From the NCBI RefSeq assembly GCF_024502345.1, contig NZ_JALDNN010000001.1: 64,000 nucleotides of DNA; one strand, given 5' to 3'. The notes under the pieces were generated by a model. The model was not told the origin of the DNA and ran no database searches. It saw nothing but the letters and a program-made list of their open reading frames with translations. Both the position numbers and the translations under genes were made by a program. Below, piece after piece: positions 1 to 64,000 of this stretch. Each line of letters starts with the position of its first letter. Within the stretch, counting starts at the first letter, position 1. Source of the stretch: Escherichia coli. Lineage in GTDB: Bacteria > Pseudomonadota > Gammaproteobacteria > Enterobacterales > Enterobacteriaceae.

Positions 1-1
1 T

Positions 2-793
2 TTGCCGATGATGCACGGTTTTTATAGCCTGGGCACGCTGGCAGGCGCTGGTGTCGGGATGGCACTGACGGCCTTTGGCGTTCCGGCAACGGTGCACATT
101 TTATTGGCGGCGCTGGTAGGCATCGCGCCTATATATATCGCCATTCAGGCAATCCCTGACGGTACGGGCAAAAATGCTGCCGATGGCACCCAGCATGGCG
201 AAAAAGGCGTACCTTTTTATCGCGATATCCAGTTGCTGCTGATTGGTGTTGTGGTGCTGGCGATGGCCTTTGCCGAAGGTTCTGCCAACGACTGGTTACC
301 CTTATTAATGGTTGACGGTCACGGTTTTAGCCCCACTTCCGGCTCGCTGATTTATGCCGGTTTTACCCTGGGGATGACCGTTGGACGCTTCACTGGCGGT
401 TGGTTCATCGACCGTTACAGTCGCGTTGCCGTGGTTCGGGCCAGTGCGCTAATGGGGGCGTTGGGTATTGGGCTGATTATTTTTGTCGATAGCGCCTGGG
501 TCGCTGGGGTGTCTGTTGTACTCTGGGGACTGGGTGCCTCGCTGGGCTTCCCGCTGACCATTTCTGCCGCCAGCGATACCGGCCCCGATGCACCAACCCG
601 CGTCAGTGTGGTAGCAACGACCGGTTATCTGGCTTTCCTCGTCGGGCCGCCGCTGCTGGGCTATCTCGGCGAACATTATGGATTACGTAGTGCAATGCTG
701 GTTGTACTGGCGCTGGTTATTCTCGCGGCTATTGTCGCGAAAGCCGTCGCCAAACCCGATACCAAAACGCAGACGGCGATGGAGAATAGTTGA
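2..793 (+). CDS. ybjJ: MFS transporter YbjJ, C-terminal 263 aa (5' end lies outside the window)
   Basis: ORF runs off window start; hydrophobic multi-TM sequence; position next to ybjI as in K-12; stop TGA 791-793 overlaps ybjI ATG by 1 nt. Confidence 0.8.
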
Positions 794-1608
794 TGAGCAT
801 TAAATTAATTGCGGTAGACATGGATGGTACTTTCTTAAGCGATCAAAAAACCTATAACCGTGAGCGGTTTATGGCTCAGTATCAGCAAATGAAAGCACAA
901 GGCATTCGCTTTGTGGTCGCCAGCGGGAATCAATATTATCAGTTGATCTCTTTCTTCCCTGAAATTGCTAATGAAATTGCCTTTGTGGCTGAAAACGGCG
1001 GCTGGGTAGTGAGTGAAGGCAAAGATGTTTTTAATGGCGAGCTGTCGAAGGATGCGTTTACTACTGTCGTGGAACATTTGCTGACGCGCCCGGAAGTGGA
1101 AATTATTGCCTGCGGAAAAAATAGCGCTTATACACTCAAAAAATATGACGATGCCATGAAAACGGTGGCGGAAATGTATTATCACCGTCTGGAATACGTC
1201 GATAACTTTGACAACTTAGAAGATATCTTCTTTAAGTTTGGCCTGAATCTTTCCGATGAACTAATTCCACAAGTACAAAAAGCATTACATGAGGCCATCG
1301 GCGATATTATGGTGCCGGTCCACACCGGCAACGGCAGTATCGATCTGATTATCCCCGGCGTACATAAAGCCAATGGCCTTCGCCAACTGCAGAAATTATG
1401 GGGAATAGACGACAGCGAAGTGGTGGTCTTTGGCGATGGCGGTAACGATATTGAGATGCTGCGTCAGGCAGGCTTTAGTTTTGCAATGGAAAATGCCGGC
1501 AGCGCGGTCGTCGCAGCGGCAAAATACCGCGCAGGCTCCAATAACCGTGAAGGCGTACTGGATGTGATCGATAAAGTGCTTAAACACGAAGCGCCATTTA
1601 ACCAATAA
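793..1608 (+). CDS. ybjI: HAD-superfamily (Cof-type) phosphatase YbjI
   Basis: 271-aa ORF with DMDGTF motif near N-terminus and GDGGND near C-terminus; clear paralog of ybiV at 27776-28591. Confidence 0.9.
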   Translation: MSIKLIAVDMDGTFLSDQKTYNRERFMAQYQQMKAQGIRFVVASGNQYYQLISFFPEIANEIAFVAENGGWVVSEGKDVFNGELSKDAFTTVVEHLLTRPEVEIIACGKNSAYTLKKYDDAMKTVAEMYYHRLEYVDNFDNLEDIFFKFGLNLSDELIPQVQKALHEAIGDIMVPVHTGNGSIDLIIPGVHKANGLRQLQKLWGIDDSEVVVFGDGGNDIEMLRQAGFSFAMENAGSAVVAAAKYRAGSNNREGVLDVIDKVLKHEAPFNQ

Positions 1609-1693
1609 AAACGGCAGCACGCCCGGCAACACAATACCTGAATGAAGGCTGCATAATTCGCGGAAATTAACCCGCTGCATTATTTCAGGCGAA

Positions 1694-1978
1694 ATGATTA
1701 TGAAAAATTGTCTACTGTTGGGCGCGCTTTTAATGGGCTTTACTGGTGTGGCGATGGCGCAAAGTGTCACCGTCGATGTGCCGAGTGGATACAAAGTGGT
1801 TGTGGTTCCTGATTCAGTCAGCGTTCCACAAGCGGTCAGCGTCGCGACTGTGCCGCAAACCGTCTATGTGGCTCCTGCGCCAGCTCCGGCTTACCGCCCG
1901 CATCCTTATGTTCGCCATCTTGCCAGCGTAGGTGAAGGGATGGTTATCGAACACCAGATTGACGACCATCACCATTAA
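1694..1978 (+). CDS. ybjH: small secreted protein of unknown function YbjH
   Basis: 94-aa ORF with N-terminal signal peptide (hydrophobic core then AMA-Q), followed by terminator hairpin. Confidence 0.75.
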   Translation: MIMKNCLLLGALLMGFTGVAMAQSVTVDVPSGYKVVVVPDSVSVPQAVSVATVPQTVYVAPAPAPAYRPHPYVRHLASVGEGMVIEHQIDDHHH

Positions 1979-1984
1979 TTCGAG

Positions 1985-2020
1985 AATGCCTGATCGCACA
2001 AAGCAATCAGGCATTTTTTT
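1985..2020. terminator. rho-independent terminator between convergent ybjH and mdfA (probably bidirectional)
   Basis: inverted repeat gaatgcctgat...atcaggcatt followed by T7 run. Confidence 0.6.
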
Positions 2021-3251
2021 ACCCTTCGTGAGAATTTCCCATCTGTTTATCCTTTAAAAAGATAACCATCAGCGACAACCACAAAATTCCGTTGACAAGG
2101 TTGAAGAGATTAAACAGTCCGTTGCCCCCGTTCAGCCAGGCATGTTTGCTGATTTCAATACCGACGGTAAAGATCAGCATTTGCAGCATTCCCATCGCCG
2201 CAGAAACCGTACCTTTACTCATATGGCTGGCAAACAGGGTTAATCGCACCAGTCCCGCATTCGCCAGACCAATACCGAAAGCATAAATACTTAACCCGGC
2301 GGTCATCCATAAATACGCGTGCGATGAGATAACCGTTGCCGCAGCAGCGACCAACAGACCAATCATAATCGGCCAGCCGCCCATAATAATCAGCGAACGT
2401 ACGGTGCGGCGCGAGGTCAGACGCGCTAACAGCAAGTTACCCGCAATTAACGCCCCGAAAATAGGCACTTGCAGCAAACCATATTCATAGCTGCTCAACT
2501 GCTCGCCGGTAATGATGATAATCGGCGACTGAGCGATCCACGCCAGCAACGGCAGGCTAACGAATCCCAGCGCCAGCGCCCCCGCCACAAAGCGACCGTT
2601 CTTCAGCACCAGCTTATAGTCACGACCGAGTTCTTTCAGCGACAGTTTCTCGCCTATACGCGTGGCGGTTTCAGGCATGGCTCGTTGCAGACCGAAAAAG
2701 GAGATCGCTGCCAATGCGGCAAACAAGACAAACATCCCTTCCCAGGGCAGCACATGGATCCACGCCGCGCCCACCAGTGGACCAAGTAGCGGAGCAATCA
2801 GCGCCACGTTCGCCATCAGCGCGGTGATCTTGATACAAACCGCCTCTTCGAAGGATTCCTGAATTGCGGCGTATCCCACAGCGCCAATGAAACAGAGGCT
2901 TATGCCCTGCAAGAAGCGCAACAGGGTGAATTGTTCAATGTTTTGCGCCAGTAATATTGCCAGACAGGTGACAATAAACCACACCACACCCGCCAGCATC
3001 ACCGGACGGCGACCAATACGATCCGACAACGGCCCCAGGAGCCATTGTAAAAACATCCCGCCCGCCAGATACGCGGTCATCGAAGTAGGAACCCAATCAA
3101 TGCCCGCCTGATATTGTTCCACCACGGCCAACATACCGGGTTGAATCATATCGTTGCCGATATAGGTTGAAAATTCGTAAAGCACCAGACAGAGAGGGAA
3201 AAGTAACGCCTGACGTCCAAGCCTGGCACCGGAAGCTAATTTATTTTGCAT
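2019..3251 (-). CDS. mdfA: multidrug efflux MFS transporter MdfA (Cmr)
   Basis: 410-aa ORF, 12-TM MFS-like protein recognised as MdfA by sequence recall. Confidence 0.93.
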
Positions 3252-3535
3252 GCAATTTCTTCGCCAATAATAATCGCGCAGAGTTTAATAAAAGCGCAGC
3301 TAACGAGAAAGCGAATTTTGTAGCTGAAACCGCGGTTAAGCACATTCTTACATTATTGCGAGTATAGCTACGCTTTCTTTAAGTTTTATTTAACCTATGC
3401 CCGTTACAATCACCCACCGTAAACAGGCCGCTTGAGGGAAATAAGACGATGCCGCTTTACCCAGTTTAACCTGCACTTTATTCTCAACGACTTGCCTGTA
3501 TTGGCTCCCTTTTAATCACTTTGCGTCGGGAAGTT

Positions 3536-4132
3536 ATGCTGGAAAATTTGAATCTCTCTCTATTCTCTCTTATTAACGCGACGCCAGACTCGGCTCCGTG
3601 GATGATCTCGTTGGCGATTTTTATTGCTAAAGATTTGATTACCGTGGTGCCGCTGCTGGCCGCGGTACTTTGGTTGTGGGGGCTTACAGCACAACGGCAA
3701 CTGGTGATAAAAATCGCTATCGCGCTGGCGGTCAGCCTGTTTGTGTCCTGGACGATGGGACATCTTTTTCCGCACGACCGACCGTTTGTCGAAAATATCG
3801 GCTATAACTTCCTGCATCATGCGGCGGATGACTCATTCCCGAGCGATCACGGTACGGTGATTTTCACCTTTGCACTGGCATTTTTATGCTGGCATCGCCT
3901 GTGGTCCGGCTCACTTTTAATGGTGCTGGCCGTCGTCATTGCCTGGTCGCGCGTTTATCTTGGCGTCCACTGGCCGCTGGATATGCTCGGTGGATTGCTG
4001 GCAGGTATGATTGGCTGCCTTAGTGCCCAGATTATCTGGCAAGCGATGGGGCATAAACTCTATCAACGTCTGCAATCGTGGTATCGCTTCTGTTTTGCAT
4101 TACCGATCCGCAAAGGCTGGGTGCGTGACTGA
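3536..4132 (+). CDS. ybjG: undecaprenyl-pyrophosphate phosphatase, PAP2 family
   Basis: 198 aa from ATG 3536 (track ORF starts 15 nt upstream); PAP2 motifs PSDH and SRVYLGVHWPLD. Confidence 0.88.
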   Translation: MLENLNLSLFSLINATPDSAPWMISLAIFIAKDLITVVPLLAAVLWLWGLTAQRQLVIKIAIALAVSLFVSWTMGHLFPHDRPFVENIGYNFLHHAADDSFPSDHGTVIFTFALAFLCWHRLWSGSLLMVLAVVIAWSRVYLGVHWPLDMLGGLLAGMIGCLSAQIIWQAMGHKLYQRLQSWYRFCFALPIRKGWVRD

Positions 4133-4189
4133 TCTCTGCTAAAAAGTGTAGTATTGAGCGGCTCGCTTCAATAACTATTCAGAGGGATT

Positions 4190-4948
4190 ATGGAAACACG
4201 TCGCGAAGAGCGTATCGGGCAGCTGCTGCAAGAATTAAAACGCAGCGATAAGTTACATCTTAAAGACGCCGCCGCCCTGCTTGGGGTTTCGGAGATGACG
4301 ATTCGTCGCGATCTGAACAACCACAGTGCGCCCGTCGTTTTGCTCGGCGGCTATATTGTTCTGGAACCGCGCAGTGCCAGCCATTACCTGTTAAGCGATC
4401 AAAAATCCCGCCTGGTGGAAGAAAAACGCCGGGCGGCAAAACTGGCTGCGACACTGGTAGAACCCGATCAGACTCTCTTTTTTGACTGTGGCACCACCAC
4501 GCCGTGGATTATTGAAGCGATTGATAATGAAATCCCTTTTACCGCCGTTTGTTATTCGCTAAATACCTTTCTGGCGCTGAAAGAGAAACCCCATTGCCGC
4601 GCATTTCTGTGCGGTGGTGAATTTCACGCCAGCAACGCCATTTTCAAACCCATCGATTTTCAGCAAACGTTGAATAATTTTTGCCCGGATATCGCTTTTT
4701 ATTCCGCGGCGGGCGTGCATGTCAGTAAAGGCGCTACCTGTTTTAATCTTGAAGAGTTGCCGGTAAAACACTGGGCCATGTCGATGGCGCAAAAGCATGT
4801 GCTGGTTGTCGACCACAGTAAATTTGGCAAGGTGCGTCCGGCGCGCATGGGTGACCTGAAACGCTTTGATATTGTGGTGAGTGATTGTTGCCCGGAAGAT
4901 GAGTATGTGAAGTACGCGCAGACGCACCGTATTAAGTTGATGTATTAA
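4190..4948 (+). CDS. deoR: DeoR transcriptional repressor of the deoxyribose operon
   Basis: 252-aa ORF with N-terminal HTH and DeoR-type C-terminal sugar-phosphate binding domain. Confidence 0.93.
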   Translation: METRREERIGQLLQELKRSDKLHLKDAAALLGVSEMTIRRDLNNHSAPVVLLGGYIVLEPRSASHYLLSDQKSRLVEEKRRAAKLAATLVEPDQTLFFDCGTTTPWIIEAIDNEIPFTAVCYSLNTFLALKEKPHCRAFLCGGEFHASNAIFKPIDFQQTLNNFCPDIAFYSAAGVHVSKGATCFNLEELPVKHWAMSMAQKHVLVVDHSKFGKVRPARMGDLKRFDIVVSDCCPEDEYVKYAQTHRIKLMY

Positions 4949-4953
4949 TGACG

Positions 4954-4985
4954 TATAACCGGATGACGTTTCGCGCCATCCGGTT
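4954..4985. terminator. stem-loop between convergent deoR and dacC
   Basis: inverted repeat ataaccggat...atccggttat. Confidence 0.45.
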
Positions 4986-4994
4986 ATCAGAAGA

Positions 4995-6197
4995 TTAAGA
5001 GAACCAGCTGCCGAACCACTGATGGAATTTCATCATCACGAAATCCCACATCCGACCAAAGAATCCGCCCTCTTCCACATTTTCCATCACGATCAGCGGA
5101 CGCTGCTCAATGGATTTACCGTTAAGCTGGAAATCAATGGTCCCGACAACCTGACCTTTTTTCAGCGGTGCGGTAAGCTGCGGTTCCGTTAACGTGTAGC
5201 TCGCCTTCAGGTTTTTCAGCTGCCCACGCGGTATGGTCACTGAGCCCGCTTCGCCTGCCCCGAGATTCACTTCGCTCTTATCACCAAACCAGACGCGCTG
5301 AGTCACAAAGGTGGCATCAGGTTTAATTGGCGTCACGGTTTCAAAGAAGCGGAAACCCCAGGTCAATAATTTCTCAGACTCATTAAAACGGATACGGTCA
5401 GTTTTCGCCCCCAGCACTACGGAGATTAAACGCATATCGCCCTGGGTAGCCGAAGCAACCAGATTATATCCCGCGCCTGCCGTGGTTCCTGTCTTCATGC
5501 CATCAACATTCAGATTGCTGCTCCACAGCAGACGGTTACGGTTAGGCTGACGAATTTTGTTGAAGGTGAACTCTTTCTCTTTATGAATGGCGTACTCTTC
5601 CGGCACATCGTGGATCAATGCTTTACCCAGCAATGCCATATCGCGCGCGGTACTGAACTGCCCCGGCGCATCCAGACCGTGCACCGTCTGGAAGGTAGTG
5701 TTGGTCAGACCCAGTTTTTTGGCATAACCATTCATCAAACCAATAAATGACTCCTGGCTCCCGGCAACGTAATCGGCCAGCGCAATACAGGCGTCATTAC
5801 CGGACTGGATAATCACACCTTTGTTCAAGTCTGCCACCGAAACCTGATCGCCCGGTTTGAGGAACATTACCGATGAACCACGCAGTGCCGGATTTCCCGT
5901 CGCCCAGGCATCTTTACCGACCGTCACCATATCGGTGAGTTTAATCTTATCGGCCTTAAGCGCCTGCCCAACCACATAGCTGGTCATGATTTTAGTCAGG
6001 CTCGCGGGATCCAGTTTCTCATCCGCGTTGCCTTCTGCCAGCACTTTACCGCTGGCGTAATCCATTAAAATCCATGCACGCGCATCCACGCTCGGCGCTT
6101 CAACGGTTTGTTCCGCCGCGAATGCCGTTGGGGCAAAAAGGAATAAAAATGCAGAACCCGCTGCAAGACCACGAAGGAGAGAGGAGTATTGCGTCAT
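4995..6197 (-). CDS. dacC: D-alanyl-D-alanine carboxypeptidase PBP6
   Basis: 400 aa from ATG at 6197 (track ORF extended by 7 codons); signal peptide, SLTK active-site motif, SGN and KTG motifs. Confidence 0.93.
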
Positions 6198-6443
6198 AAA
6201 TGCCACCCGAGTATCCATTCAAAAAAAATACGTTATATCGCCGTATGATAAGTTCGGTGATTAATAACGCACACACAAACTTAAAGAAACCGTAAGTTGG
6301 TAAAGTTTTTAAAGTTTATGCAATATCCTGCCGCTTCGCTGCTTCTGGTGTCATTTTTTTGCCAGCTGTTGCTTAAAAGTTAACTTTACTTCACCATCGG
6401 AGTCCTGTTCAGCCTGTGGCTGCCTGTCGGAAAAGGGGTGAGT

Positions 6444-7070
6444 ATGATTACGCTGTGGGGTCGGAATAATTCAACCAACGTAAAAAAAGTATTGCTGACG
6501 CTCGAAGAACTGGAACTACCTTATGAGCAAATTCTCGCGGGCCGTGAGTTTGGGATAAATCACGATGCTGATTTTCTGGCGATGACCCCTAACGGGCTGG
6601 TGCCGTTGTTGCGTGACGACGAAAGTGATCTCATTCTTTGGGAATCAAACGCCATTGTCCGCTATCTGGCGGCACAGTACGGGCAAAAACGTCTGTGGAT
6701 CGACTCACCGGCACGTCGTGCGGAAGCGGAAAAATGGATGGACTGGGCAAACCAGACGCTCAGTAATGCTCATCGCGGGATCCTGATGGGATTAGTCAGA
6801 ACACCACCGGAAGAGCGCGATCAGGCCGCCATTGATGCCAGTTGCAAAGAGTGCGACGCCCTGTTTGCCCTGCTCGATGCGGAACTGGCAAAAGTAAAAT
6901 GGTTCTCTGGCGACGAGTTTGGTGTGGGCGATATCGCTATCGCACCGTTCATCTACAATTTGTTTAACGTTGGCCTGACCTGGACACCGCGTCCAAATCT
7001 GCAACGCTGGTATCAGCAACTCACTGAACGCCCCGCAGTGCGCAAAGTGGTGATGATTCCCGTTAGCTAA
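6444..7070 (+). CDS. gstB: glutathione S-transferase GstB (YliJ)
   Basis: 208 aa from second ATG; GST N- and C-terminal domains. Confidence 0.88.
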
Positions 7071-8182
7071 TTGCGTGGGCTAACTTTAAGTAATTCCCCA
7101 CTGGACTCGTCGGTGAGAACGTATAAATAACCGTCGGGTCCAGTGCGAACATCACGAATTCGCTGCCCTCTGTCCGTTAAAATACGGCCATCTTCTGTCA
7201 CTTTGTCGCCGTTGACGCTCATCACAATGACATCTTTATCTTTCAGCGCGCCAATAAATAATTTTTGCTGCCACTGGGGGAACTTATCGCTGTTATAGAA
7301 GGCCATGCCGCTCACAGCGGGCGAATCTTTCCAGTAAAAAACAGGTTGCTCGGTCCCGGCGACGATCTCCCCTTTCGCTTCCGGTATCTTAAAGCCTGAA
7401 TAGTTGATTCCCCAGGTTGCCAGCGGCCAGCCGTAGTTTTTGCCTTTTTGCGGGATATTAATTTCATCACCACCGCGCGGGCCATGTTCATTCAGCCACA
7501 GTGCATTACTCCACGGATTCATCGCCATTCCTTGCGGATTACGAATGCCATAAGACCAGATCTCGGCGCGCGCACCGGATTCCTTTATAAAAGGATTATC
7601 ATCCGGGATTTCGCCCTGATCGGTCAGACGCACCAGTTTGCCCTGTAATTTATCCAGATCCTGCGCCGTCGGGCGCTGATTGTTTTCGCCCAGAGCAATA
7701 AAAAGATAACCTTTACCGTCGAATACCAGCCGCCCGCCAAAATGGTTGCCGGTAGACAGTTTTGGCATCTGGCGGAAGACGGTGCGGAAGTCGGTCACTT
7801 TTGAGAGATCATCACTTAAGCGGCCATAACCCACAGCAGTTCCGGCTTTGCCATCATCGCCAACTTCGGAATAACTTAACCAGATGCGGCGAGACTGAGC
7901 AAAATCAGGCGCTAAAACCACGTCCAGCAGGCCGCCCTGCCCGTGCGCCCAAACGTCCGGAACTCCGGAAAGCGGCGCAGATAATCCTTTTCCTGCTTGC
8001 CAGTGACGCAACTCGCCGCCGCGCAGAGTGATTAACATACCGTGATTATCGGGTAAAAAGGCCAGTGCCCAGGGATGGTCGAGTTTGTCTTGCAGTACTT
8101 CGACATTTACCGTTGCAGGAGCCGCCCAGAGAGCGGAAGAAAGACAAATAAGGGGCACAAGGAAAAAGGATTGTCGATGCAT
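7067..8182 (-). CDS. yliI: PQQ-dependent soluble aldose sugar dehydrogenase YliI
   Basis: 371-aa ORF with signal peptide; beta-propeller glucose/sorbosone dehydrogenase-like; overlaps gstB stop by 4 nt. Confidence 0.88.
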
Positions 8183-8261
8183 AACGCCTCCGGATTGACT
8201 CTGGCTTAAAGCGTAGTCAGTGGAGGAGATAACAAATTCATTTTTACAAAAACTTAAACAT

Positions 8262-8288
8262 GAAGGGGGAGACGCTTTCTCCCCCTTA
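8262..8288 (-). terminator. stem-loop immediately downstream of bssR
   Basis: inverted repeat aaggggga...tccccctt. Confidence 0.5.
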
Positions 8289-8292
8289 GTTT

Positions 8293-8676
8293 TCAGGCCT
8301 TCTCAAGCATGGCGTGCTTCTGCAGGCTCTGGATACTCAGCGTTAAGCTCATCAGACAATTTTCAAGCTTATCGGCGTTGACGGTAATAACAGTCGGGCA
8401 ATCATGGTGCCCACTCATCAAACATACTGCGGCTGCCGCTAATGCTTCTTCAGCATGATGAAGAGCACTCCACTCTTCCTGATCCAGATGAAGATTCAAC
8501 CGCAGCGATTTATCGTGCAGTTCGCGATTCAGTTTAAAAAAGTTATCTCGTAGATGATTGCTTTCGCTGACGGACATGTATCCTTTTGCCTTCCTCAGTT
8601 GCACGTATGCAGCGAGGTCAACGCGTGCGTCGATCAACCGGTTCAGCAGATCGATTCGCTGTCTGTCAACGAACAT
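8293..8676 (-). CDS. bssR: biofilm regulator BssR (YliH)
   Basis: 127 aa from internal ATG of the 138-aa track ORF; recognised by sequence recall. Confidence 0.82.
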   Translation of the reverse strand: MFVDRQRIDLLNRLIDARVDLAAYVQLRKAKGYMSVSESNHLRDNFFKLNRELHDKSLRLNLHLDQEEWSALHHAEEALAAAAVCLMSGHHDCPTVITVNADKLENCLMSLTLSIQSLQKHAMLEKA

Positions 8677-8888
8677 ACTTCGATCCTCCTCTTTCCAGCC
8701 TTGTTGCAATTAAATAGTATGGCTATTTTTTGAGCAAAATGCTGTCCAGGATCAATTCTTCACGCCGAATTAACAAAATTTACATTTCCTTCGCCTCCGC
8801 CAGCGAATGAGATTGCGATACAAATTTTATCCAGAACTCTGTAGAATCCCTGCCCTGACCTTTCCTGTAACTGAATATTTTTTAAGCT

Positions 8889-10214
8889 ATGAGCAAAGTA
8901 ACTCCCCAGCCGAAAATCGGCTTTGTTTCCCTTGGCTGTCCGAAAAACCTTGTCGATTCAGAGCGTATTCTCACCGAACTCCGCACTGAAGGTTATGACG
9001 TGGTACCGAGCTATGACGATGCGGACATGGTGATCGTCAACACCTGCGGCTTTATTGACAGCGCGGTACAAGAATCACTGGAAGCCATTGGTGAAGCGTT
9101 GAATGAAAACGGCAAGGTAATTGTGACCGGTTGTCTGGGGGCAAAAGAAGATCAGATCCGCGAAGTCCACCCGAAAGTGCTGGAAATCACCGGGCCTCAT
9201 AGCTATGAGCAGGTTCTGGAGCACGTTCATCACTACGTGCCAAAACCGAAACACAACCCATTCCTGAGCCTGGTGCCAGAACAAGGTGTGAAACTGACGC
9301 CGCGTCATTATGCCTATCTGAAAATTTCGGAAGGCTGTAATCACCGCTGCACCTTCTGCATTATTCCGTCTATGCGCGGCGACCTGGTGAGCCGTCCGAT
9401 TGGCGAAGTGTTAAGTGAAGCGAAACGTCTGGTAGATGCGGGCGTTAAAGAGATTCTGGTGATCTCGCAGGATACTTCCGCCTATGGCGTTGATGTTAAA
9501 CATCGTACTGGCTTCCACAACGGCGAGCCGGTAAAAACCAGCATGGTCAGCCTGTGCGAACAGTTATCGAAACTGGGGATCTGGACACGTCTGCACTACG
9601 TTTACCCTTATCCGCATGTGGACGACGTCATCCCACTGATGGCAGAAGGCAAAATCCTGCCGTATCTGGACATTCCGTTGCAGCACGCCAGCCCGCGCAT
9701 TCTCAAACTGATGAAGCGTCCGGGTTCTGTAGATCGCCAACTGGCGCGCATCAAACAGTGGCGCGAAATCTGCCCGGAACTGACCCTACGCTCAACCTTT
9801 ATTGTCGGCTTCCCTGGCGAGACAGAAGAAGATTTCCAGATGCTACTCGACTTCCTGAAAGAAGCGCGTCTGGATCGCGTTGGCTGCTTTAAATACAGCC
9901 CGGTTGAAGGTGCAGACGCCAATGCCCTGCCTGACCAGGTTCCGGAAGAAGTTAAAGAAGAACGCTGGAACCGTTTCATGCAGCTGCAGCAGCAGATTTC
10001 CGCCGAGCGCCTGCAAGAGAAAGTGGGCCGTGAAATTCTGGTGATTATCGACGAAGTGGACGAAGAAGGCGCGATTGGTCGCAGCATGGCAGATGCACCG
10101 GAAATCGACGGCGCGGTTTATCTCAATGGTGAAACCAACGTTAAGCCGGGTGATATCCTGCGTGTGAAAGTCGAGCACGCCGATGAGTACGATTTGTGGG
10201 GTAGCCGGGTTTAA
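8889..10214 (+). CDS. rimO: ribosomal protein S12 methylthiotransferase RimO (radical SAM, MTTase)
   Basis: 441-aa ORF; CxxxCxxC radical-SAM motif (CNHRCTFC) plus N-terminal MTTase and C-terminal TRAM domains. Confidence 0.94.
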
Positions 10215-10220
10215 TTAATT

Positions 10221-10250
10221 CAGGCCGGGCAAAATCATTTGTCCGGCCTG
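10221..10250. terminator. bidirectional terminator between convergent rimO and dgcI
   Basis: inverted repeat caggccgggc...gtccggcctg. Confidence 0.55.
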
Positions 10251-10260
10251 CGAATAATGA

Positions 10261-11589
10261 TTACTGCCAGCTAATCTGAGCCCTGCCGTTTTTCTTACTC
10301 TTATACAGCCGCTCATCCGCCAGCATTTTCAAGCGTTCGACGGTGGTACATTCATTTGAATGCGCTACACCGATACTGGTACTTAAATTAATGCTTCCCA
10401 CCTGGAAATGAACGATTTCTTTTAGAATCGATAGCAACTCTTCCAGCGTTCCACCCGTATAAATCACCGCAAATTCGTCACCGCCGAAGCGGTAGATTTT
10501 ACCTTTATCTACCGGGATCTGTGATTTAAGGATTTTCACCACTTTCATCAACACTTCATCGCCCAGCAAATGACCGAAGGTGTCGTTAATGTTTTTGAAT
10601 TTATCGACGTCAAACAGGCACAAATAACCGCCTTTTTCCGGCAGCGCTTTTAAATCTTCGTCAAAGGATTTTCTGCCCATTGCTTTGGTCAGGTCGTCCA
10701 GGAACGCCGAGTTATACATACTGTAGAGTTTTTTGACATCGGCAGCCGAAAAGAAAAGCCCGCCATCCAGTACGCGTTCAAAATGGTTATTAATGATGGC
10801 TTCTTTCTCCACAATACCACGATTAATCACTCTGCGTACCAGATAGAGGCAACTGGTACCCGATATCACTGCCACCAATGCGGCAAAGAAAATAATCAAT
10901 GTACAGACCCGCAAATAAACATCTTTTTTATATGCAAATACGTACAATCCGGTCGGCAAATAGGCGAAGTGCTCCATCGCTTCCGAAACGGTGAAGATGG
11001 CGTTTTTAGCATTATATTCATCACCGGTCACCGGTTTACCGTTCTTAAATAGAGAGAACATCAGGTTCTCGCTGTCCATCGCCAGCGATTTTGACAGTAA
11101 AGAAAAACGCTCCAGACCAAGCAAAAATATCAGACTACGATTGTGAGTTACCGGATAGAGGTAATAGACGAAGGTTTTACCGTCAAAAGAGATAAACCCT
11201 GTATTTTTGACATGTCGATACTTCACAACCTGCATAATATCTGCACAATAATTTTTCTCGAACTCCTTTACCTGAATACATTCGTCACTGGAAATCAGAT
11301 AAGGACCGACATCGTACAAATAAGAGGGGGAAACCGAGTCGGCGTAAGCTGTGCGCAAACCAACCAACAGCTGTTCCTCCGTGGGATTTAGCGTGTTGAT
11401 AAGATCAATTGCCACGCTACGCCGATATTCAGCAATATTTGCCACCGCAAAAGCAGTATCAATAACGGACTGTTTCAGGCTATACACCCGTTCCTTTACC
11501 ATTTGAGTGTAGATCCCGCAGGCTACTGCTGAAATCATGATAAAAATCAGCAGACTGACTGTAAGTACGAACTTATTGATTCTGGACAT
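10261..11589 (-). CDS. dgcI: membrane-anchored diguanylate cyclase DgcI (YliF), GGDEF domain
   Basis: 442-aa ORF; N-terminal TM segments, C-terminal GGDEF domain with RFGGDEF motif. Confidence 0.9.
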
Positions 11590-11907
11590 ACGTAAACTAC
11601 TCTTTTACTAATTTTCCACTTTTATCCCAGGCGGAGAATGGCATGGGTTTCTGGTACAGATACCCCCGAGCCTGAACACATCCTAATTTAATTAATTCGC
11701 GCGCAACGTCTTCGCTCTCTACGCCTTCCGCAATCACCGGGATCCGGTTATAGCGTGCCAGATCGAAAATAATGCGCACAATTTTTCCCGCAGTACCGAA
11801 AATATCGCCGGTAAATTGCGAGTCCACCTTTATGCTGTCTGGATTAATTTCATAAAAACGTTTCAGGTTTGACAAACCGGTGCCAAAGTCATCAATCGAT
11901 ATCCGTA

Positions 11908-11916
11908 CCCCTTGTT
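11908..11916. repeat. IS1 target-site duplication, copy 1 (CCCCTTGTT)
   Basis: 9-bp sequence identical to 12685-12693 immediately outside the IS1 ends. Confidence 0.9.
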
Positions 11917-11931
11917 GGTAATGACTCCAAC

Positions 11932-12435
11932 TTATTGATAGTGTTTTATGTTCAGATAATGCCCGATGACTTTGTCATGCAGCTCCACCGATTTTGAGAA
12001 CGACAGCGACTTCCGTCCCAGCCGTGCCAGGTGCTGCCTCAGATTCAGGTTATGCCGCTCAATTCGCTGCGTATATCGCTTGCTGATTACGTGCAGCTTT
12101 CCCTTCAGGCGGGATTCATACAGCGGCCAGCCATCCGTCATCCATATCACCACGTCAAAGGGTGACAGCAGGCTCATAAGACGCCCCAGCGTCGCCATAG
12201 TGCGTTCACCGAATACGTGCGCAACAACCGTCTTCCGGAGCCTGTCATACGCGTAAAACAGCCAGCGCTGGCGCGATTTAGCCCCGACGTATCCCCACTG
12301 TTCGTCCATTTCCGCGCAGACGATGACGTCACTGCCCGGCTGTATGCGCGAGGTTACCGACTGCGGCCTGAGTTTTTTAAATGGCGGAAAATCGTGTTGA
12401 GGCCAACGCCCATAATGCGGGCGGTTGCCCGGCAT
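11932..12435 (-). CDS. insB: IS1 InsB (transposase catalytic part, expressed as InsAB' by -1 frameshift)
   Basis: 167-aa ORF overlapping insA in the -1 frame. Confidence 0.88.
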
Positions 12436-12629
12436 CCAACGCCATTCATGGCCATATCAATGATTTTCTGGTGCGTACCGGGTTGAGAAGCGGTGTAAGT
12501 GAACTGCAGTTGCCATGTTTTACGGCAGTGAGAGCAGAGATAGCGCTGATGTCCGGCGGTGCTTTTGCCGTTACGCACCACCCCGTCAGTAGCTGAACAG
12601 GAGGGACAGCTGATAGAAACAGAAGCCAC
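12354..12629 (-). CDS. insA: IS1 InsA (transposition inhibitor, N-terminal part of InsAB' transposase)
   Basis: 91-aa ORF with zinc-finger (CPSC...CSHC) and HTH; A6C frameshift motif near its 3' end (12371-12380 on + strand). Confidence 0.9.
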
Positions 12630-12684
12630 TGGAGCACCTCAAAAACACCATCATACACTAAATCAGTAAGTTGGCAGCATCACC

Positions 12685-12693
12685 CCCCTTGTT
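12685..12693. repeat. IS1 target-site duplication, copy 2 (CCCCTTGTT)
   Basis: 9-bp sequence identical to 11908-11916. Confidence 0.9.
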
Positions 12694-14899
12694 TACGCAG
12701 TTGTTCAATATTGAGATAAAAATGTTCATTAATTCGCTCGATCACGGTTTCAGTGATCTCAACACAGAGGCTGTTCGCCTTCAGGCCATTTTCTTTCATG
12801 ATGGTGGTAAAACGCTCATGAAAGTGCGGTTCGTTTAACTGCCAGGGCGAAACATTAATATGCAGTAAGAAATCATCCTTCAGCGACGCACGCTGACTAA
12901 AATGTCTGAATTCACCCATTGCCGTTTTAATAATCTGATAACCCAGCTCAATGATAAACCCGATATCTTCAGCAATGGTAATGAACTTCAGCGGTGAAAT
13001 GATCCCCCGCTCCGCAGAAACCCAACGGCACAACGCCTCCGCGCCCAGAATGGCGCGGGTGTTAATATCAACGATCGGTTGATAGACGAGGAATAGTTCG
13101 CCAATTTCCATTGCATGGCGAATATTACGCGCAATCCAGATATTCTCTTCTATTTCATTGAGTTTCGCGTCATCACAGAAAATAAACTCGGAGAACATAT
13201 GGTCACGGATACTGGAAATCGCCAGTTTCAGTTTTTCTGCGTAACTCCAGGCGTTTTCCCCCTGCAAAGGTTCACAAATGGCAGACTTATGGATGCGCAG
13301 ATTGCGGTAGCCAAAGCTGCTGTCAAAATCGTTTACCATCGCTATTTTACGGGTAAATGTCTGTACATTTTCCCGACACAGAAGTAAATAGAGATCGGCA
13401 TTGAATGTCACGATATCGCAGCATTGCGCATATTTCTCGGCAATTCGCTGACACAATTTCCTGACGATTTTATTGCGTTCATCAACACCAAACACCGCTT
13501 CCACGGCTTCCAGACCACACAGTTTGATGATCCCCACAGCCAGATACTGATTATTGTTGGACTCAATAATCGCCATATTTTTAATAAAACCGCTTTCCTG
13601 ATCGTAAGAGATCAGTGAGAGCAATTTATTTGACCGTTCAATTTCGGCATCTTTCATTTCCGCGATCGAATTTTTGATGCTGATAATCTCTTTCGCATCG
13701 CCTTCGCGAATTTTCAGAGCCTCGATCTGATCCGTTGAGTCGGGCAAAAACGCCAGCGTATTAACCAGCTCGGTCATTTCAGAAAATTGCCGACGGAACA
13801 CACGAGTGGTCATGAAATATACCACCAGCAACACGATAATAATGAACGCAAACGGTAGATAAAAAAGTTTATCTGATGCGTTCAATAAATTACCGCCAGG
13901 ATAATAAAAATAGATTTCGAACAATGCATTATTTGGCACTGCTGATGTCTTTGCAATATACTCCGTATCGACAGAATCAATAATATTATAATTACCTTCG
14001 CTATTATAAATAATCAGTTTTTCACGAGCGAGTTGATTCTTGGCAATGATCTCATGACCTTGTTTCAAAAATAGAACTTCATCATTAGCGCTGATTTGAT
14101 CAAGATACTCGTTCAAATACCGCCAGTTTAAATCGACATGAATTTTATCTACCGCTAACAAATCGTGATCTTTGCCGTTGATACGTAGCGTAAAAGAGAT
14201 ACATTTTTTACCCGGACGATCAAAGCAATTGTATGCCGGATTCCAGCTGTTGTTAGAGTCATCTGAAGCCACCGACCACGGTCGTTTCGATGGGTTAAAA
14301 TCGGCAAAAATAACCCGCCCTGACTCGTCGACAAGCGGTCCATTTACTTGTTCCTGATGATAAACAACGATTTTATCATTCGCCCTCCGTGAAAAGAGAT
14401 AATATTTATTATCATCAAGTACCAGTCCCACCGAGTCTAAAAATGGCATCATTTCCATTTTCAGAATCACGGCGCGTTGAATCTCCTCTGTATTTTTTAA
14501 TAAATACAGTGAGTCCTTTAATGTCAGGGCCGAACGTTCAATATCTTTAAAGAAATAGCCAACGTTTTTCTGAATAAGTTCAAAGCGGCTATCGGCACGT
14601 TTTACCGCGCGTTCCGATACCAGTTGATAGTTAATGATGAAAAAAAGACCAATAAATGACAGTGCTGCCAATAAAAATAAAATTATCAGCCTTATCTTTA
14701 TCTTTTCGTATAAACTCAGCATGTTAATACATTTAACAAAATAACTATCTGAACGCTGTGCCGCTGCAAAAATAGTCCCTTGCTGCGGCTTTTTAACCAA
14801 ATTACCCGATTCTACAAAATCAGCAGAAAGTTACAACACTTGCTTAGGGCAATAATTTCCTGTGAGGTGATTACCCTTTCAAGCAATATTCAAACGTAA

Positions 14900-15811
14900 C
14901 TATCCTTTAATTTTCGGATCCAGCGCATCGCGTAAACCATCGCCCAACAAATTGAACTCCAGTACGGTCAGAAAAATAGCCAGGGCCGGAAAAACAGCGA
15001 CATGCGGCGCGATAACCATATCCGCTCGTGCCTCATTGAGCATTGCTCCCCACTCTGGTGTCGGCGGCTGCGCACCGAGGCCGAGAAATGACAGGCTGGC
15101 GGCAGAGATAATCGAGGTGCCAATGCGCATGGTGAAAAACACCACGATAGACGAGACGGTCCCAGGCAAGATATGACGCAATAAAATGGTCATATCGCTG
15201 GCACCAATACTGCGTGCTGACTCAATAAAGGTTTGCTGTTTCAACACCAGCGTGTTGCCGCGCACCAGTCGGGCAAACGCGGGGATGGAAAAAATGGCGA
15301 CTGCGATAATCACGTTAGCAATGCCGCTTCCCAACACCGCAACAACAGCGATCGCCAGTAAAATACCCGGGAAGGCAAACAGCACATCGCAAATGCGCAT
15401 GATCAGCCGATCCCACCAGCCTTCATAATATCCAGCCAACAAGCCCAGCAACGTCCCGATCGCCGCACCGATAAACACGGCAAACACGCCCGCCGCCAGC
15501 GAGATTTGCGCACCAACCAGGACACGGCTGAAAATGTCGCGCCCCAGTGAATCGACGCCAAACCAGTGCTGCAAAGAAGGTCCGTTATTCAGATTGTCAT
15601 AATCAAAATAATTTTCGGCGTCATAGGGAGCGATCCAGCGTGCAAAAATGGCCACCACAATCAATAAAATAACGAATAATGCGGCGGTCATCGCCATATG
15701 CTGACGGCGAAATCGTCGCCAGAATTCATGCCACGGTGTACGCACCTGGTCAGGTTTGACCAGTGGCATGGCGTTTAACACCGCCTGACGTCGCCAGTTA
15801 AATAGTCGCAT
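14900..15811 (-). CDS. gsiD: glutathione ABC transporter permease GsiD
   Basis: 303-aa ORF, DppC/OppC-type permease. Confidence 0.9.
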
Positions 15812-15813
15812 CC

Positions 15814-16734
15814 TTACTTGTACCTGATAGCCGGGTTAATGGCGGCGTAAAGCACATCCACCACTAAGTTGATAAGAATAAATTCCAGCGAGAAAAGCAG
15901 AATTTCCGCCTGAATCACCGGGTAATCGCGCATTTCTACGGAGTCAACGAGTAAGCGTCCAAGTCCGGGCCAGTTGAAAACTTTCTCCACCACGATAGAA
16001 CCACCGAGCAAAAAGCCAAACTGTAAGCCCATCATGGTCACTACCGGGATCATCGCGTTACGTAGCCCGTGTTTGAGGACAACCCAGGTTTCGCTCACCC
16101 CTTTCGCCCTCGCGGTACGCATATAATCTTCGCTTAAAACATCGACAAACGACGCGCGGGTAAAGCGCGCCATCACGGCTGCCACTGCCGCGCCGAGCGT
16201 CAGGGAGGGTAAAATGTAGTGCTGCCAACTGTCTGCTCCCACGGTAGGCAGCCAGCCCAGTTCAACGGAGAATACCTGAATTAAAAGCATCCCCAGCGCA
16301 AATGCCGGAAACGAGATCCCCGACACCGCAATGGTCATACTCAATCGATCCGGCCAACGATTACGCCAGACGGCGGCGATAATTCCCGCCGCCATACCAA
16401 ATATCACCGCCCAGACCATACTGGTTATGGTCAGCCACAGCGTTGGCATAAAGCGGCTGGCAATCTCATCGGCAACCGGACGACGCGACACCATCGACAG
16501 GCCAAAATCCCCCTGCACAGCATTGCTGATATAGTGCCAGAACTGGTGATACAGCGGCTGATCCAACCCCAGCTGCTGACGCACCAGTTCTATAACCTGC
16601 GCATCAGCTTCGGGCCCGGCAATCAATCGCGCCGGATCGCCGGGCAGCATATGCACAAATAAAAACACCAGCACCGAGACGATAAACAGCGTCGGAATCA
16701 ACCCCAGTAAGCGTTTGATAACGTAATTAAGCAT
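15814..16734 (-). CDS. gsiC: glutathione ABC transporter permease GsiC
   Basis: 306-aa ORF, DppB/OppB-type permease. Confidence 0.9.
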
Positions 16735-16751
16735 TCCACTCCCTGCGTTGC

Positions 16752-18290
16752 TTATTGCAAATCCGCGTCTTCAAAGCTGAAGCCGGTGTCTGGCATGATC
16801 CAAAAACCGGTCAGGTTTTTACTGTGTGCCGACACCAGTTTTTCTACCACCAGCGGGATCCACGGCGACTCTTGCCAGATGATATCCTGCGCCGCCTTAT
16901 ACAAGCGGGTCTTTTCCGCCGGATCATTAGTTTTCAGTGCCTGAGCCAGGAAGTCGTCCACCTGTTTATTGCTGTAAAATGCGGTATTAAACAGCGTCGG
17001 TGGCCAGTTTTGCGAGGCGAACAGTGGCGATAGCGCCCAGTCCGCTTCGCCGGTTGAAGCCGACCAGCCAGTGTAGAACATCCGCACGCCGCTCTCTTTT
17101 TGCCCTTTACCTTCAACTTCTGCCGCCCGCTGTCCGGCATCCATCGCGGTCACCTGGGCTTTAATCCCGACCTGCGCTAACTGCTGCTGGGTAAATTGCA
17201 GCACTTTCTGCGCGGTGCTGTGGTTATGTGACGACCACAGCGTGGTACTGAAACCGTTGGGATATCCCGCCTCTTTCAGTAATTCGCGCGCTTTCACTGG
17301 ATCGTAAGGCCACGGTTTATAACTTTGCGCGTAGGCGATACTTGGCGGTACCACACCAGTAGCTGGCGTTGCATAGCCCGCAAAGGCAACTTTCACCAGC
17401 GCCGGACGGTTAATGGCGTAATTCAGCGCCTCACGGACCTTCGGGTTATCGAACGGCTTTTGCGTCACGTTCATACTGATATAACGCTGCATAATTGACG
17501 GACTGGCCATCAACTCGATATTTTTGTTTTTCTCCAGCAGTGTGGCCTGCTCGTAGGGAATGGGGAAAGCAAACTGCGCTTCACCGGTTTGCAGCATTGC
17601 CGCGCGGGTGTTGTTATCCGCCACCGGACGCCAGGTTATGCTGTCCAGTTTGGGCAATCCTGGCTGCCAGTAACCCGCGAATTTTTTCACCTTCACAAAA
17701 TCGGTCTGATTCCAGGTATCCAGTTCATACGGTCCGGTTCCCACCGGATGAAAACCAATCTCCTTGCCATATTTTTCCAGCGCTGCCGGTGAAATCATCG
17801 CGGTCGCCGGATGGGCAAGAATATTAATAAACGCTGAGAACGGCTGTTTGAGGGTAATCTTTACCGTTGTCGGATCGATCGCCTCCGTTTTGGCAATATT
17901 CTTATACAGGTTATAGCGTTTAAGATGATTCGCCGGATCGCTGGCCCGGTCCAGATTCGCTTTTACCGCCACTGCGTTGAAATCGATGCCATCCTGGAAT
18001 TTAATTCCTTCCCGCAATTTCACGGTGTAAGTAATGCCGTCATCGGAAACGGTATAACTCTCCGCCAGCACGTTTTTCAGTTTCATCTCTTTATCCAGAC
18101 CGAACAGCCCCTGGTAAAACGATTTCGCTACGGCCTGAGATAACGTGTCATTTGCGTCATACGGATCGAGCGTGGTGAAATTCGATCCTACCGCCACCAC
18201 CACATCTTTGGCAGCGAATGCACAAGATGCCATCAACGCTGTCGCAATGCCCAGCGCCACTAACCCACTACGGTGTACAGCTCTTGCCAT
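16752..18290 (-). CDS. gsiB: glutathione-binding periplasmic protein GsiB
   Basis: 512 aa from ATG at 18290 (track ORF is extended by 89 codons); signal peptide then family-5 solute-binding protein. Confidence 0.9.
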
Positions 18291-18309
18291 TTTATTCTCC
18301 GCCTGAATG

Positions 18310-20181
18310 TTATCTACGCATGAATGCGTATTCTGATTGTGGTTGTGCGACGTAATGCCCCGGCCCGACGCATTGCAACGAGACGGCTGCCACCTCTTCG
18401 CCACGCAGATGAATATTGCTGGGAAGATCGTCCGACAGCAGTACACGCTGCGGTCGTTGTCGGGACGGTTCCGCGACCGGAACTGCCGCCAGTAATTTAC
18501 GCGTATAAGGATGCTGCGGGTTTTCGAAGACCGCGCGCCGTGGACCAATTTCAACAATTTGCCCGAGATACATCACCGCCACACGATGACTAATCCGCTC
18601 TACCACGGCCATATCGTGGGAGATAAACAGATACGCAATGCCGAAATCACGCTGGAGATCGAGCAACAAGTTGATAATCTGCCCGCGAATAGAAACATCC
18701 AGCGCCGAAACGGCTTCGTCGGCAATGATCACTTTTGGATTCAATGCCAACGCGCGAGCAATGCAGATGCGCTGGCGCTGACCGCCGGAAAACTCATGCG
18801 GGTAACGCCAGGCATGTTCAGGTAACAGGCCCACGCGCTCCAGCAACCACGCAACGCGTGCAGCCGCGTCTTTACCTGGCAATAAACCGTGTACACGCAG
18901 CGGTTCGATAATCGAATCACCGATGGTCTGACGTGGGTCCAGCGAAGCGTAAGGGTCCTGAAAAATAAACTGAATATCCCGGCGCAATGCCTGAAGTTTG
19001 CCGGGTGACAAGGTATCGATTCTCTGACCGTTAAAGATAATTTCGCCGCCCTGCGATTCGACCAGGCGCAGCAACGCCCGCCCGGTAGTGGATTTACCGC
19101 TGCCAGACTCACCAACCAGCGATAGCGTTTCGCCAGGCCAGAGATCAAAACTGACTTTCTCAACGGCATGCACTTCCCGCGTTACGCGATTCAACAAACC
19201 GCTGCGCAAAGGGAAACGGGTGACCAGATTACGCACCCGTAAAACAGGTTCGCCATCCACCACCGTTTTCTGCTCGATGGGGGGTTCCTGTTTCGCTGGA
19301 TGTTCAAGCGATATCAACGGGAAACGTCGGGGATAATCTAACCCTTTCATCGCACCAAGTTGCGGAACAGCAGCTAACAGCGCACGGGTGTAAGGATGTT
19401 GCGGTGCATGAAAAATCTGTTCGACGGTACCCGTTTCCACCGCCTCGCCCTGATACATCACCAGTACCCGATCGGCAATCTCTGCCACCACGCCCATATC
19501 GTGAGTGATAAAGATAACGCCCATCGACATCTCTTTTTGCAATACTTTGATTAATTGCAGGATCTGCGCCTGAATAGTGACATCCAGCGCGGTGGTTGGC
19601 TCATCGGCAATCAGCACCGCCGGGCGGCATGACAGCGCCATCGCAATCATCACTCGCTGGCGCATCCCGCCAGAGAGTTGATGCGGATAACGTGAAAGAA
19701 TGGTTTGTGCCTCAGGAATGCGTACCTGATCCAGCATCCGCTTCGCCTCGACCATCGCTTCTTCACGACTGGCGTTCTGATGCAGACGAATTGATTCGGC
19801 AATCTGTTCACCCACAGTAAATACCGGGTTCAGCGATGTCATCGGCTCCTGAAATATCATCGCCATATCCGCACCGCGAACATGGCGCATTTGTGCAGCG
19901 CTCTGCTCGCTAAGTTCAATCACTTCGCGACTGCGCCGCTGCAACAGCATTTTATCGCACTGTACTAAACCGCCCGCCTGTTCCAACAGGCGCATCAATG
20001 CCAACGCAGTCACTGACTTACCGGAGCCGGATTCGCCAACAATTGCCAGCGTCTCACCGCGTTGCAGACTAAAAGAGAGATTGCGGACCGCAGCTATTTT
20101 CTGCTGGTCCTGCATAAAGGCAATATTCAGATTTTCAACCGCCAGCACATTACCGGCATCAAGTTCATCACTGTGTGGCAA
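18310..20181 (-). CDS. gsiA: glutathione ABC transporter ATP-binding protein GsiA (two fused ABC domains)
   Basis: 623 aa if initiated at the TTG at 20181, giving a 14-nt overlap with the iaaA 3' end; two Walker A (GESGSGKS) motifs. Confidence 0.85.
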
Positions 20182-21133
20182 CGGTGTCCCCTTTTTCACG
20201 GTAGATACCGGTGGTTGGCGTATCGCCTGCGTAGCCCCAGGCGCGATACATTCCTTCGGTGTTAAACGGTAGCGCGACATTCCCTTCATGGTCGATAGCG
20301 ATTAAGCCACCGCTACCGCCAAGCGCAGGGAGTTTTTCCATTACTACCCGCTCGCAGGCTTCCGCGAGACTTAATCCGCCGTAATCCATTAACGCGGCGA
20401 TGTCATATGCCGCCAGCGCGCGGATGAAGACTTCGCCCGTGCCGGTACAAGAAACCGCCACACTGGCGTTATTGGCGTAGCATCCGGCACCCACTAAGGG
20501 ACTATCGCCAACTCGTCCGGGTAATTTATTGGTCATTCCGCCTGTGGACGTGGCTGCCGCCAAATTGCCGTCTAAATCCAACGCCACGGCCCCCACGGTG
20601 CCCATTTTCTGTTTTTCATCCAGTGGCGCACCGCTATGGTCGAGGACGGTTGCCCCTTCCTTGCGCGCTGCCAGTAGTTGTTCATAACGCAAAGGCGTGG
20701 AGAAAATCTCCGGCGAGACACGCTCCATGCCACGAGCAAACGCAAAATTTTCTGCCCCTTCGCCAATCATCATCACATGCGGGCTTTGCTCCATCACCAG
20801 CCGGGCGGCAAGAACCGGATTACGCAGATGACTAACGCCCGCCACCGCACCGGCTTTCAGGGTGTTACCATCCATCACACAGGCGTCCAGTTCATGGGTT
20901 TCATCACGCGTAAAGACAGCGCCAATTCCGGCGTTAAACAGTGGACACTCTTCCAGCAGACGCACCGCTTCCGTCACCACATCCAGCGCACTTTCGCCCG
21001 CTTCCAGCATTTTCTGCCCGGTTTCAACAATGGCAGACAACGCCTCAATGTAGCGTAATTCCTGTTGCAGACTCATCTGCGCGCGGCTAATTGCACCTGC
21101 GCCACCATGAATTGCAATGACTGCTTTGCCCAT
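20168..21133 (-). CDS. iaaA: isoaspartyl dipeptidase / L-asparaginase (Ntn hydrolase) IaaA
   Basis: 321 aa from ATG at 21133; plant-type asparaginase family with conserved GT autoproteolysis site. Confidence 0.9.
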
Positions 21134-21336
21134 AGTATTCATCCATTAAGGGTGGCTCGCCACTTTTGCTATAAATATCAGAATTTTTATGAATTACTCA
21201 TTCAATTTTTGAATATAGAAAGATGGATATGGCATGTAAAGGCAGGAGCCAACGCTACGCCCGAGGTGGCATACAGTCTGTGGCGTTTTTCTGACATAAT
21301 AGGCAAATTCGATTTTGCCTCCGCAGGAGTGTTTTC

Positions 21337-22572
21337 ATGGAATTTACCACCGGATTGATGTCGCTCGACACCGCGCTTAATGAGATGCTTTCTCGCGTCA
21401 CCCCACTGACCGCCCAGGAAACGCTGCCACTGGTACAGTGTTTTGGTCGTATTCTGGCGAGCGATGTCGTTTCGCCGCTTGATGTTCCGGGGTTTGATAA
21501 CTCCGCAATGGACGGCTACGCGGTGCGTTTAGCCGATATTGCCTCCGGGCAACCGCTGCCCGTTGCCGGTAAATCCTTTGCCGGTCAGCCGTATCATGGT
21601 GAATGGCCTGCGGGCACCTGCATTCGTATTATGACCGGTGCGCCGGTGCCGGAAGGCTGCGAAGCGGTGGTGATGCAGGAGCAGACTGAACAAACGGACA
21701 ATGGCGTGCGTTTTACTGCTGAAGTGCGTAGCGGGCAAAATATTCGCCGTCGCGGTGAAGATATCTCTGCAGGTGCGGTTGTTTTCCCGGCGGGAACTCG
21801 CCTGACTACCGCAGAGCTGCCAGTAATTGCTTCACTGGGGATTGCCGAAGTTCCGGTGATTCGTAAAGTGCGTGTAGCGCTTTTTTCTACCGGTGATGAA
21901 CTCCAGTTGCCCGGTCAGCCGCTGGGCGACGGCCAAATCTACGACACCAACCGTCTCGCCGTACACCTGATGTTAGAACAGCTGGGTTGCGAGGTAATCA
22001 ACTTAGGGATTATCCGCGACGATCCCCATGCCCTGCGCGCCGCATTTATTGAAGCCGACAGCCAGGCGGATGTAGTGATCAGTTCCGGCGGTGTTTCAGT
22101 GGGTGAAGCGGATTACACCAAAACGATTCTTGAAGAGCTGGGGGAGATCGCCTTCTGGAAGCTGGCGATTAAACCAGGTAAACCGTTCGCGTTCGGTAAA
22201 CTCAGCAATAGCTGGTTCTGCGGCCTGCCGGGCAACCCGGTTTCAGCGACGCTGACCTTCTATCAACTGGTACAGCCTTTGCTGGCAAAACTAAGCGGCA
22301 ACACCGCCAGCGGCCTGCCCGCGCGCCAGCGCGTACGCACAGCGTCCCGCCTGAAAAAAACGCCAGGACGTCTTGATTTCCAGCGCGGCGTGCTGCAACG
22401 CAACGCCGACGGTGAACTTGAAGTGACGACCACCGGACATCAGGGTTCACATATATTTAGCTCCTTTAGTCTCGGCAACTGCTTTATCGTGCTGGAACGC
22501 GATCGCGGCAATGTGGACGTGGGCGAATGGGTGGAAGTAGAACTGTTTAACGCGTTGTTCGGAGGCCTGTAA
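21337..22572 (+). CDS. moeA: molybdopterin molybdenumtransferase MoeA
   Basis: 411-aa ORF. Confidence 0.93.
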
Positions 22573-23321
22573 TGGCGGAACTCAGCGATCAGGAGATGCT
22601 GCGCTACAACCGGCAAATCATTCTGCGCGGTTTTGATTTTGACGGTCAGGAGGCGCTAAAAGATTCTCGTGTGCTGGTAGTCGGCCTCGGTGGACTCGGC
22701 TGCGCAGCTTCGCAGTATCTGGCAAGCGCCGGTGTCGGCAACCTGACGCTGCTCGACTTCGACACGGTTTCGCTCTCGAATCTGCAACGCCAGACACTGC
22801 ACAGTGATGCCACGGTCGGGCAACCGAAGGTGGAATCCGCCCGTGACGCCCTGACGCGGATCAACCCACATATCGCGATTACGCCAGTCAATGCACTGCT
22901 AGATGACGCAGAACTTGCAGCATTGATTGCTGAACACGATCTGGTGCTCGACTGTACGGATAACGTTGCGGTACGTAATCAACTGAACGCAGGCTGTTTT
23001 GCCGCGAAGGTGCCGCTGGTTTCCGGCGCGGCAATTCGTATGGAAGGGCAAATCACGGTCTTCACTTATCAGGACGGCGAACCTTGCTATCGCTGCCTTA
23101 GCCGTTTGTTTGGCGAGAACGCATTAACCTGCGTAGAAGCAGGCGTGATGGCACCGTTGATCGGCGTAATTGGTTCGTTGCAGGCAATGGAAGCGATCAA
23201 ACTGCTGGCAGGTTATGGCAAACCGGCCAGCGGGAAAATCGTCATGTACGATGCGATGACCTGTCAGTTTCGCGAAATGAAACTGATGCGCAATCCGGGG
23301 TGTGAGGTGTGCGGGCAGTAA
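22572..23321 (+). CDS. moeB: molybdopterin-synthase adenylyltransferase MoeB
   Basis: 249-aa ORF; ThiF/MoeB fold with GLGGLG nucleotide motif and CxxC pairs; ATG overlaps moeA stop (TAATG). Confidence 0.93.
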   Translation: MAELSDQEMLRYNRQIILRGFDFDGQEALKDSRVLVVGLGGLGCAASQYLASAGVGNLTLLDFDTVSLSNLQRQTLHSDATVGQPKVESARDALTRINPHIAITPVNALLDDAELAALIAEHDLVLDCTDNVAVRNQLNAGCFAAKVPLVSGAAIRMEGQITVFTYQDGEPCYRCLSRLFGENALTCVEAGVMAPLIGVIGSLQAMEAIKLLAGYGKPASGKIVMYDAMTCQFREMKLMRNPGCEVCGQ

Positions 23322-23332
23322 TTGCCACCTCC

Positions 23333-23415
23333 AGGCCTGATAAGACGCGACAAGCGTCGCATCAGGCATTTGCTCCAGACGCCAGATGCGGCGTGAACGC
23401 CTTATCTGGCCTACG
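23333..23415. repeat. REP elements (BIME-type pair) downstream of moeB
   Basis: aggcctgataagacgcgacaagcgtcgcatcaggc and gccagatgcggcgtgaacgccttatctggcctac, typical REP palindromes. Confidence 0.8.
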
Positions 23416-23499
23416 GTTCGGGCACAGATTTCCAAGCGCGGCAGGCATCGGTGCACTCCGCCACGTCATCAGCAATTTATGAGGATGCAGAACGTCCGG

Positions 23500-24162
23500 T
23501 TAAATCGACGTTCTGCCAAACGCTCCCTGCCAGTCCTGCTCAAACTTCGCCACAGCGGCTTCCACCGCCGGATAGCTAATCATCTGTTGTGCCACATCCA
23601 GTGGCAGAGTAATTGATTCACATCCTGCCAGTAAGCAGTCCAGCGCCTGACGCGGGGTTTTGAAACTCGCTGCCAGCACTTTCGCCTGCGGCGCATGCAT
23701 TTTCAATAACTGGTGTAAGTCGATCACAGTCTGAATGCCGCTACCGCCCTGAGCATCAATACGATTAACGTAAGGCGCAACATATTCCGCACCTGCCAGC
23801 GCCGACAGCAGCCCTTGTGCTGCGCCATATACCGCGGTTCCCAGCGTTGGAATCCCTTCCGCTTTTAACATCTTAATAGCTGCCAGCCCCTCGGCGGTCA
23901 CCAGAACTTTCACCACGATATCCGCAATAATAGAACGCAATTTACGTGCGTCATTCACCATCCCTTCAGCAGTGGTAGCCATTACCTGGGCAAACAGACG
24001 CCCCTGACCGCCCATCGCTTCATGAAGTTGCGGAAGCACAACATCCAGCGTTTTTTTACCCGCGGCGATAATGCTTGGGTTAGTGGTCACACCCGCCAGC
24101 GGAAAAATACGTGACAGCGCCTTCACCGCAACAACGTCTGAAGTATCCAGATACAGTTCCAT
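23500..24162 (-). CDS. fsaA: fructose-6-phosphate aldolase 1 (transaldolase-like)
   Basis: 220 aa from ATG at 24162 (track ORF extended by 24 codons). Confidence 0.9.
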
Positions 24163-24292
24163 AACCATCCTCAAAATGTACTTTTTGTCTGAATGTAGAC
24201 TATCACGGGAAAACTCTCTGAACAGTTGACGCACATCAATCTAACTTTCATTCGAAAGTATTTTAATGTTTGAACGAAACAGAGAGGCAACT

Positions 24293-25192
24293 ATGATTTT
24301 CAATATTCAGCGCTACTCGACCCATGATGGCCCCGGTATCCGCACGGTCGTATTTCTTAAAGGCTGTTCGCTGGGCTGCCGCTGGTGTCAGAACCCGGAA
24401 AGCCGCGCCCGCACGCAGGATCTGCTGTATGACGCACGACTGTGTCTGGAAGGCTGCGAGCTGTGCGCTAAGGCCGCGCCGGAAGTGATTGAGCGCGCGC
24501 TGAATGGTTTGCTTATTCATCGGGAAAAGTTAACCCCGGAGCATCTGACGGCGTTAACCGACTGCTGTCCGACACAGGCATTAACCGTGTGTGGTGAAGT
24601 GAAAAGCGTTGAGGAGATCATGACGACCGTTCTGCGCGATAAACCGTTTTACGATCGCAGCGGCGGCGGTTTAACGCTTTCGGGTGGTGAACCCTTTATG
24701 CAGCCGGAAATGGCGATGGCGCTACTGCAAGCCAGCCACGAGGCAGGCATTCATACTGCGGTAGAAACCTGTCTGCATGTGCCGTGGAAATATATCGCCC
24801 CTTCTCTGCCCTATATCGATCTGTTTCTTGCCGATTTAAAACACGTTGCCGACGCGCCGTTTAAACAGTGGACCGACGGTAACGCCGCCAGAGTGCTGGA
24901 TAACCTGAAAAAACTCGCCGCAGCGGGCAAAAAAATCATTATCCGCGTGCCGCTGATTCAGGGCTTTAATGCCGACGAAACCTCTGTAAAAGCCATTACC
25001 GATTTTGCCGCCGACGAGCTGCACGTTGGCGAAATTCATTTTCTGCCCTACCACACGCTGGGCATCAACAAATATCACTTACTTAATCTGCCCTATGACG
25101 CCCCGGAAAAACCGCTTGATGCGCCAGAACTGCTCGACTTTGCCCAGCAGTATGCCTGCCAGAAAGGGTTAACCGCGACCTTACGAGGATAA
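24293..25192 (+). CDS. ybiY: glycyl-radical enzyme activating protein (radical SAM) YbiY
   Basis: 299 aa from ATG 24293 preceded by AGAGAGG; an in-frame ATG at 24266 is an alternative start; CxxxCxxC motif and extra Cys clusters. Confidence 0.85.
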
Positions 25193-25197
25193 CAACC

Positions 25198-27630
25198 ATG
25201 ACCACACTGAAACTGGACACGCTCAGCGACCGCATTAAAGCGCACAAAAATGCGCTGGTGCATATTGTGAAACCGCCAGTCTGTACCGAGCGCGCGCAGC
25301 ACTATACCGAGATGTATCAACAACATCTCGATAAGCCGATCCCGGTACGTCGCGCGCTGGCACTGGCGCATCACCTGGCGAATCGCACCATCTGGATCAA
25401 ACACGATGAGTTGATCATTGGCAACCAGGCAAGCGAAGTTCGCGCCGCGCCGATCTTCCCGGAATATACTGTCTCGTGGATCGAAAAAGAGATTGATGAT
25501 CTGGCAGATCGTCCCGGTGCTGGCTTTGCGGTGAGCGAAGAGAACAAACGCGTTCTGCATGAAGTGTGCCCGTGGTGGCGCGGTCAGACCGTACAGGATC
25601 GCTGCTACGGCATGTTTACCGATGAGCAAAAAGGTCTGCTGGCGACCGGAATCATTAAAGCGGAAGGCAATATGACCTCCGGCGATGCGCACCTGGCGGT
25701 GAATTTCCCGCTGCTGCTGGAAAAAGGTCTTGATGGTCTGCGTGAGAAAGTAGCGGAACGTCGCTCGCGCATCAATCTGACGGTGCTGGAAGATTTACAT
25801 GGCGAACAATTCCTGAAAGCGATTGATATCGTGCTGGTGGCAGTCAGTGAACACATTGAACGTTTCGCTGCCCTGGCGCGTGAAATGGCTGCTACCGAAA
25901 CTCGCGAAAGCCGTCGCGATGAACTGCTGACGATGGCAGAAAACTGCGATCTTATCGCCCACCAGCCGCCGCAGACTTTCTGGCAGGCGCTGCAACTGTG
26001 TTACTTCATCCAATTGATTTTGCAGATCGAATCTAACGGTCACTCGGTATCGTTTGGTCGTATGGACCAGTATCTCTACCCGTACTATCGCCGCGACGTT
26101 GAACTCAACCAGACGCTGGATCGCGAACACGCCATCGAGATGCTGCATAGCTGCTGGCTGAAACTGCTGGAAGTGAACAAGATCCGCTCCGGCTCACACT
26201 CAAAAGCCTCTGCGGGAAGTCCGCTGTATCAGAACGTTACCATTGGCGGACAAAATCTGGTTGATGGTCAACCAATGGATGCAGTGAATCCCCTCTCTTA
26301 CGCGATCCTCGAATCCTGCGGTCGCCTGCGTTCCACTCAGCCTAACCTCAGCGTGCGTTACCATGCAGGAATGAGTAATGATTTCCTCGACGCCTGCGTA
26401 CAGGTGATCCGTTGCGGCTTCGGGATGCCGGCGTTCAACAACGACGAAATCGTGATCCCGGAATTTATTAAACTCGGTATTGAACCGCAGGACGCTTACG
26501 ACTACGCAGCGATTGGTTGTATCGAAACCGCCGTCGGTGGCAAATGGGGCTATCGCTGTACCGGCATGAGCTTTATCAACTTCGCCCGCGTGATGCTGGC
26601 GGCGCTGGAAGGCGGGCGTGATGCCACCAGCGGCAAAGTGTTCCTGCCACAAGAAAAAGCGTTGTCGGCAGGCAACTTTAACAATTTCGATGAAGTAATG
26701 GACGCGTGGGATACGCAAATCCGTTATTACACGCGTAAATCAATCGAAATCGAATATGTCGTCGACACCATGCTGGAAGAGAACGTACACGATATTCTCT
26801 GCTCGGCGCTGGTGGATGACTGTATTGAGCGAGCGAAAAGTATCAAGCAAGGCGGCGCGAAATATGACTGGGTTTCTGGCCTGCAGGTTGGCATTGCCAA
26901 CCTCGGCAACAGCCTGGCGGCAGTGAAGAAACTGGTATTTGAACAGGGCGCGATTGGTCAGCAACAGCTGGCTGCCGCACTGGCGGATGACTTCGATGGC
27001 CTGACTCATGAGCAACTGCGTCAGCGGCTGATTAACGGTGCGCCGAAGTACGGCAACGACGATGATACCGTCGATACGCTGCTGGCTCGCGCTTATCAGA
27101 CCTATATCGACGAACTGAAACAGTACCATAACCCGCGCTACGGTCGTGGTCCGGTTGGCGGCAACTATTACGCGGGTACCTCGTCTATCTCCGCTAACGT
27201 ACCGTTTGGCGCGCAAACTATGGCAACACCGGACGGGCGTAAAGCCCACACCCCGCTGGCAGAAGGCGCAAGCCCGGCCTCCGGTACTGACCATCTTGGC
27301 CCTACTGCGGTCATTGGCTCGGTGGGTAAACTGCCTACGGCAGCGATTCTCGGCGGCGTGTTGCTCAACCAGAAACTGAATCCGGCAACGCTGGAGAACG
27401 AATCTGACAAGCAGAAGCTGATGATCCTGCTGCGCACCTTCTTCGAGGTGCATAAAGGCTGGCATATTCAGTACAACATCGTTTCCCGCGAAACGCTGCT
27501 GGAGGCGAAAAAACATCCGGATCAGTACCGCGATCTGGTAGTGCGTGTCGCGGGTTATTCCGCCTTCTTCACCGCGCTCTCTCCAGACGCTCAGGACGAT
27601 ATCATCGCTCGTACTGAACATATGCTGTAA
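25198..27630 (+). CDS. ybiW: glycyl radical enzyme (pyruvate formate-lyase homolog) YbiW
   Basis: 810-aa ORF with C-terminal glycyl radical motif (RVAGYSA). Confidence 0.92.
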   Translation: MTTLKLDTLSDRIKAHKNALVHIVKPPVCTERAQHYTEMYQQHLDKPIPVRRALALAHHLANRTIWIKHDELIIGNQASEVRAAPIFPEYTVSWIEKEIDDLADRPGAGFAVSEENKRVLHEVCPWWRGQTVQDRCYGMFTDEQKGLLATGIIKAEGNMTSGDAHLAVNFPLLLEKGLDGLREKVAERRSRINLTVLEDLHGEQFLKAIDIVLVAVSEHIERFAALAREMAATETRESRRDELLTMAENCDLIAHQPPQTFWQALQLCYFIQLILQIESNGHSVSFGRMDQYLYPYYRRDVELNQTLDREHAIEMLHSCWLKLLEVNKIRSGSHSKASAGSPLYQNVTIGGQNLVDGQPMDAVNPLSYAILESCGRLRSTQPNLSVRYHAGMSNDFLDACVQVIRCGFGMPAFNNDEIVIPEFIKLGIEPQDAYDYAAIGCIETAVGGKWGYRCTGMSFINFARVMLAALEGGRDATSGKVFLPQEKALSAGNFNNFDEVMDAWDTQIRYYTRKSIEIEYVVDTMLEENVHDILCSALVDDCIERAKSIKQGGAKYDWVSGLQVGIANLGNSLAAVKKLVFEQGAIGQQQLAAALADDFDGLTHEQLRQRLINGAPKYGNDDDTVDTLLARAYQTYIDELKQYHNPRYGRGPVGGNYYAGTSSISANVPFGAQTMATPDGRKAHTPLAEGASPASGTDHLGPTAVIGSVGKLPTAAILGGVLLNQKLNPATLENESDKQKLMILLRTFFEVHKGWHIQYNIVSRETLLEAKKHPDQYRDLVVRVAGYSAFFTALSPDAQDDIIARTEHML

Positions 27631-27775
27631 TCTCTTCGGCCCGGCTGCGGCGTCGCCGGGCTAAATCATTCACATCATCAATTTCATCCTTACTTTCATT
27701 CGAAATATAATTTGTGCTCTGCGTCACATTGTTATTACACTGTTACGGTTTCATTTTCGAGCCAGGAGCACACCT

Positions 27776-28591
27776 ATGAGCGTAAAAGTTATCGTCACAG
27801 ACATGGACGGTACTTTTCTTAACGACGCCAAAACGTACAACCAACCACGTTTTATGGCGCAATATCAGGAACTGAAAAAGCGCGGCATTGAGTTCGTTGT
27901 CGCCAGCGGTAATCAGTATTACCAGCTTATTTCGTTCTTTCCTGAGCTAAAGGATGAGATCTCTTTTGTCGCGGAAAACGGCGCACTGGTTTACGAACAT
28001 GGCAAGCAACTGTTCCACGGCGAACTGACCCGACATGAATCGCGGATTGTTATTGGCGAGTTGCTAAAAGATAAGCAACTCAATTTTGTCGCCTGCGGTC
28101 TGCAAAGTGCATATGTCAGCGAAAATGCCCCCGAAGCATTTGTCGCACTGATGGCAAAACACTACCATCGCCTGAAAGCTGTAAAAGATTATCAGGAGAT
28201 TGACGACGTACTGTTCAAGTTTTCGCTCAACCTGCCAGATGAACAAATCCCGTTAGTGATCGACAAACTGCACATAGCGCTCGATGGCATTATGAAACCC
28301 GTCACCAGTGGTTTTGGCTTTATCGACCTGATTATTCCCGGTCTACATAAAGCAAACGGTATTTCGCGGTTACTGAAATGCTGGGATCTGTCACCGCAAA
28401 ATGTGGTAGCGATTGGCGACAGCGGTAACGATGCGGAGATGCTGAAAATGGCGCGTTATTCCTTTGCGATGGGCAATGCTGCGGAAAACATTAAACAAAT
28501 CGCCCGTTACGCTACCGATGATAATAATCATGAAGGCGCGCTGAATGTGATTCAGGCGGTGCTGGATAACACATCCCCTTTTAACAGCTGA
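27776..28591 (+). CDS. ybiV: HAD-superfamily sugar phosphatase YbiV
   Basis: 271-aa ORF, DMDGTF and GDSGND motifs; paralog of ybjI. Confidence 0.9.
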
Positions 28592-28598
28592 CCTCTCT

Positions 28599-28632
28599 AC
28601 CGGAGCCGTGCGCTCCGGTTTTCCCTTCTTTT
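28599..28632 (+). terminator. rho-independent terminator after ybiV
   Basis: accggagc...gctccggt hairpin followed by T-rich tract. Confidence 0.55.
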
Positions 28633-28736
28633 TACATCCTGTACATCACATCAAATCATTAAACTTGCATTAACTTATTTATAACTTATATTGTCACATG
28701 CAAATCAGAATGGTTTCGAATGAAAGTTAATGAGAG

Positions 28737-30008
28737 GTGGTTATAGCTTCTACTTTTACCAGCGACACATTGCCTGCCGATCACAAAGCAGCTATCCGTC
28801 AGATGAAGCACGCGCTGCGGGCGCAGCTTGGCGACGTCCAGCAGATCTTTAATCAGCTAAGCGATGACATTGCCACGCGAGTGGCTGAAATCAACGCACT
28901 CAAAGCACAGGGCGATGCCGTCTGGCCGGTGCTGTCTTATGCCGATATCAAAGCAGGTCATGTTACTGCAGAGCAGCGCGAACAGATTAAACGTCGCGGT
29001 TGTGCGGTGATAAAAGGCCATTTCCCCCGCGAACAAGCGCTAGGCTGGGATCAGTCGATGCTGGACTATCTGGACCGCAACCGCTTTGACGAGGTCTACA
29101 AAGGCCCCGGCGATAATTTCTTCGGGACGCTCAGCGCTTCACGTCCCGAGATTTACCCCATCTACTGGTCGCAGGCGCAAATGCAGGCCCGCCAGAGTGA
29201 AGAAATGGCGAATGCGCAGTCGTTTCTCAATCGTCTGTGGACATTTGAAAGTGATGGAAAGCAATGGTTTAACCCGGATGTGAGCGTCATCTACCCTGAC
29301 CGTATCCGCCGCCGTCCGCCCGGAACGACCTCCAAAGGTCTTGGAGCGCATACCGACTCCGGGGCGCTGGAACGCTGGCTGCTTCCAGCGTATCAGCGCG
29401 TTTTCGCCAACGTCTTTAATGGCAATCTGGCGCAATATGATCCCTAGCATGCGGCACATCGTACGGAAGTTGAAGAGTACACGGTGGACAACACCACCAA
29501 ATGTTCCGTGTTTCGGACATTCCAGGGCTGGACAGCGCTCTCTGATATGCTGCCTGGTCAGGGGTTGCTGCACGTTGTGCCCATTCCTGAAGCCATGGCG
29601 TACGTACTGTTACGTCCGCTGCTTGATGATGTGCCGGAGGATGAACTGTGCGGCGTAGCGCCCGGAAGAGTGTTGCCGGTATCAGAGCAATGGCATCCAC
29701 TGTTAATTGAGGCGTTAACCAGCATTCCAAAACTCGAGGCCGGAGACTCCGTCTGGTGGCACTGCGACGTCATCCATTCCGTTGCCCCCGTTGAAAATCA
29801 ACAGGGTTGGGGCAACGTGATGTACATTCCTGCGGCACCGATGTGCGAGAAAAATCTTGCCTACGCGCACAAGGTGAAGGCCGCACTGGAAAAAGGCGCA
29901 TCGCCGGGCGACTTCCCGCGCGAGGACTATGAAACAAACTGGGAAGGACGCTTTACGCTTGCCGACCTCAACATTCACGGTAAGCGAGCGTTGGGCATGG
30001 ATGTTTGA
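28737..30008 (+). pseudogene. ybiU: ybiU (DUF1479 protein) with an in-frame TAG at 29445-29447
   Basis: ORFs 28737-29447 and 29484-30008 are in the same frame with no other stop between them; together they give a ~423-codon product. Confidence 0.75.
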
Positions 30009-30061
30009 GAGTTAATGGAAGTGAATTGATGTGGGATTAAGAAAATCGATTCGACGTTACT

Positions 30062-30210
30062 CAGATTGCTGACAAGTGCGCTTTCTTAATGCCTGATGCG
30101 GCGTTAACGCCTTATCTGGCCTACAAAGTCCTGCAGATTCAATATATTACAGGTACTGCGTAGGCCTGATAAGCGTAGCGCATCAGGCTATTTTGCATTT
30201 GTCATCAGCC
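30062..30210. repeat. composite REP/BIME cluster, paralogous to 55240-55390
   Basis: REP palindromes gcctgatgcggcgttaacgccttatctggcctac and gtaggcctgataagcgtagcgcatcaggc with shared flanking blocks. Confidence 0.8.
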
Positions 30211-30211
30211 G

Positions 30212-30240
30212 CCGTCACCCCGACAGTATCGGGGTGACGG
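30212..30240 (-). terminator. stem-loop immediately downstream of ybiT
   Basis: cgtcaccccg...cggggtgacg perfect hairpin. Confidence 0.5.
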
Positions 30241-30248
30241 ATAATCAC

Positions 30249-31841
30249 TTACTCGATCCCTTTACTACGCAGGTAATCTTCGTAATTACCGCTAAAGTCG
30301 ATCACGCGTTCCGGGGTGATTTCCAGAATGCGGGTCGCCAGGGAGCTTACGAACTCACGGTCGTGTGAAACAAAGATCAGCGTGCCCTGATACAGTTCCA
30401 GCGCCATGTTCAGTGACTCGATGGATTCCATATCCAGGTGGTTGGTCGGTTCGTCCATGATCAGAATGTTCGGCTTCTGCATCATTAACTTACCAAACAG
30501 CATCCGCCCTTTTTCCCCACCGGAAAGCACTTTAGCTGGCTTTTTGATGTCGTCCTGGCTGAACAGCAAACGACCGAGAATGCTGCGTACCGCCTGCTCG
30601 TCATCGCCTTCCTGCTTCCACTGACTCATCCATTCGAACACGGTCAGATCATTTTCAAACTCATATTCGTGGTCCTGGGCGTAGTAACCAATGCGCGCGT
30701 TTTCAGACCATTTTACGGTGCCGCTGTCCGGTTGCAGATCGCCCACCAGCGTTTTCAGCAGCGTTGATTTACCGACGCCGTTGGTACCCAGTACCGCAAG
30801 TTTTTCACCGACCTCCAGCAGCAGGTTGAGATTTTTAAACAGTGGACCGTTATCAAACCCTTTGGTCAGACCTTCCACTTCCAGCGCGTTACGGAACAGT
30901 TTCTTATCCTGTTCAAAACGGATGAACGGGTTCTGACGGCTGGAGGCTTTCACCTCTTCCAGTTTGATTTTATCAATCTGGCGCGCGCGCGAAGTTGCCT
31001 GGCGAGATTTCGAGGCGTTGGCGCTAAAGCGGCTAACGAAAGATTGCAACTCAGCAATCTGCGCTTTCTTCTTGGCGTTATCGGCCAGCAGACGTTCACG
31101 CGCCTGGGTCGCCGCCGTCATGTACTCATCGTAGTTACCCGGATAAACGCGCAGCTCGCCGTAATCCAGATCCGCCATGTGGGTACAGACCATGTTAAGG
31201 AAGTGACGGTCGTGCGAGATGATGATCATGGTGCTGTCACGCTCGTTCAGCACCTGTTCCAGCCAGCGAATGGTGTCGATGTCGAGGTTGTTGGTCGGTT
31301 CGTCGAGCAGGAGAATATCCGGATCAGCAAACAGCGCCTGCGCCAGAAGCACACGCAGCTTCCAGCCAGGAGCAACTTCACTCATCGGGCCGTAGTGCTG
31401 TTCCACTGGAATTCCCACGCCAAGCAACAATTCACCGGCGCGAGCTTCCGCAGAGTAACCGTCCATTTCGCCGTATTTAACTTCCAGATCGGCCACTTTA
31501 TAGCCGTCTTCCTCACTCATTTCCGGCAAAGCATAGATGCGGTCACGCTCCTGCTTCACTTCCCACAACTCTTTATGCCCCATGATCACCGTATCCAGCA
31601 CAGTGAACTCTTCAAAGGCAAACTGATCCTGACGCAGCTTACCAATGCGCTCGTTGGGATCGAGGGAAACGTTACCCAAAGTCGGCTCTAAGTCGCCGCC
31701 GAGGATCTTCATAAAGGTGGATTTACCACTACCGTTCGCGCCAATCAGGCCGTAACGGTTGCCGCCGCCAAATTTGACGGAAATGTTTTCAAACAACGGC
31801 TTACTGCCGAACTGCATGGTGACGTTACTGGAAACTAACAC
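30249..31841 (-). CDS. ybiT: ABC-F family ATPase YbiT (two ABC domains, no membrane domain)
   Basis: 530-aa ORF with two Walker A motifs and two ABC signature motifs. Confidence 0.92.
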
Positions 31842-32059
31842 AGGCGTATCCTGAAAAGAGATATGACAAACCGCGCATTATGCCATAAGTCTGAAAGAAG
31901 ATCCTGCTCCTCGCTTAAGGTCTACACTCAAGCCAAAGGCAAAAAATGTGATTTCGTACACATCTGATTTCACTGTGAGCTGGAATGAACTTATAATGCG
32001 CTTCCAATACTCTAATATTCTCAACCCAATGGCCTGCCAGGCACAAAATCTCGCTTAAC

Positions 32060-32980
32060 ATGAATATGAAATTGAAAACATTATTCGCAGCGGCCTTCGC
32101 TGTTGTCGGCTTTTGCAGTACCGCCTCTGCGGTAACTTATCCTCTGCCAACCGACGGGAGTCGCCTGGTTGGTCAGAATCAGGTGATCACCATTCCTGAA
32201 GGTAACACTCAGCCGCTGGAGTATTTTGCCGCGGAGTACCAGATGGGGCTTTCCAATATGATGGAAGCGAACCCGGGTGTGGATACCTTCCTGCCGAAAG
32301 GCGGTACTGTACTGAACATTCCGCAGCAGCTGATCCTGCCGGATACCGTTCATGAAGGCATCGTCATTAACAGTGCAGAGATGCGTCTGTATTACTATCC
32401 GAAAGGGACCAACACCGTTATCGTGCTGCCGATCGGCATTGGTCAGTTAGGCAAAGATACGCCTATCAACTGGACCACCAAAGTTGAGCGTAAGAAAGCA
32501 GGCCCGACCTGGACGCCGACCGCCAAAATGCACGCAGAGTACCGCGCTGCGGGCGAACCGCTTCCGGCTGTCGTTCCGGCAGGTCCGGATAACCCGATGG
32601 GGCTGTATGCACTCTACATCGGTCGCCTGTACGCTATCCATGGCACCAACGCCAACTTCGGTATCGGCCTGCGTGTAAGTCATGGTTGTGTGCGTCTGCG
32701 TAACGAAGACATCAAATTCCTGTTCGAGAAAGTACCGGTCGGTACCCGCGTACAGTTTATTGATGAGCCGGTAAAAGCGACCACCGAGCCAGACGGCAGC
32801 CGTTATATTGAAGTCCATAACCCGCTGTCTACCACCGAAGCCCAGTTTGAAGGTCAGGAAATTGTGCCAATTACCCTGACGAAGAGCGTGCAAACAGTGA
32901 CCGGTCAGCCAGATGTTGACCAGGTTGTTCTTGATGAAGCGATCAAAAATCGTTCCGGGATGCCGGTTCGTCTGAATTAA
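32060..32980 (+). CDS. ldtB: L,D-transpeptidase LdtB (YbiS)
   Basis: 306-aa ORF; signal peptide, YkuD domain with catalytic SHGCVR motif. Confidence 0.92.
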
Positions 32981-33000
32981 TCGTCAAAACGTAAAACAAA

Positions 33001-33027
33001 GGCGGACTCATAATCCGCCTTTTTTAT
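33001..33027. terminator. bidirectional rho-independent terminator between ldtB and ybiR
   Basis: ggcgga...tccgcc hairpin flanked by A-run upstream and T-run downstream. Confidence 0.65.
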
Positions 33028-33037
33028 TTGCCAGACC

Positions 33038-34156
33038 TTACCAGGCCGGGATCATAACTAACAAAACGTATCCCACCAGCGCCGCCCACAACAGCATCGG
33101 TATTGAATAGAGATGGAAACGCCACCAGATGCGGCGATCGTTCGCCATACGTAGCGCAATCAAATTTGCCAGCGATCCTGGTAATAAACCAAAGCCCCCC
33201 ACGTTTACCGCCCATACCAGTAATAAAGACGGCGGCACATAGTTCAGCAACAATATGGTACTCGGCACGTTACTGATCACCTGCGATAAACCGATTGCCG
33301 TTAACCATAACCCGGGTTCAGATAGATGACTCACGTTACCCAACACGCCTTGCAACGCTGGAAGCTGGGTCAGTAAATGGACGTCGATAAACATCGCCAT
33401 AAACACCAGCAGCAGCGTCCAGTCCACACTGAGCACCACGCGACGTGCCAGCAGCGCAAAGCCCACCGCCACAATCACCAGTCCCCACAGCTCTTGTTTT
33501 AACTCCAGCGCCGTCAGAAAGACGATATACAGTCCCAGACAACTCCACACCAGCCGCGGTTTCCACTCCGGCGTTTGCACCCCCGTATGGTATTGCAGCG
33601 CCTTTCCAGGGAAACAACACCAGCACAGGAGCAGGAGCGTCAGCATCATTGCGCCAGCCAGCGGTGCCATTTGGGCAATAAATCCGGCAAACGAAAGACC
33701 AGAACGTCCCCAGATAAGAATATTTTGCGGGTTGCCAATTGGCGTCAGTAGCGAACCAGCGTTGACTGCCAGCGCCTCAAAAATAATCAGCCGATTAACC
33801 GGGATCTCACACAGTCTTTTTAGCGTGATAGTCAGCGGAACAACAATAAACAGCGCGACATCGTTGGTCAGAAAGGTAGAAAGCAGCGCCGCCGCCAGCA
33901 CCATAAACATCGCCAGCCGACGCTCCGTAGCAAAGCGGCGCACCATTTTGCGCCCCAGCACATCAAAATAACCGCTTAACTCCACACCTTTGGTCAGCAG
34001 CATCAGGCCGCTTAAGGTGATGATGGTGTGCCAGTCGATAGCAGCAGGCCAGGATTTCGGTGCAAAGGGCACGAAAACGCTTAATCCGATACCAACAAGA
34101 ATTAATAACTGAAAAAAACGATCGCCTTGCAGCGTGCGTAAAAAAGGCAGGCTCAT
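33038..34156 (-). CDS. ybiR: putative anion transporter YbiR (ArsB/NhaD permease superfamily)
   Basis: 372-aa polytopic membrane protein. Confidence 0.88.
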
Positions 34157-34620
34157 TTGGCACCGTGTTTCTGGGTAAACAAACGAAAAGCGTCGAGCGT
34201 CTCTTCACTAACATGGTGCTCCATGCCTTCCGCGTCGCGACGGGCGATTTCCGGACTGACGCCCAACATCAACAAGAAATTTTCGACTATCTGATGTCGC
34301 TCGCGGCTTTCCTGCGCCAGCTTCTCTCCTTCTGCCGTTAAAAACACGCCACGCCAGGGGATCATTTCAATCAGCCCCATGGTTGCCAGCCGCTTAAGCA
34401 TTTTAGCCACCGTCGGTTGCGAAACTCCCAGACGAGCAGCCATGTCCACCTGACGAGCTTCCCCCACTTCCCTGATCAAGTCAGAAATCAGCTCAACGTA
34501 ATCATCAATAAGCTCGCGCCGATGCGCCTCTCTGACCTGGCGGAACCCTTCAACGTGCTCTTCCACGTTCACTAACTGCGTCACTTTTTTTGCTGTTGGC
34601 GTACCTGCGCGACGACTCAT
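34153..34620 (-). CDS. mntR: manganese-responsive transcriptional regulator MntR (DtxR family)
   Basis: 155-aa ORF; overlaps ybiR start by 4 nt. Confidence 0.92.
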
Positions 34621-34716
34621 TGTGCTTCCTCATTATGGTGACGCATACATAGCGTTCTCATTTCGTGCGCACATTGTAAACCAGAGTTGCGAAGGTACAA
34701 AAAATTAACGTTTTAG

Positions 34717-34745
34717 CAATAGCTATATAATATAGCCTGTGCTAT
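34717..34745. promoter_or_regulatory. candidate MntR operator(s) upstream of mntS
   Basis: inverted repeat ATAGC-ctgt-GCTAT (34732-34745) and adjacent atagctatataatatagc; matches the MntR half-site as I recall it. Confidence 0.5.
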
Positions 34746-34805
34746 ATCTGTATGTAATGCAATCATCCCTCAAGGATCGACGGGATTAGCAAGTCAGGAG
34801 GTCTT

Positions 34806-34934
34806 ATGAATGAGTTCAAGAGGTGTATGCGCGTGTTTAGTCATTCTCCCTTTAAAGTACGGTTAATGCTGCTCTCTATGTTGTGCGATATGGTCAACAA
34901 CAAACCGCAGCAAGATAAACCTTCCGATAAATAG
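34806..34934 (+). CDS. mntS: small protein MntS (42 aa)
   Basis: ATG preceded by AGGAGG at 34794-34799; translation MNEFKRCMRVFSHSPFKVRLMLLSMLCDMVNNKPQQDKPSDK; below the ORF-track size cutoff. Confidence 0.85.
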   Translation: MNEFKRCMRVFSHSPFKVRLMLLSMLCDMVNNKPQQDKPSDK

Positions 34935-35205
34935 CGGCGTCGCGGTACGCCGCTTCACTCCTGCTTTCATGCAGGCATAACGCGTTTTGGTCTGAAAAAC
35001 CCCACTTTTTGTCGGATTTGCAATCCCCTTCGCAAAAGATTTGTTCGTCAGTAGTTGACCTGAACGGCGGCTCGCTCTATCTTCTTGCAGCCCTGCGTAT
35101 ATTGCGGCTCGCGGATGCGGACCCCTTTCCACTCTTCACGCACTCTTGCAGGTATTGACCCTTGACGCCAGGGTAAGCACATGGCGTTTGTTACGATAGT
35201 GGCAT

Positions 35206-36789
35206 ATGAATTTAACCCTCAAAGAATCGCTTGTTACCCGTAGCCGGGTATTTAGCCCGTGGACTGCGTTCTACTTTTTACAGTCGCTATTAATTAACCT
35301 CGGCTTAGGTTACCCCTTCAGTTTGCTCTACACCGCTGCGTTTACGGCTATTTTGCTTTTGCTATGGCGAACATTGCCTCGCGTACAAAAAGTTCTGGTC
35401 GGTGTCAGTTCGCTGGTGGCGGCTTGTTATTTCCCTTTTGCTCAGGCCTACGGCGCGCCTAATTTCAATACATTGCTGGCATTGCACTCCACCAATATGG
35501 AAGAGTCGACCGAAATCCTGACGATTTTTCCGTGGTACAGCTACCTGGTCGGCTTATTTATTTTTGCGCTCGGCGTAATAGCAATCAGGCGAAAAAAAGA
35601 GAATGAAAAAGCGCGCTGGAATACCTTCGACAGCCTGTGTCTGGTATTCAGTGTGGCGACATTTTTTGTTGCTCCCGTGCAAAACCTGGCCTGGGGTGGC
35701 GTATTTAAACTGAAAGATACTGGCTATCCGGTATTTCGTTTTGCTAAGGATGTCATCGTCAATAATAACGAGGTGATTGAAGAGCAAGAACGGATGGCAA
35801 AACTTTCCGGAATGAAAGATACCTGGACGGTCACTGCCGTTAAGCCGAAGTATCAGACCTATGTGGTGGTGATCGGTGAAAGCGCGCGTCGCGATGCCCT
35901 CGGTGCCTTTGGCGGTCACTGGGACAATACCCCGTTTGCCAGCAGCGTTAACGGTTTGATATTTGCTGACTACATTGCCGCCAGTGGCTCCACGCAGAAA
36001 TCGCTTGGCTTAACGCTCAATCGCGTAGTCGATGGCAAACCACAGTTTCAGGATAACTTTGTCACCCTGGCAAATCGCGCGGGCTTCCAGACCTGGTGGT
36101 TTTCCAACCAGGGCCAAATCGGCGAATACGATACTGCTATCGCCAGCATCGCCAAACGTGCAGATGAAGTGTACTTCCTGAAAGAAGGTAATTTTGAAGC
36201 AGATAAAAACACGAAAGACGAAGCGTTACTGGATATGACCGCTCAAGTGCTGGCGCAAGAGCACTCGCAACCGCAGCTGATTGTTCTGCATCTGATGGGC
36301 TCGCATCCGCAGGCCTGCGACAGGACACAAGGCAAATACGAAACCTTTGTGCAATCGAAAGAAACGTCGTGCTATCTCTATACCATGACGCAAACGGACG
36401 ATTTACTGCGCAAGCTGTACGATCAGTTACGCAACAGCGGCAGCAGCTTCTCGCTGGTTTACTTTTCTGACCACGGTCTGGCCTTTAAAGAGCGCGGCAA
36501 AGACGTGCAATACCTTGCCCATGATGATAAATATCAGCAAAATTTCCAGGTGCCTTTTATGGTCATTTCCAGCGACGATAAAGCGCATCGTGTGATTAAA
36601 GCCCGCCGCTCAGCCAATGACTTCTTAGGCTTTTTCTCCCAGTGGACGGGAATTAAAGCGAAGGAAATTAACATCAAATACCCGTTTATATCTGAGAAGA
36701 AAGCCGGGCCGATATACATCACCAACTTCCAGTTACAGAAGGTGGATTACAACCATCTCGGAACCGATATTTTCGACCCGAAACCTTAA
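35206..36789 (+). CDS. opgE: phosphoethanolamine transferase OpgE (YbiP)
   Basis: 527-aa ORF, N-terminal TM helices and C-terminal sulfatase-like domain. Confidence 0.9.
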   Translation: MNLTLKESLVTRSRVFSPWTAFYFLQSLLINLGLGYPFSLLYTAAFTAILLLLWRTLPRVQKVLVGVSSLVAACYFPFAQAYGAPNFNTLLALHSTNMEESTEILTIFPWYSYLVGLFIFALGVIAIRRKKENEKARWNTFDSLCLVFSVATFFVAPVQNLAWGGVFKLKDTGYPVFRFAKDVIVNNNEVIEEQERMAKLSGMKDTWTVTAVKPKYQTYVVVIGESARRDALGAFGGHWDNTPFASSVNGLIFADYIAASGSTQKSLGLTLNRVVDGKPQFQDNFVTLANRAGFQTWWFSNQGQIGEYDTAIASIAKRADEVYFLKEGNFEADKNTKDEALLDMTAQVLAQEHSQPQLIVLHLMGSHPQACDRTQGKYETFVQSKETSCYLYTMTQTDDLLRKLYDQLRNSGSSFSLVYFSDHGLAFKERGKDVQYLAHDDKYQQNFQVPFMVISSDDKAHRVIKARRSANDFLGFFSQWTGIKAKEINIKYPFISEKKAGPIYITNFQLQKVDYNHLGTDIFDPKP

Positions 36790-36792
36790 AAC

Positions 36793-36823
36793 AAAAAATC
36801 CGCCCCGAGAGGCGGATTTTTTA
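36793..36823. terminator. bidirectional rho-independent terminator between opgE and ompX
   Basis: aatccgcc...ggcggatt hairpin flanked by A6 and T6 runs. Confidence 0.7.
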
Positions 36824-36837
36824 TATCACCAAAGTGA

Positions 36838-37353
36838 TTAGAAGCGGTAACCAACACCGGCAATCCAGGTGCCTACGTCAACGCTACGAATACGGCTCTG
36901 CTCGTAAGAGAAGTCCAGAGCAACGTTTTCCATCGGGTTGAACTGCAGACCAGCACCGTAGGAGAAACCGTAGTCGCTGGTGTCGTGTTTGTAGGTCGGG
37001 TATTCAGTGGTCTGGAATTTACCATAACCCACACCCACTACACCGTAGATGCTTGCCCAGTCGTTAATGCGGTAAGCCGGACCAGCAGTGATGCCGTAGT
37101 ACTGGTTTTTGTTGTAGTCACCAGAGCTTGCAGTACGGCTTTTCTCGGTGTAAGTGAAAGAACCGATCACACCCAGCGGGCTGTTGTCTTCTTCATAGCG
37201 GTATTTCAGGTTGAAACCGCCCATTTTGTTCATTTGGCCCTGAGCGTCGCTCTGTGCGTAACCGCCAGTTACGGTAGAAGTCGCAGCTACGGAAGTACCT
37301 GCGGTGAAAGCCAGAACTGCGGCCAGTGCTGAAAGACATGCAATTTTTTTCAT
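36838..37353 (-). CDS. ompX: outer membrane protein OmpX
   Basis: 171 aa from ATG at 37353; signal peptide and 8-strand beta-barrel ending in aromatic residue. Confidence 0.93.
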   Translation of the reverse strand: MKKIACLSALAAVLAFTAGTSVAATSTVTGGYAQSDAQGQMNKMGGFNLKYRYEEDNSPLGVIGSFTYTEKSRTASSGDYNKNQYYGITAGPAYRINDWASIYGVVGVGYGKFQTTEYPTYKHDTSDYGFSYGAGLQFNPMENVALDFSYEQSRIRSVDVGTWIAGVGYRF

Positions 37354-37705
37354 AACCACCTCAAATGTGATTCAAATAAGTCCTAAGTTTTAAATATATC
37401 AAAAATTAATGGGAAACTCTTCGCGATTTGTGATGTCTAACGGGCCATTTCATGTAACAGAACGTTTCCATACACCGCTATCCATCTAAATTTAAATCAC
37501 TTTTTCAGAGAACTGCGTAAGTATTACGCATGTTTTCCCTGTCATTCATCCAGATTATTCCTAATCACCAGACTAATGATTCCATCAATCCTGGCGCATT
37601 TTAGTCAAAACGGGGGAAAATTTTTTCAACAAATGCTCAACCAGCATTGGGTATATCCAGTACACTCCACGCTTTACTTAAGTCTAGATATTTGTGGGAG
37701 AAAGG

Positions 37706-38593
37706 ATGCCTGGTTCATTACGTAAAATGCCGGTCTGGTTACCAATAGTCATATTGCTCGTTGCCATGGCGTCTATTCAGGGTGGAGCCTCGTTAGCTAA
37801 GTCACTTTTTCCTCTGGTGGGCGCACCGGGTGTCACTGCGCTGCGTCTGGCATTAGGAACGCTGATCCTCATCGCGTTCTTTAAGCCATGGCGACTGCGC
37901 TTTGCCAAAGAGCAACGGTTACCGCTGTTGTTTTACGGCGTTTCGCTGGGTGGGATGAATTATCTTTTTTATCTTTCTATTCAGACAGTACCGCTGGGTA
38001 TTGCGGTGGCGCTGGAGTTCACCGGACCACTGGCGGTGGCGCTGTTCTCTTCTCGTCGCCCGGTAGATTTCGTCTGGGTTGTGCTGGCGGTTCTTGGTCT
38101 GTGGTTCCTGCTACCGCTGGGGCAAGACGTTTCCCATGTCGATTTAACCGGCTGTGCGCTGGCACTGGGGGCCGGGGCTTGTTGGGCTATTTACATTTTA
38201 AGTGGGCAACGCGCAGGAGCGGAACATGGCCCTGCGACGGTGGCAATTGGTTCGTTGATTGCAGCGTTAATTTTCGTGCCAATTGGAGCGCTTCAGGCTG
38301 GTGAAGCACTCTGGCACTGGTCGGTTATTCCATTGGGTCTGGCTGTCGCTATTCTCTCGACCGCTCTGCCTTATTCGCTGGAAATGATTGCCCTCACCCG
38401 TTTGCCAACACGGACATTTGGTACGCTGATGAGCATGGAACCGGCGCTGGCTGCCGTTTCCGGGATGATTTTCCTCGGAGAAACACTGACACCCATACAG
38501 CTGCTGGCGCTCGGCGCTATCATCGCCGCTTCAATGGGGTCTACGCTGACAGTACGCAAAGAGAGCAAAATAAAAGAATTAGACATTAATTAA
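37706..38593 (+). CDS. rhtA: threonine/homoserine exporter RhtA (DMT/EamA family)
   Basis: 295 aa from ATG 37706 (track starts at upstream GTG). Confidence 0.9.
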   Translation: MPGSLRKMPVWLPIVILLVAMASIQGGASLAKSLFPLVGAPGVTALRLALGTLILIAFFKPWRLRFAKEQRLPLLFYGVSLGGMNYLFYLSIQTVPLGIAVALEFTGPLAVALFSSRRPVDFVWVVLAVLGLWFLLPLGQDVSHVDLTGCALALGAGACWAIYILSGQRAGAEHGPATVAIGSLIAALIFVPIGALQAGEALWHWSVIPLGLAVAILSTALPYSLEMIALTRLPTRTFGTLMSMEPALAAVSGMIFLGETLTPIQLLALGAIIAASMGSTLTVRKESKIKELDIN

Positions 38594-38602
38594 ATTTACA
38601 TT

Positions 38603-38630
38603 TCTGCATGGTTATGCATAACCATGCAGA
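38603..38630. terminator. 28-bp perfect palindrome downstream of rhtA (probable terminator)
   Basis: tctgcatggttatgcataaccatgcaga is its own reverse complement. Confidence 0.5.
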
Positions 38631-38747
38631 ATTTCTCGCTACTTTTCCTCTACACCGTCTTTATATATCGAATTATGCAAAAGCATATTTATTCCGAAAA
38701 TTCCTGGCGAGCAGATAAATAAGAATTGTTCTTATCAATATATCTAA

Positions 38748-39395
<648 letters not shown>

Positions 39396-39434
39396 ATCCA
39401 TCGCTGATGGTGCAGAACTTTAGTACCCGATAAA

Positions 39435-39467
39435 AGCGGCTTCCTGACAGGAGGCCGTTTTGTTTTG
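39435..39467 (+). terminator. rho-independent terminator of dps
   Basis: cggcttcct...aggaggccg hairpin then ttttgtttt. Confidence 0.65.
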
Positions 39468-39610
39468 CAGCCCACCGCAACGCACTTATTTAGTGCATCC
39501 ATCTGCTATCTCCAGCTGATTAAGTAAATTTTTTGTATCCACATCATCACACAATCGTTACATAAAGATTGTTTTTTCATCAGGTTTTACGCTAAATAAT
39601 CACTGTGTTG

Positions 39611-39656
39611 AGTGCACAATTTTAGCGCACCAGATTGGTGCCCCAGAATGGTGCAT
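39611..39656. promoter_or_regulatory. NtrC (NRI) binding-site cluster upstream of glnH
   Basis: overlapping near-palindromes tgcac...gcgcaccagattggtgc...cagaatggtgca resembling TGCACC-N5-GGTGCA. Confidence 0.55.
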
Positions 39657-39728
39657 CTTCAGGGTATTGCCCTATAAATCGTGCATCACGTTTTTGCCGC
39701 ATCTCGAAAAATCAAGGAGTTGCAAAAC

Positions 39729-39744
39729 TGGCGCGATTTTTTCA
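39729..39744 (+). promoter_or_regulatory. sigma-54-type promoter (glnHp2-like), -24/-12 elements
   Basis: TGGCGCGATTTTTTCA matches TGGCAC-N5-TTGCA with GG conserved and a weak -12 (TC); 55 nt upstream of glnH ATG. Confidence 0.5.
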
Positions 39745-39783
39745 TATATGTGAATGTCACGCAGGGGATCGTCCCGTGGATAG

Positions 39784-40545
<762 letters not shown>

Positions 40546-40574
40546 TAACGCTACACCTGTAAAACGCACTGGCA

Positions 40575-40640
40575 GTTCCCTCTCCCCTATGGGGAGAGGA
40601 TTAGGGTGAGGGGCGCAAACCCGCTCCGGGGCCATTAATT
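40575..40640. repeat. GC-rich boxC-like intergenic repeat between glnH and glnP
   Basis: ccctctcccctatggggagagg hairpin followed by attagggtgaggggcgcaaacccgctccggggcc; resembles the E. coli boxC family as I recall it. Confidence 0.5.
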
Positions 40641-40683
40641 ACCCTGAATTTGATTATTTACACCACGGTAACAGGAACAACAT

Positions 40684-41343
40684 ATGCAGTTTGACTGGAG
40701 TGCCATCTGGCCTGCCATTCCGCTTCTGATTGAAGGTGCCAAAATGACCCTGTGGATTTCGGTCCTCGGTCTGGCAGGCGGTCTGGTAATCGGATTGCTG
40801 GCAGGTTTTGCACGCACCTTCGGAGGTTGGATAGCCAACCACGTCGCGCTGGTCTTTATTGAAGTGATCCGCGGCACACCTATCGTCGTCCAGGTGATGT
40901 TTATTTATTTCGCCCTGCCGATGGCGTTTAACGACTTACGCATCGACCCATTTACTGCGGCGGTGGTCACCATCATGATCAACTCCGGCGCGTATATTGC
41001 GGAAATCACGCGTGGTGCGGTGCTGTCTATTCACAAAGGTTTTCGTGAAGCAGGACTGGCGCTCGGTCTTTCACGTTGGGAAACCATTCGCTACGTCATT
41101 TTACCGCTGGCACTGCGTCGTATGCTGCCGCCGCTGGGTAACCAGTGGATCATCAGCATTAAAGACACCTCGCTGTTTATTGTGATCGGCGTGGCGGAAC
41201 TGACCCGTCAGGGGCAAGAAATTATTGCCGGTAACTTCCGCGCCCTTGAGATCTGGAGCGCCGTGGCGGTGCTCTATCTGATTATTACCCTGGTGCTGAG
41301 CTTTATTCTGCGTCGTCTGGAAAGAAGGATGAAAATCCTGTGA
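40684..41343 (+). CDS. glnP: glutamine ABC transporter permease GlnP
   Basis: 219-aa ORF. Confidence 0.93.
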
Positions 41344-42062
41344 TTGAATTTAAAAACGTCTCCAAGCACTTTGGCCCAACCCAGGTGCTGCACAATATCG
41401 ATTTGAACATTGCCCAGGGCGAAGTCGTGGTGATTATCGGGCCGTCCGGTTCCGGTAAATCGACCCTGCTGCGCTGCATCAACAAACTGGAAGAAATCAC
41501 CTCCGGCGATCTGATTGTCGATGGCCTGAAGGTTAACGATCCGAAAGTTGACGAGCGCCTGATTCGCCAGGAAGCAGGTATGGTGTTCCAGCAGTTTTAC
41601 CTCTTCCCGCATCTGACGGCGCTGGAAAACGTCATGTTTGGTCCGCTACGCGTGCGTGGCGCGAACAAAGAAGAGGCGGAAAAACTGGCGCGTGAGCTGC
41701 TGGCGAAAGTCGGTCTGGCAGAACGTGCACATCACTACCCTTCCGAACTTTCTGGTGGTCAACAGCAGCGTGTGGCGATTGCCCGCGCGCTGGCGGTGAA
41801 GCCGAAAATGATGCTGTTTGATGAACCGACTTCCGCTCTTGACCCGGAACTGCGCCATGAAGTGCTGAAGGTTATGCAGGATCTGGCTGAAGAAGGGATG
41901 ACGATGGTGATCGTGACCCACGAAATCGGTTTTGCCGAGAAAGTAGCTTCGCGGCTGATCTTTATCGACAAAGGCCGGATTGCGGAAGATGGCGATCCGC
42001 AGGTATTGATCAAGAACCCGCCGAGCCAGCGCTTGCAGGAATTTTTGCAGCACGTCTCTTAA
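41340..42062 (+). CDS. glnQ: glutamine ABC transporter ATP-binding protein GlnQ
   Basis: 240-aa ORF, GTG start overlapping glnP stop; Walker [10 protein letters not shown]. Confidence 0.92.
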
Positions 42063-42178
42063 CTTCTCTGCCTCCCTTTCACCCGAAAGGGAGGCACACC
42101 AGATTCCTCTCATTTAAAATCGCCCCTCCCCCAGCATCTATACTTATCTTTTTGCTCTGTTTTCTCACTGGAGGAGTC

Positions 42179-44404
42179 ATGCGGTGGATCCTGTTCATCC
42201 TCTTCTGCCTGCTGGGCGCACCTGCCCACGCGGTATCCATACCCGGCGTTACAACCACAACGACAACGGACTCAACGACTGAACCGGCCCCGGAACCGGA
42301 TATCGAACAAAAAAAAGCGGCCTATGGCGCACTGGCGGATGTGCTGGATAACGACACCTCGCGTAAAGAATTGATCGACCAGTTGCGTACTGTCGCCGCG
42401 ACGCCCCCTGCGGAACCGGTCCCGAAGATCGTGCCGCCGACGCTGGTTGAAGAGCAAACCGTGCTGCAAAAGGTCACCGAAGTCAGCCGCCATTATGGTG
42501 AAGCCCTTTCCGCCCGCTTCGGGCAACTTTATCGCAATATCACCGGCTCCCCGCATAAGCCATTTAATCCACAAACCTTCAGCAATGCGCTGAGCCATTT
42601 TTCAATGTTAGCGGTATTAGTGTTTGGTTTTTACTGGCTGATTCGCCTGTGCGCACTGCCGCTGTATCGCAAAATGGGTCAGTGGGCGAGGCAAAAAAAT
42701 CGTGAGCGCAGCAACTGGTTGCAGCTTCCGGCGATGATTATCGGGGCGTTTATTATCGACCTGCTGTTACTGGCCCTGACATTATTTGTCGGCCAGGTAT
42801 TAAGCGACAACCTGAATGCAGGCAGTCGCACCATCGCTTTCCAACAAAGTTTGTTTCTCAATGCCTTTGCCCTGATTGAATTTTTCAAAGCCGTACTACG
42901 CCTGATTTTTTGCCCAAACGTGGCGGAGCTGCGTCCGTTCACGATTCAGGACGAGAGCGCCCGTTACTGGAGTCGTCGCCTGAGCTGGTTAAGCAGTTTG
43001 ATAGGTTATGGCCTGATTGTGGCCGTGCCGATTATCTCTAATCAGGTGAATGTACAGATAGGTGCGCTGGCGAACGTCATCATTATGCTGTGCATGACCG
43101 TCTGGGCGTTGTACCTGATCTTTCGTAATAAAAAAGAGATTACCCAGCATTTGCTCAACTTTGCGGAGCATTCGCTGGCCTTTTTCAGCCTGTTTATCCG
43201 CGCCTTTGCGCTGGTGTGGCACTGGCTGGCAAGCGCCTATTTTATCGTGCTGTTTTTCTTTTCGTTGTTCGATCCGGGCAACAGTCTGAAATTTATGATG
43301 GGTGCAACGGTGCGCAGCCTGGCGATTATTGGTATCGCAGCGTTTGTTTCCGGTATGTTTTCCCGCTGGCTGGCGAAAACCATCACCCTCTCGCCACATA
43401 CTCAGCGTAACTATCCGGAGCTACAAAAACGGCTGAATGGCTGGCTTTCGGCGGCGCTGAAAACGGCGCGTATTCTGACCGTCTGCGTGGCAGTAATGTT
43501 GCTGTTGAGCGCATGGGGATTGTTCGATTTCTGGAACTGGCTGCAAAACGGCGCGGGGCAGAAAACCGTAGATATCCTGATCCGCATCGCACTCATTCTT
43601 TTCTTCTCGGCGGTTGGCTGGACGGTGCTCGCCAGTTTGATCGAAAACCGGCTGGCTTCGGATATTCATGGCCGCCCGCTACCCAGCGCCCGTACGCGTA
43701 CCCTGCTGACGCTGTTTCGTAACGCGCTGGCGGTGATTATCAGTACCATCACCATCATGATTGTGTTGTCGGAAATCGGCGTCAATATCGCGCCATTGCT
43801 GGCAGGTGCCGGGGCATTAGGTCTGGCTATCTCGTTTGGTTCGCAAACGCTGGTGAAAGATATCATTACCGGGGTGTTTATTCAGTTTGAAAACGGCATG
43901 AACACTGGAGATTTGGTGACTATCGGGCCGTTGACCGGCACAGTGGAACGGATGTCGATTCGCTCCGTGGGCGTGCGCCAGGATACCGGGGCGTATCACA
44001 TCATTCCGTGGTCTTCGATAACCACCTTTGCTAACTTCGTCCGCGGTATTGGTTCGGTAGTGGCAAACTACGATGTTGATCGCCATGAAGATGCTGATAA
44101 AGCCAATCAGGCACTGAAAGATGCGGTAGCGGAATTGATGGAAAACGAAGAAATTCGCGGGCTGATTATTGGTGAACCGAATTTTGCCGGGATTGTCGGC
44201 TTAAGCAATACCGCGTTTACACTGCGTGTTTCGTTCACCACGCTGCCACTCAAACAGTGGACGGTACGCTTTGCCCTCGACAGCCAGGTGAAAAAACATT
44301 TCGACCTGGCGGGCGTTCGCGCGCCAGTGCAGACTTATCAGGTGCTGCCTGCTCCGGGCGCGACCCCGGCTGAACCGCCGCCGCCGGGGGAGCCAACGCT
44401 TTAA
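42179..44404 (+). CDS. ybiO: mechanosensitive channel YbiO (MscS family)
   Basis: 741 aa from ATG 42179; signal peptide, multiple TM helices, MscS-like C-terminal domain. Confidence 0.9.
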
Positions 44405-45327
44405 CGTTGGCGATTAACAAAACGGCGGCGCTGCTCGTCGTTCATAAAGGTCCAGGCAATAAAGCGACTCTGCTTTTGCCCCTGGGCCATCTCTTTTTTT
44501 ACCACCTTCACCGCGCCCACGTCGGTCAGAGCACGATACAACGGCGGTAAGTTTTCACCACGAGATACCAGCGAGGTAAACCACATCACCTGCTTCGCGA
44601 AGCCTTTGCTCTCTTCAATCATCTTTTTGATAAAGTTGACTTCACCGCCTTCACACCACAACTCCTGTTGCTGACCACCAAAGTTCAGTGCATCGTCTTT
44701 GTTCAGCCCCAGGTTACGGCGTTTACGCTCACTACCTGCCCGCGCCGCAGCGGCGGAATCGTGGAATGGCGGGTTACACAAGGTCGCGTCGTATTGCTCG
44801 TTTTTGTGGATGATGCCGTTAAAAATCGCCCCACTCTCTTTTTGCCGACGCAGACGAATGGCGCGGTTAAGCCCCGGATTAGCACTGATAATCGCCTGCG
44901 CACTGCTTAACGCCTGGCTGCTGGTTTCACTACCGGTAAAACGCCAGCCATATTCATGTACGCCAATCAGCGGATAAATACAGTTCGCACCAACGCCGAT
45001 ATCCAGAATGCTGGCATTCGCTGGAATTGTTCCGCTTGCTTCAGCCAGTAAATCGGCAAGGTGATGAATATAATCCGCCCGGCCCGGTACTGGTGGGCAG
45101 AGAAAACCGTCGGGGATATCCCAGTTCGCTACGGCGTAAAAATGGGCCAGCAACGCCTTATTGAGCGCCTTCACCGCCAGCGGATTGGCAAAGTCTACGC
45201 TTTGCTCCCCTGCGGGTGTAAGCGTGAGGAATTGCCTGAGTTCAGGATTGACCTGACAAAGCGTGGCGAGATCGTAGCGGCTGTGATGACGGTTGCGCGG
45301 ATGCAACCCCGGTTTCTGGGCGGACAT
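44401..45327 (-). CDS. rlmF: 23S rRNA m6A1618 methyltransferase RlmF (YbiN)
   Basis: 308 aa from ATG at 45327; SAM-MTase with NPPF motif; stop overlaps ybiO stop. Confidence 0.9.
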
Positions 45328-45602
45328 AGCATTCTCCTTTAAGCAGCGGCGTAAGATACCCGCATAACGCGACAGGGTAAATATCTGGCTGCGTTTATCA
45401 TTCCCCAAAACCTTAACATGGCTATGGTTTATGGCAATTCATCATAAAAATCAGCATTATGCATGTCATTGATTTGTCTTATTTTGTAAAAATATATCGT
45501 TCAAAAAATAAGCACATCTCTGTCAATTTTTTGCGTCATTTTCATCGCCCAGGCGACCTACACTTATCAGGCACTACCCGTTGTATTTATGAGGATGTCA
45601 TT

Positions 45603-45863
45603 ATGAAAAAGTGCCTCACACTACTGATTGCCACCGTCCTGAGCGGAATCTCTCTCACGGCTTATGCCGCGCAACCGATGAGTAACCTGGACAGCGGTCA
45701 GCTACGGCCCGCCGGTACCGTTTCGGCAACTGGCGCATCAAACCTAAGCGATCTGGAGGATAAACTGGCAGAAAAAGCGCGCGAGCAAGGCGCGAAAGGT
45801 TATGTCATTAATTCCGCAGGCGGAAATGACCAGATGTTCGGTACTGCAACCATCTACAAATAA
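45603..45863 (+). CDS. mcbA: DUF1471 (YdgH/BhsA/McbA family) small periplasmic protein McbA (YbiM)
   Basis: 86 aa from ATG 45603 (track ORF extended by 48 codons); signal peptide; paralog of ybiJ. Confidence 0.85.
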   Translation: MKKCLTLLIATVLSGISLTAYAAQPMSNLDSGQLRPAGTVSATGASNLSDLEDKLAEKAREQGAKGYVINSAGGNDQMFGTATIYK

Positions 45864-45875
45864 CCCCACCAACGT

Positions 45876-45905
45876 AACTGCATTCGCCTCTGGATGCAGT
45901 TTTCG
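45876..45905 (+). terminator. stem-loop after mcbA
   Basis: actgcat...atgcagt then T-rich tract. Confidence 0.45.
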
Positions 45906-45996
45906 CCTGTTTTGTAATCAAAAAACATCAAATATGAACGCAATGTAAATAAATGTATTTCTTTTTCGCGCAATGGGTGATAGAAAATCGCGCCAA

Positions 45997-46028
45997 GTGA
46001 TAATGCTTATCAAAATTATTATCACTTG
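45997..46028. promoter_or_regulatory. Fur box upstream of fiu
   Basis: GATAATGCTTATCAAAATTATTATCA resembles the GATAATGATAATCATTATC consensus. Confidence 0.7.
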
Positions 46029-46127
46029 CACGAACACTATCACGAGATTAACAGTGGCATCGCATCCGCAGAGAGGCTTTCTCGTGGCAGTGAAAATTTC
46101 AACATATAAAAAAAAGTCACCTGCAAA

Positions 46128-48410
46128 ATGGAAAACAATCGCAATTTCCCTGCCAGACAATTTCATTCGCTCACGTTCTTTGCCGGTCTTTGTATTGGCA
46201 TCACGCCTGTGGCTCAGGCACTCGCCGCCGAAGGGCAAACTAACGCGGATGACACGCTGGTTGTCGAAGCATCAACGCCTTCGCTTTATGCGCCACAACA
46301 ATCTGCCGATCCGAAATTCTCGCGTCCGGTAGCGGATACTACCCGCACGATGACGGTGATTTCTGAACAAGTGATTAAAGATCAGGGCGCAACCAACCTT
46401 ACCGACGCGCTCAAAAACGTCCCCGGCGTGGGTGCGTTTTTTGCGGGTGAGAACGGTAACTCCACCACTGGCGACGCCATTTATATGCGCGGTGCTGATA
46501 CCTCTAACAGTATTTATATTGATGGCATTCGCGATATCGGCAGCGTCTCGCGCGACACCTTCAATACTGAGCAGGTCGAAGTGATTAAAGGGCCTTCCGG
46601 CACCGACTACGGGCGCAGCGCGCCGACGGGCTCGATCAATATGATCAGCAAGCAGCCGCGCAATGATTCCGGCATTGACGCCTCCGCCAGTATTGGCAGC
46701 GCCTGGTTCCGCCGCGGCACGCTGGACGTCAATCAGGTCATTGGTGATACCACTGCGGTGCGCCTGAATGTGATGGGCGAAAAAACGCACGATGCCGGAC
46801 GCGACAAAGTCAAAAATGAGCGTTACGGCGTCGCCCCTTCTATCGCTTTTGGCCTTGGTACAGCGAATCGTTTGTATCTTAATTATCTGCATGTCACCCA
46901 GCACAACACGCCAGACGGCGGCATTCCGACCATCGGTTTGCCGGGTTATTCTGCCCCATCTGCGGGAACAGCGGCTCTGAATCATTCCGGAAAAGTTGAT
47001 ACTCATAACTTTTACGGCACGGATTCCGATTACGACGATTCGACCACCGACACCGCCACCATGCGTTTTGAGCACGACATCAACGATAACACCACCATTC
47101 GCAATACTACCCGTTGGTCGCGCGTAAAGCAGGATTACCTGATGACGGCGATTATGGGCGGGGCGTCGAATATTACTCAGCCCACCAGCGATGTGAATAG
47201 CTGGACCTGGTCACGCACGGCGAATACCAAAGATGTGAGTAATAAAATTCTCACCAACCAGACCAACCTGACCTCGACGTTCTATACCGGTTCTATCGGT
47301 CATGATGTCAGTACCGGCGTGGAATTTACCCGTGAAACGCAGACTAACTACGGCGTTAATCCGGTGACGTTACCCGCGGTAAATATTTATCATCCTGACA
47401 GCAGCATTCATCCCGGCGGCCTGACGCGCAACGGCGCAAACGCCAATGGTCAGACGGATACCTTCGCAATTTACGCCTTCGATACGCTGCAAATCACCCG
47501 TGATTTTGAGCTGAACGGCGGGATCCGTCTGGATAATTATCATACTGAATATGACAGTGCCACCGCCTGCGGCGGCAGCGGACGCGGTGCCATCACCTGC
47601 CCAGCTGGTGTGGCAAAAGGTTCTCCGGTCACCACCGTCGACACCGCCAAGTCGGGCAATCTGGTGAACTGGAAAGCCGGGGCGCTGTATCACCTGACGG
47701 AAAACGGTAATGTCTATATTAACTATGCCGTTTCCCAGCAGCCTCCGGGCGGCAACAACTTCGCCCTTGCGCAGTCTGGCAGCGGTAACAGTGCCAACCG
47801 CACCGATTTTAAACCGCAAAAAGCCAACACCAGCGAGATTGGCACCAAATGGCAGGTTCTGGATAAACGTCTGTTGCTCACCGCCGCGCTGTTCCGTACT
47901 GATATCGAAAATGAAGTTGAGCAAAATGATGACGGAACTTACTCGCAATACGGTAAGAAACGCGTCGAAGGCTATGAGATATCCGTGGCCGGGAATATCA
48001 CTCCCGCGTGGCAGGTGATTGGCGGCTATACCCAGCAAAAAGCAACCATCAAAAACGGCAAAGATGTTGCCCAGGATGGTTCCTCATCGCTGCCGTATAC
48101 CCCGGAGCACGCCTTCACCTTATGGAGCCAATATCAGGCAACCGACGATATCTCTGTTGGCGCGGGCGCACGCTATATCGGCAGTATGCATAAAGGTTCA
48201 GACGGCGCGGTGGGAACGCCAGCATTTACCGAAGGTTACTGGGTCGCCGATGCCAAACTGGGGTATCGGGTTAATCGCAATCTCGACTTCCAGCTAAACG
48301 TCTACAACCTGTTTGATACTGATTACGTCGCCTCAATCAACAAGAGCGGCTACCGTTATCACCCGGGCGAGCCAAGAACCTTCTTGCTCACAGCCAATAT
48401 GCATTTCTGA
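46128..48410 (+). CDS. fiu: TonB-dependent catecholate siderophore receptor Fiu
   Basis: 760-aa ORF; signal peptide, plug and barrel domains, C-terminal aromatic residue. Confidence 0.93.
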
Positions 48411-48451
48411 TTCAGATGTGGGGCGCAGGCCCCACTTTTTGGAGAACTTGT

Positions 48452-49129
48452 ATGATGTACCACATTCCCGGCGTGTTATCGCCACAGGACGTCGCCCGGT
48501 TTCGCGAACAACTGGAACAAGCCGAATGGGTGGATGGACGCGTCACCACCGGCGCACAAGGTGCGCAAGTTAAGAACAATCAACAGGTCGACACCCGCAG
48601 CACGTTATACGCCGCCCTGCAAAATGAGGTGCTGAACGCGGTTAACCAACATGCTTTGTTCTTTGCCGCGGCCTTGCCGCGTACCCTTTCCACGCCGCTG
48701 TTTAATCGCTATCAGAACAATGAAACCTATGGTTTCCATGTGGATGGCGCAGTACGCAGCCATCCACAAAACGGCTGGATGCGTACTGACCTTTCTGCCA
48801 CGCTGTTTTTAAGCGATCCACAAAGCTACGACGGCGGCGAACTGGTCGTTAATGACACCTTCGGACAACATCGGGTAAAACTCCCGGCAGGCGATCTCGT
48901 GTTGTATCCCTCCAGCAGCCTGCATTGCGTGACACCCGTAACCCGCGGCGTACGAGTGGCATCATTTATGTGGATCCAGTCGATGATCCGCGATGATAAA
49001 AAGCGCGCCATGCTGTTTGAACTGGACAACAATATTCAGTCGCTGAAAAGCCGCTACGGCGAAAGTGAAGAGATCCTGTCGCTGCTTAATCTTTATCATA
49101 ATCTGCTGCGGGAATGGTCGGAGATCTGA
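48452..49129 (+). CDS. ybiX: Fe(II)/2-oxoglutarate-dependent oxygenase (PKHD-type hydroxylase) YbiX
   Basis: 225 aa from ATG 48452; HxD...H iron-binding pattern. Confidence 0.88.
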
Positions 49130-49202
49130 TGCTTGAACTGCCCGAGTTCGTCCCTGGATTAGCTACACTTAACTGTACAAGTATTGATATGGGGAGGTCG
49201 AT

Positions 49203-49469
49203 ATGGCATCCGGTTGGGCTAACGATGACGCCGTCAACGAACAGATCAACAGTACAATTGAAGATGCGATTGCCCGCGCTCGGGGTGAAATTCCGCGTGG
49301 CGAAAGCCTGTATGAATGTGAAGAGTGCGGTGCCCCCATCCCGCAAGCCCGTCGGGAAGCCATTCCTGGCGTGCGCTTATGCATTCATTGTCAGCAGGAG
49401 AAAGATTTACAAAAACCAGCTTATACAGGATATAATCGCAGAGGTTCGAAAGACAGCCAGTTACGTTAA
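49203..49469 (+). CDS. ybiI: DksA/TraR-family C4-type zinc-finger protein YbiI
   Basis: 88-aa ORF with CEECGAPIP...CIHCQ zinc finger. Confidence 0.85.
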   Translation: MASGWANDDAVNEQINSTIEDAIARARGEIPRGESLYECEECGAPIPQARREAIPGVRLCIHCQQEKDLQKPAYTGYNRRGSKDSQLR

Positions 49470-49733
49470 CTACAACTGGCGAGATGTATAGCGAGTATAA
49501 TTTGTATTTTGCGTGGCATTCCGTGCCTTTAACGCTGTCGTGACTGCCACGCTGCATAAAACAAGTCCATAAGTACAACAAATAAATGGTTTATCAGTAT
49601 GTTAGATATCAATCAATTTATTTGAACAAGGCGGTCAATTCTCTTCGATTTTATCTCTCGTAAAAAAACGTGATACTCATCACATCGACGAAACAACGTC
49701 ACTTATACAAAAATCACCTGCGAGAGATTAATT

Positions 49734-49994
49734 ATGAAAACTATCAATACTGTTGTTGCTGCTATGGCTCTTTCAACTCTGTCATTTGGCGTGTTTGCCG
49801 CGGAACCGGTAACGGCATCCCAGGCACAGAACATGAATAAAATCGGCGTGGTTTCTGCCGATGGCGCATCCACCCTCGATGCCCTGGAAGCGAAACTGGC
49901 TGAGAAAGCCGCGGCAGCCGGTGCCAGTGGATACAGCATCACTTCCGCCACCAACAACAATAAATTAAGCGGTACTGCGGTAATTTATAAGTAA
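49734..49994 (+). CDS. ybiJ: DUF1471 small periplasmic protein YbiJ
   Basis: 86-aa ORF with signal peptide; shares LEAKLAEKA and VIYK motifs with mcbA. Confidence 0.85.
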   Translation: MKTINTVVAAMALSTLSFGVFAAEPVTASQAQNMNKIGVVSADGASTLDALEAKLAEKAAAAGASGYSITSATNNNKLSGTAVIYK

Positions 49995-49997
49995 TTC

Positions 49998-50120
49998 GTA
50001 GGACGGATAAGGCGTTTACGCCGCATCCGGCAACAGATGCCTGATGCGACGCTACCGCGTCTTATCAGGCCTACAAAATCCGAACCGTTGGACGGATCAG
50101 GCGTTTACGCTACGTCCAGC
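49998..50120. repeat. REP element cluster (three REP-like palindromes) downstream of ybiJ
   Basis: gtaggacggataaggcgtttacgccgcatccggc, gcctgatgcgacgctaccgcgtcttatcaggcctac, ggacggatcaggcgtttacgctacgtcc. Confidence 0.8.
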
Positions 50121-50194
50121 ACAAGTATTTCCCTGTCTGTTTGCCGACAGACGCATATGCTCTAACCCTCATTGATCCTATGTTACCCTTGTTT

Positions 50195-50222
50195 GCCCGT
50201 CCGCCACTGGACGGGCTTTTTT

Positions 50223-50224
<2 letters not shown>
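50195..50224 (+). terminator. rho-independent terminator between ybiJ and ybiC
   Basis: gcccgtcc...ggacgggc hairpin followed by T8. Confidence 0.6.
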
Positions 50225-51439
<1,215 letters not shown>

Positions 51440-51445
51440 AAAGAA

Positions 51446-52408
<963 letters not shown>

Positions 52409-52435
52409 TTACGACTCCTTACCTGACTCACATCA

Positions 52436-54586
52436 TTAACGCCGCCGACGGCGTGGGGATTTCGTTTTTTCTTTCTTTTTAACTATACCTTCAGGGACTT
52501 CCGGTTGCTCTATCGGAAATACCGGTAATGCATCCAGTAGTCGCTTGCCATAATTTTTGGTCAGCAAGCGTTTGTCGTAGATAACCACTTCGCCCCAGCA
52601 ACCGTGGCTTCGAATCAGTCGCCCAACCTGCTGAATCAGGTTAAACGAGGCGCTCGGCAGGCTTTGCACCTCAAACGGATAGCGGTTGAGGCTTTTCAGC
52701 CATTCCCCTTCGGTGATCACCACCGGGCTGTCGATGGGCGGAAAAGCGATTTTGTGGATATGCACCTGGCTGAGCAGATCACCTTTCAAATCAAGCCCTT
52801 CGGCAAATGACTGTAAGCCCACCAGCACACTACGCTCACCGTTGGCAACGCGTTTGCGGTGCAGTTCAACTAAGCGATAACGCGGCTGATCGCCCTGCAC
52901 CAGCAGCATCAGGCGTAAATCCGTCACATAGTCGAGAAAGCGCTGCATCGCCCGTCCGCTGGCAAACAGTACCAACATACCGAGATGTTTTTTGCTCTCC
53001 ACCTGCTTACGGAAAAAGGCCGCCATTTCGGCAATATGCTGCTCTTCGTTGTCGATGGAAGGCTCAACGCGCATCCGGGGAATAACAATTTTGCCCTGTT
53101 CGCAGTGGTTAAAGGGGGAATCCAGCGCCACAAAACGGTCGCCCGCTTTCTCTTTCAGACCACTCATCTCCTGCAAACGCGAAAAACTATTCAGCGAACG
53201 CAAGGTTGCGGAGGTAACAATAATGTGCGGAATACTGCGCCACAGCAGCCTTTCCAGCTGATCGCTGACACGTATCCCCACGCAGTGAAACCAGAGATGC
53301 AGCTGCCCTTCGCGCTCTTCCCGCGTCGCCCATTTGGTCACCGGCGCACCGGAAGATTGCGCCAGAGACGCCAGCCGCCAGAGTTTGCTTTGCGCCTCGA
53401 ACATCCCCAACGCGCGGTTCATCTGCAAAATCAACCGATGCAGACGCACAATATCGTGGCTGCCGGTTTTCTCACTTAAATCGTTAAGAAATAACTCCGC
53501 CAGACCACGCAGCATCTCGGTGAGTTTTGCCAGCCGCTGGCAGATCTCCAGCACTTCATCAGGCAGTTCGCCCATCGCAAAACGGTGCTCTGCCTCCTGC
53601 CCGGCAGGCATGTAGAGATTGAGAATGTTGTTTAACGAGGCGATAAGCTCATACAACTCTTCACAATGCGCATTCAAACGTTCAGGGATCGCCAGCGGTG
53701 GGATGGTCTTCGGGCGAAACTGCTCCATGCAGGTAGCGACCAGTTTCGTGAACAAGTCCAGCTGTAGTCGATACCAGGGCGCGGTGATTTCGGCACTCAT
53801 CTCCAGCGCATCCCGGGCCACATCTGGCAGGTGATGACCTTCGTCCAGCACCAGCAGCAGATTTTTCGGGTCAGGTAGTACGGCTTCGCTTTCCATCGCC
53901 GCCATCACCAGCGCATGGTTTGCCACCACCACTTCCGCTTCCTGAATCTCCCGACGAGCAACAAAAAACGGGCATTCACGATAGTAGTAACAGTTGCGGT
54001 TGAGGCAGCTGGCTTTGTCGGTACTTAAACGACGCCAGAGATCGTCATCTATAGCGATATCAGTATGATCGCGCAGACCATCCCATTTATAAGTGTCGAG
54101 ATCGCCCTTCAGCTTCGCACAACGTTTTTGCTCTTCCTGATTATTTGGCGTCAGTTCGTCGTCAAGAAACGCCAGCAGATCCTGTTGCGTGGGCTCAGTG
54201 CTGGCGAGCGCCGTCAGATTACGCGGGCAAACGTAGCGCCCACGCCCAAAAGCGGCAGTGAATTTAAGATCGGGAATGATCTTTTTCAGCAGCGGTAAAT
54301 CTTTGCTGTAAATCTGATCCTGCAACGCCACGTTGGCGGTACTCACCACCAGCGTTTTTTGCTCTTCGCGGGCAATGGCGATGCCGGGGATCAAATAGGA
54401 GAGCGTTTTCCCAACACCGGTGGGGGCTTCAATCGCCAGATGCCGCCCTTCTTCTCCGGCCAGCGTTTTGGCGACGTCCGCAATCATCTGCCGCTGCGGC
54501 GCACGGGGAATAAAGTCGGGGATCTGTTCCTGAAGCGCCTTATACCAGGCGGCAATTTGCGCTTTAAGCGCGGCGGTTAATGCCAT
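52436..54586 (-). CDS. dinG: ATP-dependent DNA helicase DinG (Fe-S, superfamily 2)
   Basis: 716 aa from ATG at 54586 (track ORF extended by 45 codons); Walker A APTGVGKT, DEGH box, Cys cluster. Confidence 0.93.
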   Translation of the reverse strand: MALTAALKAQIAAWYKALQEQIPDFIPRAPQRQMIADVAKTLAGEEGRHLAIEAPTGVGKTLSYLIPGIAIAREEQKTLVVSTANVALQDQIYSKDLPLLKKIIPDLKFTAAFGRGRYVCPRNLTALASTEPTQQDLLAFLDDELTPNNQEEQKRCAKLKGDLDTYKWDGLRDHTDIAIDDDLWRRLSTDKASCLNRNCYYYRECPFFVARREIQEAEVVVANHALVMAAMESEAVLPDPKNLLLVLDEGHHLPDVARDALEMSAEITAPWYRLQLDLFTKLVATCMEQFRPKTIPPLAIPERLNAHCEELYELIASLNNILNLYMPAGQEAEHRFAMGELPDEVLEICQRLAKLTEMLRGLAELFLNDLSEKTGSHDIVRLHRLILQMNRALGMFEAQSKLWRLASLAQSSGAPVTKWATREEREGQLHLWFHCVGIRVSDQLERLLWRSIPHIIVTSATLRSLNSFSRLQEMSGLKEKAGDRFVALDSPFNHCEQGKIVIPRMRVEPSIDNEEQHIAEMAAFFRKQVESKKHLGMLVLFASGRAMQRFLDYVTDLRLMLLVQGDQPRYRLVELHRKRVANGERSVLVGLQSFAEGLDLKGDLLSQVHIHKIAFPPIDSPVVITEGEWLKSLNRYPFEVQSLPSASFNLIQQVGRLIRSHGCWGEVVIYDKRLLTKNYGKRLLDALPVFPIEQPEVPEGIVKKKEKTKSPRRRRR

Positions 54587-54598
54587 GAGAAAACCTGA

Positions 54599-54618
54599 AA
54601 TACTGTATAAACAGCCAA
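54599..54618. promoter_or_regulatory. LexA (SOS) box upstream of dinG, non-canonical left half
   Basis: minus-strand TATTGGCTGTTTATACAGTA compared with consensus TACTGT-N8-ACAGTA. Confidence 0.6.
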
Positions 54619-54705
54619 TATTGTGGCATTTTTCGGTTTTCAGGGGTAATGGTTTTTCTGTTTCTGGAAAGCGGCTCGCAATAACCACCAACATAATGCG
54701 GTTTA

Positions 54706-55188
54706 ATGCCCGTTCGAGCACAAAGGATCCAACACGTCATGCAAGACACCATCATAAATTTCTACAGCACCAGCGATGACTACGGTGATTTTTCTAACTT
54801 TGCCGCCTGGCCCATCAAGGTTGACGGGAAAACCTGGCCCACCTCAGAACACTATTTTCAGGCACAAAAATTCCTTGATGAAAAATACCGCGAAGAGATC
54901 CGTCGGGTTTCTTCCCCTATGGTCGCCGCACGCATGGGGCGCGATCGTTCTAAGCCTCTGCGTAAAAACTGGGAGTCGGTCAAAGAACAGGTGATGCGAA
55001 AAGCACTTCGCGCTAAATTCGAACAGCATCCAGAACTGCGTGCGCTCTTGCTGGCAACCGCGCCCGCAAAACTGGTTGAGCATACGGAAAACGATGCTTA
55101 CTGGGGAGACGGTGGTAATGGTAAGGGCAAGAATCGACTGGGCTACCTTTTAATGGAGTTGCGCGAACAATTGGCTATAGAGAAGTAA
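54706..55188 (+). CDS. ybiA: N-glycosidase YbiA (DUF1768)
   Basis: 160-aa ORF. Confidence 0.85.
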   Translation: MPVRAQRIQHVMQDTIINFYSTSDDYGDFSNFAAWPIKVDGKTWPTSEHYFQAQKFLDEKYREEIRRVSSPMVAARMGRDRSKPLRKNWESVKEQVMRKALRAKFEQHPELRALLLATAPAKLVEHTENDAYWGDGGNGKGKNRLGYLLMELREQLAIEK

Positions 55189-55239
55189 CGTCTCGGTGGC
55201 TTATGGGCGGTAAAACAGATAAATTTTTTCCCGTGTTCT

Positions 55240-55390
<151 letters not shown>

Positions 55391-55419
55391 TGATGCCGGG
55401 CATAGCCCGGCATAAAAGA

Positions 55420-56784
55420 TTACTGCGCAGCGGTAGGTTTACGCGGACGGCGGCGACGTTGTTGTTCGCCTGCCGGTTTGGCATCGCCGAGGCGGCGAGA
55501 CGGTTTTTCTGCAGGTTTCGCGCTTGCAGATTTTGCGCCACCTTCCCCACGGCGTGGTTGCTGTTGACCGCGACCACCACCTTGCCCACGACCGCCGCCG
55601 CCACGTTGCTGGCGACCGTTCTGGATCGGTTCGGCTTTGATTGACGGGTCCGGCTCATAGCCCGGAATCGCAATGCGCGGGATCTCTTTTTTCAGCAGTT
55701 TTTCGATATCACGCAGCAGTTTGTGTTCATCAACACACACCAGCGACAACGCTTCACCGGTAGCAGCCGCACGACCGGTACGCCCGATACGGTGGACATA
55801 ATCTTCAGGTACGTTTGGCAGTTCATAGTTGACGACGTGCGGCAGCTCTTCAATATCCAGGCCGCGCGCAGCGATGTCAGTTGCCACCAGTACACGAATA
55901 TCGCCCGATTTAAAATCAGCCAGCGCACGAGTACGCGCACCTTGCGATTTATTGCCGTGGATCGCCGCACTACGGATGCCATCTTTATTGAGCTGTTCAG
56001 CCAGATGGTTAGCGCCGTGTTTGGTACGGGTAAACACCAGCACCTGCTGCCAGTTCCCTTTCCCAATCATGTGCGACAGCAATTCGCGTTTGCGTTTCTT
56101 ATCGACAAAGTGAACGTGCTGGGTCACCTGATCAGACGCGGTATTGCGGCGTGCCACTTCGATTTCCAGCGGGTTGTGCAACAGTTTTTCCGCCAGGGCT
56201 TTAATATCATCAGAGAAGGTCGCGGAGAATAACAGGTTCTGGCGCTTCGCAGGTAGTTTTGTTAACACGCGACGGATATCGTGGATAAAGCCCATGTCGA
56301 GCATGCGGTCAGCTTCATCGAGGACGAGGATTTCAACCTGATCCAGCTTCACTGCATTTTGATGTTCCAGGTCCAGCAAACGTCCCGGCGTTGCCACCAG
56401 CACATCAACGCCGCCGCGCAACTTCATCATTTGTGGGTTAATGCTGACACCGCCAAACACCACCAGCGAACGAATGTTCAGGTATTTGCTGTAATCACGG
56501 ACGTTTTCGCCAATCTGTGCCGCCAGTTCACGGGTCGGGGTAAGAATGAGCGCACGTACCGGACGACGCCCTTTGGCGTGCGGCTGGCGAGTGATCAGGT
56601 GTTGCAACAGCGGCAGCGTAAAGCCCGCTGTTTTGCCGGTGCCGGTCTGGGCGCTAGCCATCAGGTCGCGGCCTTCCAGCACCGCAGGGATCGCCTGCTG
56701 CTGAATAGGGGTGGGTTCACGGTAACCCTGCTCGGCAACGGCGCGCAGGATATCAGGGCTTAAACCCAAAGAATCGAAAGACAT
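55420..56784 (-). CDS. rhlE: ATP-dependent DEAD-box RNA helicase RhlE
   Basis: 454-aa ORF; Q motif, Walker [13 protein letters not shown] box, basic RG-rich C-terminal tail. Confidence 0.94.
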
Positions 56785-56975
56785 AACTACTCCGAACCGC
56801 CCCGACCGTTACCGGTGTAGTTTTCAGGGAGATACTGAAAAGGAAAATGACAAAAACCACAATGTCATGAGGGAGCGGAGTGTAGCAGTTTTTGTGACGC
56901 AGCGCATAAATTATCCCTGTGACTGGCGTAGCTAAAATTCTTAGCCATACTGGACAACTCCCATATGGAGTCATA

Positions 56976-56999
56976 ATCTTAATCAATCATTTGATTAAG
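56976..56999. promoter_or_regulatory. candidate operator: perfect 10-bp inverted repeat upstream of cecR
   Basis: TCTTAATCAA-tcat-TTGATTAAGA ending 14 nt before the cecR ATG. Confidence 0.45.
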
Positions 57000-57012
57000 A
57001 ATGGACTGTGCG

Positions 57013-60403
<3,391 letters not shown>

Positions 60404-60411
<8 letters not shown>

Positions 60412-61537
60412 CCCGATCCTGTCCTGGCGTCGCGTACGGGCGCTGTGCGTTAAAGAGACGCGGCAGATCGTTCGCGATCCGAGTAGCTGGCTGATTGCGG
60501 TAGTGATCCCGCTGCTACTGCTGTTTATTTTTGGTTACGGCATTAACCTCGACTCCAGCAAGCTGCGGGTCGGGATTTTACTGGAACAGCGTAGCGAAGC
60601 GGCGCTGGATTTCACCCACACCATGACCGGTTCGCCCTACATCGACGCCACCATCAGCGATAACCGTCAGGAACTGATCGCCAAAATGCAGGCGGGGAAA
60701 ATTCGCGGTCTGGTGGTTATTCCGGTGGATTTTGCGGAACAGATGGAGCGCGCCAACGCCACCGCACCGATTCAGGTGATCACCGACGGCAGTGAGCCGA
60801 ATACCGCTAACTTTGTACAGGGGTATGTCGAAGGGATCTGGCAGATCTGGCAAATGCAGCGAGCGGAGGACAACGGGCAGACTTTTGAACCGCTTATTGA
60901 TGTACAAACCCGCTACTGGTTTAACCCGGCGGCGATTAGCCAGCACTTCATTATCCCCGGTGCGGTGACCATTATCATGACGGTCATCGGCGCGATTCTC
61001 ACCTCGCTGGTGGTGGCGCGAGAATGGGAACGCGGCACCATGGAGGCTCTGCTCTCTACGGAGATTACCCGCACGGAACTGCTGCTGTGTAAGCTGATCC
61101 CTTATTACTTTCTCGGGATGCTGGCGATGTTGCTGTGTATGCTGGTGTCAGTGTTTATTCTCGGCGTGCCGTATCGCGGGTCGCTGCTGATTCTGTTTTT
61201 TATCTCCAGCCTGTTTTTACTCAGTACCCTGGGGATGGGGCTGCTGATTTCCACGATTACCCGCAACCAGTTCAATGCCGCTCAGGTCGCCCTGAACGCC
61301 GCTTTTCTGCCGTCGATTATGCTTTCCGGCTTTATTTTTCAGATCGACAGTATGCCCGCGGTGATCCGCGCGGTGACGTACATTATTCCCGCTCGTTATT
61401 TCGTCAGCACCCTGCAAAGCCTGTTCCTCGCCGGGAATATTCCAGTGGTGCTGGTGGTAAACGTGCTGTTTTTGATCGCTTCGGCGGTGATGTTTATCGG
61501 CCTGACGTGGCTGAAAACCAAACGTCGGCTGGATTAG
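60404..61537 (+). CDS. ybhS: ABC-2 type permease YbhS
   Basis: 377-aa membrane protein; overlaps ybhF by 8 nt. Confidence 0.9.
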
Positions 61538-61547
61538 GGAGAAGAGC

Positions 61548-62654
61548 ATGTTTCATCGCTTATGGACGTTAATCCGCAAAGAGTTGCAGTCGCTGCTGCG
61601 CGAACCGCAAACCCGCGCGATTCTGATTTTACCTGTGCTTATTCAGGTGATTCTGTTCCCGTTCGCCGCCACGCTGGAAGTGACTAACGCCACCATCGCC
61701 ATCTACGATGAAGATAACGGCGAGCATTCGGTGGAGCTGACCCAACGTTTTGCCCGCGCCAGCGCCTTTACTCATGTGCTGCTGCTGAAAAGCCCACAGG
61801 AGATCCGCCCAACCATCGACACACAAAAGGCGTTACTCCTGGTGCGTTTCCCGGCTGACTTCTCGCGCAAACTGGATACCTTCCAGACCGCGCCGTTGCA
61901 GTTGATCCTCGACGGGCGTAACTCCAACAGTGCGCAAATTGCCGCCAACTACCTGCAACAGATCGTCAAAAATTATCAGCAGGAGCTGCTGGAAGGAAAA
62001 CCGAAACCTAACAACAGCGAGCTGGTGGTACGCAACTGGTATAACCCGAATCTCGACTACAAATGGTTTGTGGTGCCGTCACTGATCGCCATGATCACCA
62101 CTATCGGCGTAATGATCGTCACTTCACTTTCCGTCGCCCGCGAACGTGAACAAGGTACGCTCGATCAGCTACTGGTTTCGCCGCTCACCACCTGGCAGAT
62201 CTTCATCGGCAAAGCCGTACCGGCGTTAATTGTCGCCACCTTCCAGGCCACCATTGTGCTGGCGATTGGTATCTGGGCGTATCAAATCCCCTTCGCCGGA
62301 TCGCTGGCGCTGTTCTACTTTACGATGGTGATTTACGGTTTATCGCTGGTGGGATTCGGTCTGTTGATTTCATCACTCTGCTCGACACAACAGCAGGCGT
62401 TTATCGGCGTGTTTGTCTTTATGATGCCCGCCATTCTCCTTTCCGGTTACGTTTCGCCGGTGGAAAACATGCCAGTATGGCTGCAAAACCTGACGTGGAT
62501 TAACCCTATTCGCCACTTTACGGACATTACCAAGCAGATTTATTTGAAGGATGCGAGTCTGGATATTGTGTGGAATAGTTTATGGCCGCTACTGGTGATA
62601 ACGGCCACGACAGGGTCAGCGGCGTACGCGATGTTTAGACGTAAGGTGATGTAA
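61548..62654 (+). CDS. ybhR: ABC-2 type permease YbhR
   Basis: 368-aa membrane protein, paralog of ybhS. Confidence 0.9.
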
Positions 62655-63026
62655 CTTCTTATCTTTCGCCAGCAAAGACACTACCGCCGGGCCGGCAAGG
62701 ATTGCCAGCCCTGCAATTGCCAGCAAAAAGTTGTTTTCCAGTACGCGGGACAACAGCCACAGCACAATCAGCGCTGCGCCAAAATACCAGGTCGTGGTCA
62801 GCTCTTCCAGCACGTCTGCCACCTCACGCCAGCGTTGCTCGGGGTGGCGCTGAAACACCAACATCATCACTACCGTGACACAATACAGTGCGCATAATCC
62901 CACGCCGACGTGAACCAGAGTCTTACTCATCCAGCCCACCACCAGCAGCGCCACTACCAGTAAATGCAACATAATCTGCCAGCAACTTAGACCCGTTGCG
63001 ACACGAACACGTTGTTGCCACTTCAT
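62616..63026 (-). CDS. ybhQ: inner membrane protein YbhQ
   Basis: 136-aa hydrophobic ORF; 3' end overlaps ybhR 3' end by 39 nt. Confidence 0.8.
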
Positions 63027-63158
63027 GGCTTCTCTCCTGAAGAATTTATCTCTACTTACTCAGAGTACCGAACTTTACGGAAAATTCCGTAAGACCGCAC
63101 CTTTTTGTGACGCCGACTACACTATTTCAATGAGATAAGAGGCAAAGACAGGAAAATT

Positions 63159-63920
63159 ATGCCCGATCAAACACAACAATTTTCGTTCAAGGTGCTCACC
63201 ATCAATATTCACAAAGGCTTTACCGCGTTTAACCGACGCTTCATTTTGCCGGAACTTCGCGACGCGGTGCGCACCGTCAGCGCCGATATTGTTTGCCTGC
63301 AGGAAGTGATGGGCGCGCACGAAGTTCATCCGCTGCATGTGGAAAACTGGCCCGATACTTCGCACTACGAGTTTCTCGCCGACACTATGTGGAGCGATTT
63401 TGCCTACGGTCGCAATGCCGTCTACCCGGAAGGGCATCACGGTAACGCCGTACTGTCGCGCTATCCCATTGAACATTATGAGAATCGCGATGTTTCGGTC
63501 GATGGTGCGGAAAAGCGCGGCGTGCTCTACTGCCGCATTGTGCCGCCGATGACCGGAAAAGCGATTCATGTGATGTGCGTACATCTGGGCCTGCGTGAGG
63601 CGCACCGTCAGGCGCAGCTTGCGATGCTCGCCGAATGGGTGATTGAACTGCCGGACGGCGAACCAGTATTGGTGGCGGGTGATTTCAACGACTGGCGGCA
63701 AAAAGCTAATCATCCGTTAAAAGTGCAGGCCGGGCTGGATGAGATATTTACCCGCGCCCACGGACGCCCGGCGCGCACGTTTCCGGTGCAATTTCCTCTA
63801 CTACGTCTGGACAGGATCTATGTCAAAAATGCCAGCGCCAGCGCACCAACCGCGTTGCCGCTGCGGACATGGCGACACCTTTCTGATCATGCCCCTTTAA
63901 GTGCGGAGATTCATTTATGA
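63159..63920 (+). CDS. ybhP: endonuclease/exonuclease/phosphatase (EEP) family protein YbhP
   Basis: 253-aa ORF. Confidence 0.88.
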
Positions 63921-64000
63921 AATGTAGCTGGCGCGAAGGCAATAAGATCCAGTTGCTGGAAAACGGCGAGCAATATTATCCCGCGGTGTTTAAGGCGATT
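63917..64000 (+). CDS. clsB: cardiolipin synthase B, N-terminal 28 codons (3' end outside the window)
   Basis: ATG 63917 overlapping ybhP stop (ATGA); translation [28 protein letters not shown] runs off window end. Confidence 0.75.

Follow-up and report, generated by a model that had tools for sequence, protein, structure and literature searches.

The interruption of the EAL-domain gene pdeI (yliE) by an IS1 element in a chromosome of Escherichia coli raises the question of what becomes of the truncated PdeI protein and, above all, of dgcI (yliF), the diguanylate cyclase gene located immediately downstream. The locus lies within a stretch of 64 kb, hereafter the window. The original prediction held that the insertion could abolish the phosphodiesterase and, by polar or promoter effects, alter transcription of the cyclase gene, thereby shifting the balance toward c-di-GMP synthesis. 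Its structural premises are borne out by the coordinates: pdeI and dgcI are adjacent on the same strand, and insA-insB of the IS1 element are read in the same direction, all being encoded on the minus strand. The pdeI stop at 11597 and the dgcI start at 11589 were also placed correctly, but the interval was given as 8 nt, whereas the spacer that separates the pdeI stop codon from the ATG of dgcI, as read from the sequence (11590-11596, minus strand), comprises 7 untranslated nt.

The inserted sequence is a complete IS1 of 768 bp (11917-12684, minus strand), delimited by inverted repeat and direct repeat detection. Its imperfect 23-bp inverted repeats lie at 11917-11939 (right) and 12662-12684 (left), with arms that are 78% complementary, and a perfect direct repeat of 9 bp, the target duplication CCCCTTGTT, borders the element on both sides (11908-11916 and 12685-12693). 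The insA gene (12354-12629, minus strand) encodes a product of 91 aa, the IS1 repressor or N-terminal part of the transposase, while the insB' frame (11932-12435, minus strand) is reached from insA by a -1 frameshift at the TTAAAAAAC motif (A6C), which is located at window positions 12380-12372 and corresponds to IS1 nt 305. The InsAB' fusion reconstructed in silico comprises 232 aa and is recognized by the NCBIfam model NF033558, 'IS1 family transposase', with 243.8 bits versus a cutoff of 100. All features by which the IS1 family is recognized are present, namely, a length of ~768 bp with ~23-bp inverted repeats, an insA/insB' -1 frameshift at A6C, and a target duplication of 8-9 bp. The element is 99.5% identical to a RefSeq IS1 annotated as 'IS1B family' and shares its size, inverted repeats, A6C frameshift, and 9-bp duplication with IS1 of the IS1A/IS1B type, from which it shows no structural difference. 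It is an ordinary, intact mobile element, present in a single copy in the 64-kb window. A promoter-like site identified by consensus match, CTGCCA-16-TATGAT (12650-12677, minus strand), is found within the left inverted repeat, at what we take to be the known place of the InsA-repressed insA promoter. The promoter of IS1 has little strength and is repressed by the element's own InsA, and translation of insB' occurs only via rare frameshifting.

The insertion splits pdeI into a 5' part (12685-14722, minus strand), which starts with the ATG at 14722 and comprises codons 1-679 and the first base of codon 680, and a 3' remnant (11597-11916, minus strand), which holds the duplication copy 11908-11916 and comprises codons 680-782 and the stop codon TAG (11599-11597). 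Because in silico deletion of IS1 together with one copy of the duplication restores full-length, undamaged PdeI of 782 aa, the interruption represents a single, recent, and clean transposition into codon 680 of a chromosomal gene. The 5' frame continues for 5 nt into the left end of IS1 and stops at a TGA (12682-12680), giving a 680-aa product; this exact truncated protein is encoded on 6 public contigs. The open reading frame left within the remnant (11597-11875, 92 aa) appears in the NCBI annotation under WP_256632802.1 as a fragment of an EAL-domain protein. Further upstream, the 177-nt spacer between gsiD and pdeI bears a candidate pdeI promoter, TTGTAA-16-TAGAAT (14809-14836, minus strand), proposed from a consensus match alone.

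According to Pfam, the reconstructed PdeI contains a CHASE9 domain at residues 35-150 and an EAL domain at residues 532-767. The truncated protein retains the CHASE9 sensor, the degenerate GGDEF region, and 148 of the 236 EAL-domain residues, and it has lost the C-terminal 103 residues, among which are positions that serve metal binding and catalysis in the EAL domain. A complete EAL domain, as defined by EAL, N, E-x-x-E, DDFG(T/A)G, K, E, and Q residues for catalysis and metal binding in one polypeptide, is thus present in the reconstructed protein and absent from the encoded 680-aa product. Since the DDFGTG motif (685-690), the IKVD lysine (705-708), the EGVE motif (740-743), and the QARGY glutamine (758-762) all lie beyond the break after residue 679, truncated PdeI should be devoid of phosphodiesterase activity, in line with the original prediction; sensor, scaffold, or degenerate-GGDEF functions may persist. 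In this lineage, pdeI is a disrupted member of the EAL phosphodiesterase family. As to the intact protein, the literature is divided: PdeI is a predicted phosphodiesterase, yet its overexpression was reported to raise c-di-GMP ~11-fold via its degenerate GGDEF domain (PMC11651652), so that c-di-GMP need not increase when PdeI is lost.

The downstream gene dgcI (10261-11589, minus strand) is intact. Its 442-aa product comprises a GAPES2 periplasmic sensor (Pfam, residues 26-229) and a GGDEF diguanylate cyclase domain (residues 295-437; TIGR00254, 91 bits versus a cutoff of 37.4), with an undamaged GGDEF active-site motif at residues 369-373. The exact DgcI sequence is a common allele found on at least 1000 contigs. 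The GC content of pdeI and dgcI is 41-43% versus 52% for the whole window. Given the 7-nt spacer and a weak Shine-Dalgarno element (GAG, 10 nt upstream of the ATG), dgcI is probably coupled translationally to pdeI. We also infer that the two genes are normally co-transcribed; in CFT073, they increase jointly at 37 °C, which fits a single operon (PMC12890032). With this operon-like gene order, an influence of the insertion on dgcI transcription is plausible. The bssR gene (8293-8676, minus strand), to which attention had been drawn as lying about 3 kb away, is indeed 3.2 kb distant from IS1, but the distance to the end of dgcI, where rimO intervenes, is no more than 1.6 kb; the proximity of bssR is uninformative because bssR-rimO-dgcI-pdeI is the normal gene order in K-12.

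On balance, it is fairly likely that the insertion acts chiefly as a polar block on dgcI and that it represents a landing of IS1 in AT-rich dispensable DNA, not a product of selection. A transcript initiated at the pdeI promoter would now have to cross ~1.1 kb of mostly ribosome-free RNA before dgcI: ribosomes would quit the pdeI message at the TGA within the IS1 left inverted repeat, insA would be translated, and insB' together with the 320-nt pdeI remnant, which has no proper start, would stay largely untranslated. It is classical knowledge that IS1 is polar, a long untranslated RNA reducing expression of the genes downstream. A sequence scan of the coding strand from insB' to dgcI revealed no intrinsic terminator, and the transcript stretch 12554-12321 is C-rich and G-poor, with a C/G ratio of 1.3-1.9, which by this crude composition test is compatible with Rho loading. 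Since both Rho-dependent termination and the loss of coupling would be expected, dgcI expression should fall. A residual trickle might be supplied by read-through of transcripts from the pdeI or IS1 promoters or by a possible internal start site. Upstream host promoters have been found to transcribe into IS1, and a reporter placed directly after the element was expressed, also from the IS1 promoter (PMC12428005); some read-through therefore exists, and the polarity may be partial. The case resembles other instances of IS1 inactivation with polarity, which likewise combine an AT-rich target with a hit in the upstream gene of an operon-like pair. Polar and promoter effects had been proposed side by side; the long stretch of RNA that precedes dgcI, most of it without translation, speaks for a polar decrease of dgcI rather than an increase, while the promoter part finds no counterpart, as a consensus scan of the minus strand from the IS1 right end to the dgcI ATG (11590-11940) detected no sigma-70-like promoter with a match of at least 9/12. 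Overall, c-di-GMP would probably change little and in an uncertain direction because DgcI is undetectable in K-12, where a dgcI reporter fusion is barely expressed (PMC5635695), and because of the PdeI overexpression effect described above.

A wider view of the locus was obtained from 5,426 complete E. coli genomes (RefSeq), the counts below being genomes and not independent events. Within pdeI-dgcI or in its vicinity, 64 genomes carry IS1 in the same orientation as in the window and 57 carry it the other way round, so that no bias was found that would point to selection for read-through. At control loci, IS1-bearing genomes number 60 for htrE, 94 for cdgI/dgcJ, and 1 for gsiAB. Taken alone, the GC-typical neighbour gsiAB as a control had hinted at a strong enrichment in pdeI, but the AT-rich controls htrE and cdgI/dgcJ are equally occupied, so the pattern is general to AT-rich dispensable DNA, and the notion that IS1 favours pdeI in particular, or that selection acts there, was dropped. 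The presence of IS1 in pdeI most likely reflects its general landing and persistence in AT-rich dispensable genes rather than selection on this signalling pair.

Twelve of the genomes with IS1 in the same orientation (e.g., strains 40EC, GPEC1201, ETEC4088, and AL.H8) were sampled and turned out to carry it at 12 different sites, with an 8-9-bp target duplication in 11 of them. Nine insertions map within pdeI at nt 134, 157, 277, 1131, 1514, 1773, 1846, 2009, and 2330, and a tenth lies in the EAL-coding part of the gene, with the exact site unmapped; as for the other two, one carries IS1 in dgcI and one an IS1-adjacent deletion of ~1 kb of dgcI. Wherever IS1 resides in pdeI in a sampled genome, dgcI is annotated as intact. 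These insertions involve the same element and the same genes as in the window, yet they are independent events, and none occupies the window site, which follows pdeI nt 2038 and is new with respect to the 5,426 genomes, the insertion being otherwise a standard one for IS1. The exact pdeI/IS1 junction is absent from all 5,426, and 8 apparent matches proved to be IS1 at other sites, the nearest being 21 nt off; the junction was therefore rejected as a lineage marker shared with these genomes. The best identity of the window to complete genomes, only 99.7% over 24 kb, had raised the suspicion of a Shigella origin, which was rejected since NCBI assigns the 92-aa fragment to E. coli, on a contig of 4.74 Mb. 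IS-mediated loss of c-di-GMP turnover genes in AT-rich DNA is frequent and lineage-specific (PMC11327459; PMC13320778). Comparable cases are dgcJ::IS1, cdgI::IS1 (including some MG1655 stocks), and the GGDEF/EAL pseudogenes of Shigella; they affect different genes, while in the window the hit is in the first gene of a pair encoding a phosphodiesterase and a cyclase, so that polarity on its partner dgcI is at issue. The literature collection searched contained no publication on IS1 in yliE/pdeI.

A polar effect would be of no consequence if dgcI were transcribed from a separate promoter, situated either within the final 320 nt of pdeI or where the two genes meet; PdeI would then be truncated with dgcI expression unchanged. 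This seems rather unlikely, although two published observations speak in its favour. An RpoN holoenzyme peak has been located in vitro by genomic SELEX at K-12 position 874568, between yliE and yliF (yliE>yliF), and assigned to yliF (PMC8743547), and a second in vitro peak at the same position, listed in a flagellar-sigma section, has received the same assignment (PMC5493296). These binding peaks make an independent dgcI promoter possible, and with such a promoter dgcI would be insensitive to IS1. In addition, the pdeI remnant downstream of IS1 bears a weak sigma-54-like motif, TGGCAC-N-TTGTCA (TGGCACCGGTTTGTCA; 11885-11870, minus strand), which overlaps the DDFGTG codons. However, the motif has 2 mismatches, and sigma-54-like matches in the window are no more numerous than expected by chance (40 found versus 43 expected), for which reason a sigma-54 promoter was not accepted and the motif is kept as a lead because the published RNA polymerase binding peaks lie close to it. 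Moreover, binding in vitro does not define a start site, sigma-54 requires an activator, the interval contains no sigma-70-like site, and the 7-nt spacer along with the joint temperature response suggests co-transcription.

That IS1 not only removes the phosphodiesterase but also sustains or raises dgcI transcription, whether through transcripts that read on from the insA promoter or via a hybrid promoter at its right end, and thus promotes c-di-GMP synthesis, must be regarded as improbable. IS1 is said to create hybrid promoters with the -35 element in the IS end and the -10 element in the flank (reportedly Prentki et al. 1986), and the right end with its -35-like TTGGAG faces the downstream gene in the window as well; however, the sequences found 16-18 nt further on (GTACGG, TACGGA, or ACGGAT) provide no usable -10, so that the defining feature of a hybrid promoter is absent, and a complete outward promoter was not found either. 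The co-directional orientation of IS1, the terminator-free coding strand from insB' to dgcI, and the expression of a reporter behind IS1 would all permit read-through, but the IS1 promoter from which it would start is weak and repressed by InsA, and natural insertions show no preference for the orientation that would exploit it. The S. flexneri DgcI orthologue acts as a strong cyclase in c-di-GMP synthesis when expressed from a plasmid in Shigella flexneri (PMC11327459), but in K-12 DgcI is undetectable (PMC5635695), and PdeI overexpression increased, rather than lowered, c-di-GMP (PMC11651652). With the expected polarity added, the shift toward c-di-GMP synthesis that the original prediction had envisaged is not supported. 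It is very improbable that IS1 uncouples dgcI from pdeI control, through read-through or an alternative-sigma promoter in the pdeI remnant, while PdeI(1-679), with its CHASE9 sensor and degenerate GGDEF domain retained, promotes c-di-GMP accumulation, which would result in a constitutively raised, signal-blind output with a biofilm or persistence phenotype. Finally, misplacement of an IS1 copy into pdeI during assembly, conceivable because IS1, being multicopy, frequently fragments or misleads assembly and because the junction is seen in 0 of the 5,426 complete genomes, is practically negligible: three public assemblies, independent of one another, share the identical left-end junction, the target duplication is perfect and excision restores the frame exactly, and the pdeI fragment is annotated by NCBI on an E. 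coli contig of 4.74 Mb.

The pdeI::IS1 insertion, with a polar decrease of dgcI as its favoured consequence, is real and belongs to an already known kind of event; it is routine because such IS1 insertions are common in AT-rich dispensable genes of E. coli. Its importance is small beyond strain-level annotation, where pdeI is to be treated as a pseudogene in this lineage and dgcI flagged as possibly under-expressed. A mildly useful by-product of the analysis is that IS1 occupancy follows AT-rich dispensable genes (pdeI, cdgI/dgcJ, and htrE) and is nearly absent from GC-typical gsiAB; an individual insertion of IS1 into a c-di-GMP gene is thus, without further evidence, not to be taken as adaptive.

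The gene order in the window is gsiABCD–pdeI (yliE)–dgcI (yliF)–rimO–bssR, inverted relative to K-12, and pdeI is split by a 768-bp IS1 (11917-12684, minus strand) with imperfect inverted repeats of 23 bp at its ends. The target duplication, CCCCTTGTT, is a perfect direct repeat of 9 bp and stands on both sides of the element (11908-11916 and 12685-12693). The element is 99.5% identical to a RefSeq-annotated IS1, and no other copy is present in the 64 kb. Its insA product is 91 aa long, an A6C slip site is found in the element, and a −1 frameshift yields a 232-aa InsAB′, which scores 243.8 bits (cutoff 100) against the NCBIfam model NF033558 (“IS1 family transposase”). All the defining IS1 features tested were found, and the copy is intact. 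Both insA and insB′ lie on the minus strand, like pdeI and dgcI, so the coordinates and orientations of the original prediction were right; 7 nt separate the pdeI stop (TAG, 11599-11597) from the dgcI ATG (11589). On the plus strand, the right end of IS1 and the target duplication form a small hairpin (GTTGG...CCAAC, 11914-11931) followed by a T-rich run, which resembles a terminator for antisense transcription from the dgcI side and is probably fortuitous.

When IS1 and one repeat copy are removed in silico, the 782-aa PdeI becomes uninterrupted again; the insertion is therefore a single clean and recent event, with no further decay of pdeI. Intact PdeI comprises the Pfam domains CHASE9 (35-150) and EAL (532-767). 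The break follows residue 679, after which one glycine and a TGA within the IS1 left inverted repeat (12682-12680) end a truncated protein of 680 aa. The EAL, N, and E-x-x-E motifs are still present in it; DDFGTG (685-690), the IKVD lysine, EGVE (740-743), and the QARGY glutamine are missing. The EAL domain is thus incomplete, the disrupted pdeI is a pseudogene, and, given the established EAL catalysis, c-di-GMP hydrolysis by the truncated protein should be abolished. dgcI is intact, with GAPES2 (26-229) and GGDEF (295-437) domains and the GGDEF motif at 369; it passes the GGDEF tests, and the DgcI protein sequence is a common allele present in at least 1000 contigs.

The exact 680-aa truncated PdeI is encoded by six public contigs, of which three were read: one from a Logan run and two from ENA metagenome assemblies. 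In each of these three, pdeI gives way to the left end of IS1 at the identical base. Within the 3′ pdeI remnant (11597-11916), the 92-aa ORF carries an NCBI annotation as a protein of E. coli, on a contig of 4.74 Mb. This pdeI/IS1 junction is absent from all 5,426 complete genomes of E. coli in RefSeq, among which the best identity to a 24-kb flanking core-genome stretch (15000-39000) is 99.7%; the lineage is therefore real and not closely represented in that set.

As to transcription, a consensus scan places a candidate pdeI promoter at 14836-14809 and a promoter-like site at 12677-12650, in the left inverted repeat, where the IS1 promoter is known to lie; from the IS1 right end to the dgcI start codon, the coding strand yielded neither a sigma-70-like site nor an intrinsic terminator in the same scan. 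A transcript from the pdeI promoter would shed ribosomes at the TGA in the IS1 left end and regain them for insA only, insB′ being read by rare frameshifting alone, which would leave about 750 nt of mostly untranslated RNA (insB′ and the 320-nt remnant) before dgcI. Where insA and insB′ overlap, the sequence is rich in C and poor in G (C/G 1.3-1.9 at 12554-12321), and IS1 insertions were shown in classical work to be polar and Rho-dependent. Taken together, these points suggest that the insertion most likely decreases dgcI expression. The functional part of the original prediction was thus half right: the phosphodiesterase has lost its catalytic domain, while the insertion probably lowers dgcI expression rather than raising it. 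Upstream host transcription is able to enter IS1, and a reporter placed directly after IS1 is expressed (PMC12428005), so some read-through occurs.

Simple polarity is opposed by peaks of RNA polymerase binding in vitro at the K-12 yliE/yliF junction, where dgcI might have its own promoter: genomic SELEX gave one for RpoN (PMC8743547), and a second such study lists a peak in its flagellar-sigma section (PMC5493296). The sigma-54-like motif at 11885-11870 (minus strand) is no better than chance, with 40 found vs. 43 expected. In this place, the DDFGTG codons of the EAL motif (gactttggcaccggt) create TGGCAC, a −24-like element of sigma-54; the identical coding constraint would put TGGCAC in many EAL genes, and this could be a source of such peaks without promoter function. 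A hybrid promoter is not predicted: 16-18 nt from the −35-like TTGGAG at the IS1 right end, no suitable −10 is found, so that this model lacks its defining feature.

DgcI is one of four GGDEF/EAL proteins undetectable in K-12, its reporter fusion being barely expressed (PMC5635695), although cyclase activity is seen on its expression in S. flexneri (PMC11327459). In CFT073, pdeI and dgcI go up jointly at 37 °C (PMC12890032), as expected of a single operon, in which a polar insertion would reduce the expression of the two genes alike. PdeI overexpression was reported to raise c-di-GMP about 11-fold via a degenerate GGDEF domain (PMC11651652), and this domain is still present in the truncated protein. 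The proposed shift toward c-di-GMP synthesis is therefore not supported; the net effect could have either sign and is probably small.

The occurrence of IS1 at this locus across E. coli was assessed in 5,426 complete genomes with equal-design queries (2,361 nt of host DNA with the 768-nt IS1 in the middle), the pdeI region (10261-14722) being compared with 16999-19360 and with two further loci, L016 (6786-9146) and L017 (4950-7310). A genome was counted if one place covered at least 80% of the query, that is, if IS1 lay in the query's orientation in or within ~2 kb of the locus; the counts are of genomes, inflated by clonal groups, and not of independent events. On these terms, IS1 was found at pdeI (GC 41%) in 64 genomes in the orientation of the window and in 57 in the opposite one, at cdgI/dgcJ (44%) in 94, at the fimbrial usher gene htrE (43%) in 60, and at the adjacent, GC-typical gsiA/gsiB (16999-19360; 53%) in only one. 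In one orientation, IS1 occupancy thus tracks AT-rich dispensable genes, and the pdeI rate is that of other such genes, c-di-GMP-related or otherwise. The unbiased orientation gives no sign of selection for read-through into dgcI. The GC content of pdeI (41%) and dgcI (43%) vs. 52% for the window and 53% for the neighbours rimO and gsiD fits the known preference of IS1 for AT-rich targets. DNA bound by H-NS or acquired horizontally typically has such a composition, which may be the reason both for the very low K-12 expression of the two genes and for the attraction of IS1.

In all 12 fetched pdeI/dgcI loci (L001, L005-L015), the insertion sites are different, and 11 have their own 8-9-bp duplication; the twelfth, L010 (PK13), lacks one and is also missing ~1 kb of dgcI, a sign of a deletion next to IS1. 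IS1 has thus struck the locus independently on many occasions. dgcI is annotated as intact in every sampled genome with IS1 in pdeI. In L008 (AL.H8), IS1 lies 19 nt before the pdeI end and ~27 nt ahead of the dgcI start codon, and in L009 it lies within dgcI. One genome group (e.g., MIN12, DA33133, YJ3, KFu023, EC25, and Ec-2977) has IS1 in pdeI, in the opposite orientation, and another in cdgI; it looks like a clonal lineage with several c-di-GMP genes lost to IS1.

Insertion sequences are well known to have removed single GGDEF/EAL genes elsewhere, as in Shigella (PMC11327459, PMC13320778), and MG1655 stocks with dgcJ::IS1 alleles, which turned up among the cdgI/dgcJ matches, are a further example. 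The pdeI::IS1 allele is an ordinary one, and it is both real and correctly described: its insertion site was not seen in the searched genomes, but events of this kind are thoroughly familiar.

Follow-up and report, generated by a model that had tools for sequence, protein, structure and literature searches.

A simple IS1 insertion splits the EAL domain of pdeI in Escherichia coli

The gene pdeI (yliE) in the 64-kb stretch of Escherichia coli DNA analyzed here (henceforth the window) is split within its EAL domain by a textbook simple insertion of IS1, an ordinary kind of gene knockout. On the reading that we regard as very probably correct, in an E. coli lineage with an open pdeI a single IS1 of the IS1B/IS1C type would have inserted at codon 680, with the 9-bp target duplication usual for IS1 and no other rearrangement, with the consequences for pdeI and the adjacent dgcI, and the targeting by AT-rich composition, that we propose below. 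A survey of the literature for a previously described allele with IS1 in yliE/pdeI found nothing relevant.

The element is bounded on both sides by exact copies of the 9-mer CCCCTTGTT, the left one at positions 11908-11916 of the window (nucleotides 2030-2038 of pdeI) and the right one at 12685-12693, which lie 777 bp apart from start to start. The chance of nine matches out of nine at positions set by the ends of the IS is 4^-9 (~4e-6), and target duplications of 8-9 bp are characteristic of IS1 (PMC12428005, PMC5009759). The empty site is seen in E. coli K-12 MG1655, which has a single copy of CCCCTTGTT at 875008-875016 within an intact pdeI (b0833). When the two loci are aligned, window positions 1-11916 correspond to K-12 886923-875008 and window positions 12685-23352 to K-12 875016-864349, with a 9-bp overlap at the site. 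The gene order is gsiABCD-pdeI-dgcI-rimO, the window reading the region in reverse relative to K-12. Removal of the IS1 together with one copy of the repeat restores an uninterrupted ORF of 2,349 nucleotides, encoding 782 amino acids followed by the stop codon. The original prediction had called a complete 768-bp IS1 with both inverted repeats, insA and insB, identical flanking repeats, two pdeI pieces sharing a frame across a 777-bp insertion and an intact K-12 counterpart; each of these points was borne out, the coordinates of the IS1 being exact to the base. The flanks are colinear with K-12, and the insertion structure is uncontradicted by any result. This is the sole IS1 copy in the window, and alignment to K-12 revealed no other large insertion in it relative to that genome.

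The IS1 itself is complete (768 bp, 11917-12684) and, like pdeI, has its transposase genes on the minus strand. It is delimited by the right terminal inverted repeat (IRR; GGTAATGACTCCAACTTATTGAT) at 11917-11939 and the left one (IRL; ATCAGTAAGTTGGCAGCATCACC) at 12662-12684, whose arms are 23 nucleotides each and 78% complementary. Between these lie insA (12354-12629, minus strand; 91 amino acids), with matches to NF033558 and to the IS1 zinc-binding domain model NF050000, and the insB' reading frame (11932-12435, minus strand), a 167-amino-acid ORF expressed as the InsAB' fusion and matching NF033558 with 143.8 bits. A programmed -1 frameshift motif of the A6C type, TTAAAAAACTC, is present at 12370-12380 (IS1 nucleotides 305-315), and the 232-residue InsAB' fusion generated by the -1 shift spans model positions 1-199 of 199 of NCBIfam NF033558 ('IS1 family transposase') with 243.8 bits against a cut-off of 100 bits. 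Relative to the copies of K-12 MG1655, it shares 766 of 768 nucleotides with IS1B (279163-279930) and IS1C (290634-291401) and differs from IS1A at 7. The 768-bp length, the inverted repeats, the insA/insB' layout and the frameshift site are all held in common with IS1B/IS1C, from which the window copy is distinguished by base changes at positions 65 and 642 (in the plus orientation of the window) and by its chromosomal location. Its length and inverted repeats, the insA-insB' frameshift, the duplication in the 8-9-bp range and the near-identity to known isoforms place it firmly in the IS1 family, and with all of its sequence features intact it looks to be a complete, transposition-competent element. 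An Rfam search was negative for RNA elements at the insertion and in its vicinity. Elsewhere in the window it recovered two REP-type elements matching naRNA4, at 23334-23411 (79.6 bits) and 50001-50071 (78.4 bits), the first of them in a stretch of 100 bp (23353-23452), lying between fsaA and moeB, that has no K-12 counterpart, and a match to the ES036 (CssrF) sRNA at 55304-55346 (37.9 bits versus a gathering score of 37.6). Conversely, ~140 bp of K-12 (845601-845741, from the ybiO-glnQ spacer) are missing at window position ~42060.

The reconstituted ORF is the orthologue of PdeI, as is evident from its CHASE9 and EAL domains (Pfam; residues 35-150, E = 2e-62 and residues 532-767, E = 6e-68, respectively) and its gsiD-pdeI-dgcI-rimO context. 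It is identical to K-12 PdeI (YliE, b0833) at 777 of 782 residues, with five substitutions, and has the same length, domain architecture and synteny; unlike b0833, the window gene is broken at codon 680 and has the substitutions N591I and Q760R. The break separates the first base of codon 680 from the other two, such that the frame runs G/GG TGA (the slash marking the break) across the junction of AAACAAGGGG with GGTGATGC, and bases 3-5 of the IRL on the minus strand constitute the TGA that terminates the cut-off PdeI. As translated, the 5' fragment (12680-14722, minus strand) thus comprises residues 1-679 and an additional Gly, with the terminus ...RKQG-G-stop inside the IS1. Of the 236 residues of the EAL domain this product has the first 148, together with the CHASE9 domain, the transmembrane segments and a divergent GGDEF-like region. 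The 3' fragment (11597-11916, minus strand), consisting of codons 680-782 and the stop codon, is orphaned without a start of its own; a 92-amino-acid TTG-started ORF within it corresponds to WP_256632802.1 / MCQ7031229.1.

In EAL enzymes the two aspartates of the DDFGTG motif hold the catalytic metals. Alignment to solved EAL domains (5yrp, 2r6o/3n3t) indicates that the EAL, N and EITE motifs stay on the 5' product, and that DDFGTG, the Lys that follows it, EGVE and the conserved Gln, which make up the remainder of the active site, reside on the orphaned 3' fragment. Consequently, no single polypeptide has the full complement of active-site motifs (EAL, N, EXXE, DDFGTG, K, E and Q). Given that DDFGTG and all later motifs are missing from the product, we can safely infer from established EAL enzymology that the truncated PdeI would be unable to hydrolyze c-di-GMP. 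The break does fall between ...EQLRKQG and VRISIDDFGTG, as had been originally noted; the accompanying claim that it sets the sensor and membrane part apart from DDFGTG is right about the loss of that motif but needs amendment in that the break lies inside the EAL domain (residues 532-767), 148 residues of which are kept upstream of it.

The notion of a transposition into an intact gene likewise holds only in part: the frame was open, but the reconstituted protein bears two private substitutions. Codon 760 (11666-11668, minus strand) reads CGG (Arg) in place of the CAG (Gln) of other E. coli, and codon 591 (12950-12952, minus strand) reads ATT (Ile) in place of their AAT (Asn). In the solved EAL domains, the residue that corresponds to Gln760 is the conserved Gln. 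Searches with a 65-nucleotide probe for the codon-760 allele gave no match reaching 99% identity in any of 4,903 matching complete genomes, and a 67-nucleotide probe for the codon-591 allele gave no full-length exact match in complete genomes; together, both changes are absent from about 4,900-5,350 complete genomes. The complete genome closest to 24 kb of the flanks, HCP4S3_I4 (99.7%), has an intact pdeI.

These changes raise the alternative that pdeI was functionally dead or altered before the arrival of the IS1, with Q760R coming first and the element then hitting a gene already freed from selection. Consistent with this, N591I and Q760R are the only two base differences between the reconstituted gene and the HCP4S3_I4 allele, both are nonsynonymous and located in the EAL domain, and neither was encountered among the complete genomes probed. 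However, just two changes cannot tell the order of Q760R and N591I versus the insertion, and substitutions that accrued once the insertion had lifted the constraint should give the same pattern. Moreover, the SNP density of pdeI (2 in 2.3 kb) is equal to that of its neighbors gsiD, dgcI and rimO (7 in 5.6 kb), and we found no genome combining either substitution with an empty site. We accordingly regard prior loss of function as rather unlikely. The substitutions also fit decay subsequent to the inactivation of pdeI, as might follow from simple transposition into an open gene.

The locus as a whole is recurrently visited by IS1. Using a 2-kb flank-IS1-flank query (at least 80% covered, with the IS1 within ~1.5 kb of the query flanks), we found same-orientation IS1 near the pdeI site in 63 of 5,426 complete genomes and inverted IS1 in 49 more, in every case at a position other than that of the window. 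Hence, at least 112 complete genomes have an IS1 elsewhere in or next to pdeI/dgcI. Six of the cases within pdeI were mapped, and they present six different configurations. Five have target duplications of 8-9 bp, namely GPEC1201 (pdeI nucleotides 1846-1854), E4 (1130-1138), YZ22MPE54 (1774-1782), YZLc1-3 (277-284) and LR4 (2009-2017, with an IS1 variant that is 93% identical), whereas THO-010 has an inverted IS1 adjoining a deletion of pdeI nucleotides 701-2051 and lacks a target duplication. All six involve the same gene and the same element family as in the window; the PGAP annotation renders such insertions as split pseudogenes labeled 'EAL domain-containing protein' and 'CHASE9 sensor domain-containing protein'. 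Some of the IS1 copies in these other strains are of the IS1A type, as opposed to the IS1B/IS1C type of the window copy. The THO-010 element (NZ_AP022540.1; 3596-4363 of the fetched locus) is 100% identical to the window copy, albeit inverted. One of its flanks ends 14 nucleotides from the window target site and the other joins pdeI nucleotide 700, 1.35 kb of pdeI having been deleted beside the element without a target duplication. A separate peculiarity of YZLc1-3 is the presence of a RelE/ParE toxin and HTH antitoxin pair between rimO and dgcI (687-1392 of the fetched locus), where the window and K-12 have a spacer of only 46 bp.

The significance of this recurrence depends on the composition of the target. 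No part of the window is richer in AT than the pdeI/dgcI pair (42% GC versus ~52%), and IS1 is known to prefer AT-rich regions (PMC5009759). Identical synthetic flank-IS1-flank queries were run against the complete genomes for control loci, and the count of genomes with a same-orientation IS1 was 1 for gsiA/B (53% GC), 3, representing one event, for opgE (49% GC), 13 for evgS (41% GC) and 25 for pdeC (45% GC), as compared to the 63 for pdeI (45% GC in the query flanks, 42% in pdeI and dgcI). The absence of any IS1 enrichment at pdeI, as posited under a naive uniform expectation of ~30 genomes, was rejected, the GC-typical controls having yielded 1 and 3 genomes. In terms of IS1-bearing genomes, pdeI exceeds the AT-rich controls by 2.5-5 times. 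When distinct IS1 configurations are counted instead (at least 17 for pdeI among the 40 matches listed, ~13 for evgS and ~12 for pdeC), the event-level excess of pdeI over these controls is roughly two-fold. The enrichment at pdeI is therefore real but mostly compositional. In light of the control counts, the 42% GC content and the AT preference of IS1, the element would have landed at pdeI through its preference for AT-rich targets, with selection not being required; a modest contribution of weak constraint or selection to the recurrence is possible, if of low probability. As in pdeI, the disruptions of pdeC and evgS are recurrent, multi-site insertions of IS1 into AT-rich non-essential genes, though seen in fewer complete genomes. 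When a mid-gene position in pdeC was picked arbitrarily, it proved to lie inside a single gapped alignment of genuine IS1 insertions from at least 11 complete genomes; the genomes with IS1 in pdeC include a group of O6:H16 ETEC (e.g. M9682-C1 and E166).

A stronger version of the selective argument would hold that the insertion is adaptive, with loss of PdeI or of pdeI-dgcI being favored here and convergently in many lineages. The 63 and 49 of 5,426 genomes with IS1 within ~1.5 kb of the site, the different position of each of the six mapped cases, the lower counts at the AT-rich controls evgS and pdeC, and the private change in the window allele at a conserved catalytic-site Gln can all be cited in its favor. 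Against it, the excess of pdeI shrinks to about two-fold once distinct events are considered, and a handful of clones account for much of the genome count, as illustrated by the ~20 genomes recovered with the inverted query that share one span of 2,734 bp. Further, pdeC, another AT-rich phosphodiesterase gene, is also often hit, and an accessory sensor that is poorly expressed and under weak purifying selection would yield the same pattern. On balance, we consider adaptive loss improbable. We give slightly less credence still to the related proposal that pdeI-dgcI is a target of convergent IS1-mediated loss beyond what AT preference accounts for, with the window allele, which has the additional private Q760R change, being one among dozens of independent knockouts; were it true, it would suggest that in some niches this pair of a sensor phosphodiesterase and a cyclase is repeatedly selected against.

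Regardless of why the element landed where it did, its effects might extend beyond pdeI. IS1 insertions are classically polar, and dgcI (yliF; 10261-11589, minus strand) starts just 7 bp after the pdeI stop codon. It encodes an intact 442-residue GGDEF protein with an intact GGDEF motif and 3 substitutions relative to K-12. A simple, weak scan of the interval between the IS1 and the dgcI start (11597-11916) found no promoter-like site, with counts near the shuffled expectation. The 7-bp gap and the lack of a consensus promoter in this interval suggest that pdeI and dgcI may be co-transcribed. Because of this tight spacing and the classical polarity of IS1, the expression of dgcI is probably reduced, and the lesion would probably affect the whole two-gene pdeI-dgcI module.

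What this would mean for c-di-GMP levels is complicated by conflicting reports on the net activity of PdeI. On the one hand, it has been described as lowering c-di-GMP, and its overexpression blocks phage N4, as does that of five other phosphodiesterases (PMC7553319). On the other, a 2024 study, also using overexpression, reported that it raises c-di-GMP ~11-fold in a G412-dependent manner (PMC11651652). In vitro, EAEC 55989 colonizes K-12 biofilms more readily when yliE is deleted, an effect not seen in mice (PMC3646849). The conflict between the reports on PdeI limits the prediction of phenotypes from a pdeI knockout, which are less predictable than the original note implied, and, in conjunction with the probable polarity on dgcI, makes the direction of any c-di-GMP change resulting from the lesion uncertain and not a safe inference.

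The same conflict bears on whether the truncated 680-residue PdeI could be something other than a null, namely a separation-of-function product that keeps a c-di-GMP-raising or signaling activity while losing hydrolysis. The CHASE9 domain and the membrane anchor are still present in the product, as is the divergent GGDEF-like region with G412, on which the reported rise in c-di-GMP depends (PMC11651652). In addition, residues 377-679 of the product can still be aligned with the GGDEF-EAL part of the NCBIfam models DosP and GepA, in agreement with the divergent GGDEF region proposed in that study. However, Pfam detects no GGDEF domain in the reconstituted PdeI, and the claim of synthase activity rests on overexpression and is at odds with the report of PMC7553319. 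Moreover, the product ends in the middle of the EAL fold, after 148 of 236 domain residues, a situation that usually leads to misfolding and proteolysis. We therefore deem a residual activity of this kind very unlikely.

Turning to the phyletic distribution of the exact junction, none of 5,426 complete RefSeq E. coli genomes has it, as determined with 100-nucleotide queries across each of the two junctions. These queries returned 22 and 7 matches at 80% coverage or more, none of which is a true single-piece junction: nearly all are two 50-nucleotide pieces joined across 21-544 bp, that is, IS1 at other sites, and one per junction side is a chance match to an IS1 end. A 46-nucleotide junction query likewise gave 0 matches in the JGI metagenomes. 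The exact 680-residue truncated PdeI product is, however, encoded on six other contigs. Three of these six were read (ENA ERZ27268145, Logan SRR24000611 and ENA ERZ773152; metagenome or run assemblies), and each spans the upstream, IRL-side junction, reading from gsiB across pdeI and into the same end of the IS1 with 99.93-99.98% identity to the window. All three also have N591I. The 92-amino-acid protein from the 3' fragment is annotated by NCBI on a 4,736,520-bp E. coli contig. A Shigella origin, considered since no complete E. coli genome matched better than 99.7%, was rejected: the window has a single IS1 and no further large insertion compared with K-12, and NCBI assigns the 3'-fragment protein to E. 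coli. Because three contigs from other samples have the same junction, it marks a lineage, if a sparsely sampled one, and not just a single isolate. Hence, the strain-specific lesion of the original prediction, while supported by the absence of the junction from the complete genomes, is better described as lineage-specific. That the assembler misplaced an IS1 into pdeI can be dismissed as vanishingly improbable: IS elements are frequent sites of misassembly and the junction is missing from the complete RefSeq genomes and the JGI metagenome scan, but the 9-bp duplication is perfect and exactly at both IS1 ends, the upstream junction is crossed by three contigs from other samples, and the 3' fragment figures in the NCBI annotation of the 4.74-Mb contig.

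Finally, with regard to the meaning of these observations, pdeI in this lineage is to be annotated as an IS1-disrupted pseudogene, and the lesion has little significance beyond that. Phenotypes dependent on PdeI, and probably those dependent on DgcI, such as biofilm colonization resistance, N4 sensitivity upon overexpression and persister-linked c-di-GMP heterogeneity, should not be assumed in the lineage. The junction, being absent from 5,426 complete genomes, offers a convenient lineage marker. At a more general level, IS1 is 10-60 times more common in the AT-rich genes pdeI, pdeC and evgS than in neighboring genes of typical GC content, and recurrent IS hits should not be taken as a sign of selection unless composition-matched controls are at hand. 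The window thus provides a small but concrete illustration of how target preference shapes the spectrum of pseudogenes.

Follow-up and report, generated by a model that had tools for sequence, protein, structure and literature searches.

Background

Translational coupling by termination and re-initiation is a recognised property of certain gene pairs in bacterial operons, with trpE-trpD and trpB-trpA as the textbook cases. The overlaps usually found in such coupled pairs are of 1 or 4 nt (ATGA, TGATG). A model in which gene overlaps arise through loss of the stop codon of the upstream gene was reportedly put forward by Fukuda, Nakayama and Tomita in 2003.

An overlapping gene pair is formed by iaaA and gsiA, the latter encoding the ATPase subunit of GsiABCD, for which ATP-dependent import of glutathione is documented in the literature cited in PMC10355420. 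In Escherichia coli K-12, gsiA (b0829, formerly yliA; U00096.3 and RefSeq) has a TTG start, codes for 623 aa and overlaps iaaA by 14 nt, and the E. coli strain analysed here shares these features. The TTG start of gsiA is already known, as it has stood in the K-12 reference record since 2014, is used throughout RefSeq and is supported by ribosome profiling. Over 549/551 of the junction bases queried, the identity with K-12 is 100%. The present strain is another E. coli strain, and two residues of its GsiA are not those of the K-12 protein; the overall identity is 99.68%, one of the three mismatches being the TTG-encoded Leu against Met. The operon is CysB-dependent and is induced when sulfur is limiting or when glutathione serves as the sulfur source.

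The present analysis concerns a stretch of E. coli DNA of 64,000 nt (contig NZ_JALDNN010000001.1 of assembly GCF_024502345.1), hereafter referred to as the window. An earlier note, made from the letters of this DNA, had proposed that gsiA is translated from a TTG inside the 3' end of iaaA rather than from the ATG of the longest open reading frame, that the resulting overlap fits translational coupling, and that non-ATG starts with overlaps are easily mis-annotated. The start site, the origin of the overlap and the case for coupling are considered below with the help of ribosome-binding site energies, comparison with relatives, protein family models and published initiation data.

Methods

A scan of species-representative genomes provided at least 80 loci, Salmonella and Klebsiella not being among them. 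Twenty-four relatives were tabulated, namely those in which the protein alignment reaches the N-terminus of GsiA, together with a few in which the start is clear from the junction sequence. Duplex energies of the candidate Shine-Dalgarno (SD) sequences were calculated with the 3' end of the 16S rRNA. RefSeq annotation, protein records and the NCBIfam model were consulted as mutually dependent sources. A full-text literature search on the gsiA start codon and ribosome profiling returned nothing relevant.

Results and discussion

Organisation and prevalence of the iaaA-gsiABCD locus

All the coordinates and numbers of the earlier note were verified in the window, where iaaA and gsiA both lie on the minus strand, as do all the features described below unless stated otherwise. 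The first gene of the cluster, iaaA (21133..20168), encodes the isoaspartyl/beta-aspartyl peptidase of 321 aa. Its product scores 714 bits against the NCBIfam equivalog NF007589 (cutoff 567), aligned over positions 1-321 of 321, and an N-terminal peptide is on record for the 321-aa form of IaaA. The gsiA coding sequence (18310..20181; 623 aa, TTG start, TAA stop), encoding the fused double-ATPase subunit of the glutathione ABC importer, comes next, with boundaries identical to those in RefSeq. The remaining importer genes lie downstream on the same strand: gsiB (18290..16752), for the binding protein, after a gap of 19 nt; gsiC (16734..15814), for a permease, after a gap of 17 nt; and gsiD (15811..14900), for a further permease, after a gap of 2 nt.

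Within the longest open reading frame in the gsiA frame (20289..18310), which begins with an ATG and codes for 659 aa, the TTG start (20181..20179) is codon 37. The iaaA stop codon TGA (20170..20168) spans codons 4-5 of gsiA, and the two genes share 14 nt (20168-20181; TTGCCACACAGTGA) that are read in two reading frames. The lengths proposed for the ATG-initiated and the TTG-initiated products and the extent of the overlap all match these coordinates. On the minus strand, the junction reads GAA AAA GGG GAC ACC G and then, from the start codon of gsiA onwards, TTG CCA CAC AGT GAT GAA.

A promoter-like site, TTTACA-17-TATATT (21212..21240), lies upstream of iaaA; it is a consensus match only, at 10/12 positions, and a promoter and terminator scan of the region gave no more sites in total than shuffled sequence does. 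A terminator-like hairpin on the plus strand (20169-20186) was rejected, being the mere antisense of the SD region of gsiA; the 14-nt overlap leaves a terminator no space between the two genes.

The junction is present in nearly every E. coli genome. A 66-nt junction sequence was found in 5425/5426 complete genomes (5127 at an identity of at least 99%), and a 551-nt stretch across it occurs at an identity of at least 95% in 5425/5426. RefSeq places the gsiA start at this TTG, with the 14-nt overlap, in 6/6 E. coli genomes inspected, which include MG1655 and strains with variant junctions. The exact 623-aa GsiA of the window is recorded, under the name GsiA, on 893 contigs; the 656-aa form is on record once, as a metagenome gene call, and the same search of protein records gave no hit to a 659-, 629- or 612-aa form of this allele.

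The ribosome-binding site and the candidate starts

It is highly probable that gsiA is translated from the UUG at 20181..20179, positioned by an SD sequence, to give a 623-aa product; this estimate covers the start codon with its SD and excludes coupling. A ribosome-binding site, for which the earlier note had advised a search, is indeed present before the TTG in the form of AAGGGGA (20193..20187), which lies within iaaA codons 314-316 at a spacing of 6 nt from the start codon. With the 3' end of the 16S rRNA it forms an anti-SD duplex of -7.8 kcal/mol, the best of the six candidate starts, and an SD as strong as this stands upstream of just 3.8% of the 5904 ATG, GTG and TTG triplets in the window. 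The 6-nt spacing also lies within the 5-9 nt expected of an SD-dependent UUG start.

The five other in-frame candidates compare poorly with this 623-aa start. These are ATG 20289 (20289..20287; 659 aa) with an SD duplex of -1.5 kcal/mol, ATG 20280 (20280..20278; 656 aa) with -4.8 kcal/mol at zero spacing, GTG 20199 (20199..20197; 629 aa) with -3.1 kcal/mol, GTG 20148 (20148..20146; 612 aa), which is the start in the 2006 K-12 record, also with -3.1 kcal/mol, and ATG 20115 (601 aa) with +0.4 kcal/mol.

Comparative and protein family evidence for the start site

The codon homologous to the TTG is an NTG in 24/24 enterobacterial relatives (TTG in 7, GTG in 9 and ATG in 8), the TG of the start codon being invariant in their alignment and the Pro-His-Ser that follows it being conserved among them. 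An SD of the AAGGRG type precedes the homologous start in 23/24 relatives, with duplex energies between -5.5 and -12.9 kcal/mol. Ten relatives have a stop in the gsiA frame 3-12 codons before the start, and no N-terminal extension is therefore possible there.

Substitution patterns on the two sides of the start were compared in 7 Escherichia and Citrobacter species. Over the 120 nt upstream of the TTG, iaaA codon position 3, equivalent to position 2 of the gsiA frame, accounts for 31/38 variable sites (binomial P = 1.3e-9); the amino acid sequence of the extension is thus free to change. Past the overlap it is gsiA codon position 3 that holds the excess (29/58 sites), and the 14-nt overlap itself is without a variable site in these species.

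The family model places the N-terminus at the same codon. GsiA scores 1377.8 bits against the GsiA equivalog NF007613 of NCBIfam (cutoff 1077), and profile positions 1-623 of 623 correspond to residues 37-659 of the long open reading frame, which is exactly the TTG-initiated protein. The protein contains the ABC_tran domain in two stretches and the oligo_HPY domain in two stretches, and aligns to Rv1281c over two domains. A solved structure of GsiA that would show its N-terminus was sought and only homologues were found; in the solved homologues the ATPase domain begins 4-5 residues from the N-terminus, a point that aligns to residue 45-48 of the long open reading frame.

Published initiation data

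Tetracycline ribosome profiling (TetRP) by Nakahigashi et al. 2016 (PMC4909307) moved the initiation site of yliA/gsiA by -33 nt to the TTG (Table S2, row 8), with signals of 46.3, 140.5 and 70.6 at the TTG against 0, 0 and 2.98 at the GTG start of 2006, and the site so derived is that of the 2014 GenBank record. The search covered 60 nt on either side of the old start, and the upstream ATGs, which lie 99 and 108 nt before the TTG, are outside its scoring (PMC4909307). Its authors caution that starts inside translated upstream genes can carry contaminating signal (PMC4909307), and the gsiA TTG does lie within the translated iaaA. The peptide column of the TetRP table, where a GsiA N-terminal peptide was looked for, is empty for gsiA (PMC4909307), and the accessible portion of the TRAINSPOTTER tables holds no gsiA entry.

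Two other data sets are silent at this codon. In vivo Ribo-RET gives zero signal at the gsiA TTG, in values as tabulated in the INRI-seq paper (PMC9825163); this method verified just about 18% of the annotated starts (PMC9825163). In the cell-free INRI-seq assay the gsiA fragment, a synthetic one carrying 30 nt of upstream sequence, was represented at 151 CPM and gave zero signal at the TTG in five replicates (PMC9825163). INRI-seq verified about 70% of the annotated starts and missed about 30% of the genes; peaks were detected for gsiB, gsiC and gsiD, and iaaA went undetected (PMC9825163). As iaaA also went undetected, the negative result for gsiA is not specific to gsiA. The complete Table S3 of the same study contains no alternative gsiA start (PMC9825163). 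For profiling of initiation, which the earlier note had recommended with retapamulin among its options, the results at the TTG are divided: TetRP shows signal there, while retapamulin Ribo-RET is zero at gsiA.

Alternative start sites

The view that a 659- or 656-aa form, initiated at ATG 20289 or ATG 20280, is a real product or a second isoform beside the 623-aa protein has in its favour that the gsiA frame is open from 20289, that the 656-aa form has been called once in a metagenome, and that TetRP did not score these ATGs. Their SD sequences are, however, poor or mis-spaced, and the ATGs are not kept even within Escherichia, where E. albertii lacks the first and three lineages lack the second. 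The closed upstream frame of the ten relatives and the absence of constraint seen in the 31/38 variable sites at gsiA-frame position 2 also speak against an extended product, and neither the family model nor the solved homologues have space for a leader of 36 residues, which makes such a form very improbable. A start at GTG 20148, just past the iaaA stop, was the annotated one from the 2006 K-12 record until that of 2014 and would abolish the overlap with iaaA altogether. The near absence of TetRP signal at this GTG, the lack of any alternative gsiA start in INRI-seq and the SD energy of -3.1 kcal/mol all weigh against it; three relatives, Escherichia SCPM and two species of Citrobacter, have GTA or GTT in its place, and PHSDELD, the residues before it, is conserved as protein across genera. 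This start is already contradicted, and is even less probable than the long forms. The least credible of all is GTG 20199, which precedes the TTG by six codons. This GTG is in frame and falls inside the TetRP search range, but the TetRP analysis picked the TTG and lists no second candidate for gsiA; the codon also has no proper SD (-3.1 kcal/mol) and is replaced by GCG in E. coli CX15, Escherichia SCPM and E. albertii and by GGG in Citrobacter.

The TTG inside the 3' end of iaaA, as put forward in the earlier note, is therefore upheld as the start of gsiA by the agreement of RefSeq annotation, the family model, published TetRP data and comparative sequence. The warning that overlapping non-ATG starts are easily mis-annotated is illustrated by the 2006 K-12 record itself, which used the GTG 33 nt downstream (612 aa). 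The historical error at gsiA was a start too far downstream, giving too short a protein, which is the opposite of the overlong ATG form feared in that note.

Origin of the overlap

In most of the scanned loci, in Enterobacterales and Burkholderiales alike, an iaaA homologue lies directly upstream of gsiA. The end of iaaA differs among the relatives in a manner that shows how the overlap arose. Codon 314 of iaaA is AAA (Lys; 20194..20192) in the window, and Escherichia and Citrobacter read GAA AAA GG at this point, while the gene ends with GAA TAA GG in eight lineages, namely Leclercia, Enterobacter MGH24, Lelliottia, Phytobacter, Superficieibacter, Pseudocitrobacter, Siccibacter and the metagenome-assembled genome CTSoil_132. 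In these eight, iaaA terminates as TAT CGT GAA TAA, with the stop against the SD and some 10 nt short of the start of gsiA. The gene continues in Escherichia and Citrobacter for 8 further codons (Lys-Gly-Asp-Thr-Val-Ala-Thr-Gln) to a TGA inside gsiA. Other genera show iaaA/gsiA overlaps of 1, 4 or 8 nt, or gaps of up to 19 nt.

The widespread TAA at codon 314 most simply represents the ancestral state, and the overlap is therefore the product of a single stop-codon loss. On this comparison of sequences, the 14-nt overlap is a derived trait shared by Escherichia and Citrobacter. The sampled loci map the reach of this loss in part, Salmonella and Klebsiella being outside them.

Initiation mechanism and possible translational coupling

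In the mechanism we propose, AAGGGGA, at 6 nt from the UUG, positions either a 30S subunit or a ribosome fresh from translating iaaA; the same letters encode Lys-Gly-Asp of IaaA. The 36 upstream codons of the gsiA frame, with their two ATGs, lie outside the protein. The ancestral TAA of iaaA, which stood in the SD region some 10 nt ahead of gsiA, mutated to AAA to give the present arrangement.

Some part of gsiA translation may well come from ribosomes that terminate on iaaA and re-initiate with the help of the SD. Such coupling is suggested by the position of the iaaA stop, 11 nt past the UUG, and by the weakness of the start codon, which is TTG or GTG in 16/24 relatives. The junction is also tight, between a 19-nt gap and a 14-nt overlap, in 22/22 tabulated relatives with iaaA upstream. 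Coupling thus fits the anatomy of the junction and is plausible. Initiation at the same UUG could instead be wholly de novo, driven by the strong SD independently of iaaA, the overlap being a neutral by-product of the stop mutation; this reading is a serious possibility, with a somewhat less than even chance. The strength and correct spacing of the SD argue for it, as does the conservation of the SD both in overlapping pairs and in pairs 9-19 nt apart. No stable RNA structure that would require opening is found at the gsiA start, and the INRI-seq negative, shared with iaaA and arising in an assay that misses a sizeable part of the genes, is non-specific. The tightness of the junction in every tabulated relative with iaaA upstream, the weak start codons and the silence of the isolated fragment in vitro in spite of a signal in vivo are, however, less expected of purely de novo initiation.

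A masking RNA hairpin over the gsiA start was considered and rejected: the minimum-energy fold, which pairs ACCGGUAUC with GAUGCCGGU around the start, does not exceed shuffled sequence in stability (z = -0.5 and -0.08) and thus provides no evidence for a hairpin that needs iaaA translation to open it. The arms of this stem are not complementary in Citrobacter.

The sole hint towards coupling in the published measurements is the lack of a cell-free initiation peak from the isolated gsiA fragment, as against the TetRP signal in vivo.

A stronger form of the coupling hypothesis holds that gsiA of Escherichia and Citrobacter depends strictly on ribosomes terminating at the iaaA UGA and sliding about 11 nt back to the SD-flanked UUG, and that the change from TAA to AAA rewired the ratio of IaaA to GsiA compared with genera in which the stop comes before the start, Enterobacter among them. 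Strict dependence, if true, would account for the silence of the isolated fragment in vitro against the signal of the native mRNA in vivo. We regard it as unlikely.

Significance of the start site

The gsiA start is of little importance beyond annotation hygiene. It does serve as a worked example of the longest ATG-initiated open reading frame being a poor guide to the true start, and of comparative sequence being able to settle a start codon through start-codon turnover at a fixed position, stops in the upstream frame and substitution patterns by codon position. It likewise illustrates how one stop-codon mutation can make adjacent genes overlap. If coupling were shown, the overlapping and non-overlapping alleles would form a natural pair for relating junction geometry to the stoichiometry of operon products.

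Comparison with known systems

The 623-aa GsiA resembles the fused double-ATPase subunits of other peptide-type ABC importers, such as YejF, OppD of M. tuberculosis (Rv1281c, PDB 8j5q) and DppD (8wd9), which like GsiA have two ABC_tran domains, each followed by an oligo_HPY domain. The first ATPase domain lies a few residues from the N-terminus in GsiA and in these homologues alike. GsiA exceeds the cutoff only of its own equivalog model and scores 582 bits against the YejF model, whose cutoff is 834.

At the level of the gene pair, iaaA-gsiA is like the known translationally coupled pairs in that the two genes lie on one strand, the stop is a few nucleotides from the start and the SD lies inside the upstream coding sequence. 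It is unlike the usual ones in its 14-nt overlap and in the position of the stop, 11 nt past the start, with the consequence that a terminating ribosome would have to back up to reach the UUG. Set beside the stop-loss model of Fukuda, Nakayama and Tomita, the iaaA/gsiA junction, with its change of TAA to AAA and run-on to the next in-frame stop, shows no difference in kind and constitutes a clean single-nucleotide example.

Initiation and start choice in the iaaA-gsiABCD cluster

INRI-seq, a cell-free assay of initiation sites carried out on K-12 fragments, has no initiation peak at either the iaaA ATG (21131-21133) or the gsiA TTG (20179-20181), and peaks are present in the same assay for gsiB, gsiC and gsiD (PMC9825163). 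Coupling, that is the proposed re-initiation at gsiA by ribosomes terminating on iaaA, offers no explanation for the missing INRI-seq peak at the ATG of iaaA, which is the first gene of the cluster.

The longest ORF of iaaA begins at ATG 21142 and encodes 324 aa (MNTMGKAV...), the annotated start being ATG 21133 with a product of 321 aa; in a published N-terminomics table, a peptide of 16 residues is given for the 321-aa IaaA. The gsiB gene is a further example of the longest ORF as a misleading guide to the start, its longest ORF (16752-18557, 601 aa) being initiated at TTG 18557 inside gsiA and the annotated form at ATG 18290 (512 aa), with the gsiA stop 19 nt before it.

C-terminal tail of IaaA

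Residues 314-321 of IaaA in E. coli form an eight-residue C-terminal tail, KGDTVATQ, which is present solely because an ancestral TAA stop has been changed to AAA (20192-20194). In E. coli strain F11, the iaaA codon 314 is AGA.

Insertion sequence in pdeI and comparison with strain E2865

The phosphodiesterase gene pdeI/yliE (11597-14800, minus strand) is split by an IS1 of 768 bp (11917-12684), whose InsA and InsB lie at 12629..12354 and 12435..11932, respectively, and is thereby broken into pieces of 706 aa and 92 aa. The pdeI sequences flanking IS1 overlap by 9 bp on the coordinates of strain E2865, which is the expectation for IS1 target duplication.

Rfam matches to the REP-derived small-RNA families, two to naRNA4 and one to ES036, were obtained at 23334-23411, 50001-50071 and 55304-55346. 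About 100 bp between fsa and moeB (23353-23452) are present in the window and absent from strain E2865. Two IS621 copies of E2865, at sites equivalent to about 30162 and 50072, are without counterpart in the window. The segment 50061-55333, which corresponds to the E2865 region annotated as ybiA, dinG, ybiB and hcxB, lies in the orientation opposite to that of E2865, and this inverted segment is bordered in the window by naRNA4 and ES036 repeat elements.

Follow-up and report, generated by a model that had tools for sequence, protein, structure and literature searches.

Putative regulatory sites and genomic context of the Escherichia coli ybiY-ybiW operon, very probably encoding the radical step of anaerobic 1,5-anhydroglucitol use

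YbiW and YbiY of Escherichia coli K-12 (b0823/b0824; PDB 8ID7, 8YJN) are the closest described system, with the same genes, flanks and all three putative operators as the locus reported here. A 2025 review (PMC12441222, summarising Ma et al., JACS 2024;146:26187) states that, after phosphorylation by the phosphotransferase system (PTS), YbiW and PflD cleave 1,5-anhydroglucitol-6-phosphate (1,5-AG6P) and 1,5-anhydromannitol-6-phosphate to 1-deoxyfructose-6-phosphate; that YbiW acts on 1,5-AG6P and PflD, giving the same product, on its C2 epimer, 1,5-anhydromannitol-6-phosphate; and that this cleavage enables growth of E. coli on 1,5-anhydroglucitol (1,5-AG). PflD/PflC (PDB 8YJO) form a paralogous glycyl radical system, 37.9% identical to YbiW, with a GCVE loop, RVAGYS, an activase of its own and fsaB nearby. 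The pflD locus has its own PTS (frwCBD, ptsA) and gldA, whereas the ybi cluster has no transporter and carries ybiV and ybiU; unlike the ybi cluster, the pflD locus has no YciT-type operator.

Glycerol dehydratase of Clostridium butyricum (1R8W), propanediol dehydratase (5I2A), CutC and HypD share with YbiW the fold, the catalytic Gly, Cys and Glu positions, the ESNGHS segment and a chemistry in which a C-O or C-N bond beside a carbinol is broken by radical 1,2-elimination, but YbiW scores under every equivalog cut-off for these enzymes. In YbiW, unlike in these eliminases, a phosphorylated anhydro-hexitol would supply its ring ether oxygen as leaving group, so that the net reaction would be a ring-opening isomerisation and not a loss of water. 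PflB/PflA have the superfamily, radical-SAM activation and anaerobic expression in common with YbiW/YbiY; PflB performs C-C cleavage with CoA, whereas YbiW performs C-O elimination and lacks the Cys-Cys pair.

The operon offers gut Enterobacteria an anaerobic radical route for using 1,5-AG, a dietary polyol that serves as a clinical marker and, as its 6-phosphate, is toxic to humans with G6PC3/GSD-Ib disease; this significance has already been published. Added here are a probable YciT operator, a probable FNR site, a possible tie to SgrR/SgrS in Yersinia and Rouxiella, and strain-specific changes in ybiU and FsaA.

The operon in the analysed strain

The window, the whole stretch of 64,000 nucleotides that was analysed, contains the ordinary E. 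coli ybiY-ybiW operon, which is real and already known (Table 1). Of the 5426 complete E. coli genomes, 5425 have DNA with 95-99.8% identity to the operon, under the annotation ybiY/ybiW, and ybiY lies immediately 5' of ybiW in all orthologous loci (80/80). The two reading frames are separated by 5 nt; a longer alternative frame for ybiY runs from 24266, and the ATG there is not conserved.

Table 1 Features of the ybi cluster, with positions in the window.
Feature	Position	Strand	Remarks
fsaA, fructose-6-phosphate aldolase 1	23500..24162	-	220 aa; divergent, upstream of ybiY
FNR-like box, TTGACgcacATCAA	24226..24239	+	pattern match, one mismatch from TTGAT-N4-ATCAA
Putative operator O1, ACTTTCATTCGAAAGT	24244..24259	+	imperfect palindrome ACTTTC-N4-GAAAGT; overlaps ybiYW promoter
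ybiY, radical-SAM glycyl-radical activating enzyme	24293..25192	+	299 aa; annotated start at 24293, stop ends at 25192
ybiW, glycyl radical enzyme	25198..27630	+	810 aa
GC-rich hairpin, no T-run	27638..27662	+	8 nt past ybiW stop; -17.4 kcal/mol, z = -2.5
Putative operator O2, ACTTTCATTCGAAA	27692..27705	+	5' of ybiV; conserved in orthologous loci
ybiV, Cof-type HAD-IIB hydrolase / sugar phosphatase	27776..28591	+	271 aa
Terminator-like hairpin with T-run	28599..28619	+	3' of ybiV
Putative operator O3, 14-mer inverted	28714..28727	-	16 bp 5' of ybiU start; conserved in orthologous loci
ybiU, DUF1479 / Gig2-like	28743..30008	+	pseudogene in analysed strain

YbiY does not differ from its K-12 counterpart (0 amino-acid differences); YbiW carries four natural substitutions (E184K, A245T, H474R, D769E), and its catalytic motifs are untouched. 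Residues 1-810 of YbiW match PDB 8ID7 and 8YJN with 1855 bits, natural and engineered point changes being the only differences; both entries are deposited as 'Probable dehydratase YbiW'; names in NCBIfam/RefSeq are still generic ('glycyl radical protein'). Relative to K-12, the analysed strain is distinguished by FsaA P87L, the ybiU pseudogene and an additional REP unit between moeB and fsaA. The GC-rich hairpin behind ybiW, which the terminator scan did not call as an intrinsic terminator, is probably a weak terminator or a stabiliser of the mRNA 3' end. Consensus scanning for promoters and terminators around the operon gave matches whose frequency did not exceed that in shuffled sequence and was uninformative.

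The initial annotation described ybiW as an 810-aa enzyme with a C-terminal glycyl radical motif, ybiY as a radical-SAM activase with additional cysteines, and fsaA (divergent) and ybiV (HAD phosphatase) as the neighbours. The coordinates of both genes are exact and the ybiW motif is present (RVAGYS, Gly786); YbiY has both the CX3CX2C motif and six further cysteines; and profile scores confirmed both neighbours: FsaA scores 443 bits on NF009296 (cut-off 306) and 274 bits on TIGR00875 (cut-off 246), YbiV 217 bits on TIGR00099 (cut-off 137) [NCBIfam]. Divergent fsaA adjoins ybiY in 62 of the 80 orthologous loci and is not adjacent in the other 18; ybiV lies downstream of ybiW in 59/80.

Enzyme class and substrate of YbiW

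From its motifs, YbiW is assigned to the glycyl radical enzyme superfamily, with a dedicated, adjoining radical-SAM activase. The glycyl radical motif (class RVxG[FWY]) occupies residues 783-788 at the C-terminus and aligns with RVAGYSA of 1R8W. The catalytic loop is GCIE (Cys441, Glu443) with a single cysteine, AIGCIET in YbiW being aligned to the IIGCVEP loop of 1R8W, and thus has the G-C-x-E form of the 1,2-eliminase/dehydratase class. The glutamate two residues past the thiyl cysteine is the general base in the 1,2-eliminases of this superfamily. Over the full alignment with 1R8W (E = 1.6e-163) the Cys/Glu loop and the ESNGHS and G-x-x-H segments are kept (SGDAHLAV against NGVGHVSV; IESNGHSVS against IESNGHSIS), of which the latter two are the substrate-hydroxyl binding segments of glycerol dehydratase. 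YbiW reaches 1409 bits on TIGR01774, the PFL2/glycerol-dehydratase glycyl radical subfamily (cut-off 678), and YbiY 370 bits on TIGR02494, the glycyl-radical activating proteins (cut-off 174) [NCBIfam]. In YbiY, Cys25/29/32 make up the CX3CX2C motif and would hold the SAM cluster; the six cysteines of the ferredoxin-like insert (51, 55, 58, 91, 92, 100) are predicted to bind auxiliary Fe-S.

The opposing scenario raised in the initial annotation, a redundant pyruvate formate-lyase (formate C-acetyltransferase) unlinked to its neighbours, is extremely improbable. K-12 YbiW and some PDB entries do bear the names 'putative pyruvate formate lyase' or 'formate C-acetyltransferase', fold and glycyl motif are common to both enzymes (1H16, E = 1.7e-43), and a published Shigella proteome groups YbiW with PflB and TdcE. 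However, the GCIE loop lacks the adjacent Cys-Cys pair; YbiW scores 162 bits on TIGR01255 against a cut-off of 994 and 582 on PRK09983 against 1109; the nearest solved structures are dehydratases and eliminases (E = 1e-163 to 1e-110), which match much more closely than pyruvate formate-lyase does; the linkage to fsaA is conserved; and activity on 1,5-AG6P has been published, according to the review (PMC12441222). The active-site motif and the curated cut-offs lead us to reject this identity.

Based on the citing review and on the PDB names, ybiY-ybiW very probably supplies the radical step by which 1,5-anhydroglucitol (1-deoxyglucose) is broken down anaerobically. The initial annotation had proposed an anaerobic sugar-phosphate cleavage pathway with fsaA and had put forward anhydro-sugars as candidates, in agreement with that review (PMC12441222); its view that the substrate was not firmly established is outdated, 1,5-AG6P having been assigned in 2024 as the review reports, citing Ma et al. 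The E. coli cluster has neither a transporter nor a kinase of its own, which counts against the pathway. In Rouxiella the cluster is extended by genes for a ROK kinase, a dehydrogenase of the GldA family (508 bits) and an MFS transporter for sugars, and by ptsG (908 bits); these extra genes support the pathway because their functions match what the published pathway needs. For Shigella dysenteriae, a published proteome reports a strong increase of YbiW protein in the pig gut.

A different or broader specificity, with 1,5-AG6P as one in-vitro activity among others, is considered highly unlikely; other 1,5-anhydro- or deoxy-hexitol phosphates and small diols (glycerol, 1,2-propanediol) would be the candidates. 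The nearest non-orthologous structure is indeed the B12-independent glycerol dehydratase (549 bits), no role is assigned to YbiU and YbiV, members of the same regulon, and specificity within the YbiW/PflD clade is finely tuned, given that the paralogue PflD (37.9% identity) acts on the C2 epimer. Against this, linkage to a fructose-6-phosphate-type aldolase and the glucose-type transport and kinase genes of Rouxiella fit a hexose-6-phosphate in size and not a C3 diol; genes for diol utilisation, microcompartments or aldehyde dehydrogenase were not found nearby; and the deposited structures, together with the published assignment in the review (PMC12441222), speak for 1,5-AG6P.

With 1,5-AG6P as substrate, the pathway would proceed as follows. 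Following the literature, 1,5-AG would be taken up by the PTS and so converted to 1,5-AG6P. As suggested by family knowledge and the motifs, YbiY would cleave SAM with the [4Fe-4S] cluster at Cys25/29/32 and set the radical on Gly786 of YbiW. Judging from the conserved dehydratase residues, the glycyl radical would be passed to Cys441 as a thiyl radical, which would take a hydrogen from C2 of 1,5-AG6P; Glu443 would serve as base, and the adjacent C1-O5 ring ether would then be eliminated as OH is in the diol dehydratases. Ring opening would give 1-deoxy-fructose-6-phosphate, the literature product. The catalytic Schiff-base lysine of FsaA, Lys85, is present (the residue was read directly). This class I aldolase, which the original work of 2024 is said to place after YbiW, would split the 1-deoxy-fructose-6-phosphate into glyceraldehyde-3-phosphate and hydroxyacetone; the gene context supports the step.

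FsaA of the analysed strain carries P87L, at a proline that is invariant in 63 other sequences; a 61-mer spanning the change was found in 0 of 5,426 complete E. coli genomes. Lying two residues from catalytic Lys85, the change may impair the aldolase step in this strain, and FsaB may substitute for it.

Putative operators, FNR-like box and the co-regulated genes

The exact 14-mer ACTTTCATTCGAAA occurs three times in the 64-kb window, each time within the ybi cluster (before ybiY, ybiV and ybiU), and its conservation extends over about 76 species of Enterobacterales; O1 with at most two mismatches lies about 50 bp 5' of ybiY in 76 of the 80 loci. Gao et al. reported a YciT ChIP-exo peak at ybiY and named ybiV as a YciT target; in a yciT deletion, ybiY, ybiU and ybiW are derepressed, with log2 changes of +7.7, +7.0 and +3.5, respectively. 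In the Reg-Seq study, YciT was enriched on the ybiY promoter by DNA-affinity mass spectrometry and the promoter was active anaerobically. The ChIP-exo coordinates of Gao et al. are about 100-150 bp off the motif when a shift of about 778 bp between K-12 genome versions is assumed, and therefore give locus-level support only; the Reg-Seq study likewise remarks on a discrepancy of roughly 100 bp with the ChIP-exo position. O1 is probably a site of the DeoR-family repressor YciT, and the shared 14-mer appears to fit the published YciT site; YciT would repress at the conserved copies of the 14-mer before ybiY, ybiV and ybiU. The yciT gene itself lies inside the cluster in 10/80 loci, in Serratia and other genera. 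With at most one mismatch, the operator was not found in the K-12 pflD/frw/fsaB locus, at yciT or at sgrS.

The TTGA and ATCA halves of the FNR-like box reach a conservation of at least 95% across the 80-sequence upstream alignment. Its centre is 19 bp upstream of that of O1, a spacing that agrees with the distance between an activator footprint and the YciT footprint of Reg-Seq. Conservation and spacing mark the box as the putative activator site through which the ybiYW promoter would probably be switched on anaerobically; the searched library yielded no paper with ybiY and FNR together.

The link to ybiV suggested in the initial annotation stands as co-regulation only, through the shared operator and the YciT regulon. 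In ybiU, the start codon is changed (ATG>ATA) and W235 is a stop (TGG>TAG at 29445-29447); K-12 and DS26-1 have an intact coding sequence of 421 aa. The deposits of the YbiU structures (2DBI, 2DBN, 2CSG) assign no function, and a search of the DUF1479 literature found no functional assignment.

Loci of Yersinia and Rouxiella

In three Yersinia species, ybiY-ybiW is flanked on one side by sgrR (SgrR equivalog, 1048 bits) and on the other by a sugar efflux gene of the Set family (528 bits), with an sgrS-promoter-like sequence before ybiY and an SgrS core after ybiW. The core (34.5 bits, E = 7e-7) begins 21 nt past the ybiW stop and contains the seed GAGTAATGGTGT and a terminator; it was found in a relaxed search, its score being just under the Rfam gathering score. 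At the Rfam gathering thresholds none of the loci from Yersinia, Rouxiella and Serratia gave an SgrS match, and the relaxed search of the Rouxiella locus found none either. The Rouxiella cluster is flanked by an sgrT-like open reading frame and ptsG.

With the chemistry unchanged, the main role of the module might be relief of sugar-phosphate stress instead of carbon catabolism: 1,5-AG would enter by the glucose PTS and be trapped as a glycolysis-blocked analogue of glucose-6-phosphate, which YbiYW and FsaA would destroy anaerobically and YbiV would dephosphorylate, the module accompanying the SgrR/SgrS response. The setting of Yersinia ybiYW amid sgrR, sgrS and Set efflux, the Rouxiella neighbours and the operator shared with ybiV, a Cof-type HAD phosphatase, all fit such a role. 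We nevertheless hold it to be unlikely: growth on 1,5-AG, as reported in the literature (PMC12441222), is catabolism; the searched library yielded no paper on an anhydroglucitol-SgrS link; the E. coli cluster does not lie near sgrS, and the sgrS locus has no operator-like site; the Yersinia match is slightly below the Rfam gathering score; and gene adjacency does not equal regulation.

While catabolism of 1,5-AG is preferred as the main role, a combined scheme can be put forward tentatively, as a rather unlikely possibility. The five-gene YciT regulon (fsaA, ybiYW, ybiV, ybiU) would handle trapped 1,5-AG6P in two modes and be coupled to the glucose-phosphate stress response. Its glycyl radical route would serve anaerobically only, YbiV would act as a dephosphorylating relief valve, and YbiU might provide an aerobic route as an oxygen-dependent enzyme. 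The ybiYW genes of some Yersinia would appear to replace sgrT in the sgrS transcript; if so, the Yersinia radical enzyme would be made from an SgrR-controlled RNA with SgrS at its 3' end.

Identity and chemistry of YbiY-YbiW

The ybiY-ybiW pair (24293-27630) was found by genome search at 95-99.8% identity in 5425 of 5426 complete E. coli genomes, where the genes are annotated as 'glycyl-radical enzyme activating protein' and 'glycyl radical protein', respectively; the window, which is Escherichia chromosome, is collinear at ~99% identity with the inverted K-12 interval 823656-886923. The ORF list extends ybiY to 24266, but that ATG is not kept in the 80 aligned relatives, so that the start at 24293 chosen in the initial annotation is correct and the feature is real and rightly placed. 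YbiW has a C-terminal RVAGYS motif with Gly786 and a catalytic loop GCIE with Cys441 and Glu443 (NCBIfam TIGR01774, 1409 bits; cut-off 678); YbiY has CX3CX2C at Cys25/29/32 and six further cysteines within residues 51-100 (NCBIfam TIGR02494, 370 bits; cut-off 174). The earlier description of an 810-residue protein with a glycyl radical motif, a radical-SAM activase with extra cysteines, a divergent fsaA, and a HAD phosphatase gene ybiV agrees with these motifs and with the coordinates and model scores in the table. Compared with K-12, YbiY is identical and YbiW carries four substitutions (E184K, A245T, H474R, D769E), the catalytic motifs being untouched.

In calling the substrate not firmly established, the initial annotation is outdated: anaerobic pathways for 1,5-anhydroglucitol and 1,5-anhydromannitol, in which a PTS phosphorylates the polyol, have been published (Ma et al., as described in a 2025 review, PMC12441222). 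Its suspicion of an anaerobic sugar or sugar-phosphate cleavage was a good one in the light of the same 1,5-anhydroglucitol pathway. For the YbiYW system both biochemistry and structure have already been worked out, and it is not a new discovery; the PDB contains 'Probable dehydratase YbiW' (PDB 8ID7, 8YJN) and 'Probable dehydratase PflD' (PDB 8YJO), and YbiW of the window aligns to the YbiW entries across all 810 residues.

The closest solved non-orthologues are B12-independent glycerol dehydratase (E = 1.6e-163), propanediol dehydratase, CutC, and HypD; the PflB structure reaches E = 1.7e-43 only. YbiW as simply a redundant pyruvate formate-lyase (PFL) was rejected, since PFL has a Cys-Cys pair in the active-site loop whereas YbiW has one Cys followed by Glu (GCIE), and since YbiW reaches only 162 bits on the PFL equivalog model (cut-off 994). 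The alignment with glycerol dehydratase keeps the Cys/Glu loop, the ESNGHS segment, and the G-x-x-H segment, and thus the equipment needed for 1,2-elimination beside a hydroxyl-bearing carbon. We infer that a thiyl radical would take a hydrogen from C2 of the substrate, that Glu443 would deprotonate the C2 hydroxyl, and that the C1-O5 ring ether would leave, the ring opening to a 1-deoxy-2-ketose; on this reading the 'dehydratase' would formally be a ring-opening C-O lyase or isomerase.

Features in the window and in related loci
Feature	Position	Strand	Description
fsaA	23500-24162	-	divergent neighbour; FSA model 443 bits
fsaA codon 87	23902-23904	-	P87L
FNR-like box TTGACgcacATCAA	24226-24239		single mismatch from FNR consensus
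14-mer ACTTTCATTCGAAA	24244-24257	+	in front of ybiY
ybiY	24293 (annotated start)	+	299 aa; ribosome-binding site precedes start
ybiW	25198-27630	+	810 aa (ORF list)
14-mer ACTTTCATTCGAAA	27692-27705	+	in front of ybiV
ybiV	27776-28591	+	downstream neighbour; Cof-type HAD-IIB model 217 bits
14-mer ACTTTCATTCGAAA	28714-28727	- (inverted)	in front of ybiU
ybiU	28743-30008	+	pseudogene
ybiU start codon	28743-28745	+	ATG>ATA
ybiU codon 235	29445-29447	+	W235*, TGG>TAG
IS1 in pdeI	11917-12684		768 bp; 9-bp target duplication CCCCTTGTT
insertion between moeB and fsaA	23353-23452		100 bp vs K-12; REP/BIME-type palindromic units
naRNA4 (Rfam)	23334-23411		79.6 bits
naRNA4 (Rfam)	50001-50071		second match
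~155-bp repeat	30056-30210		ybiU/ybiT
~155-bp repeat	55235-55390		near rhlE
ES036/CssrF (Rfam)	55304-55346
ybiR	33044-34156		6 amino-acid changes / 15 nt differences
hcxB	50223-51305		3-bp in-frame deletion vs K-12
L087 (Yersinia alsatica)	7310-14008		sgrR, ybiY, ybiW, Set-family efflux gene; also in Yersinia loci L085, L086, L088
SgrS core in L087	12454-12558		34.5 bits, E = 7e-7, below gathering score 37 (relaxed Rfam search)
L089 (Serratia sp. Ag1)	4018-19481		rnb, cstA, fsa, ybiY, ybiW, yciT, araD-like, osmB, yciH, pyrF, lapBA, pgpB
L091 (Rouxiella aceris)	5074-19056		DeoR regulator, ybiU-like DUF1479, sgrT-like ORF, fsa, ybiY-ybiW, ROK kinase, GldA-family, second DeoR, MFS, ptsG

A putative YciT operator and an FNR-like box

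A 14-mer, ACTTTCATTCGAAA, occurs in three exact copies in the 64-kb window, with no other at up to two mismatches; upstream of ybiY the putative operator is written as the 16-bp sequence ACTTTCATTCGAAAGT. Its 12-mer core was found at the same three sites only when 77 kb of K-12 was searched, and is absent from the K-12 pflD, yciT, and sgrS loci. In 76 of the 80 related loci the motif (up to two mismatches) lies ~50 bp 5' of ybiY, and it is also found 5' of ybiV and ybiU wherever these genes are present. Operator copies are kept across about 76 Enterobacterales species.

Published data place the DeoR-family protein YciT at this locus. ChIP-exo peaks were reported at ybiY and ybiV, and deletion of yciT raised ybiY by 7.7, ybiU by 7.0, and ybiW by 3.5 log2 units (Gao et al. 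2021, PMC8464067), a derepression that makes YciT a repressor. In a Reg-Seq preprint (10.1101/2025.05.13.653802) the ybiYW promoter is active only anaerobically, YciT is pulled down on a site that overlaps the footprint of RNA polymerase, and an activator footprint of an unnamed protein lies ~15 bp upstream. The 14-mer is probably the YciT operator, and fits these data; the operator sequence itself is not given in the available parts of the two papers reporting YciT binding. The ChIP-exo coordinates fall ~100-150 bp off the motif, assuming a ~778 bp shift between two K-12 genome versions, and a similar discrepancy of roughly 100 bp with its own site is reported in the preprint (10.1101/2025.05.13.653802); the peaks are therefore counted as locus-level support only.

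Upstream of the operator (centre-to-centre 19 bp) lies an FNR-like box, the TTGA and ATCA parts of which are at least 95% conserved in the 80 sequences aligned. From the consensus match, this conservation, and the position, FNR is proposed as a candidate for the Reg-Seq activator footprint; no paper in the literature searched named both ybiY and FNR.

Gene context in other Enterobacterales

Orthologues were surveyed with one genome per species, giving 80 loci (YbiW identity 85-99%) from Escherichia, Citrobacter, Enterobacter, Klebsiella, Kosakonia, Serratia, Yersinia, and other genera. ybiY lies immediately 5' of ybiW in all 80; divergent fsaA is present in 62, ybiV in 59, and ybiU in 57.

In E. 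coli yciT lies 480 kb from ybiYW. Ten of the 80 loci, from Serratia, Buttiauxella, Franconibacter, Brenneria, Rouxiella, Mangrovibacter, and others, have a YciT-like gene within the cluster. For the Serratia regulator the YciT model is the best match at 415 bits, below the cut-off of 450. The Serratia cluster occupies the very neighbourhood where E. coli yciT sits alone, and this shared order suggests ancestral adjacency; the simplest reading is that yciT and ybiYW started out side by side and became separated afterwards, in the Escherichia-Klebsiella-Enterobacter lineage.

The Rouxiella cluster adds a ROK sugar kinase, a GldA-family dehydrogenase (508 bits), a glucose/fucose-type MFS transporter, and ptsG (908 bits, exceeding the equivalog cut-off). 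In the pathway of Ma et al. FsaA or FsaB is said to split the product to glyceraldehyde-3-phosphate and hydroxyacetone, the latter being reduced by GldA; the Rouxiella genes correspond to functions required by the published pathway, namely uptake or phosphorylation, cleavage by an aldolase, and reduction of hydroxyacetone.

Yersinia alsatica, Y. massiliensis, and Y. frederiksenii have ybiYW without adjoining fsaA, ybiV, or ybiU. The order is thiBPQ, sgrR (SgrR equivalog, 1048 bits), ybiY-ybiW, a Set-family sugar efflux gene (528 bits), and leuDCBA, that is, the E. coli sgrR-sgrS-setA locus with ybiYW at the position of sgrS. The 125-bp spacer between sgrR and ybiY can be aligned with its counterpart between E. 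coli sgrR and sgrS across the SgrR-binding and promoter region, and in Y. alsatica an SgrS core with seed GAGTAATGGTGT and terminator begins 21 nt past the ybiW stop. Judged from these alignments, ybiYW appears to lie downstream of the sgrS promoter and ahead of the SgrS base-pairing domain, at the sgrT position of E. coli, and the radical-enzyme operon seems to form part of the sgrS transcription unit. In Rouxiella an sgrT-like ORF of 52 aa lies between ybiU and fsaA, with sgrS-promoter-like sequence upstream. The 6-phosphate of 1,5-anhydroglucitol is a glucose-6-phosphate analogue not usable by glycolysis, which makes a tie of ybiYW to the glucose-phosphate stress response plausible; no paper connecting anhydroglucitol with SgrS was found in the literature searched.

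Accessory genes and repeats in this strain

When 55 K-12 genes were mapped onto the window, only pdeI and ybiU were broken. A 61-mer with the ybiU TAG allele occurs in only four complete E. coli genomes, and a K-12-type ybiU probe matched only 4085 of 5426; in one E. coli representative the ybiU allele is 82% identical. YbiU is a DUF1479 protein, structures of which (PDB 2DBI, 2DBN, 2CSG) carry no assigned function.

The P87L change of FsaA falls two residues from the Schiff-base Lys85, at a position occupied by Pro in all 63 other FsaA sequences compared (K-12 and 62 orthologues), and the P87L 61-mer was found in none of the 5393 complete E. coli genomes carrying fsaA. The substitution may weaken this strain's aldolase step in the pathway. 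Together fsaA and ybiV have 9 amino-acid changes in 22 nt differences from K-12, against 49 in 550 for the rest of the window (Fisher p about 1e-4); some of the changes belong to the K-12 branch, e.g. at position 73, where most relatives share the Arg of the window. ybiW (4 changes, 58 differences) and ybiY (0 and 1) look well conserved. These data hint, no more, that accessory regulon genes may be decaying in this strain while the radical enzyme is kept.

The pdeI gene (yliE, cyclic-di-GMP phosphodiesterase) is interrupted by IS1; on the IS1 side, the junction sequence matches transposase genes annotated as IS1A/IS1B. Alignment of ybiR with K-12 breaks down over its last few codons. The two copies of the ~155-bp intergenic repeat are ~85% alike; a third, at K-12 845602-845740 (ybiO/glnQ), has no counterpart at about 42060 in the window.

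Follow-up and report, generated by a model that had tools for sequence, protein, structure and literature searches.

The ybiU locus of this Escherichia coli contig raises the question of whether a gene cut in two by a stop codon has been lost, is rescued during translation, or has simply been misread. In the window, by which we mean the whole stretch of 64,000 nucleotides that was analysed, the ORFs at 28737–29447 and 29484–30008 lie in one shared frame and are split by a single TAG at 29445–29447. This arrangement, proposed in the initial annotation from the letters alone, was confirmed from the sequence, and the peptides given on the two sides of the stop (AQYDP before it and HAAHRTEVEEY after it) are correct. 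Three explanations had been offered: a recent pseudogenization, a strain that relies on an amber suppressor, and a sequencing error. We are highly confident that ybiU is here a genuine, lineage-specific pseudogene, and that it has been inactivated by two independent G-to-A point lesions.

The reading frame runs from 28737 to the TGA at 30006–30008, and the TAG at 29445–29447 is its only internal stop. The reconstructed YbiU protein matched the Pfam profile PF07350 with an E-value of 2.4e−154 (residues 16–419, model positions 5–408 of 408) and was identical at 421/421 residues to PDB entry 2dbi, the crystallised YbiU of E. coli; because of these two results, a chance ORF pattern is ruled out, and the earlier assignment of the gene to ybiU (DUF1479) stands. 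Both remnant ORFs match PF07350 individually, and the gene order ybiW–ybiV–ybiU, with ybiT convergent, agrees with that of annotated E. coli genomes (PGAP records). The function of YbiU is not known (PMC6412132). The length of the gene had been given as ~423 codons from a GTG at 28737, but the actual gene has 421 codons from 28743, which is the start in PGAP and the first residue of 2dbi; because the gene starts there, the stop is numbered W235*. The Shine–Dalgarno-like sequence GAGAGGTGG would serve the start at 28743, and the GTG at 28737, which sits within GAGAGGTGG, would have no ribosome-binding site of its own. Judging from the DNA sequence, ybiU is its own transcription unit, separated from ybiV by a strong predicted intrinsic terminator; the promoter-like site upstream of ybiU is a consensus match that is no better than chance expectation. 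Because ybiU is monocistronic by this reading and ybiT is convergent, no polar effect on the neighbours would be expected. An Rfam search of both strands of 27500–32000 gave no match, and the antisense ORFs over the site (e.g., 29139–29573 on the minus strand) were rejected as unconserved by-products of the GC-rich coding region. The features of the locus are collected in Table 1.

Table 1. Coordinates of features at and around ybiU in the window, with the basis for each
Feature	Position	Strand	Basis or remark
ybiV	27776–28591	+	Upstream neighbour of ybiU
Putative ybiV intrinsic terminator	28599–28628	+	8-bp stem at 28599–28619 (6 G-C pairs) and a T-run after it
Promoter-like site upstream of ybiU (TTTACA, 17-nt spacer, AATCAT)	28631–28659	+	Consensus match only
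Shine–Dalgarno-like sequence GAGAGGTGG	28732–28740	+	Placed for the start at 28743; sequence read directly
N-terminal remnant ORF	28737–29447	+	Keeps His203-x-Asp205; ends before the conserved C-terminal half
ybiU pseudogene (DUF1479/Gig2-like; 421 codons if intact)	28743–30008	+	Synteny, PGAP CDS bounds, PF07350, 2dbi identity
Lost start codon, ATA for ATG (G to A at 28745)	28743–28745	+	Comparison with intact allele
Former Dcm site, CCTGG in intact alleles, CCTAG here	29443–29447		Mutated base pairs with the methylated inner C of the minus strand
Premature amber stop W235*, TGG to TAG (G to A at 29446)	29445–29447	+	Comparison with intact alleles; PGAP "internal stop" in four RefSeq genomes
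C-terminal remnant ORF, 174 aa from GTG	29484–30008	+	Holds the FRTFQGWTALS and WHCDxxHxV blocks
ybiT	30249–31841	−	Convergent neighbour of ybiU

Compared with the nearest intact allele, that of strain 120899, the ybiU of the window has two differences only, at 28745 and 29446, and both are G to A. Position 28745 is the third base of the start codon, as the PGAP CDS starts at 28743 and the crystallised protein begins with MASTF. In other words, the gene that had been described as otherwise continuous carries a second, overlooked lesion, an ATA in place of its initiating ATG. As for the stop, the proposed TGG-to-TAG origin was borne out: the nearest intact allele has G at 29446, and a 61-mer centred on the TAG was found exactly in 4 of 4,085 complete E. 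coli genomes with ybiU, the remainder being one base off. TGG is the ancestral codon, present in ~4,080 of these 4,085 genomes (about 99.9%), and orthologues that end naturally at the position of the TAG did not occur. The tryptophan at position 235 is kept in Salmonella, and the residue is aromatic (Trp or Phe) in all solved homologues; codon 235 was also found as TGA in one allele (L017). A 61-mer centred on the ATA was exact in 5 of 4,001 complete genomes, with ATG in ~3,995 of the 4,001; the TAG is present in none of these five ATA-bearing genomes, and one of them, PC6, is also frameshifted. The four exact TAG matches (PI24, MB07011, UCPROB-001, and UCPROB-002) share with the window the identical TGG-to-TAG change at codon 235 and the same synteny, but they keep the ATG and have other ybiU haplotypes, 2–12 sites from that of the window. 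PGAP marks ybiU in these four genomes as pseudo, with the remark "internal stop", and in the five ATA genomes it gives a normal CDS from the ATA, under a protein accession shared with ATG strains.

The truncation at W235 costs 187 of 421 residues (44%) and leaves 234. The conserved His203-x-Asp205 (aligned with Salmonella 2csg, 4rgk, and Candida Gig2 6akz) lies upstream of the stop, and the two most conserved blocks, FRTFQGWTALS (residues 257–267) and WHCDxxHxV (containing His340 and His345), lie downstream of it. The DUF1479/Gig2 family is classed as cupin-type and, judging from these residues, appears to have a His-x-Asp...His metal site, and the truncated fragment would keep only half of it. 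Reconstructed YbiU is a full-length member of this family (PF07350; 2dbi and 2dbn, E. coli YbiU; 2csg, Salmonella; 4rgk/7twc/7twe; 6akz, Candida Gig2); unlike these members, the gene in the window cannot give a full-length protein. An uninterrupted frame with a canonical start is absent (ATA start, TAG at codon 235), which makes it a pseudogene of the family, not a functional member. Initiation at AUA amounts to ~1–2% of that at AUG in E. coli reporters (bioRxiv 10.1101/063800). Translation of ybiU would now start at roughly 1–2% of the normal level, any product would end after 234 residues without the C-terminal 187 and most conserved blocks, and no functional YbiU would be made. Residual expression, from the ATA start and by readthrough, is not zero. 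The C-terminal remnant ORF is unlikely to be translated on its own; its 174-aa product has been emitted by gene callers on 343 contigs.

A probable order can be given for the two lesions. Over 3.7 kb, the metagenome scaffolds L016 and L021 match the window at every base except 28745, where they have G and hence an ATG start; they share both the TAG and the lineage marker 28379T. Because these closest relatives have the TAG with the ATG, the stop probably predates the start loss. A caveat is that the TAG was seen with all four combinations of the ybiV-3′ haplotype and ATG or ATA (L013, L016, L025, and the window). Recombination therefore shuffles this stretch, and it could have brought in the ATA from the ATA-only clade, in which case no new mutation was needed. 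The inactivation is young, as the ORF is otherwise undecayed. Of the "recent pseudogenization" suggested earlier, the pseudogene holds; "recent" is true of the ORF, which has hardly begun to decay, but not of the stop allele itself, which is widespread and occurs on several backgrounds.

The selective history of the gene was examined through its polymorphisms. The shared, haplotype-defining polymorphisms of ybiU comprise 12 synonymous changes and 1 nonsynonymous change, whereas the private changes on broken alleles comprise 2 synonymous and 6 nonsynonymous changes (75% nonsynonymous, where neutrality would predict 76% for ybiU); examples of the latter are F176I (L003) and G274E and P349L (L018). 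The contrast between shared and private changes gave a Fisher p of 0.003 from small numbers, and it is somewhat overstated, as singletons are enriched for nonsynonymous changes even in functional genes. A first contrast, between intact and broken alleles, was uninformative with one intact haplotype only, and was redone in the shared-versus-private form. Because ~99.9% of the complete genomes with ybiU keep TGG and the old polymorphisms are 12 synonymous to 1 nonsynonymous, ybiU is, as far as these patterns tell, normally under purifying selection. The gene is also dispensable in E. coli. No megablast match to ybiU was obtained in 1,118 of 5,426 complete genomes (~21%), and the surrounding 25 kb was found in 5,425; all 14 of the other N-terminal truncation (nonsense) products that were looked up are present in public assemblies or in the protein collection, and 102 contigs carry the 401-aa product that start loss alone would be expected to give. 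Because ybiU is dispensable, its loss is tolerated. The loss was probably neutral, and the start loss would have followed the stop under relaxed selection.

The TAG falls within a former Dcm site. By enumeration, intact ybiU has three Dcm sites (CCWGG) and thus six methyl-C targets. Single-base changes could create a stop in ybiU in 148 ways, of which 51 are transitions, and only 2 of the 51, W235* at 29446 and Q261* at 29523, fall on a methyl-C; the W235* change observed is a C to T at the minus-strand inner cytosine of CCTGG. Synthetic k-mers representing changes at Dcm sites and at unmethylated controls were compared against roughly 4,080 complete genomes (Table 2). The minus-strand methyl-C targets were all polymorphic G to A (3/3). 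Neither of the two plus-strand methyl-C targets was variant among the ~4,080 genomes, the predicted Q261* and the 29444 C-to-T change both being absent, and the same was true of the two unmethylated nonsense controls (0/2 in ~4,080 complete genomes). The unmethylated synonymous change at 29537 equalled the Dcm variant at 29525 in frequency (3 records from 2 strains vs 3).

Table 2. Occurrence of ybiU variants at Dcm sites and at control positions among roughly 4,080 complete genomes
Variant	Effect	Class	Occurrence
29446 G>A	W235 amber	Dcm, minus strand	4 genomes
29525 G>A	Synonymous	Dcm, minus strand	3 genomes
29556 G>A	G272S	Dcm, minus strand	299 genomes (includes O157:H7)
29523 C>T	Q261 amber	Dcm, plus strand	0 genomes
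29444 C>T	Synonymous (P234)	Dcm, plus strand	0 genomes
29447 G>A	W235 opal	Unmethylated nonsense control	0 genomes
29530 G>A	W263 amber	Unmethylated nonsense control	0 genomes
29537 G>A	Synonymous	Unmethylated neutral control	3 records from 2 strains

Across the collection as a whole, W235* was the commonest ybiU truncation (170 contigs and 273 index blocks), and all 14 of the places examined were true internal stops. It occurred on 8 backgrounds defined over the ybiV and ybiU haplotypes, against 2–3 for the control nonsense alleles, but backgrounds defined in this way overcount origins, as recombination shuffles the flanks (L022, L025, and L013). Within the gene, W235* was found on three combinations of the markers 29366 and 29565, a pattern that would call for at least 2–3 separate origins or, failing that, for conversion tracts of less than 200 bp. 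Control nonsense alleles recur as well: W142* (as TAG and as TGA) on 3 backgrounds, Q273* on 2, and Q151* on 2. Raw contig counts were discarded as a measure of a hotspot: Q151* was counted on 149 contigs and W235* on 170, but 8 of 10 Q151* places were contig ends at codon 150, and such counts are confounded by assembly breaks and clonal expansion. The wild-type 99-mer was likewise discarded as a control for all positions, as ~550 genomes differ from it through inherited lineage polymorphisms and end-trimming by BLAST blurs the exact-match band.

The difference between the strands is consistent with replication. The plus-strand GC skew of the window is −0.031, so the minus strand is the lagging-strand template. 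G:C transitions are ~2-fold commoner when the C is on the lagging-strand template (PMC8510543), and PMC10710837 credits Bhagwat et al. 2016 with the same bias. The replication-strand argument was brought in after the strand asymmetry had been seen and carries lower weight for this reason. According to the description in PMC9520237 of Cherry 2018 (J Bacteriol), Dcm-site hypermutation occurs in natural E. coli and Salmonella populations, and C-to-T changes are ~8-fold higher at the Dcm inner cytosine. In the mechanism that we propose, the methylated inner cytosine on the minus strand of the ancestral CCTGG would have been deaminated to thymine and have escaped very-short-patch repair. As a lagging-strand template, the minus strand would deaminate more, and Dcm deamination would account for the rank of W235* as the most frequent and most recurrent nonsense allele of ybiU. 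In lacI, amber hotspots were reportedly located at Dcm sites (CCWGG) by Coulondre, Miller and colleagues in 1978. The ybiU change resembles Dcm hotspots in that it lies at the partner of the methylated inner C of CCWGG, creates a TAG, and recurs on several backgrounds. Unlike the lacI Dcm ambers, which come from CAG, the ybiU stop comes from TGG through the opposite strand, and its apparent excess over the unmethylated controls is modest. Since the controls discriminate only in part, a Dcm-deamination origin of W235* is plausible rather than demonstrated, and we put its chances at about even.

Recurrence could also be a sign of selection, if W235*, the other knock-outs, and the start losses were favoured in some niches. 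W235* lies on at least three within-gene haplotype backgrounds, the nonsense and start-loss products looked up are all on record, ybiU goes undetected in about a fifth of the complete genomes, and many of the isolates come from the animal and human gut. However, in a collection as large as this SRA-wide one, any neutral knock-out of a dispensable gene should turn up, the retention of TGG and the excess of synonymous changes among the old polymorphisms point the other way, no knock-out allele has swept, and the exact Dcm context gives a mutational explanation for the excess at W235. We therefore regard positive selection for the loss of YbiU as unlikely. The more specific proposal that ybiU inactivation, outright absence of the gene included, is a parallel adaptive loss of a 2-oxoglutarate-oxygenase-like enzyme in some gut or animal lineages, with the Dcm site merely the easiest route to it, seems to us improbable.

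An amber suppressor tRNA of the supE/glnV type, or efficient readthrough, might keep full-length YbiU in production, and the frame downstream of the TAG is indeed still open. Several observations speak against this possibility, which the initial annotation had raised. No tRNA gene was found within the 64-kb window. The start ATG has also been lost in the lineage, which selection on a working gene would oppose, and the private changes on broken alleles are close to neutral in composition, with G274E and P349L of L018 lying downstream of the stop. Conservation of the TAG is lacking, as among complete genomes only 4 of 4,085 have it, and codon 235 also occurs as TGA. A supE suppressor inserts Gln, unlike the aromatic residue found at position 235 in all solved homologues. 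Furthermore, the strain belongs to a natural isolate lineage and not to K-12, with its nearest complete genome 99.7% identical over 25 kb. Dependence on suppression is very unlikely given the lost start codon and the neutral pattern of change.

A sequencing or assembly error at the TAG, the ATA, or both, with the gene intact, was conceivable in that each lesion is a single-base change and no complete RefSeq genome has a ybiU 100% identical to that of the window. Yet the ATA and the TAG occur together in six independent datasets (ENA, NCBI, and four Logan SRA assemblies), and because both lesions recur together in this way, sequencing error is excluded for practical purposes and the earlier suggestion of it is refuted. 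The NCBI assembly among them, GCA_050022275.1 (L023), has one SNP against the window in 20,645 bp (20,644/20,645 identical); by coordinates, the first base of its contig corresponds to window position 12611, 74 bases inside the IS1 copy of the window, and a contig break inside IS1 would look like a short-read assembly of the same clone. Over the length of ybiU, three of the Logan SRA assemblies show no difference from the window. A 214-aa product, running from Met21 to the W235 stop and called when the first ATG is gone, is on record, and all 6 contigs retrieved for it have both the ATA and the TAG; the 236-aa product that starts from the GTG in the window is not on record in the public protein collection. 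The TAG alone, moreover, is spread over the 273 blocks, with true internal stops at every place examined.

Equally remote is a split gene whose halves are translated separately and reassembled as a two-chain enzyme, for although both remnants match PF07350 and an in-frame GTG follows the stop at 29484, the N-terminal half has no start codon, only a weak GAAGAG precedes the GTG, 12 residues (235–246) would be missing, the split would part His203-x-Asp205 from His340/His345 inside one domain, and the arrangement is rare and conserved in no lineage other than as a fresh mutation. Nor is there any appreciable chance that the strain was chemically mutagenised (EMS or nitrosoguanidine) or cytosine base-edited: both lesions are inactivating G:C-to-A:T transitions, and the combination of start silencing with TGG-to-TAG is a known knock-out design, but the substitution spectrum against the nearest genome is balanced over 49.8 kb (A>G 31, T>C 29, G>A 25, and C>T 22), the alleles occur in gut metagenomes and unrelated isolates, and TAG-only intermediates exist in nature. 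Among the 43 genes compared, ybiU is the only one with a start change or an internal stop; 41 of the 43 are intact, and the other disruption is an IS1 in pdeI. By these 43 genes and this spectrum, the genome of the strain is neither decaying nor mutagenised.

The ybiU of the window is an ordinary pseudogene: its family is known, so is the type of mutation behind it, and the identical stop is already flagged in four RefSeq genomes. What our analysis adds is the overlooked start loss, the evidence for the stop as the older of the two lesions, and the finding that PGAP does not flag alleles with an ATA start. In pipelines for which ATA is a valid table-11 initiator, the start-loss allele appears as an intact gene under the normal accession, so that annotation misses a probable drop in expression of roughly 50- to 100-fold.

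Dispensable genes decay stepwise into pseudogenes in Shigella and in host-restricted Salmonella. The present case is similar in that ybiU would have received a first hit and then further lesions under relaxed selection, and an IS1 is found in pdeI as well; it differs in that there is no sign of genome-wide decay, with nearly all of the genes checked in the window intact. The biological weight of the finding is small: one E. coli lineage has had a dispensable gene of unknown function knocked out. Nevertheless, ybiU offers a natural case of stepwise decay whose intermediates are still circulating, and, given a proper homoplasy analysis, W235* might be used to test for Dcm-driven, strand-biased hypermutation in natural populations.

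Of 5,426 complete Escherichia coli genomes, 1,118 had no match to ybiU by megablast, and the flanking 25 kb was present in 5,425. In a further 219 complete genomes, the gene was matched at 60–80% identity only, and these matches may come from a paralogue or from a divergent copy of the gene. Plasmids carried five of the matches in the set. Among the other point alleles of ybiU, G272S results from a G-to-A change at window position 29556, where the third Dcm site of ybiU has its methyl-C target on the minus strand. This allele is fixed throughout a large lineage, O157:H7 included (approximately 299 complete genomes at the equivalent position). An independent opal allele of codon 235, TGG to TGA at the equivalent of position 29447, occurred in GCA_002512215.1 and yields the same 234-aa product as the W235* amber allele; no opal TGA was found at this codon in the complete-genome set.

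Many unrelated assemblies had contigs ending at an identical base inside ybiU, at the equivalent of window positions 29193–29194 (codons 150–151) in loci L030–L037 and of position 29167 (codon 142) in L045–L047. These coincident ends suggest that a repeat or an insertion sequence (IS) recurrently inserts at these points or that assemblies systematically break there, and they inflate the counts of seemingly truncated proteins. The REP-rich spacer between ybiU and the convergent ybiT holds an insertion of the IS110-family element IS621 in many strains, and none was present in the spacer of the window. Nearly all of the examined alleles with Q273*, one of the control nonsense changes in ybiU, were linked to this insertion, suggesting that they represent a single clone. 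The REP/BIME-type repeat 3′ of ybiU (approximately 30055–30210) has a second copy, approximately 84% identical, about 25 kb away (approximately 55235–55390). This block differs in length among otherwise identical relatives; positions 30098–30163 are missing from L024 and positions 30076–30163 from L013.

Insertion sequences and the interrupted pdeI gene
Feature	Position	Strand	Remark
IS1	11917–12684		768 bp; insA + insB
insA of IS1	12354–12629	−	
insB of IS1	11932–12435	−	
pdeI (yliE) fragments	12680–14800 and 11597–11875	both −	
IS621	L001 (strain 120899) 4528–5508; L003 3849–4829; L048–L053		equivalent to window 30009–30248

The second inactivated gene in the window is the c-di-GMP phosphodiesterase gene pdeI, which is split by IS1 with a 9-bp target-site duplication. 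The same insertion appears to be common to the window and GCA_050022275.1, the assembly that also carries both ybiU lesions, in which a contig begins within the IS1 of pdeI. Relative to the nearest complete genome, the window has an in-frame 3-bp deletion in hcxB (approximately 50391) and a 1-bp insertion in the mcbA–fiu spacer (approximately 46108).

An ATA start, at the equivalent of window positions 28743–28745, was also present in the ybiU alleles of strains CFS3292, BUCT2930, LZYWN_4, and SX12 (L006, L008, L009, and L010), and 102 contigs had a 401-aa product, as expected from such an allele. PGAP gave the ATA-start alleles the standard protein accession and an ordinary intact-gene label because ATA is a listed initiator in table 11. 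An ATA start probably causes a strong loss of ybiU expression, and this probable loss therefore carries no flag in the annotation.

Follow-up and report, generated by a model that had tools for sequence, protein, structure and literature searches.

The two similar intergenic segments at positions 30062–30212 and 55240–55392 of the analyzed window, a 64,000-nucleotide stretch of Escherichia coli DNA, are with high probability members of the BIME-1 (RIB/RIP) family, non-coding and non-autonomous repeats of ~152 bp that occur in Escherichia and related bacteria. The BIME-1 of Gilson, Bachellier and Hofnung is reportedly the same element as the RIB of Boccard & Prentki (1993) and the RIP of Oppenheim (1993). 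With this identity the segments represent an already known kind of element and not a new module, and since both are present in E. coli K-12 the feature as such is already known. A comparison of the family members showed that they are gained and lost as whole units, and that new copies lie at the foot of a palindromic, terminator-like hairpin, which is duplicated on both sides of the unit.

The window is a part of the E. coli chromosome, inverted relative to the region at 829–860 kb of K-12 MG1655 with an identity of 98.6–99.3%. Unit 1 (30062–30212; plus orientation, 151 nt) lies between the stop codons of ybiU (28737–30008, plus strand) on its left and ybiT (30249–31841, minus strand) on its right, and unit 2 (55240–55392; plus orientation, 153 nt) between those of ybiA (54706–55188, plus strand) on its left and rhlE (55420–56784, minus strand) on its right, confirming the location of both between convergent genes that the initial annotation had described. 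They are the only two full-length BIME-1 copies in the window, share the same orientation at a distance of 25.2 kb and form one unit per locus, with no tandem array. In K-12, the corresponding two loci contain unit 1 with 97.3% and unit 2 with 99.3% identity, and the RefSeq annotation of MG1655, examined for REP and RIP labels, shows no repeat_region features. Other repeats within the window were a REP cluster in the ybiE/ybiJ spacer (49995–50121), containing a match to Rfam naRNA4 (CssrE) of 78.4 bits at 50001–50071, a solitary y-type REP at 23381–23414, and a direct repeat of 208 nt with 71% identity (793–1000 versus 27776–27983). The copy at 27776–27983 is the start of ybiV (sugar phosphatase), and the pair probably reflects paralogous HAD-phosphatase genes.

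Both units are built from the same parts in the same order, namely an outer motif, an inverted REP ending in CCTAC, a linker of 35–36 nt containing ATTCAATATATTR, a REP beginning with GTAG, and a second outer motif, all read on the plus strand. In unit 1, the outer-left motif (CAGATTGCTGACAAGTGC...; 30062–30090), conserved across 45–60 listed family copies, is followed by the inverted REP (30091–30124, ending in GGCCTAC), the L linker (30125–30159), the REP with its 5′ GTAG (GTAGGCCTGATAAGCGTAGCGCATCAGGC; 30160–30188) and the outer-right motif TATTTTGCATTTGTCATCAGCCGC (30189–30212), the latter delimited, like the unit as a whole, by family conservation. For unit 2, defined by family alignment, the inverted REP spans 55270–55303, the L linker 55304–55338, the REP with its GTAG 55339–55367 and the outer-right motif, placed by family alignment and block comparison, 55368–55392. 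In PU nomenclature, we take the inverted REP of unit 1 to be of the y type and its GTAG-REP to be of the z1 type. The linkers harbor a predicted IHF-like core, ATTCAATATATTA at 30137–30149 and ATTCAATATATTG at 55316–55328, which on the basis of sequence agrees in both units at 12 of 13 positions with WATCAANNNNTTR, the IHF consensus.

All blocks that the initial annotation had listed for the two segments were found in both, at the right places and in the right order. Pairwise alignment of the segments runs end to end over ~150 bp with 84% identity (BLAST E = 9e-40), the individual blocks being identical to 72% (outer-left), 91% (inverted REP), 73% (linker), 93% (REP) and 83% (outer-right). The claim that the similarity extends beyond the REP palindromes was borne out by the parts outside of the REPs, as outer motifs and linker together are 75% identical, whereas 2000 segments drawn at random from the window averaged 49% and did not exceed 58%, indicating that the linkers are related. 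Likewise, the 15-mer ATTGCTGACAAGTGC within the outer motif is found exactly at 30065–30079 and 55243–55257, with three matches in the window at up to two mismatches versus 0.17 expected by chance, and the pattern GGCCTACAAA-N9-ATTCAATATATT exactly at 30118–30148 and 55297–55327 and nowhere else in the window, where none would be expected. The reading as composite REP/BIME units takes the specific form of the BIME-1 architecture, with linker and outer motifs conserved at the family level.

The linker also matches a catalogued RNA family, raising the alternative that the units are small-RNA genes of the ES036/CssrF type and that the similarity on either side of the linker is part of an sRNA locus. 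With cmscan, Rfam RF02751 (ES036/CssrF) aligned to 55304–55346 on the unit 2 linker with 37.9 bits, above the gathering score of 37.6, and to 30125–30167 on the unit 1 linker with 34.0 bits, just below this score (E = 3e-5); REP elements are also reported to be widely transcribed (PMC4550694). However, the cmscan alignment showed that the 43-nt model, with its consensus AAAuUUGUGCAAAUUCAAUAAAUUGCAGGAaAUACGUAGGCCU, is the BIME-1 linker followed by the start of the REP (GTAGGCCU), and it thus matches a multi-copy repeat. Conservation continues for ~55 nt past the model on both sides, symmetrically as expected of a DNA element, and a scan of both intergenic regions yielded no promoter-like sites. 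The sRNA-gene reading was rejected on these grounds and is in our view very unlikely, the ES036 model corresponding to only 43 of the ~152 nt of the repeat and being filed as an sRNA gene and not as a repeat.

The initial annotation mentioned gyrase and IHF as proteins bound by BIMEs. Gyrase binding and cleavage belong to BIME-2 (PMC2817692, PMC6379681), whereas IHF is the protein associated with BIME-1, the L linker of which is reported to hold an IHF site (PMC3333891). An IHF ChIP-seq paper mentions neither REP nor RIP nor BIME (PMC3333857). To regard the units as BIME-2-type gyrase-binding sites, acting as topological insulators, would agree with their REP type, which is the one preferred by gyrase in BIME-2, and with their position between convergent genes, where positive supercoils accumulate (PMC6379681). 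Yet the z2 REP, the short S linker and the tandem array of BIME-2 are all absent from the two units, each of which has a z1-type REP and a 35-nt linker in a single unit; the enrichment of gyrase cleavage is reported for BIME-2, and gyrase cleavage sites are even slightly under-represented at IHF sites (PMC6379681). Lacking the defining BIME-2 features, the units were not assigned to this class, and we regard the gyrase reading as extremely improbable.

To place the two BIME-1 units within their family, one genome per species was scanned with a pattern consisting of the linker core and GTAGG, yielding at least 120 loci. Seeded by the exact linker-core pattern, this sample represents one sub-population of copies, and it is drawn largely from E. 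albertii, from Pseudocitrobacter and from divergent lineages that bear an 'E. coli' label. Among the matches listed, those in unrelated taxa were chance matches without REP context, and the outer blocks of the window units were common to all enterobacterial ones (E. albertii, Pseudocitrobacter, divergent 'E. coli'). The conservation profile of 58–60 copies among the matches listed rises sharply at CAGATTGCTGACAAAGTGCGC and drops after TTTGTCATCAGTCTC, i.e. it goes up at CAGATTG and down after CATCAGYCKC, giving the boundaries of the full unit in the window as 30062–30212 and 55240–55392; the exact family ends in the listed copies are CAGATTG...CAGTCTC. An alignment of 45 copies among the matches listed resulted in a consensus of 152 nt with imperfect terminal inverted repeats, where 12 of the first 20 and 11 of the first 16 positions are shared with the reverse-complemented right end; the corresponding values for the window copies were 10 of 16 (unit 1) and 8 of 16 (unit 2). 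Counting copies by genome search, we found that megablast with unit 1 as the query matched 5425 of the 5426 complete E. coli genomes, typically at several places in each (median 17). One E. albertii locus (L010:6934–7527) contains three BIME-1-like units in direct tandem, in the first two of which AACGCCTTARCAGAC takes the place of the right outer motif before the next CAGATTG, an unusual arrangement for a subtype described as single-copy.

Units 1 and 2 are 87.5% and 83.7% identical to the 45-copy consensus and only 77.8% identical to each other, and the respective other window copy ranks 32nd (for unit 1) and 28th (for unit 2) of 44 listed copies; they are thus independent family members and not products of a local duplication. 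A duplication or gene-conversion pair of this 25-kb region, as might be suspected for the only full-length copies in the window, with their shared orientation and the exact 15-mer in the outer motif, is contradicted by this consensus distance and rank and is barely conceivable in view of the same outer motifs in E. albertii and Pseudocitrobacter copies, the many places in E. coli genomes, and the E. albertii ortholog of unit 2 (L013), which at 93.5% identity is the closest to unit 2 among the listed copies. The term paralogous, used for the pair in the initial annotation, accordingly holds in the sense of two copies of one dispersed repeat, and not in that of a local duplication. We infer that the insertions of both window units are old, and that the one of unit 2 predates the split of E. 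coli and E. albertii.

The two loci vary considerably between strains. At the highly variable ybiU–ybiT junction, the arrangement of the window is found in 2686 of 5426 genomes. The O157:H7 spacer (L002:830–870) shows a 73-bp collapse between the GCCTGAT motifs of the two REPs, corresponding to window positions 30097–30169, which left one hybrid REP and kept both outer motifs. In strain '4', IS621 directly follows the GTAG of the unit 1 REP (between 30163 and 30164), and the alignment to strain A2 ends at 55342 (between 55342 and 55343), after the GTAG of the unit 2 REP, with an IS621 transposase gene beyond. IS621 (IS110 family, transposase WP_000399648.1) hence occupies the same post-GTAG position in both units (L003:1804–3100, L132:2003–3300), and about 7 of 40 evenly spaced matches at the ybiU–ybiT locus break at this very point (between 30163 and 30164). 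Strain BH100 lacks ybiU and carries the BIME directly after ybiV, and in strain PEC395 the BIME is absent and a GH31 gene adjoins ybiT instead; the left side of unit 1 is the boundary of a presence/absence polymorphism of ybiU. Both junctions are also replacement hot spots, affecting window positions 28737–30061 (L004, L005) and 54706–55239 (L127, L128), and on the rhlE side either an espX2 island (in strain 9000 and in an O157:H7 strain) or a RelE/ParE toxin island replaces ybiA together with the BIME. The two units mark recombination-prone and IS621-prone spots at the ybiU–ybiT and ybiA–rhlE junctions.

Presence or absence of the whole unit became apparent at the family level upon comparison of orthologous spacers, at glnQ–ybiO and yhaH–yhaJ. 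The glnQ–ybiO spacer of K-12 (L001:16603–16741) holds an extra BIME-1-like unit of 139 bp flanked on both sides by a CTTAA direct repeat, for which the alignment of K-12 with the window revealed the empty site CTTAA at 42058–42062, overlapping the glnQ stop codon. This unit differs in its linker, whose IHF-like core is of the TTTTAATAAGTTG type, and lacks the outer motif normally present on the right.

Further copies of the family are flanked by much longer duplications. Aligning the left with the right flank of each copy gave a score above the 99th percentile of the cross-copy scores in 22 of 60 listed copies, compared to 0.6 expected. In the listed copies, the duplicated segments are direct repeats of 13–29 bp, locus-specific and GC-rich, which abut CAGATTG and CAGTCTC, respectively, at an offset of zero. 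Perfect duplications among the matches listed were exhibited by several Pseudocitrobacter copies as well as by some copies of E. coli and of the divergent E. coli-labelled lineages. The duplicated segment corresponds to a complete stem-loop, with at most two unpaired nucleotides at either end, in 16 of 17 cases among the listed copies, and a stable hairpin abuts 44 of 60 listed copies versus 18 of 60 control windows located 50 nt further out (p = 1.7e-7). Examples of loci with a duplicated hairpin are L094:5142–5351, L131:325–525 and L021:4009–4200, and of empty sites L126:368–410, L130:325–350 and L129:330–358.

Pairs of filled and empty sites show the same arrangement at three of three loci, with one hairpin at the empty site and, when filled, a hairpin, the 152-bp unit and a second hairpin. 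At purT–eda, filled in the divergent strain SCPM-O-B-8794, the duplication is perfect and comprises 29 bp; this site is empty in the sampled E. coli, where 29 of 29 chromosomal matches listed are ~181 bp shorter, equal to the sum of the 152-bp unit and the 29-bp duplication. At ysgA–metE, empty in E. coli and filled in E. albertii, the duplication measures ~20 bp with two mismatches, and at yhaH–yhaJ, empty in E. coli ATCC 11775 and filled in E. coli JNEC-KY203, it is a perfect one of 22 bp. The gldA–yijF locus (L101), considered as a fourth pair, is filled in essentially all E. coli genomes and therefore uninformative. The suggestion of a larger mobile or recombining unit is supported by this presence/absence polymorphism and by the target duplications at other family copies. 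Around the two window copies, neither local alignment nor an end-anchored search detected a target duplication above the null, the scores of 5 and 6 lying at the null mean.

The window units do have a neighboring hairpin, as a strong one follows each of them at a distance of 0–1 nt, again in line with the initial annotation. For unit 1 it is a locus-specific, GC-rich stem of 12 bp at 30212–30240, 8 nt from the ybiT stop codon, with RNA minimum free energies (MFE) of −25.0 (plus strand) and −25.6 kcal/mol (minus strand) and z-scores of −5.8 and −4.4. For unit 2 it is a locus-specific stem of 9 bp at 55393–55413, adjoining the rhlE stop codon, with an RNA MFE of −17.5 and −19.4 kcal/mol and a z-score of −3.6 for the former value. 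In both cases the strong hairpin is present on the gene-proximal (right) side only, reaching −21.7 and −17.1 kcal/mol within the 32-nt flank. As canonical intrinsic terminators these hairpins were rejected, with a U-tract absent on either strand and no call by the terminator scan. In strain EE72d, where another island replaces ybiA and the BIME, rhlE keeps its hairpin, which is therefore a feature of the locus and not part of the repeat. In strains without ybiU, another hairpin occupies this place beside ybiT; comparing the hairpin at the ybiT stop codon in the window (30212–30240, GTCACCCCGA...TCGGGGTGAC) with that in L004:1615–1650 (CAGTAGCCCTGA...TCAGGGCTACTG), the sequence differs with the strain background and a stem-loop is kept in the same position. 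The hairpin after each unit belongs to the flank and is specific to its locus; sites of this kind are where the BIME-1 family inserts.

We further analyzed the folding of the units themselves. As single-stranded DNA, unit 1 is predicted to form a single long foldback with an MFE of −33.3 kcal/mol (z-score −5.8), in which end pairs with end and REP with REP, leaving the IHF-like core in the loop. The foldback of unit 2 is weaker and not significant (DNA MFE −25.4 kcal/mol, z-score −2.1). The consensus structure of the alignment of listed family copies likewise pairs the inverted REP with the downstream REP, as for unit 1. Covariation in the family alignment gave almost no support for this REP pairing, with compensatory changes in 2 of 22 pairs, as the family is too conserved.

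These observations can be combined into a possible route of insertion. In this proposal, a hairpin or cruciform would be extruded and joining would take place at its two feet, with the stagger given by the length of the palindrome, and the same reaction on non-palindromic DNA would result in short duplications such as the 5 bp at glnQ–ybiO and the 6–7 bp seen at a few other copies. Extrapolating from the family relatives, each window unit may have inserted beside the 3′ hairpin of ybiT or rhlE, the distal hairpin copy having been either lost or never made; the likeliest history would favor its loss. BIME-1 may then constitute a true insertion element with the ends 5′-CAGATTG...CAGTCTC-3′, which targets palindromic, terminator-type hairpins in the spacers between genes and generates a target-site duplication comprising the whole stem-loop (13–29 bp, differing in length and sequence from locus to locus), an interpretation that we put forward tentatively and hold with less than even confidence. 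As the enzyme that moves REPs and BIMEs, the literature proposes the REP-associated Y1 transposase (TnpA-REP or RAYT), and transposition of the IS200/IS605 type leaves no target repeats (PMC3333891, PMC2817692). As Y1 transposition leaves none, this enzyme would either act differently here or another pathway would be involved. The long hairpin duplications suggest a poor fit to a simple single-strand Y1 mechanism and instead a staggered joining at the two feet of the hairpin, and this signature speaks against the RAYT single-strand model as a complete account of BIME-1.

Once in place, the units may act in two ways suggested by the literature. IHF may bind and bend the linker between the REPs, and the REP stem-loops in convergent read-through transcripts could serve as barriers to 3′-exonucleases or as Rho-dependent attenuators. 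If hairpin targeting holds true, it would explain why transcription units carry RIB/RIP elements at their 3′ ends, and work on the still unsolved movement of REP-type repeats would gain a concrete target that can be assayed. We found no description of the hairpin duplication in the accessible literature, which did not comprise the primary papers of the 1990s; together with the exact ends it is possibly new. Should it be absent from the older literature as well, the 40-year-old question of the spread of REPs and BIMEs would become testable, with a defined hairpin as the target and a defined junction as the product.

Several known systems share part of these properties. REPINs (Bertels & Rainey), moved by RAYT/TnpA-REP, are likewise non-autonomous, present in high copy number and composed of inverted GTAG-REPs pairing into one long hairpin, whereas BIME-1 has in addition a conserved 35-nt linker with a protein site and conserved outer motifs of 25–30 nt. 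In contrast to Y1 transposition of the IS200/IS605 type, with no target duplication (PMC3333891, PMC2817692), the BIME-1 family exhibits duplications of 13–29 bp. BIME-2 has REPs of the same superfamily and is also extragenic and polymorphic, but there y and z2 REPs occur with short linkers, in tandem arrays and at sites of gyrase cleavage (PMC3333891, PMC6379681), a description that does not fit the two units. Like BIME-1, the Correia element and classical MITEs are ~150 bp long and lie between genes, have inverted repeats at their ends (imperfect in BIME-1) and an IHF site (IHF-like in BIME-1) in the center, are co-transcribed with neighboring genes and contain no transposase gene (PMC3184786). 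Classical MITEs generate a short target duplication of fixed length, in contrast to the variable one of the BIME-1 family, which equals the whole palindrome. According to a review, REPs display no MITE signatures (PMC3184786); as to such traits, imperfect terminal repeats are present in the consensus and in the window copies, and a target duplication in 22 of 60 listed copies and in neither of the two window copies.

The closest correspondence is with BIME-1 as described, which consists of y and z1 REPs and a long L linker with an IHF site in single copy (PMC3333891, PMC2817692, PMC1187871, PMC2892488), measures ~140 bp, is present or absent among isolates (PMC1187871) and bears the name RIP in the K-12 annotation (PMC2892488). 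The accessible descriptions of BIME-1 contain neither its exact termini nor its imperfect terminal inverted repeats, and they do not mention that a whole target hairpin is duplicated. We found no difference between BIME-1 and the window units, which share with it the inverted y and z1 REPs, the long conserved L linker with a sequence match to the IHF consensus, the single unit of ~140–150 bp, the extragenic position at the 3′ ends of transcription units and the presence or absence among isolates (PMC3333891, PMC1187871, PMC2892488). The practical value of this comparison lies in the correct annotation of the two segments as BIME-1 repeats of the catalogued type, rather than as an sRNA gene, a new regulatory module or the result of a local duplication.

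Follow-up and report, generated by a model that had tools for sequence, protein, structure and literature searches.

The window analyzed here is a 64,000-nt stretch of an Escherichia coli contig (NZ_JALDNN010000001.1, RefSeq assembly GCF_024502345.1). Within it, a short open reading frame (ORF) of 42 codons plus a TAG stop lies at 34806-34934 on the plus strand, between mntR (34153-34620, minus strand) and opgE (35206-36789, plus strand; ORF list and annotation). The divergently oriented mntR encodes a DtxR-family manganese-sensing regulator that represses mntS (annotation; Pfam domains Fe_dep_repress and Fe_dep_repr_C). A preliminary description made from the letters of the sequence had named the short ORF mntS and placed it between divergent mntR and opgE, and both RefSeq and a protein-family search bear this out. 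The RefSeq CDS named mntS coincides exactly with 34806-34934, and its product matches the NCBIfam equivalog NF033226 (small_MntS) at a score of 96 bits (cutoff 36; E = 6.3e-28), with residues 1-39 aligning to positions 1-40 of the 41 profile positions. The gene at 34806-34934 is mntS.

We retrieved 136 homologues of MntS, all from Enterobacteriaceae, about 40-44 amino acids long and called MntS by their source databases. A search of the local Pfam-A library returned no match to MntS at E <= 0.1, and yet PF26599 is precomputed for all MntS homologues in a large protein database; this discrepancy probably reflects a difference in library version or filtering and carries no biological signal. In E. 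coli K-12 the corresponding gene (b4705; formerly the sRNA gene rybA, b4416) encodes the same 42-amino acid sequence. The two loci share the gene order ldtB-ybiR-mntR / mntS-opgE-ompX, the Shine-Dalgarno sequence, the operators and the hairpin described below. There are zero differences between the two mntS genes, which are one and the same. The surrounding 10 kb is colinear with MG1655 (99.4% identical), and K-12-type strains, among others, match positions 34600-35250 with 100% identity. This 651-nt query is present in 5421 of the 5426 complete E. coli genomes, and RefSeq annotates mntS in 5421 of the 5426.

The preliminary description also held that real small genes of the window fall under the length threshold of the ORF list. 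That is correct: three K-12 CDSs shorter than 60 amino acids have exact matches here, namely mntS, yliM (21 amino acids, 37406-37471, minus strand, upstream of ompX) and ybiE (19 amino acids, 50097-50156, minus strand). The latter is overlapped on the opposite strand by the sRNA gene zbiJ (50128-50224, plus strand; K-12 annotation).

Taken together, we put the probability at about 97% that the RybA transcript carries a genuine protein-coding gene, mntS, at this ORF, and that mntS is repressed by MntR and has a product that inhibits MntP. The mntS/rybA gene, its control by MntR and its target MntP are all already published, and nothing about them is new at this locus.

Coding sequence and conservation of mntS

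The ATG at 34806-34808 is the first start codon downstream of the preceding in-frame stop, the frame closes with TAG at 34932-34934, and the encoded protein is MNEFKRCMRVFSHSPFKVRLMLLSMLCDMVNNKPQQDKPSDK. As the preliminary description stated, the ATG is preceded by AGGAGG (34796-34801, plus strand, 4 nt before the start codon). Its predicted pairing with the 3' end of 16S rRNA amounts to -11 kcal/mol, and AGGAGG followed by ATG after 3-9 nt occurs just twice in the whole window, counting both strands. The peptide had been called Cys/Met-rich; the Met part of this is right (5 of 42 residues), whereas two Cys among 42 residues make the Cys part an overstatement.

The comparative set was anchored on MntR, not on MntS, in order to avoid circularity, and comprised 80 loci from Enterobacteriaceae, one per species. 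A MntS-like ORF, divergent from mntR and about 185 nt upstream of it, occurs in 77 of these. Two of the other three loci are contig ends, and in the last one (L012, Citrobacter sp. R56) foreign DNA appears to have taken the place of the gene. There, the E. coli-type homology stops inside the second MntR box (ATATAGC and then tttgattt), about 110 nt upstream of mntR, and unrelated AT-rich DNA with its own ORFs lies beyond the break; mntS was not found within 4 kb. We rejected this locus as a counter-example to mntS conservation because of the abrupt end of homology and the foreign AT-rich DNA; in this lineage the segment seems to have been replaced or to have received an insertion.

The ORF is intact in all 77 species, always beginning with ATG, encoding 40-44 amino acids and preceded by a GGAGG-type Shine-Dalgarno sequence. 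The full GGAGG core is present at 76 of the 77 orthologous loci, with Intestinirhabdus alba (AGGAGT; locus L028) as the sole exception. The 77 orthologues share a conserved N-terminal core, MNEFKRC..VF(S/T)HSPF(K/Q)VRL.L..(M/L)(L/I)C, followed by a variable polar tail, and the MntS of the window has all the conserved core positions. The first 31 codons align without gaps, and of the 31 columns at each codon position, 15 vary at position 1, 9 at position 2 and 28 at position 3. Over the same codons, pN/pS (Nei-Gojobori counts against E. coli) is 0.156 in the MntS frame versus 0.39-4.7 in the other five frames. The frame-specific pN/pS and the codon-position bias indicate that purifying selection acts on mntS as a protein-coding gene, and together with the conservation of the ORF they lend independent support to its coding status. 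Direct evidence has been reported in K-12, where tagged MntS expressed from the chromosome was detected under manganese limitation, and where frameshifts at F11 and F16 abolished the manganese-sensitivity phenotype, which is Hfq-independent (PMC4361602).

MntR boxes and the mntS promoter

Two palindromic boxes lie upstream of mntS. Box 2 (34732-34745) is the perfect palindrome ATAGC-CTGT-GCTAT, extends to ATATAGC-N4-GCTATAT at 34730-34747 and covers -7 to +7 when numbered from the annotated 5' end of the transcript. Box 1 (34713-34726; TTAGC-AATA-GCTAT, one mismatch) spans -26 to -13. The preliminary description had located ATAGC-N4-GCTAT correctly but regarded it as a single operator, although a second box lies 19 nt upstream; its proposed footprinting range of 34717-34745 cuts into the left arm of box 1, which starts at 34713. 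Both boxes are found in 76 of 78 sequences (the 77 species loci and the window) with the offset fixed at 19 nt, compared with a background rate for the relaxed core of 0.16 per 200 nt. The TAGC and GCTA arms are invariant across the aligned boxes, and the whole block from 34695 to 34760 is almost invariant in the 77 species.

We placed the promoter from the RefSeq 5' end of rybA (G34739), and the geometry of the boxes relative to the promoter rests on those coordinates. Waters et al. reportedly mapped the 5' end of mntS/rybA and the MntR sites in 2011. From the annotated end we infer a -10 hexamer TATAAT at 34726-34731 (plus strand), 7 nt upstream, which reads TAnAAT across genera. A candidate -35 hexamer, TTAACG at 34705-34710 (plus strand), lies within the block that is near-invariant in 77 species, with a conserved A-tract (34697-34704) ahead of it; this assignment is uncertain given its unusually short 15-nt spacer, which is also why a consensus promoter scan missed the mntS promoter. 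The position of the two boxes over the core promoter suggests that MntR represses by occluding RNA polymerase. Control by MntR, with which the preliminary description had found the palindrome consistent, gains weight from this overlap and from the occurrence of the same motif at mntH, mntP and dps. In published work, mntS is repressed by MntR:Mn (PMC4361602), and a PmntS-egfp reporter is repressed by manganese only when mntR is present (PMC9806134).

The same consensus scan predicts a divergent promoter toward mntR, ATTACA-18-TATATT (34758-34729, minus strand). Its predicted hexamers, which overlap the MntR boxes, fall inside the invariant block, and autoregulation of mntR from an operator shared with mntS is a possibility.

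The stricter pattern WTAGC-N4-GCTAW has three matches in the window versus 0.26 expected, and no more than two in any of 200 shuffles. Two are the boxes at mntS, the third lies at 38829-38842 upstream of dps, and there are none elsewhere in the window. In MG1655 the pattern occurs once at the mntH promoter (aaacATAGCCTTTGCTATgttt) and twice upstream of mntP (TTAGCCAAAGCTAT and ATAGCTTAGGCTAT); those 12 kb contain no further match. These operators and that of dps (ATAGCCGGTGCTAT) are of the same palindrome type as those at mntS; the layouts differ, however. There is a single box at mntH and at dps, as opposed to two at mntS, and the two boxes of mntP precede its ATG by about 370-420 nt, whereas those of mntS lie 19 nt apart over the core promoter. 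Binding of MntR at the mntP promoter raises mntP expression (PMC8632737); the layout at mntS would, unlike that at mntP, point to repression. The box at 38829-38842 is a perfect ATAGC-N4-GCTAT, overlaps the likely -10 of dps (TATACT, 38840-38845) and precedes the ATG of dps (38892) by 50 nt. It fits the repression of dps by MntR-Mn attributed to Yamamoto et al. 2011 in the account given by PMC5553809.

Alternative readings of the ORF and its transcript

The sole ORF of at least 60 amino acids in the mntR-opgE gap is not mntS; it is an 89-amino acid ORF with a GTG start on the opposite strand (34863-35132, minus strand; ORF list), so one could take this as the real gene and the 42-codon ORF as incidental. 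Comparison with relatives speaks otherwise. The antisense ORF is interrupted by in-frame stops in a second E. coli strain, two other Escherichia species, E. albertii and Citrobacter (tblastn), and the median open stretch of its frame over the 77 species is 35 amino acids, as compared with 90 in the window. The antisense codons are in register with those of mntS on the opposite strand, and the antisense frame has a pN/pS of about 1.0 over mntS codons 1-31, which overlap the antisense ORF at 34863-34898 only. Searches of NCBIfam and Pfam gave no match to its product, and RefSeq leaves it unannotated. The patchy nucleotide conservation inside it arises because the ORF crosses the conserved opgE promoter block. 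The antisense ORF is spurious and non-coding, as the preliminary description had judged: it is broken in relatives and its frame is not under selection. It might also be argued that AT-rich intergenic DNA gave rise to both the palindrome and the short ORF by chance, given that 42-codon ORFs are common by the ORF list and that a one-mismatch search for ATAGC-N4-GCTAT is by itself non-significant (3 found versus 1.44 expected; 16 of 100 shuffles reach 3). Chance would, however, hardly keep the ORF intact and under frame-specific purifying selection in all 77 species, next to a near-invariant promoter block, nor would it place all three WTAGC-N4-GCTAW matches at known MntR targets. On these comparative data we consider both readings refuted, each having a negligible probability of being correct.

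A more serious question is whether the transcript acts mainly or additionally as a base-pairing sRNA, in which case the ORF would be of secondary importance or make up half of a dual-function RNA. MG1655 keeps the annotation of a 340-nt ncRNA, rybA, at the locus; its coordinates (852725-853064, minus strand) map to 34739-35078 (plus strand) of the window, with the 5' end at G34739. Northern blotting has shown seven RybA species that share their 5' end and range in length from 205 to about 400 nt, and Martin et al. left a role as an sRNA in other contexts possible (both PMC4361602). As cited in that same article, Gerstle et al. 2012 proposed that RybA, under peroxide stress, regulates genes for aromatic amino-acid biosynthesis. 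Against this, selection at the locus acts clearly on the protein frame, and the known phenotype is sensitive to frameshifts and independent of Hfq, as noted above. An Rfam scan of 34000-36000 at E <= 1 matched no family, the 3' untranslated region past the hairpin (about 34955-35000) shows little conservation in other genera, and in the 5' untranslated region RNAalifold finds only a trivial 4-bp stem, with no consensus structure and weak per-sequence folding signals (median z = -0.9). Looking for the marks of a trans-acting Hfq-dependent sRNA at RybA, we found no curated RNA family, no conserved non-coding structure and no conserved seed. We therefore regard a mainly or additionally RNA-level role as unlikely, and retain the reading of the transcript as the messenger of MntS.

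A small hairpin can be drawn in the 5' untranslated region at 34763-34790, with the arms ATCCC and GGGAT in Escherichia and Citrobacter and CCCTTC and GAAGGG in Enterobacter and Lelliottia. We dropped it as a feature because its folding is shuffle-like (the median z given above) and it is absent from the consensus folding.

MntS function, the 3' end of mntS and the opgE spacer

A GC-rich hairpin with an 8-bp stem and a 6-nt loop overlaps the stop codon (34933-34954, plus strand; arms 34933-34940 and 34947-34954) and is kept across genera. A second small hairpin in the 3' untranslated region, CCUGC-N6-GCAGG (34960-34975, plus strand), is restricted to Escherichia. Folded together, the two have a minimum free energy of -21.9 kcal/mol (z = -3.4 versus dinucleotide shuffles). 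The preliminary description had quoted a hairpin after the stop codon (gcggcgtcgcggtacgccgc, 34935-34954), and it exists; what E. coli does not have is a canonical terminator, as the T-run is missing. In a comparison with loci L006-L081, the tail at 34955-34965 reads TTCACTCC in Escherichia versus TTCATTTTT in most other enterobacterial genera. By its sequence, the hairpin followed by TTCATTTTT qualifies in most genera as a predicted canonical intrinsic terminator, whereas the E. coli hairpin is terminator-like and lacks the T-run. A terminator scan returned no site at the mntS 3' end in E. coli because no T-run follows the hairpin. We infer that decay of the T-run in Escherichia may allow read-through and thus give rise to the long RybA isoforms.

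What MntS does is known from the literature, from which we take its translation, its Mn/MntR-dependent repression and its binding and inhibition of MntP. The manganese sensitivity caused by MntS requires MntP, and binding was demonstrated by two-hybrid assay and reciprocal pull-down; MntS also self-associates at high manganese, and its proposed ancestor is the signal peptide of an MntR-linked SitA (bioRxiv 10.1101/2023.06.02.543501). According to the same work, MntR-linked SitA signal peptides (Rahnella, Sodalis) resemble MntS in their length of 40-45 amino acids, their PF motif and their bihelical model, and a SitA signal peptide expressed alone binds and inhibits MntP as MntS does. MntS differs from them in having neither the AXA cleavage motif nor the mature SitA domain, and in being less hydrophobic (bioRxiv 10.1101/2023.06.02.543501). 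We found no proteins of SitA length among the 136 MntS homologue matches. MntS also resembles the small transporter regulators as a class, which are shorter than 50 amino acids, are induced by a specific ion stress and act by binding a larger membrane transporter (bioRxiv 10.1101/2023.06.02.543501). It stands apart from the class in being predicted to be largely soluble, in inhibiting an exporter and in having no sequence relationship to the others.

Combined with the layout of the locus, these findings suggest the following scheme. When intracellular Mn2+ is high, manganese-loaded MntR would bind the two adjacent palindromic boxes at the mntS promoter, covering the spacer and the edge of the -10 at box 1 (34713-34726) and the transcription start at box 2 (34732-34745), and RNA polymerase would be occluded. 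When manganese is scarce, MntR would leave the DNA and a transcript would be made from about G34739, presumably translated efficiently from the strong AGGAGG Shine-Dalgarno sequence. MntS then binds the manganese exporter MntP and inhibits efflux, and cytoplasmic manganese rises. The GC-rich hairpin at the stop codon may serve as the 3' end or as a stabilizer of the short transcript, and the decayed T-run of E. coli would match the reported family of longer read-through species.

Downstream of mntS, the spacer toward opgE contains blocks conserved across genera at 35016-35037, 35054-35083 and 35158-35192. It includes a conserved inverted repeat, TTTTGC-N10-GCAAAA, and a promoter-like sequence, GTTGAC-17-TATCTT, which is probably the opgE promoter. 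Just before the opgE ATG lie two hairpins that overlap and exclude each other, ACCCT/AGGGT and ACGCCA/TGGCGT, the latter followed by TTTGTT. Stem 1 shows one compensatory pair (A-U to C-G) in 11 sequences and stem 2 is invariant; the Rfam search of 34000-36000 at E <= 1 had no match in this leader region either. We do not claim a structured regulatory RNA here, as the leader is near-invariant and one compensatory pair in 11 sequences is insufficient.

The value of the mntS locus is mainly methodological, since it provides a clean positive control. A threshold of 60 amino acids conceals real genes, as the three annotated CDSs of the window that lie below this cutoff illustrate, and the longest ORF in a gap may mislead, as the antisense ORF does. 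A strong Shine-Dalgarno sequence, an operator palindrome beside a metal regulator and a hairpin after the stop codon, taken together, reliably mark a small regulated gene. The checks of translation and of Mn/MntR-dependent expression that the preliminary description had urged were published years ago. The 77-species set adds a compact view of where the promoter, the operators and the coding sequence are constrained.

The Escherichia-specific loss of the T-run, with possible read-through toward opgE, is the only mildly new observation at this locus. The conserved opgE promoter and leader lie 100-270 nt downstream, and the annotated 340-nt RybA ends inside the opgE promoter block. Through the loss of the T-run, RybA/mntS read-through under manganese limitation might couple to or interfere with opgE, or the long isoforms might have a function at the RNA level; we regard this as highly improbable. 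If true, it would tie opgE, and with it the phosphoethanolamine modification of osmoregulated periplasmic glucans, to MntR and the manganese status of the cell.
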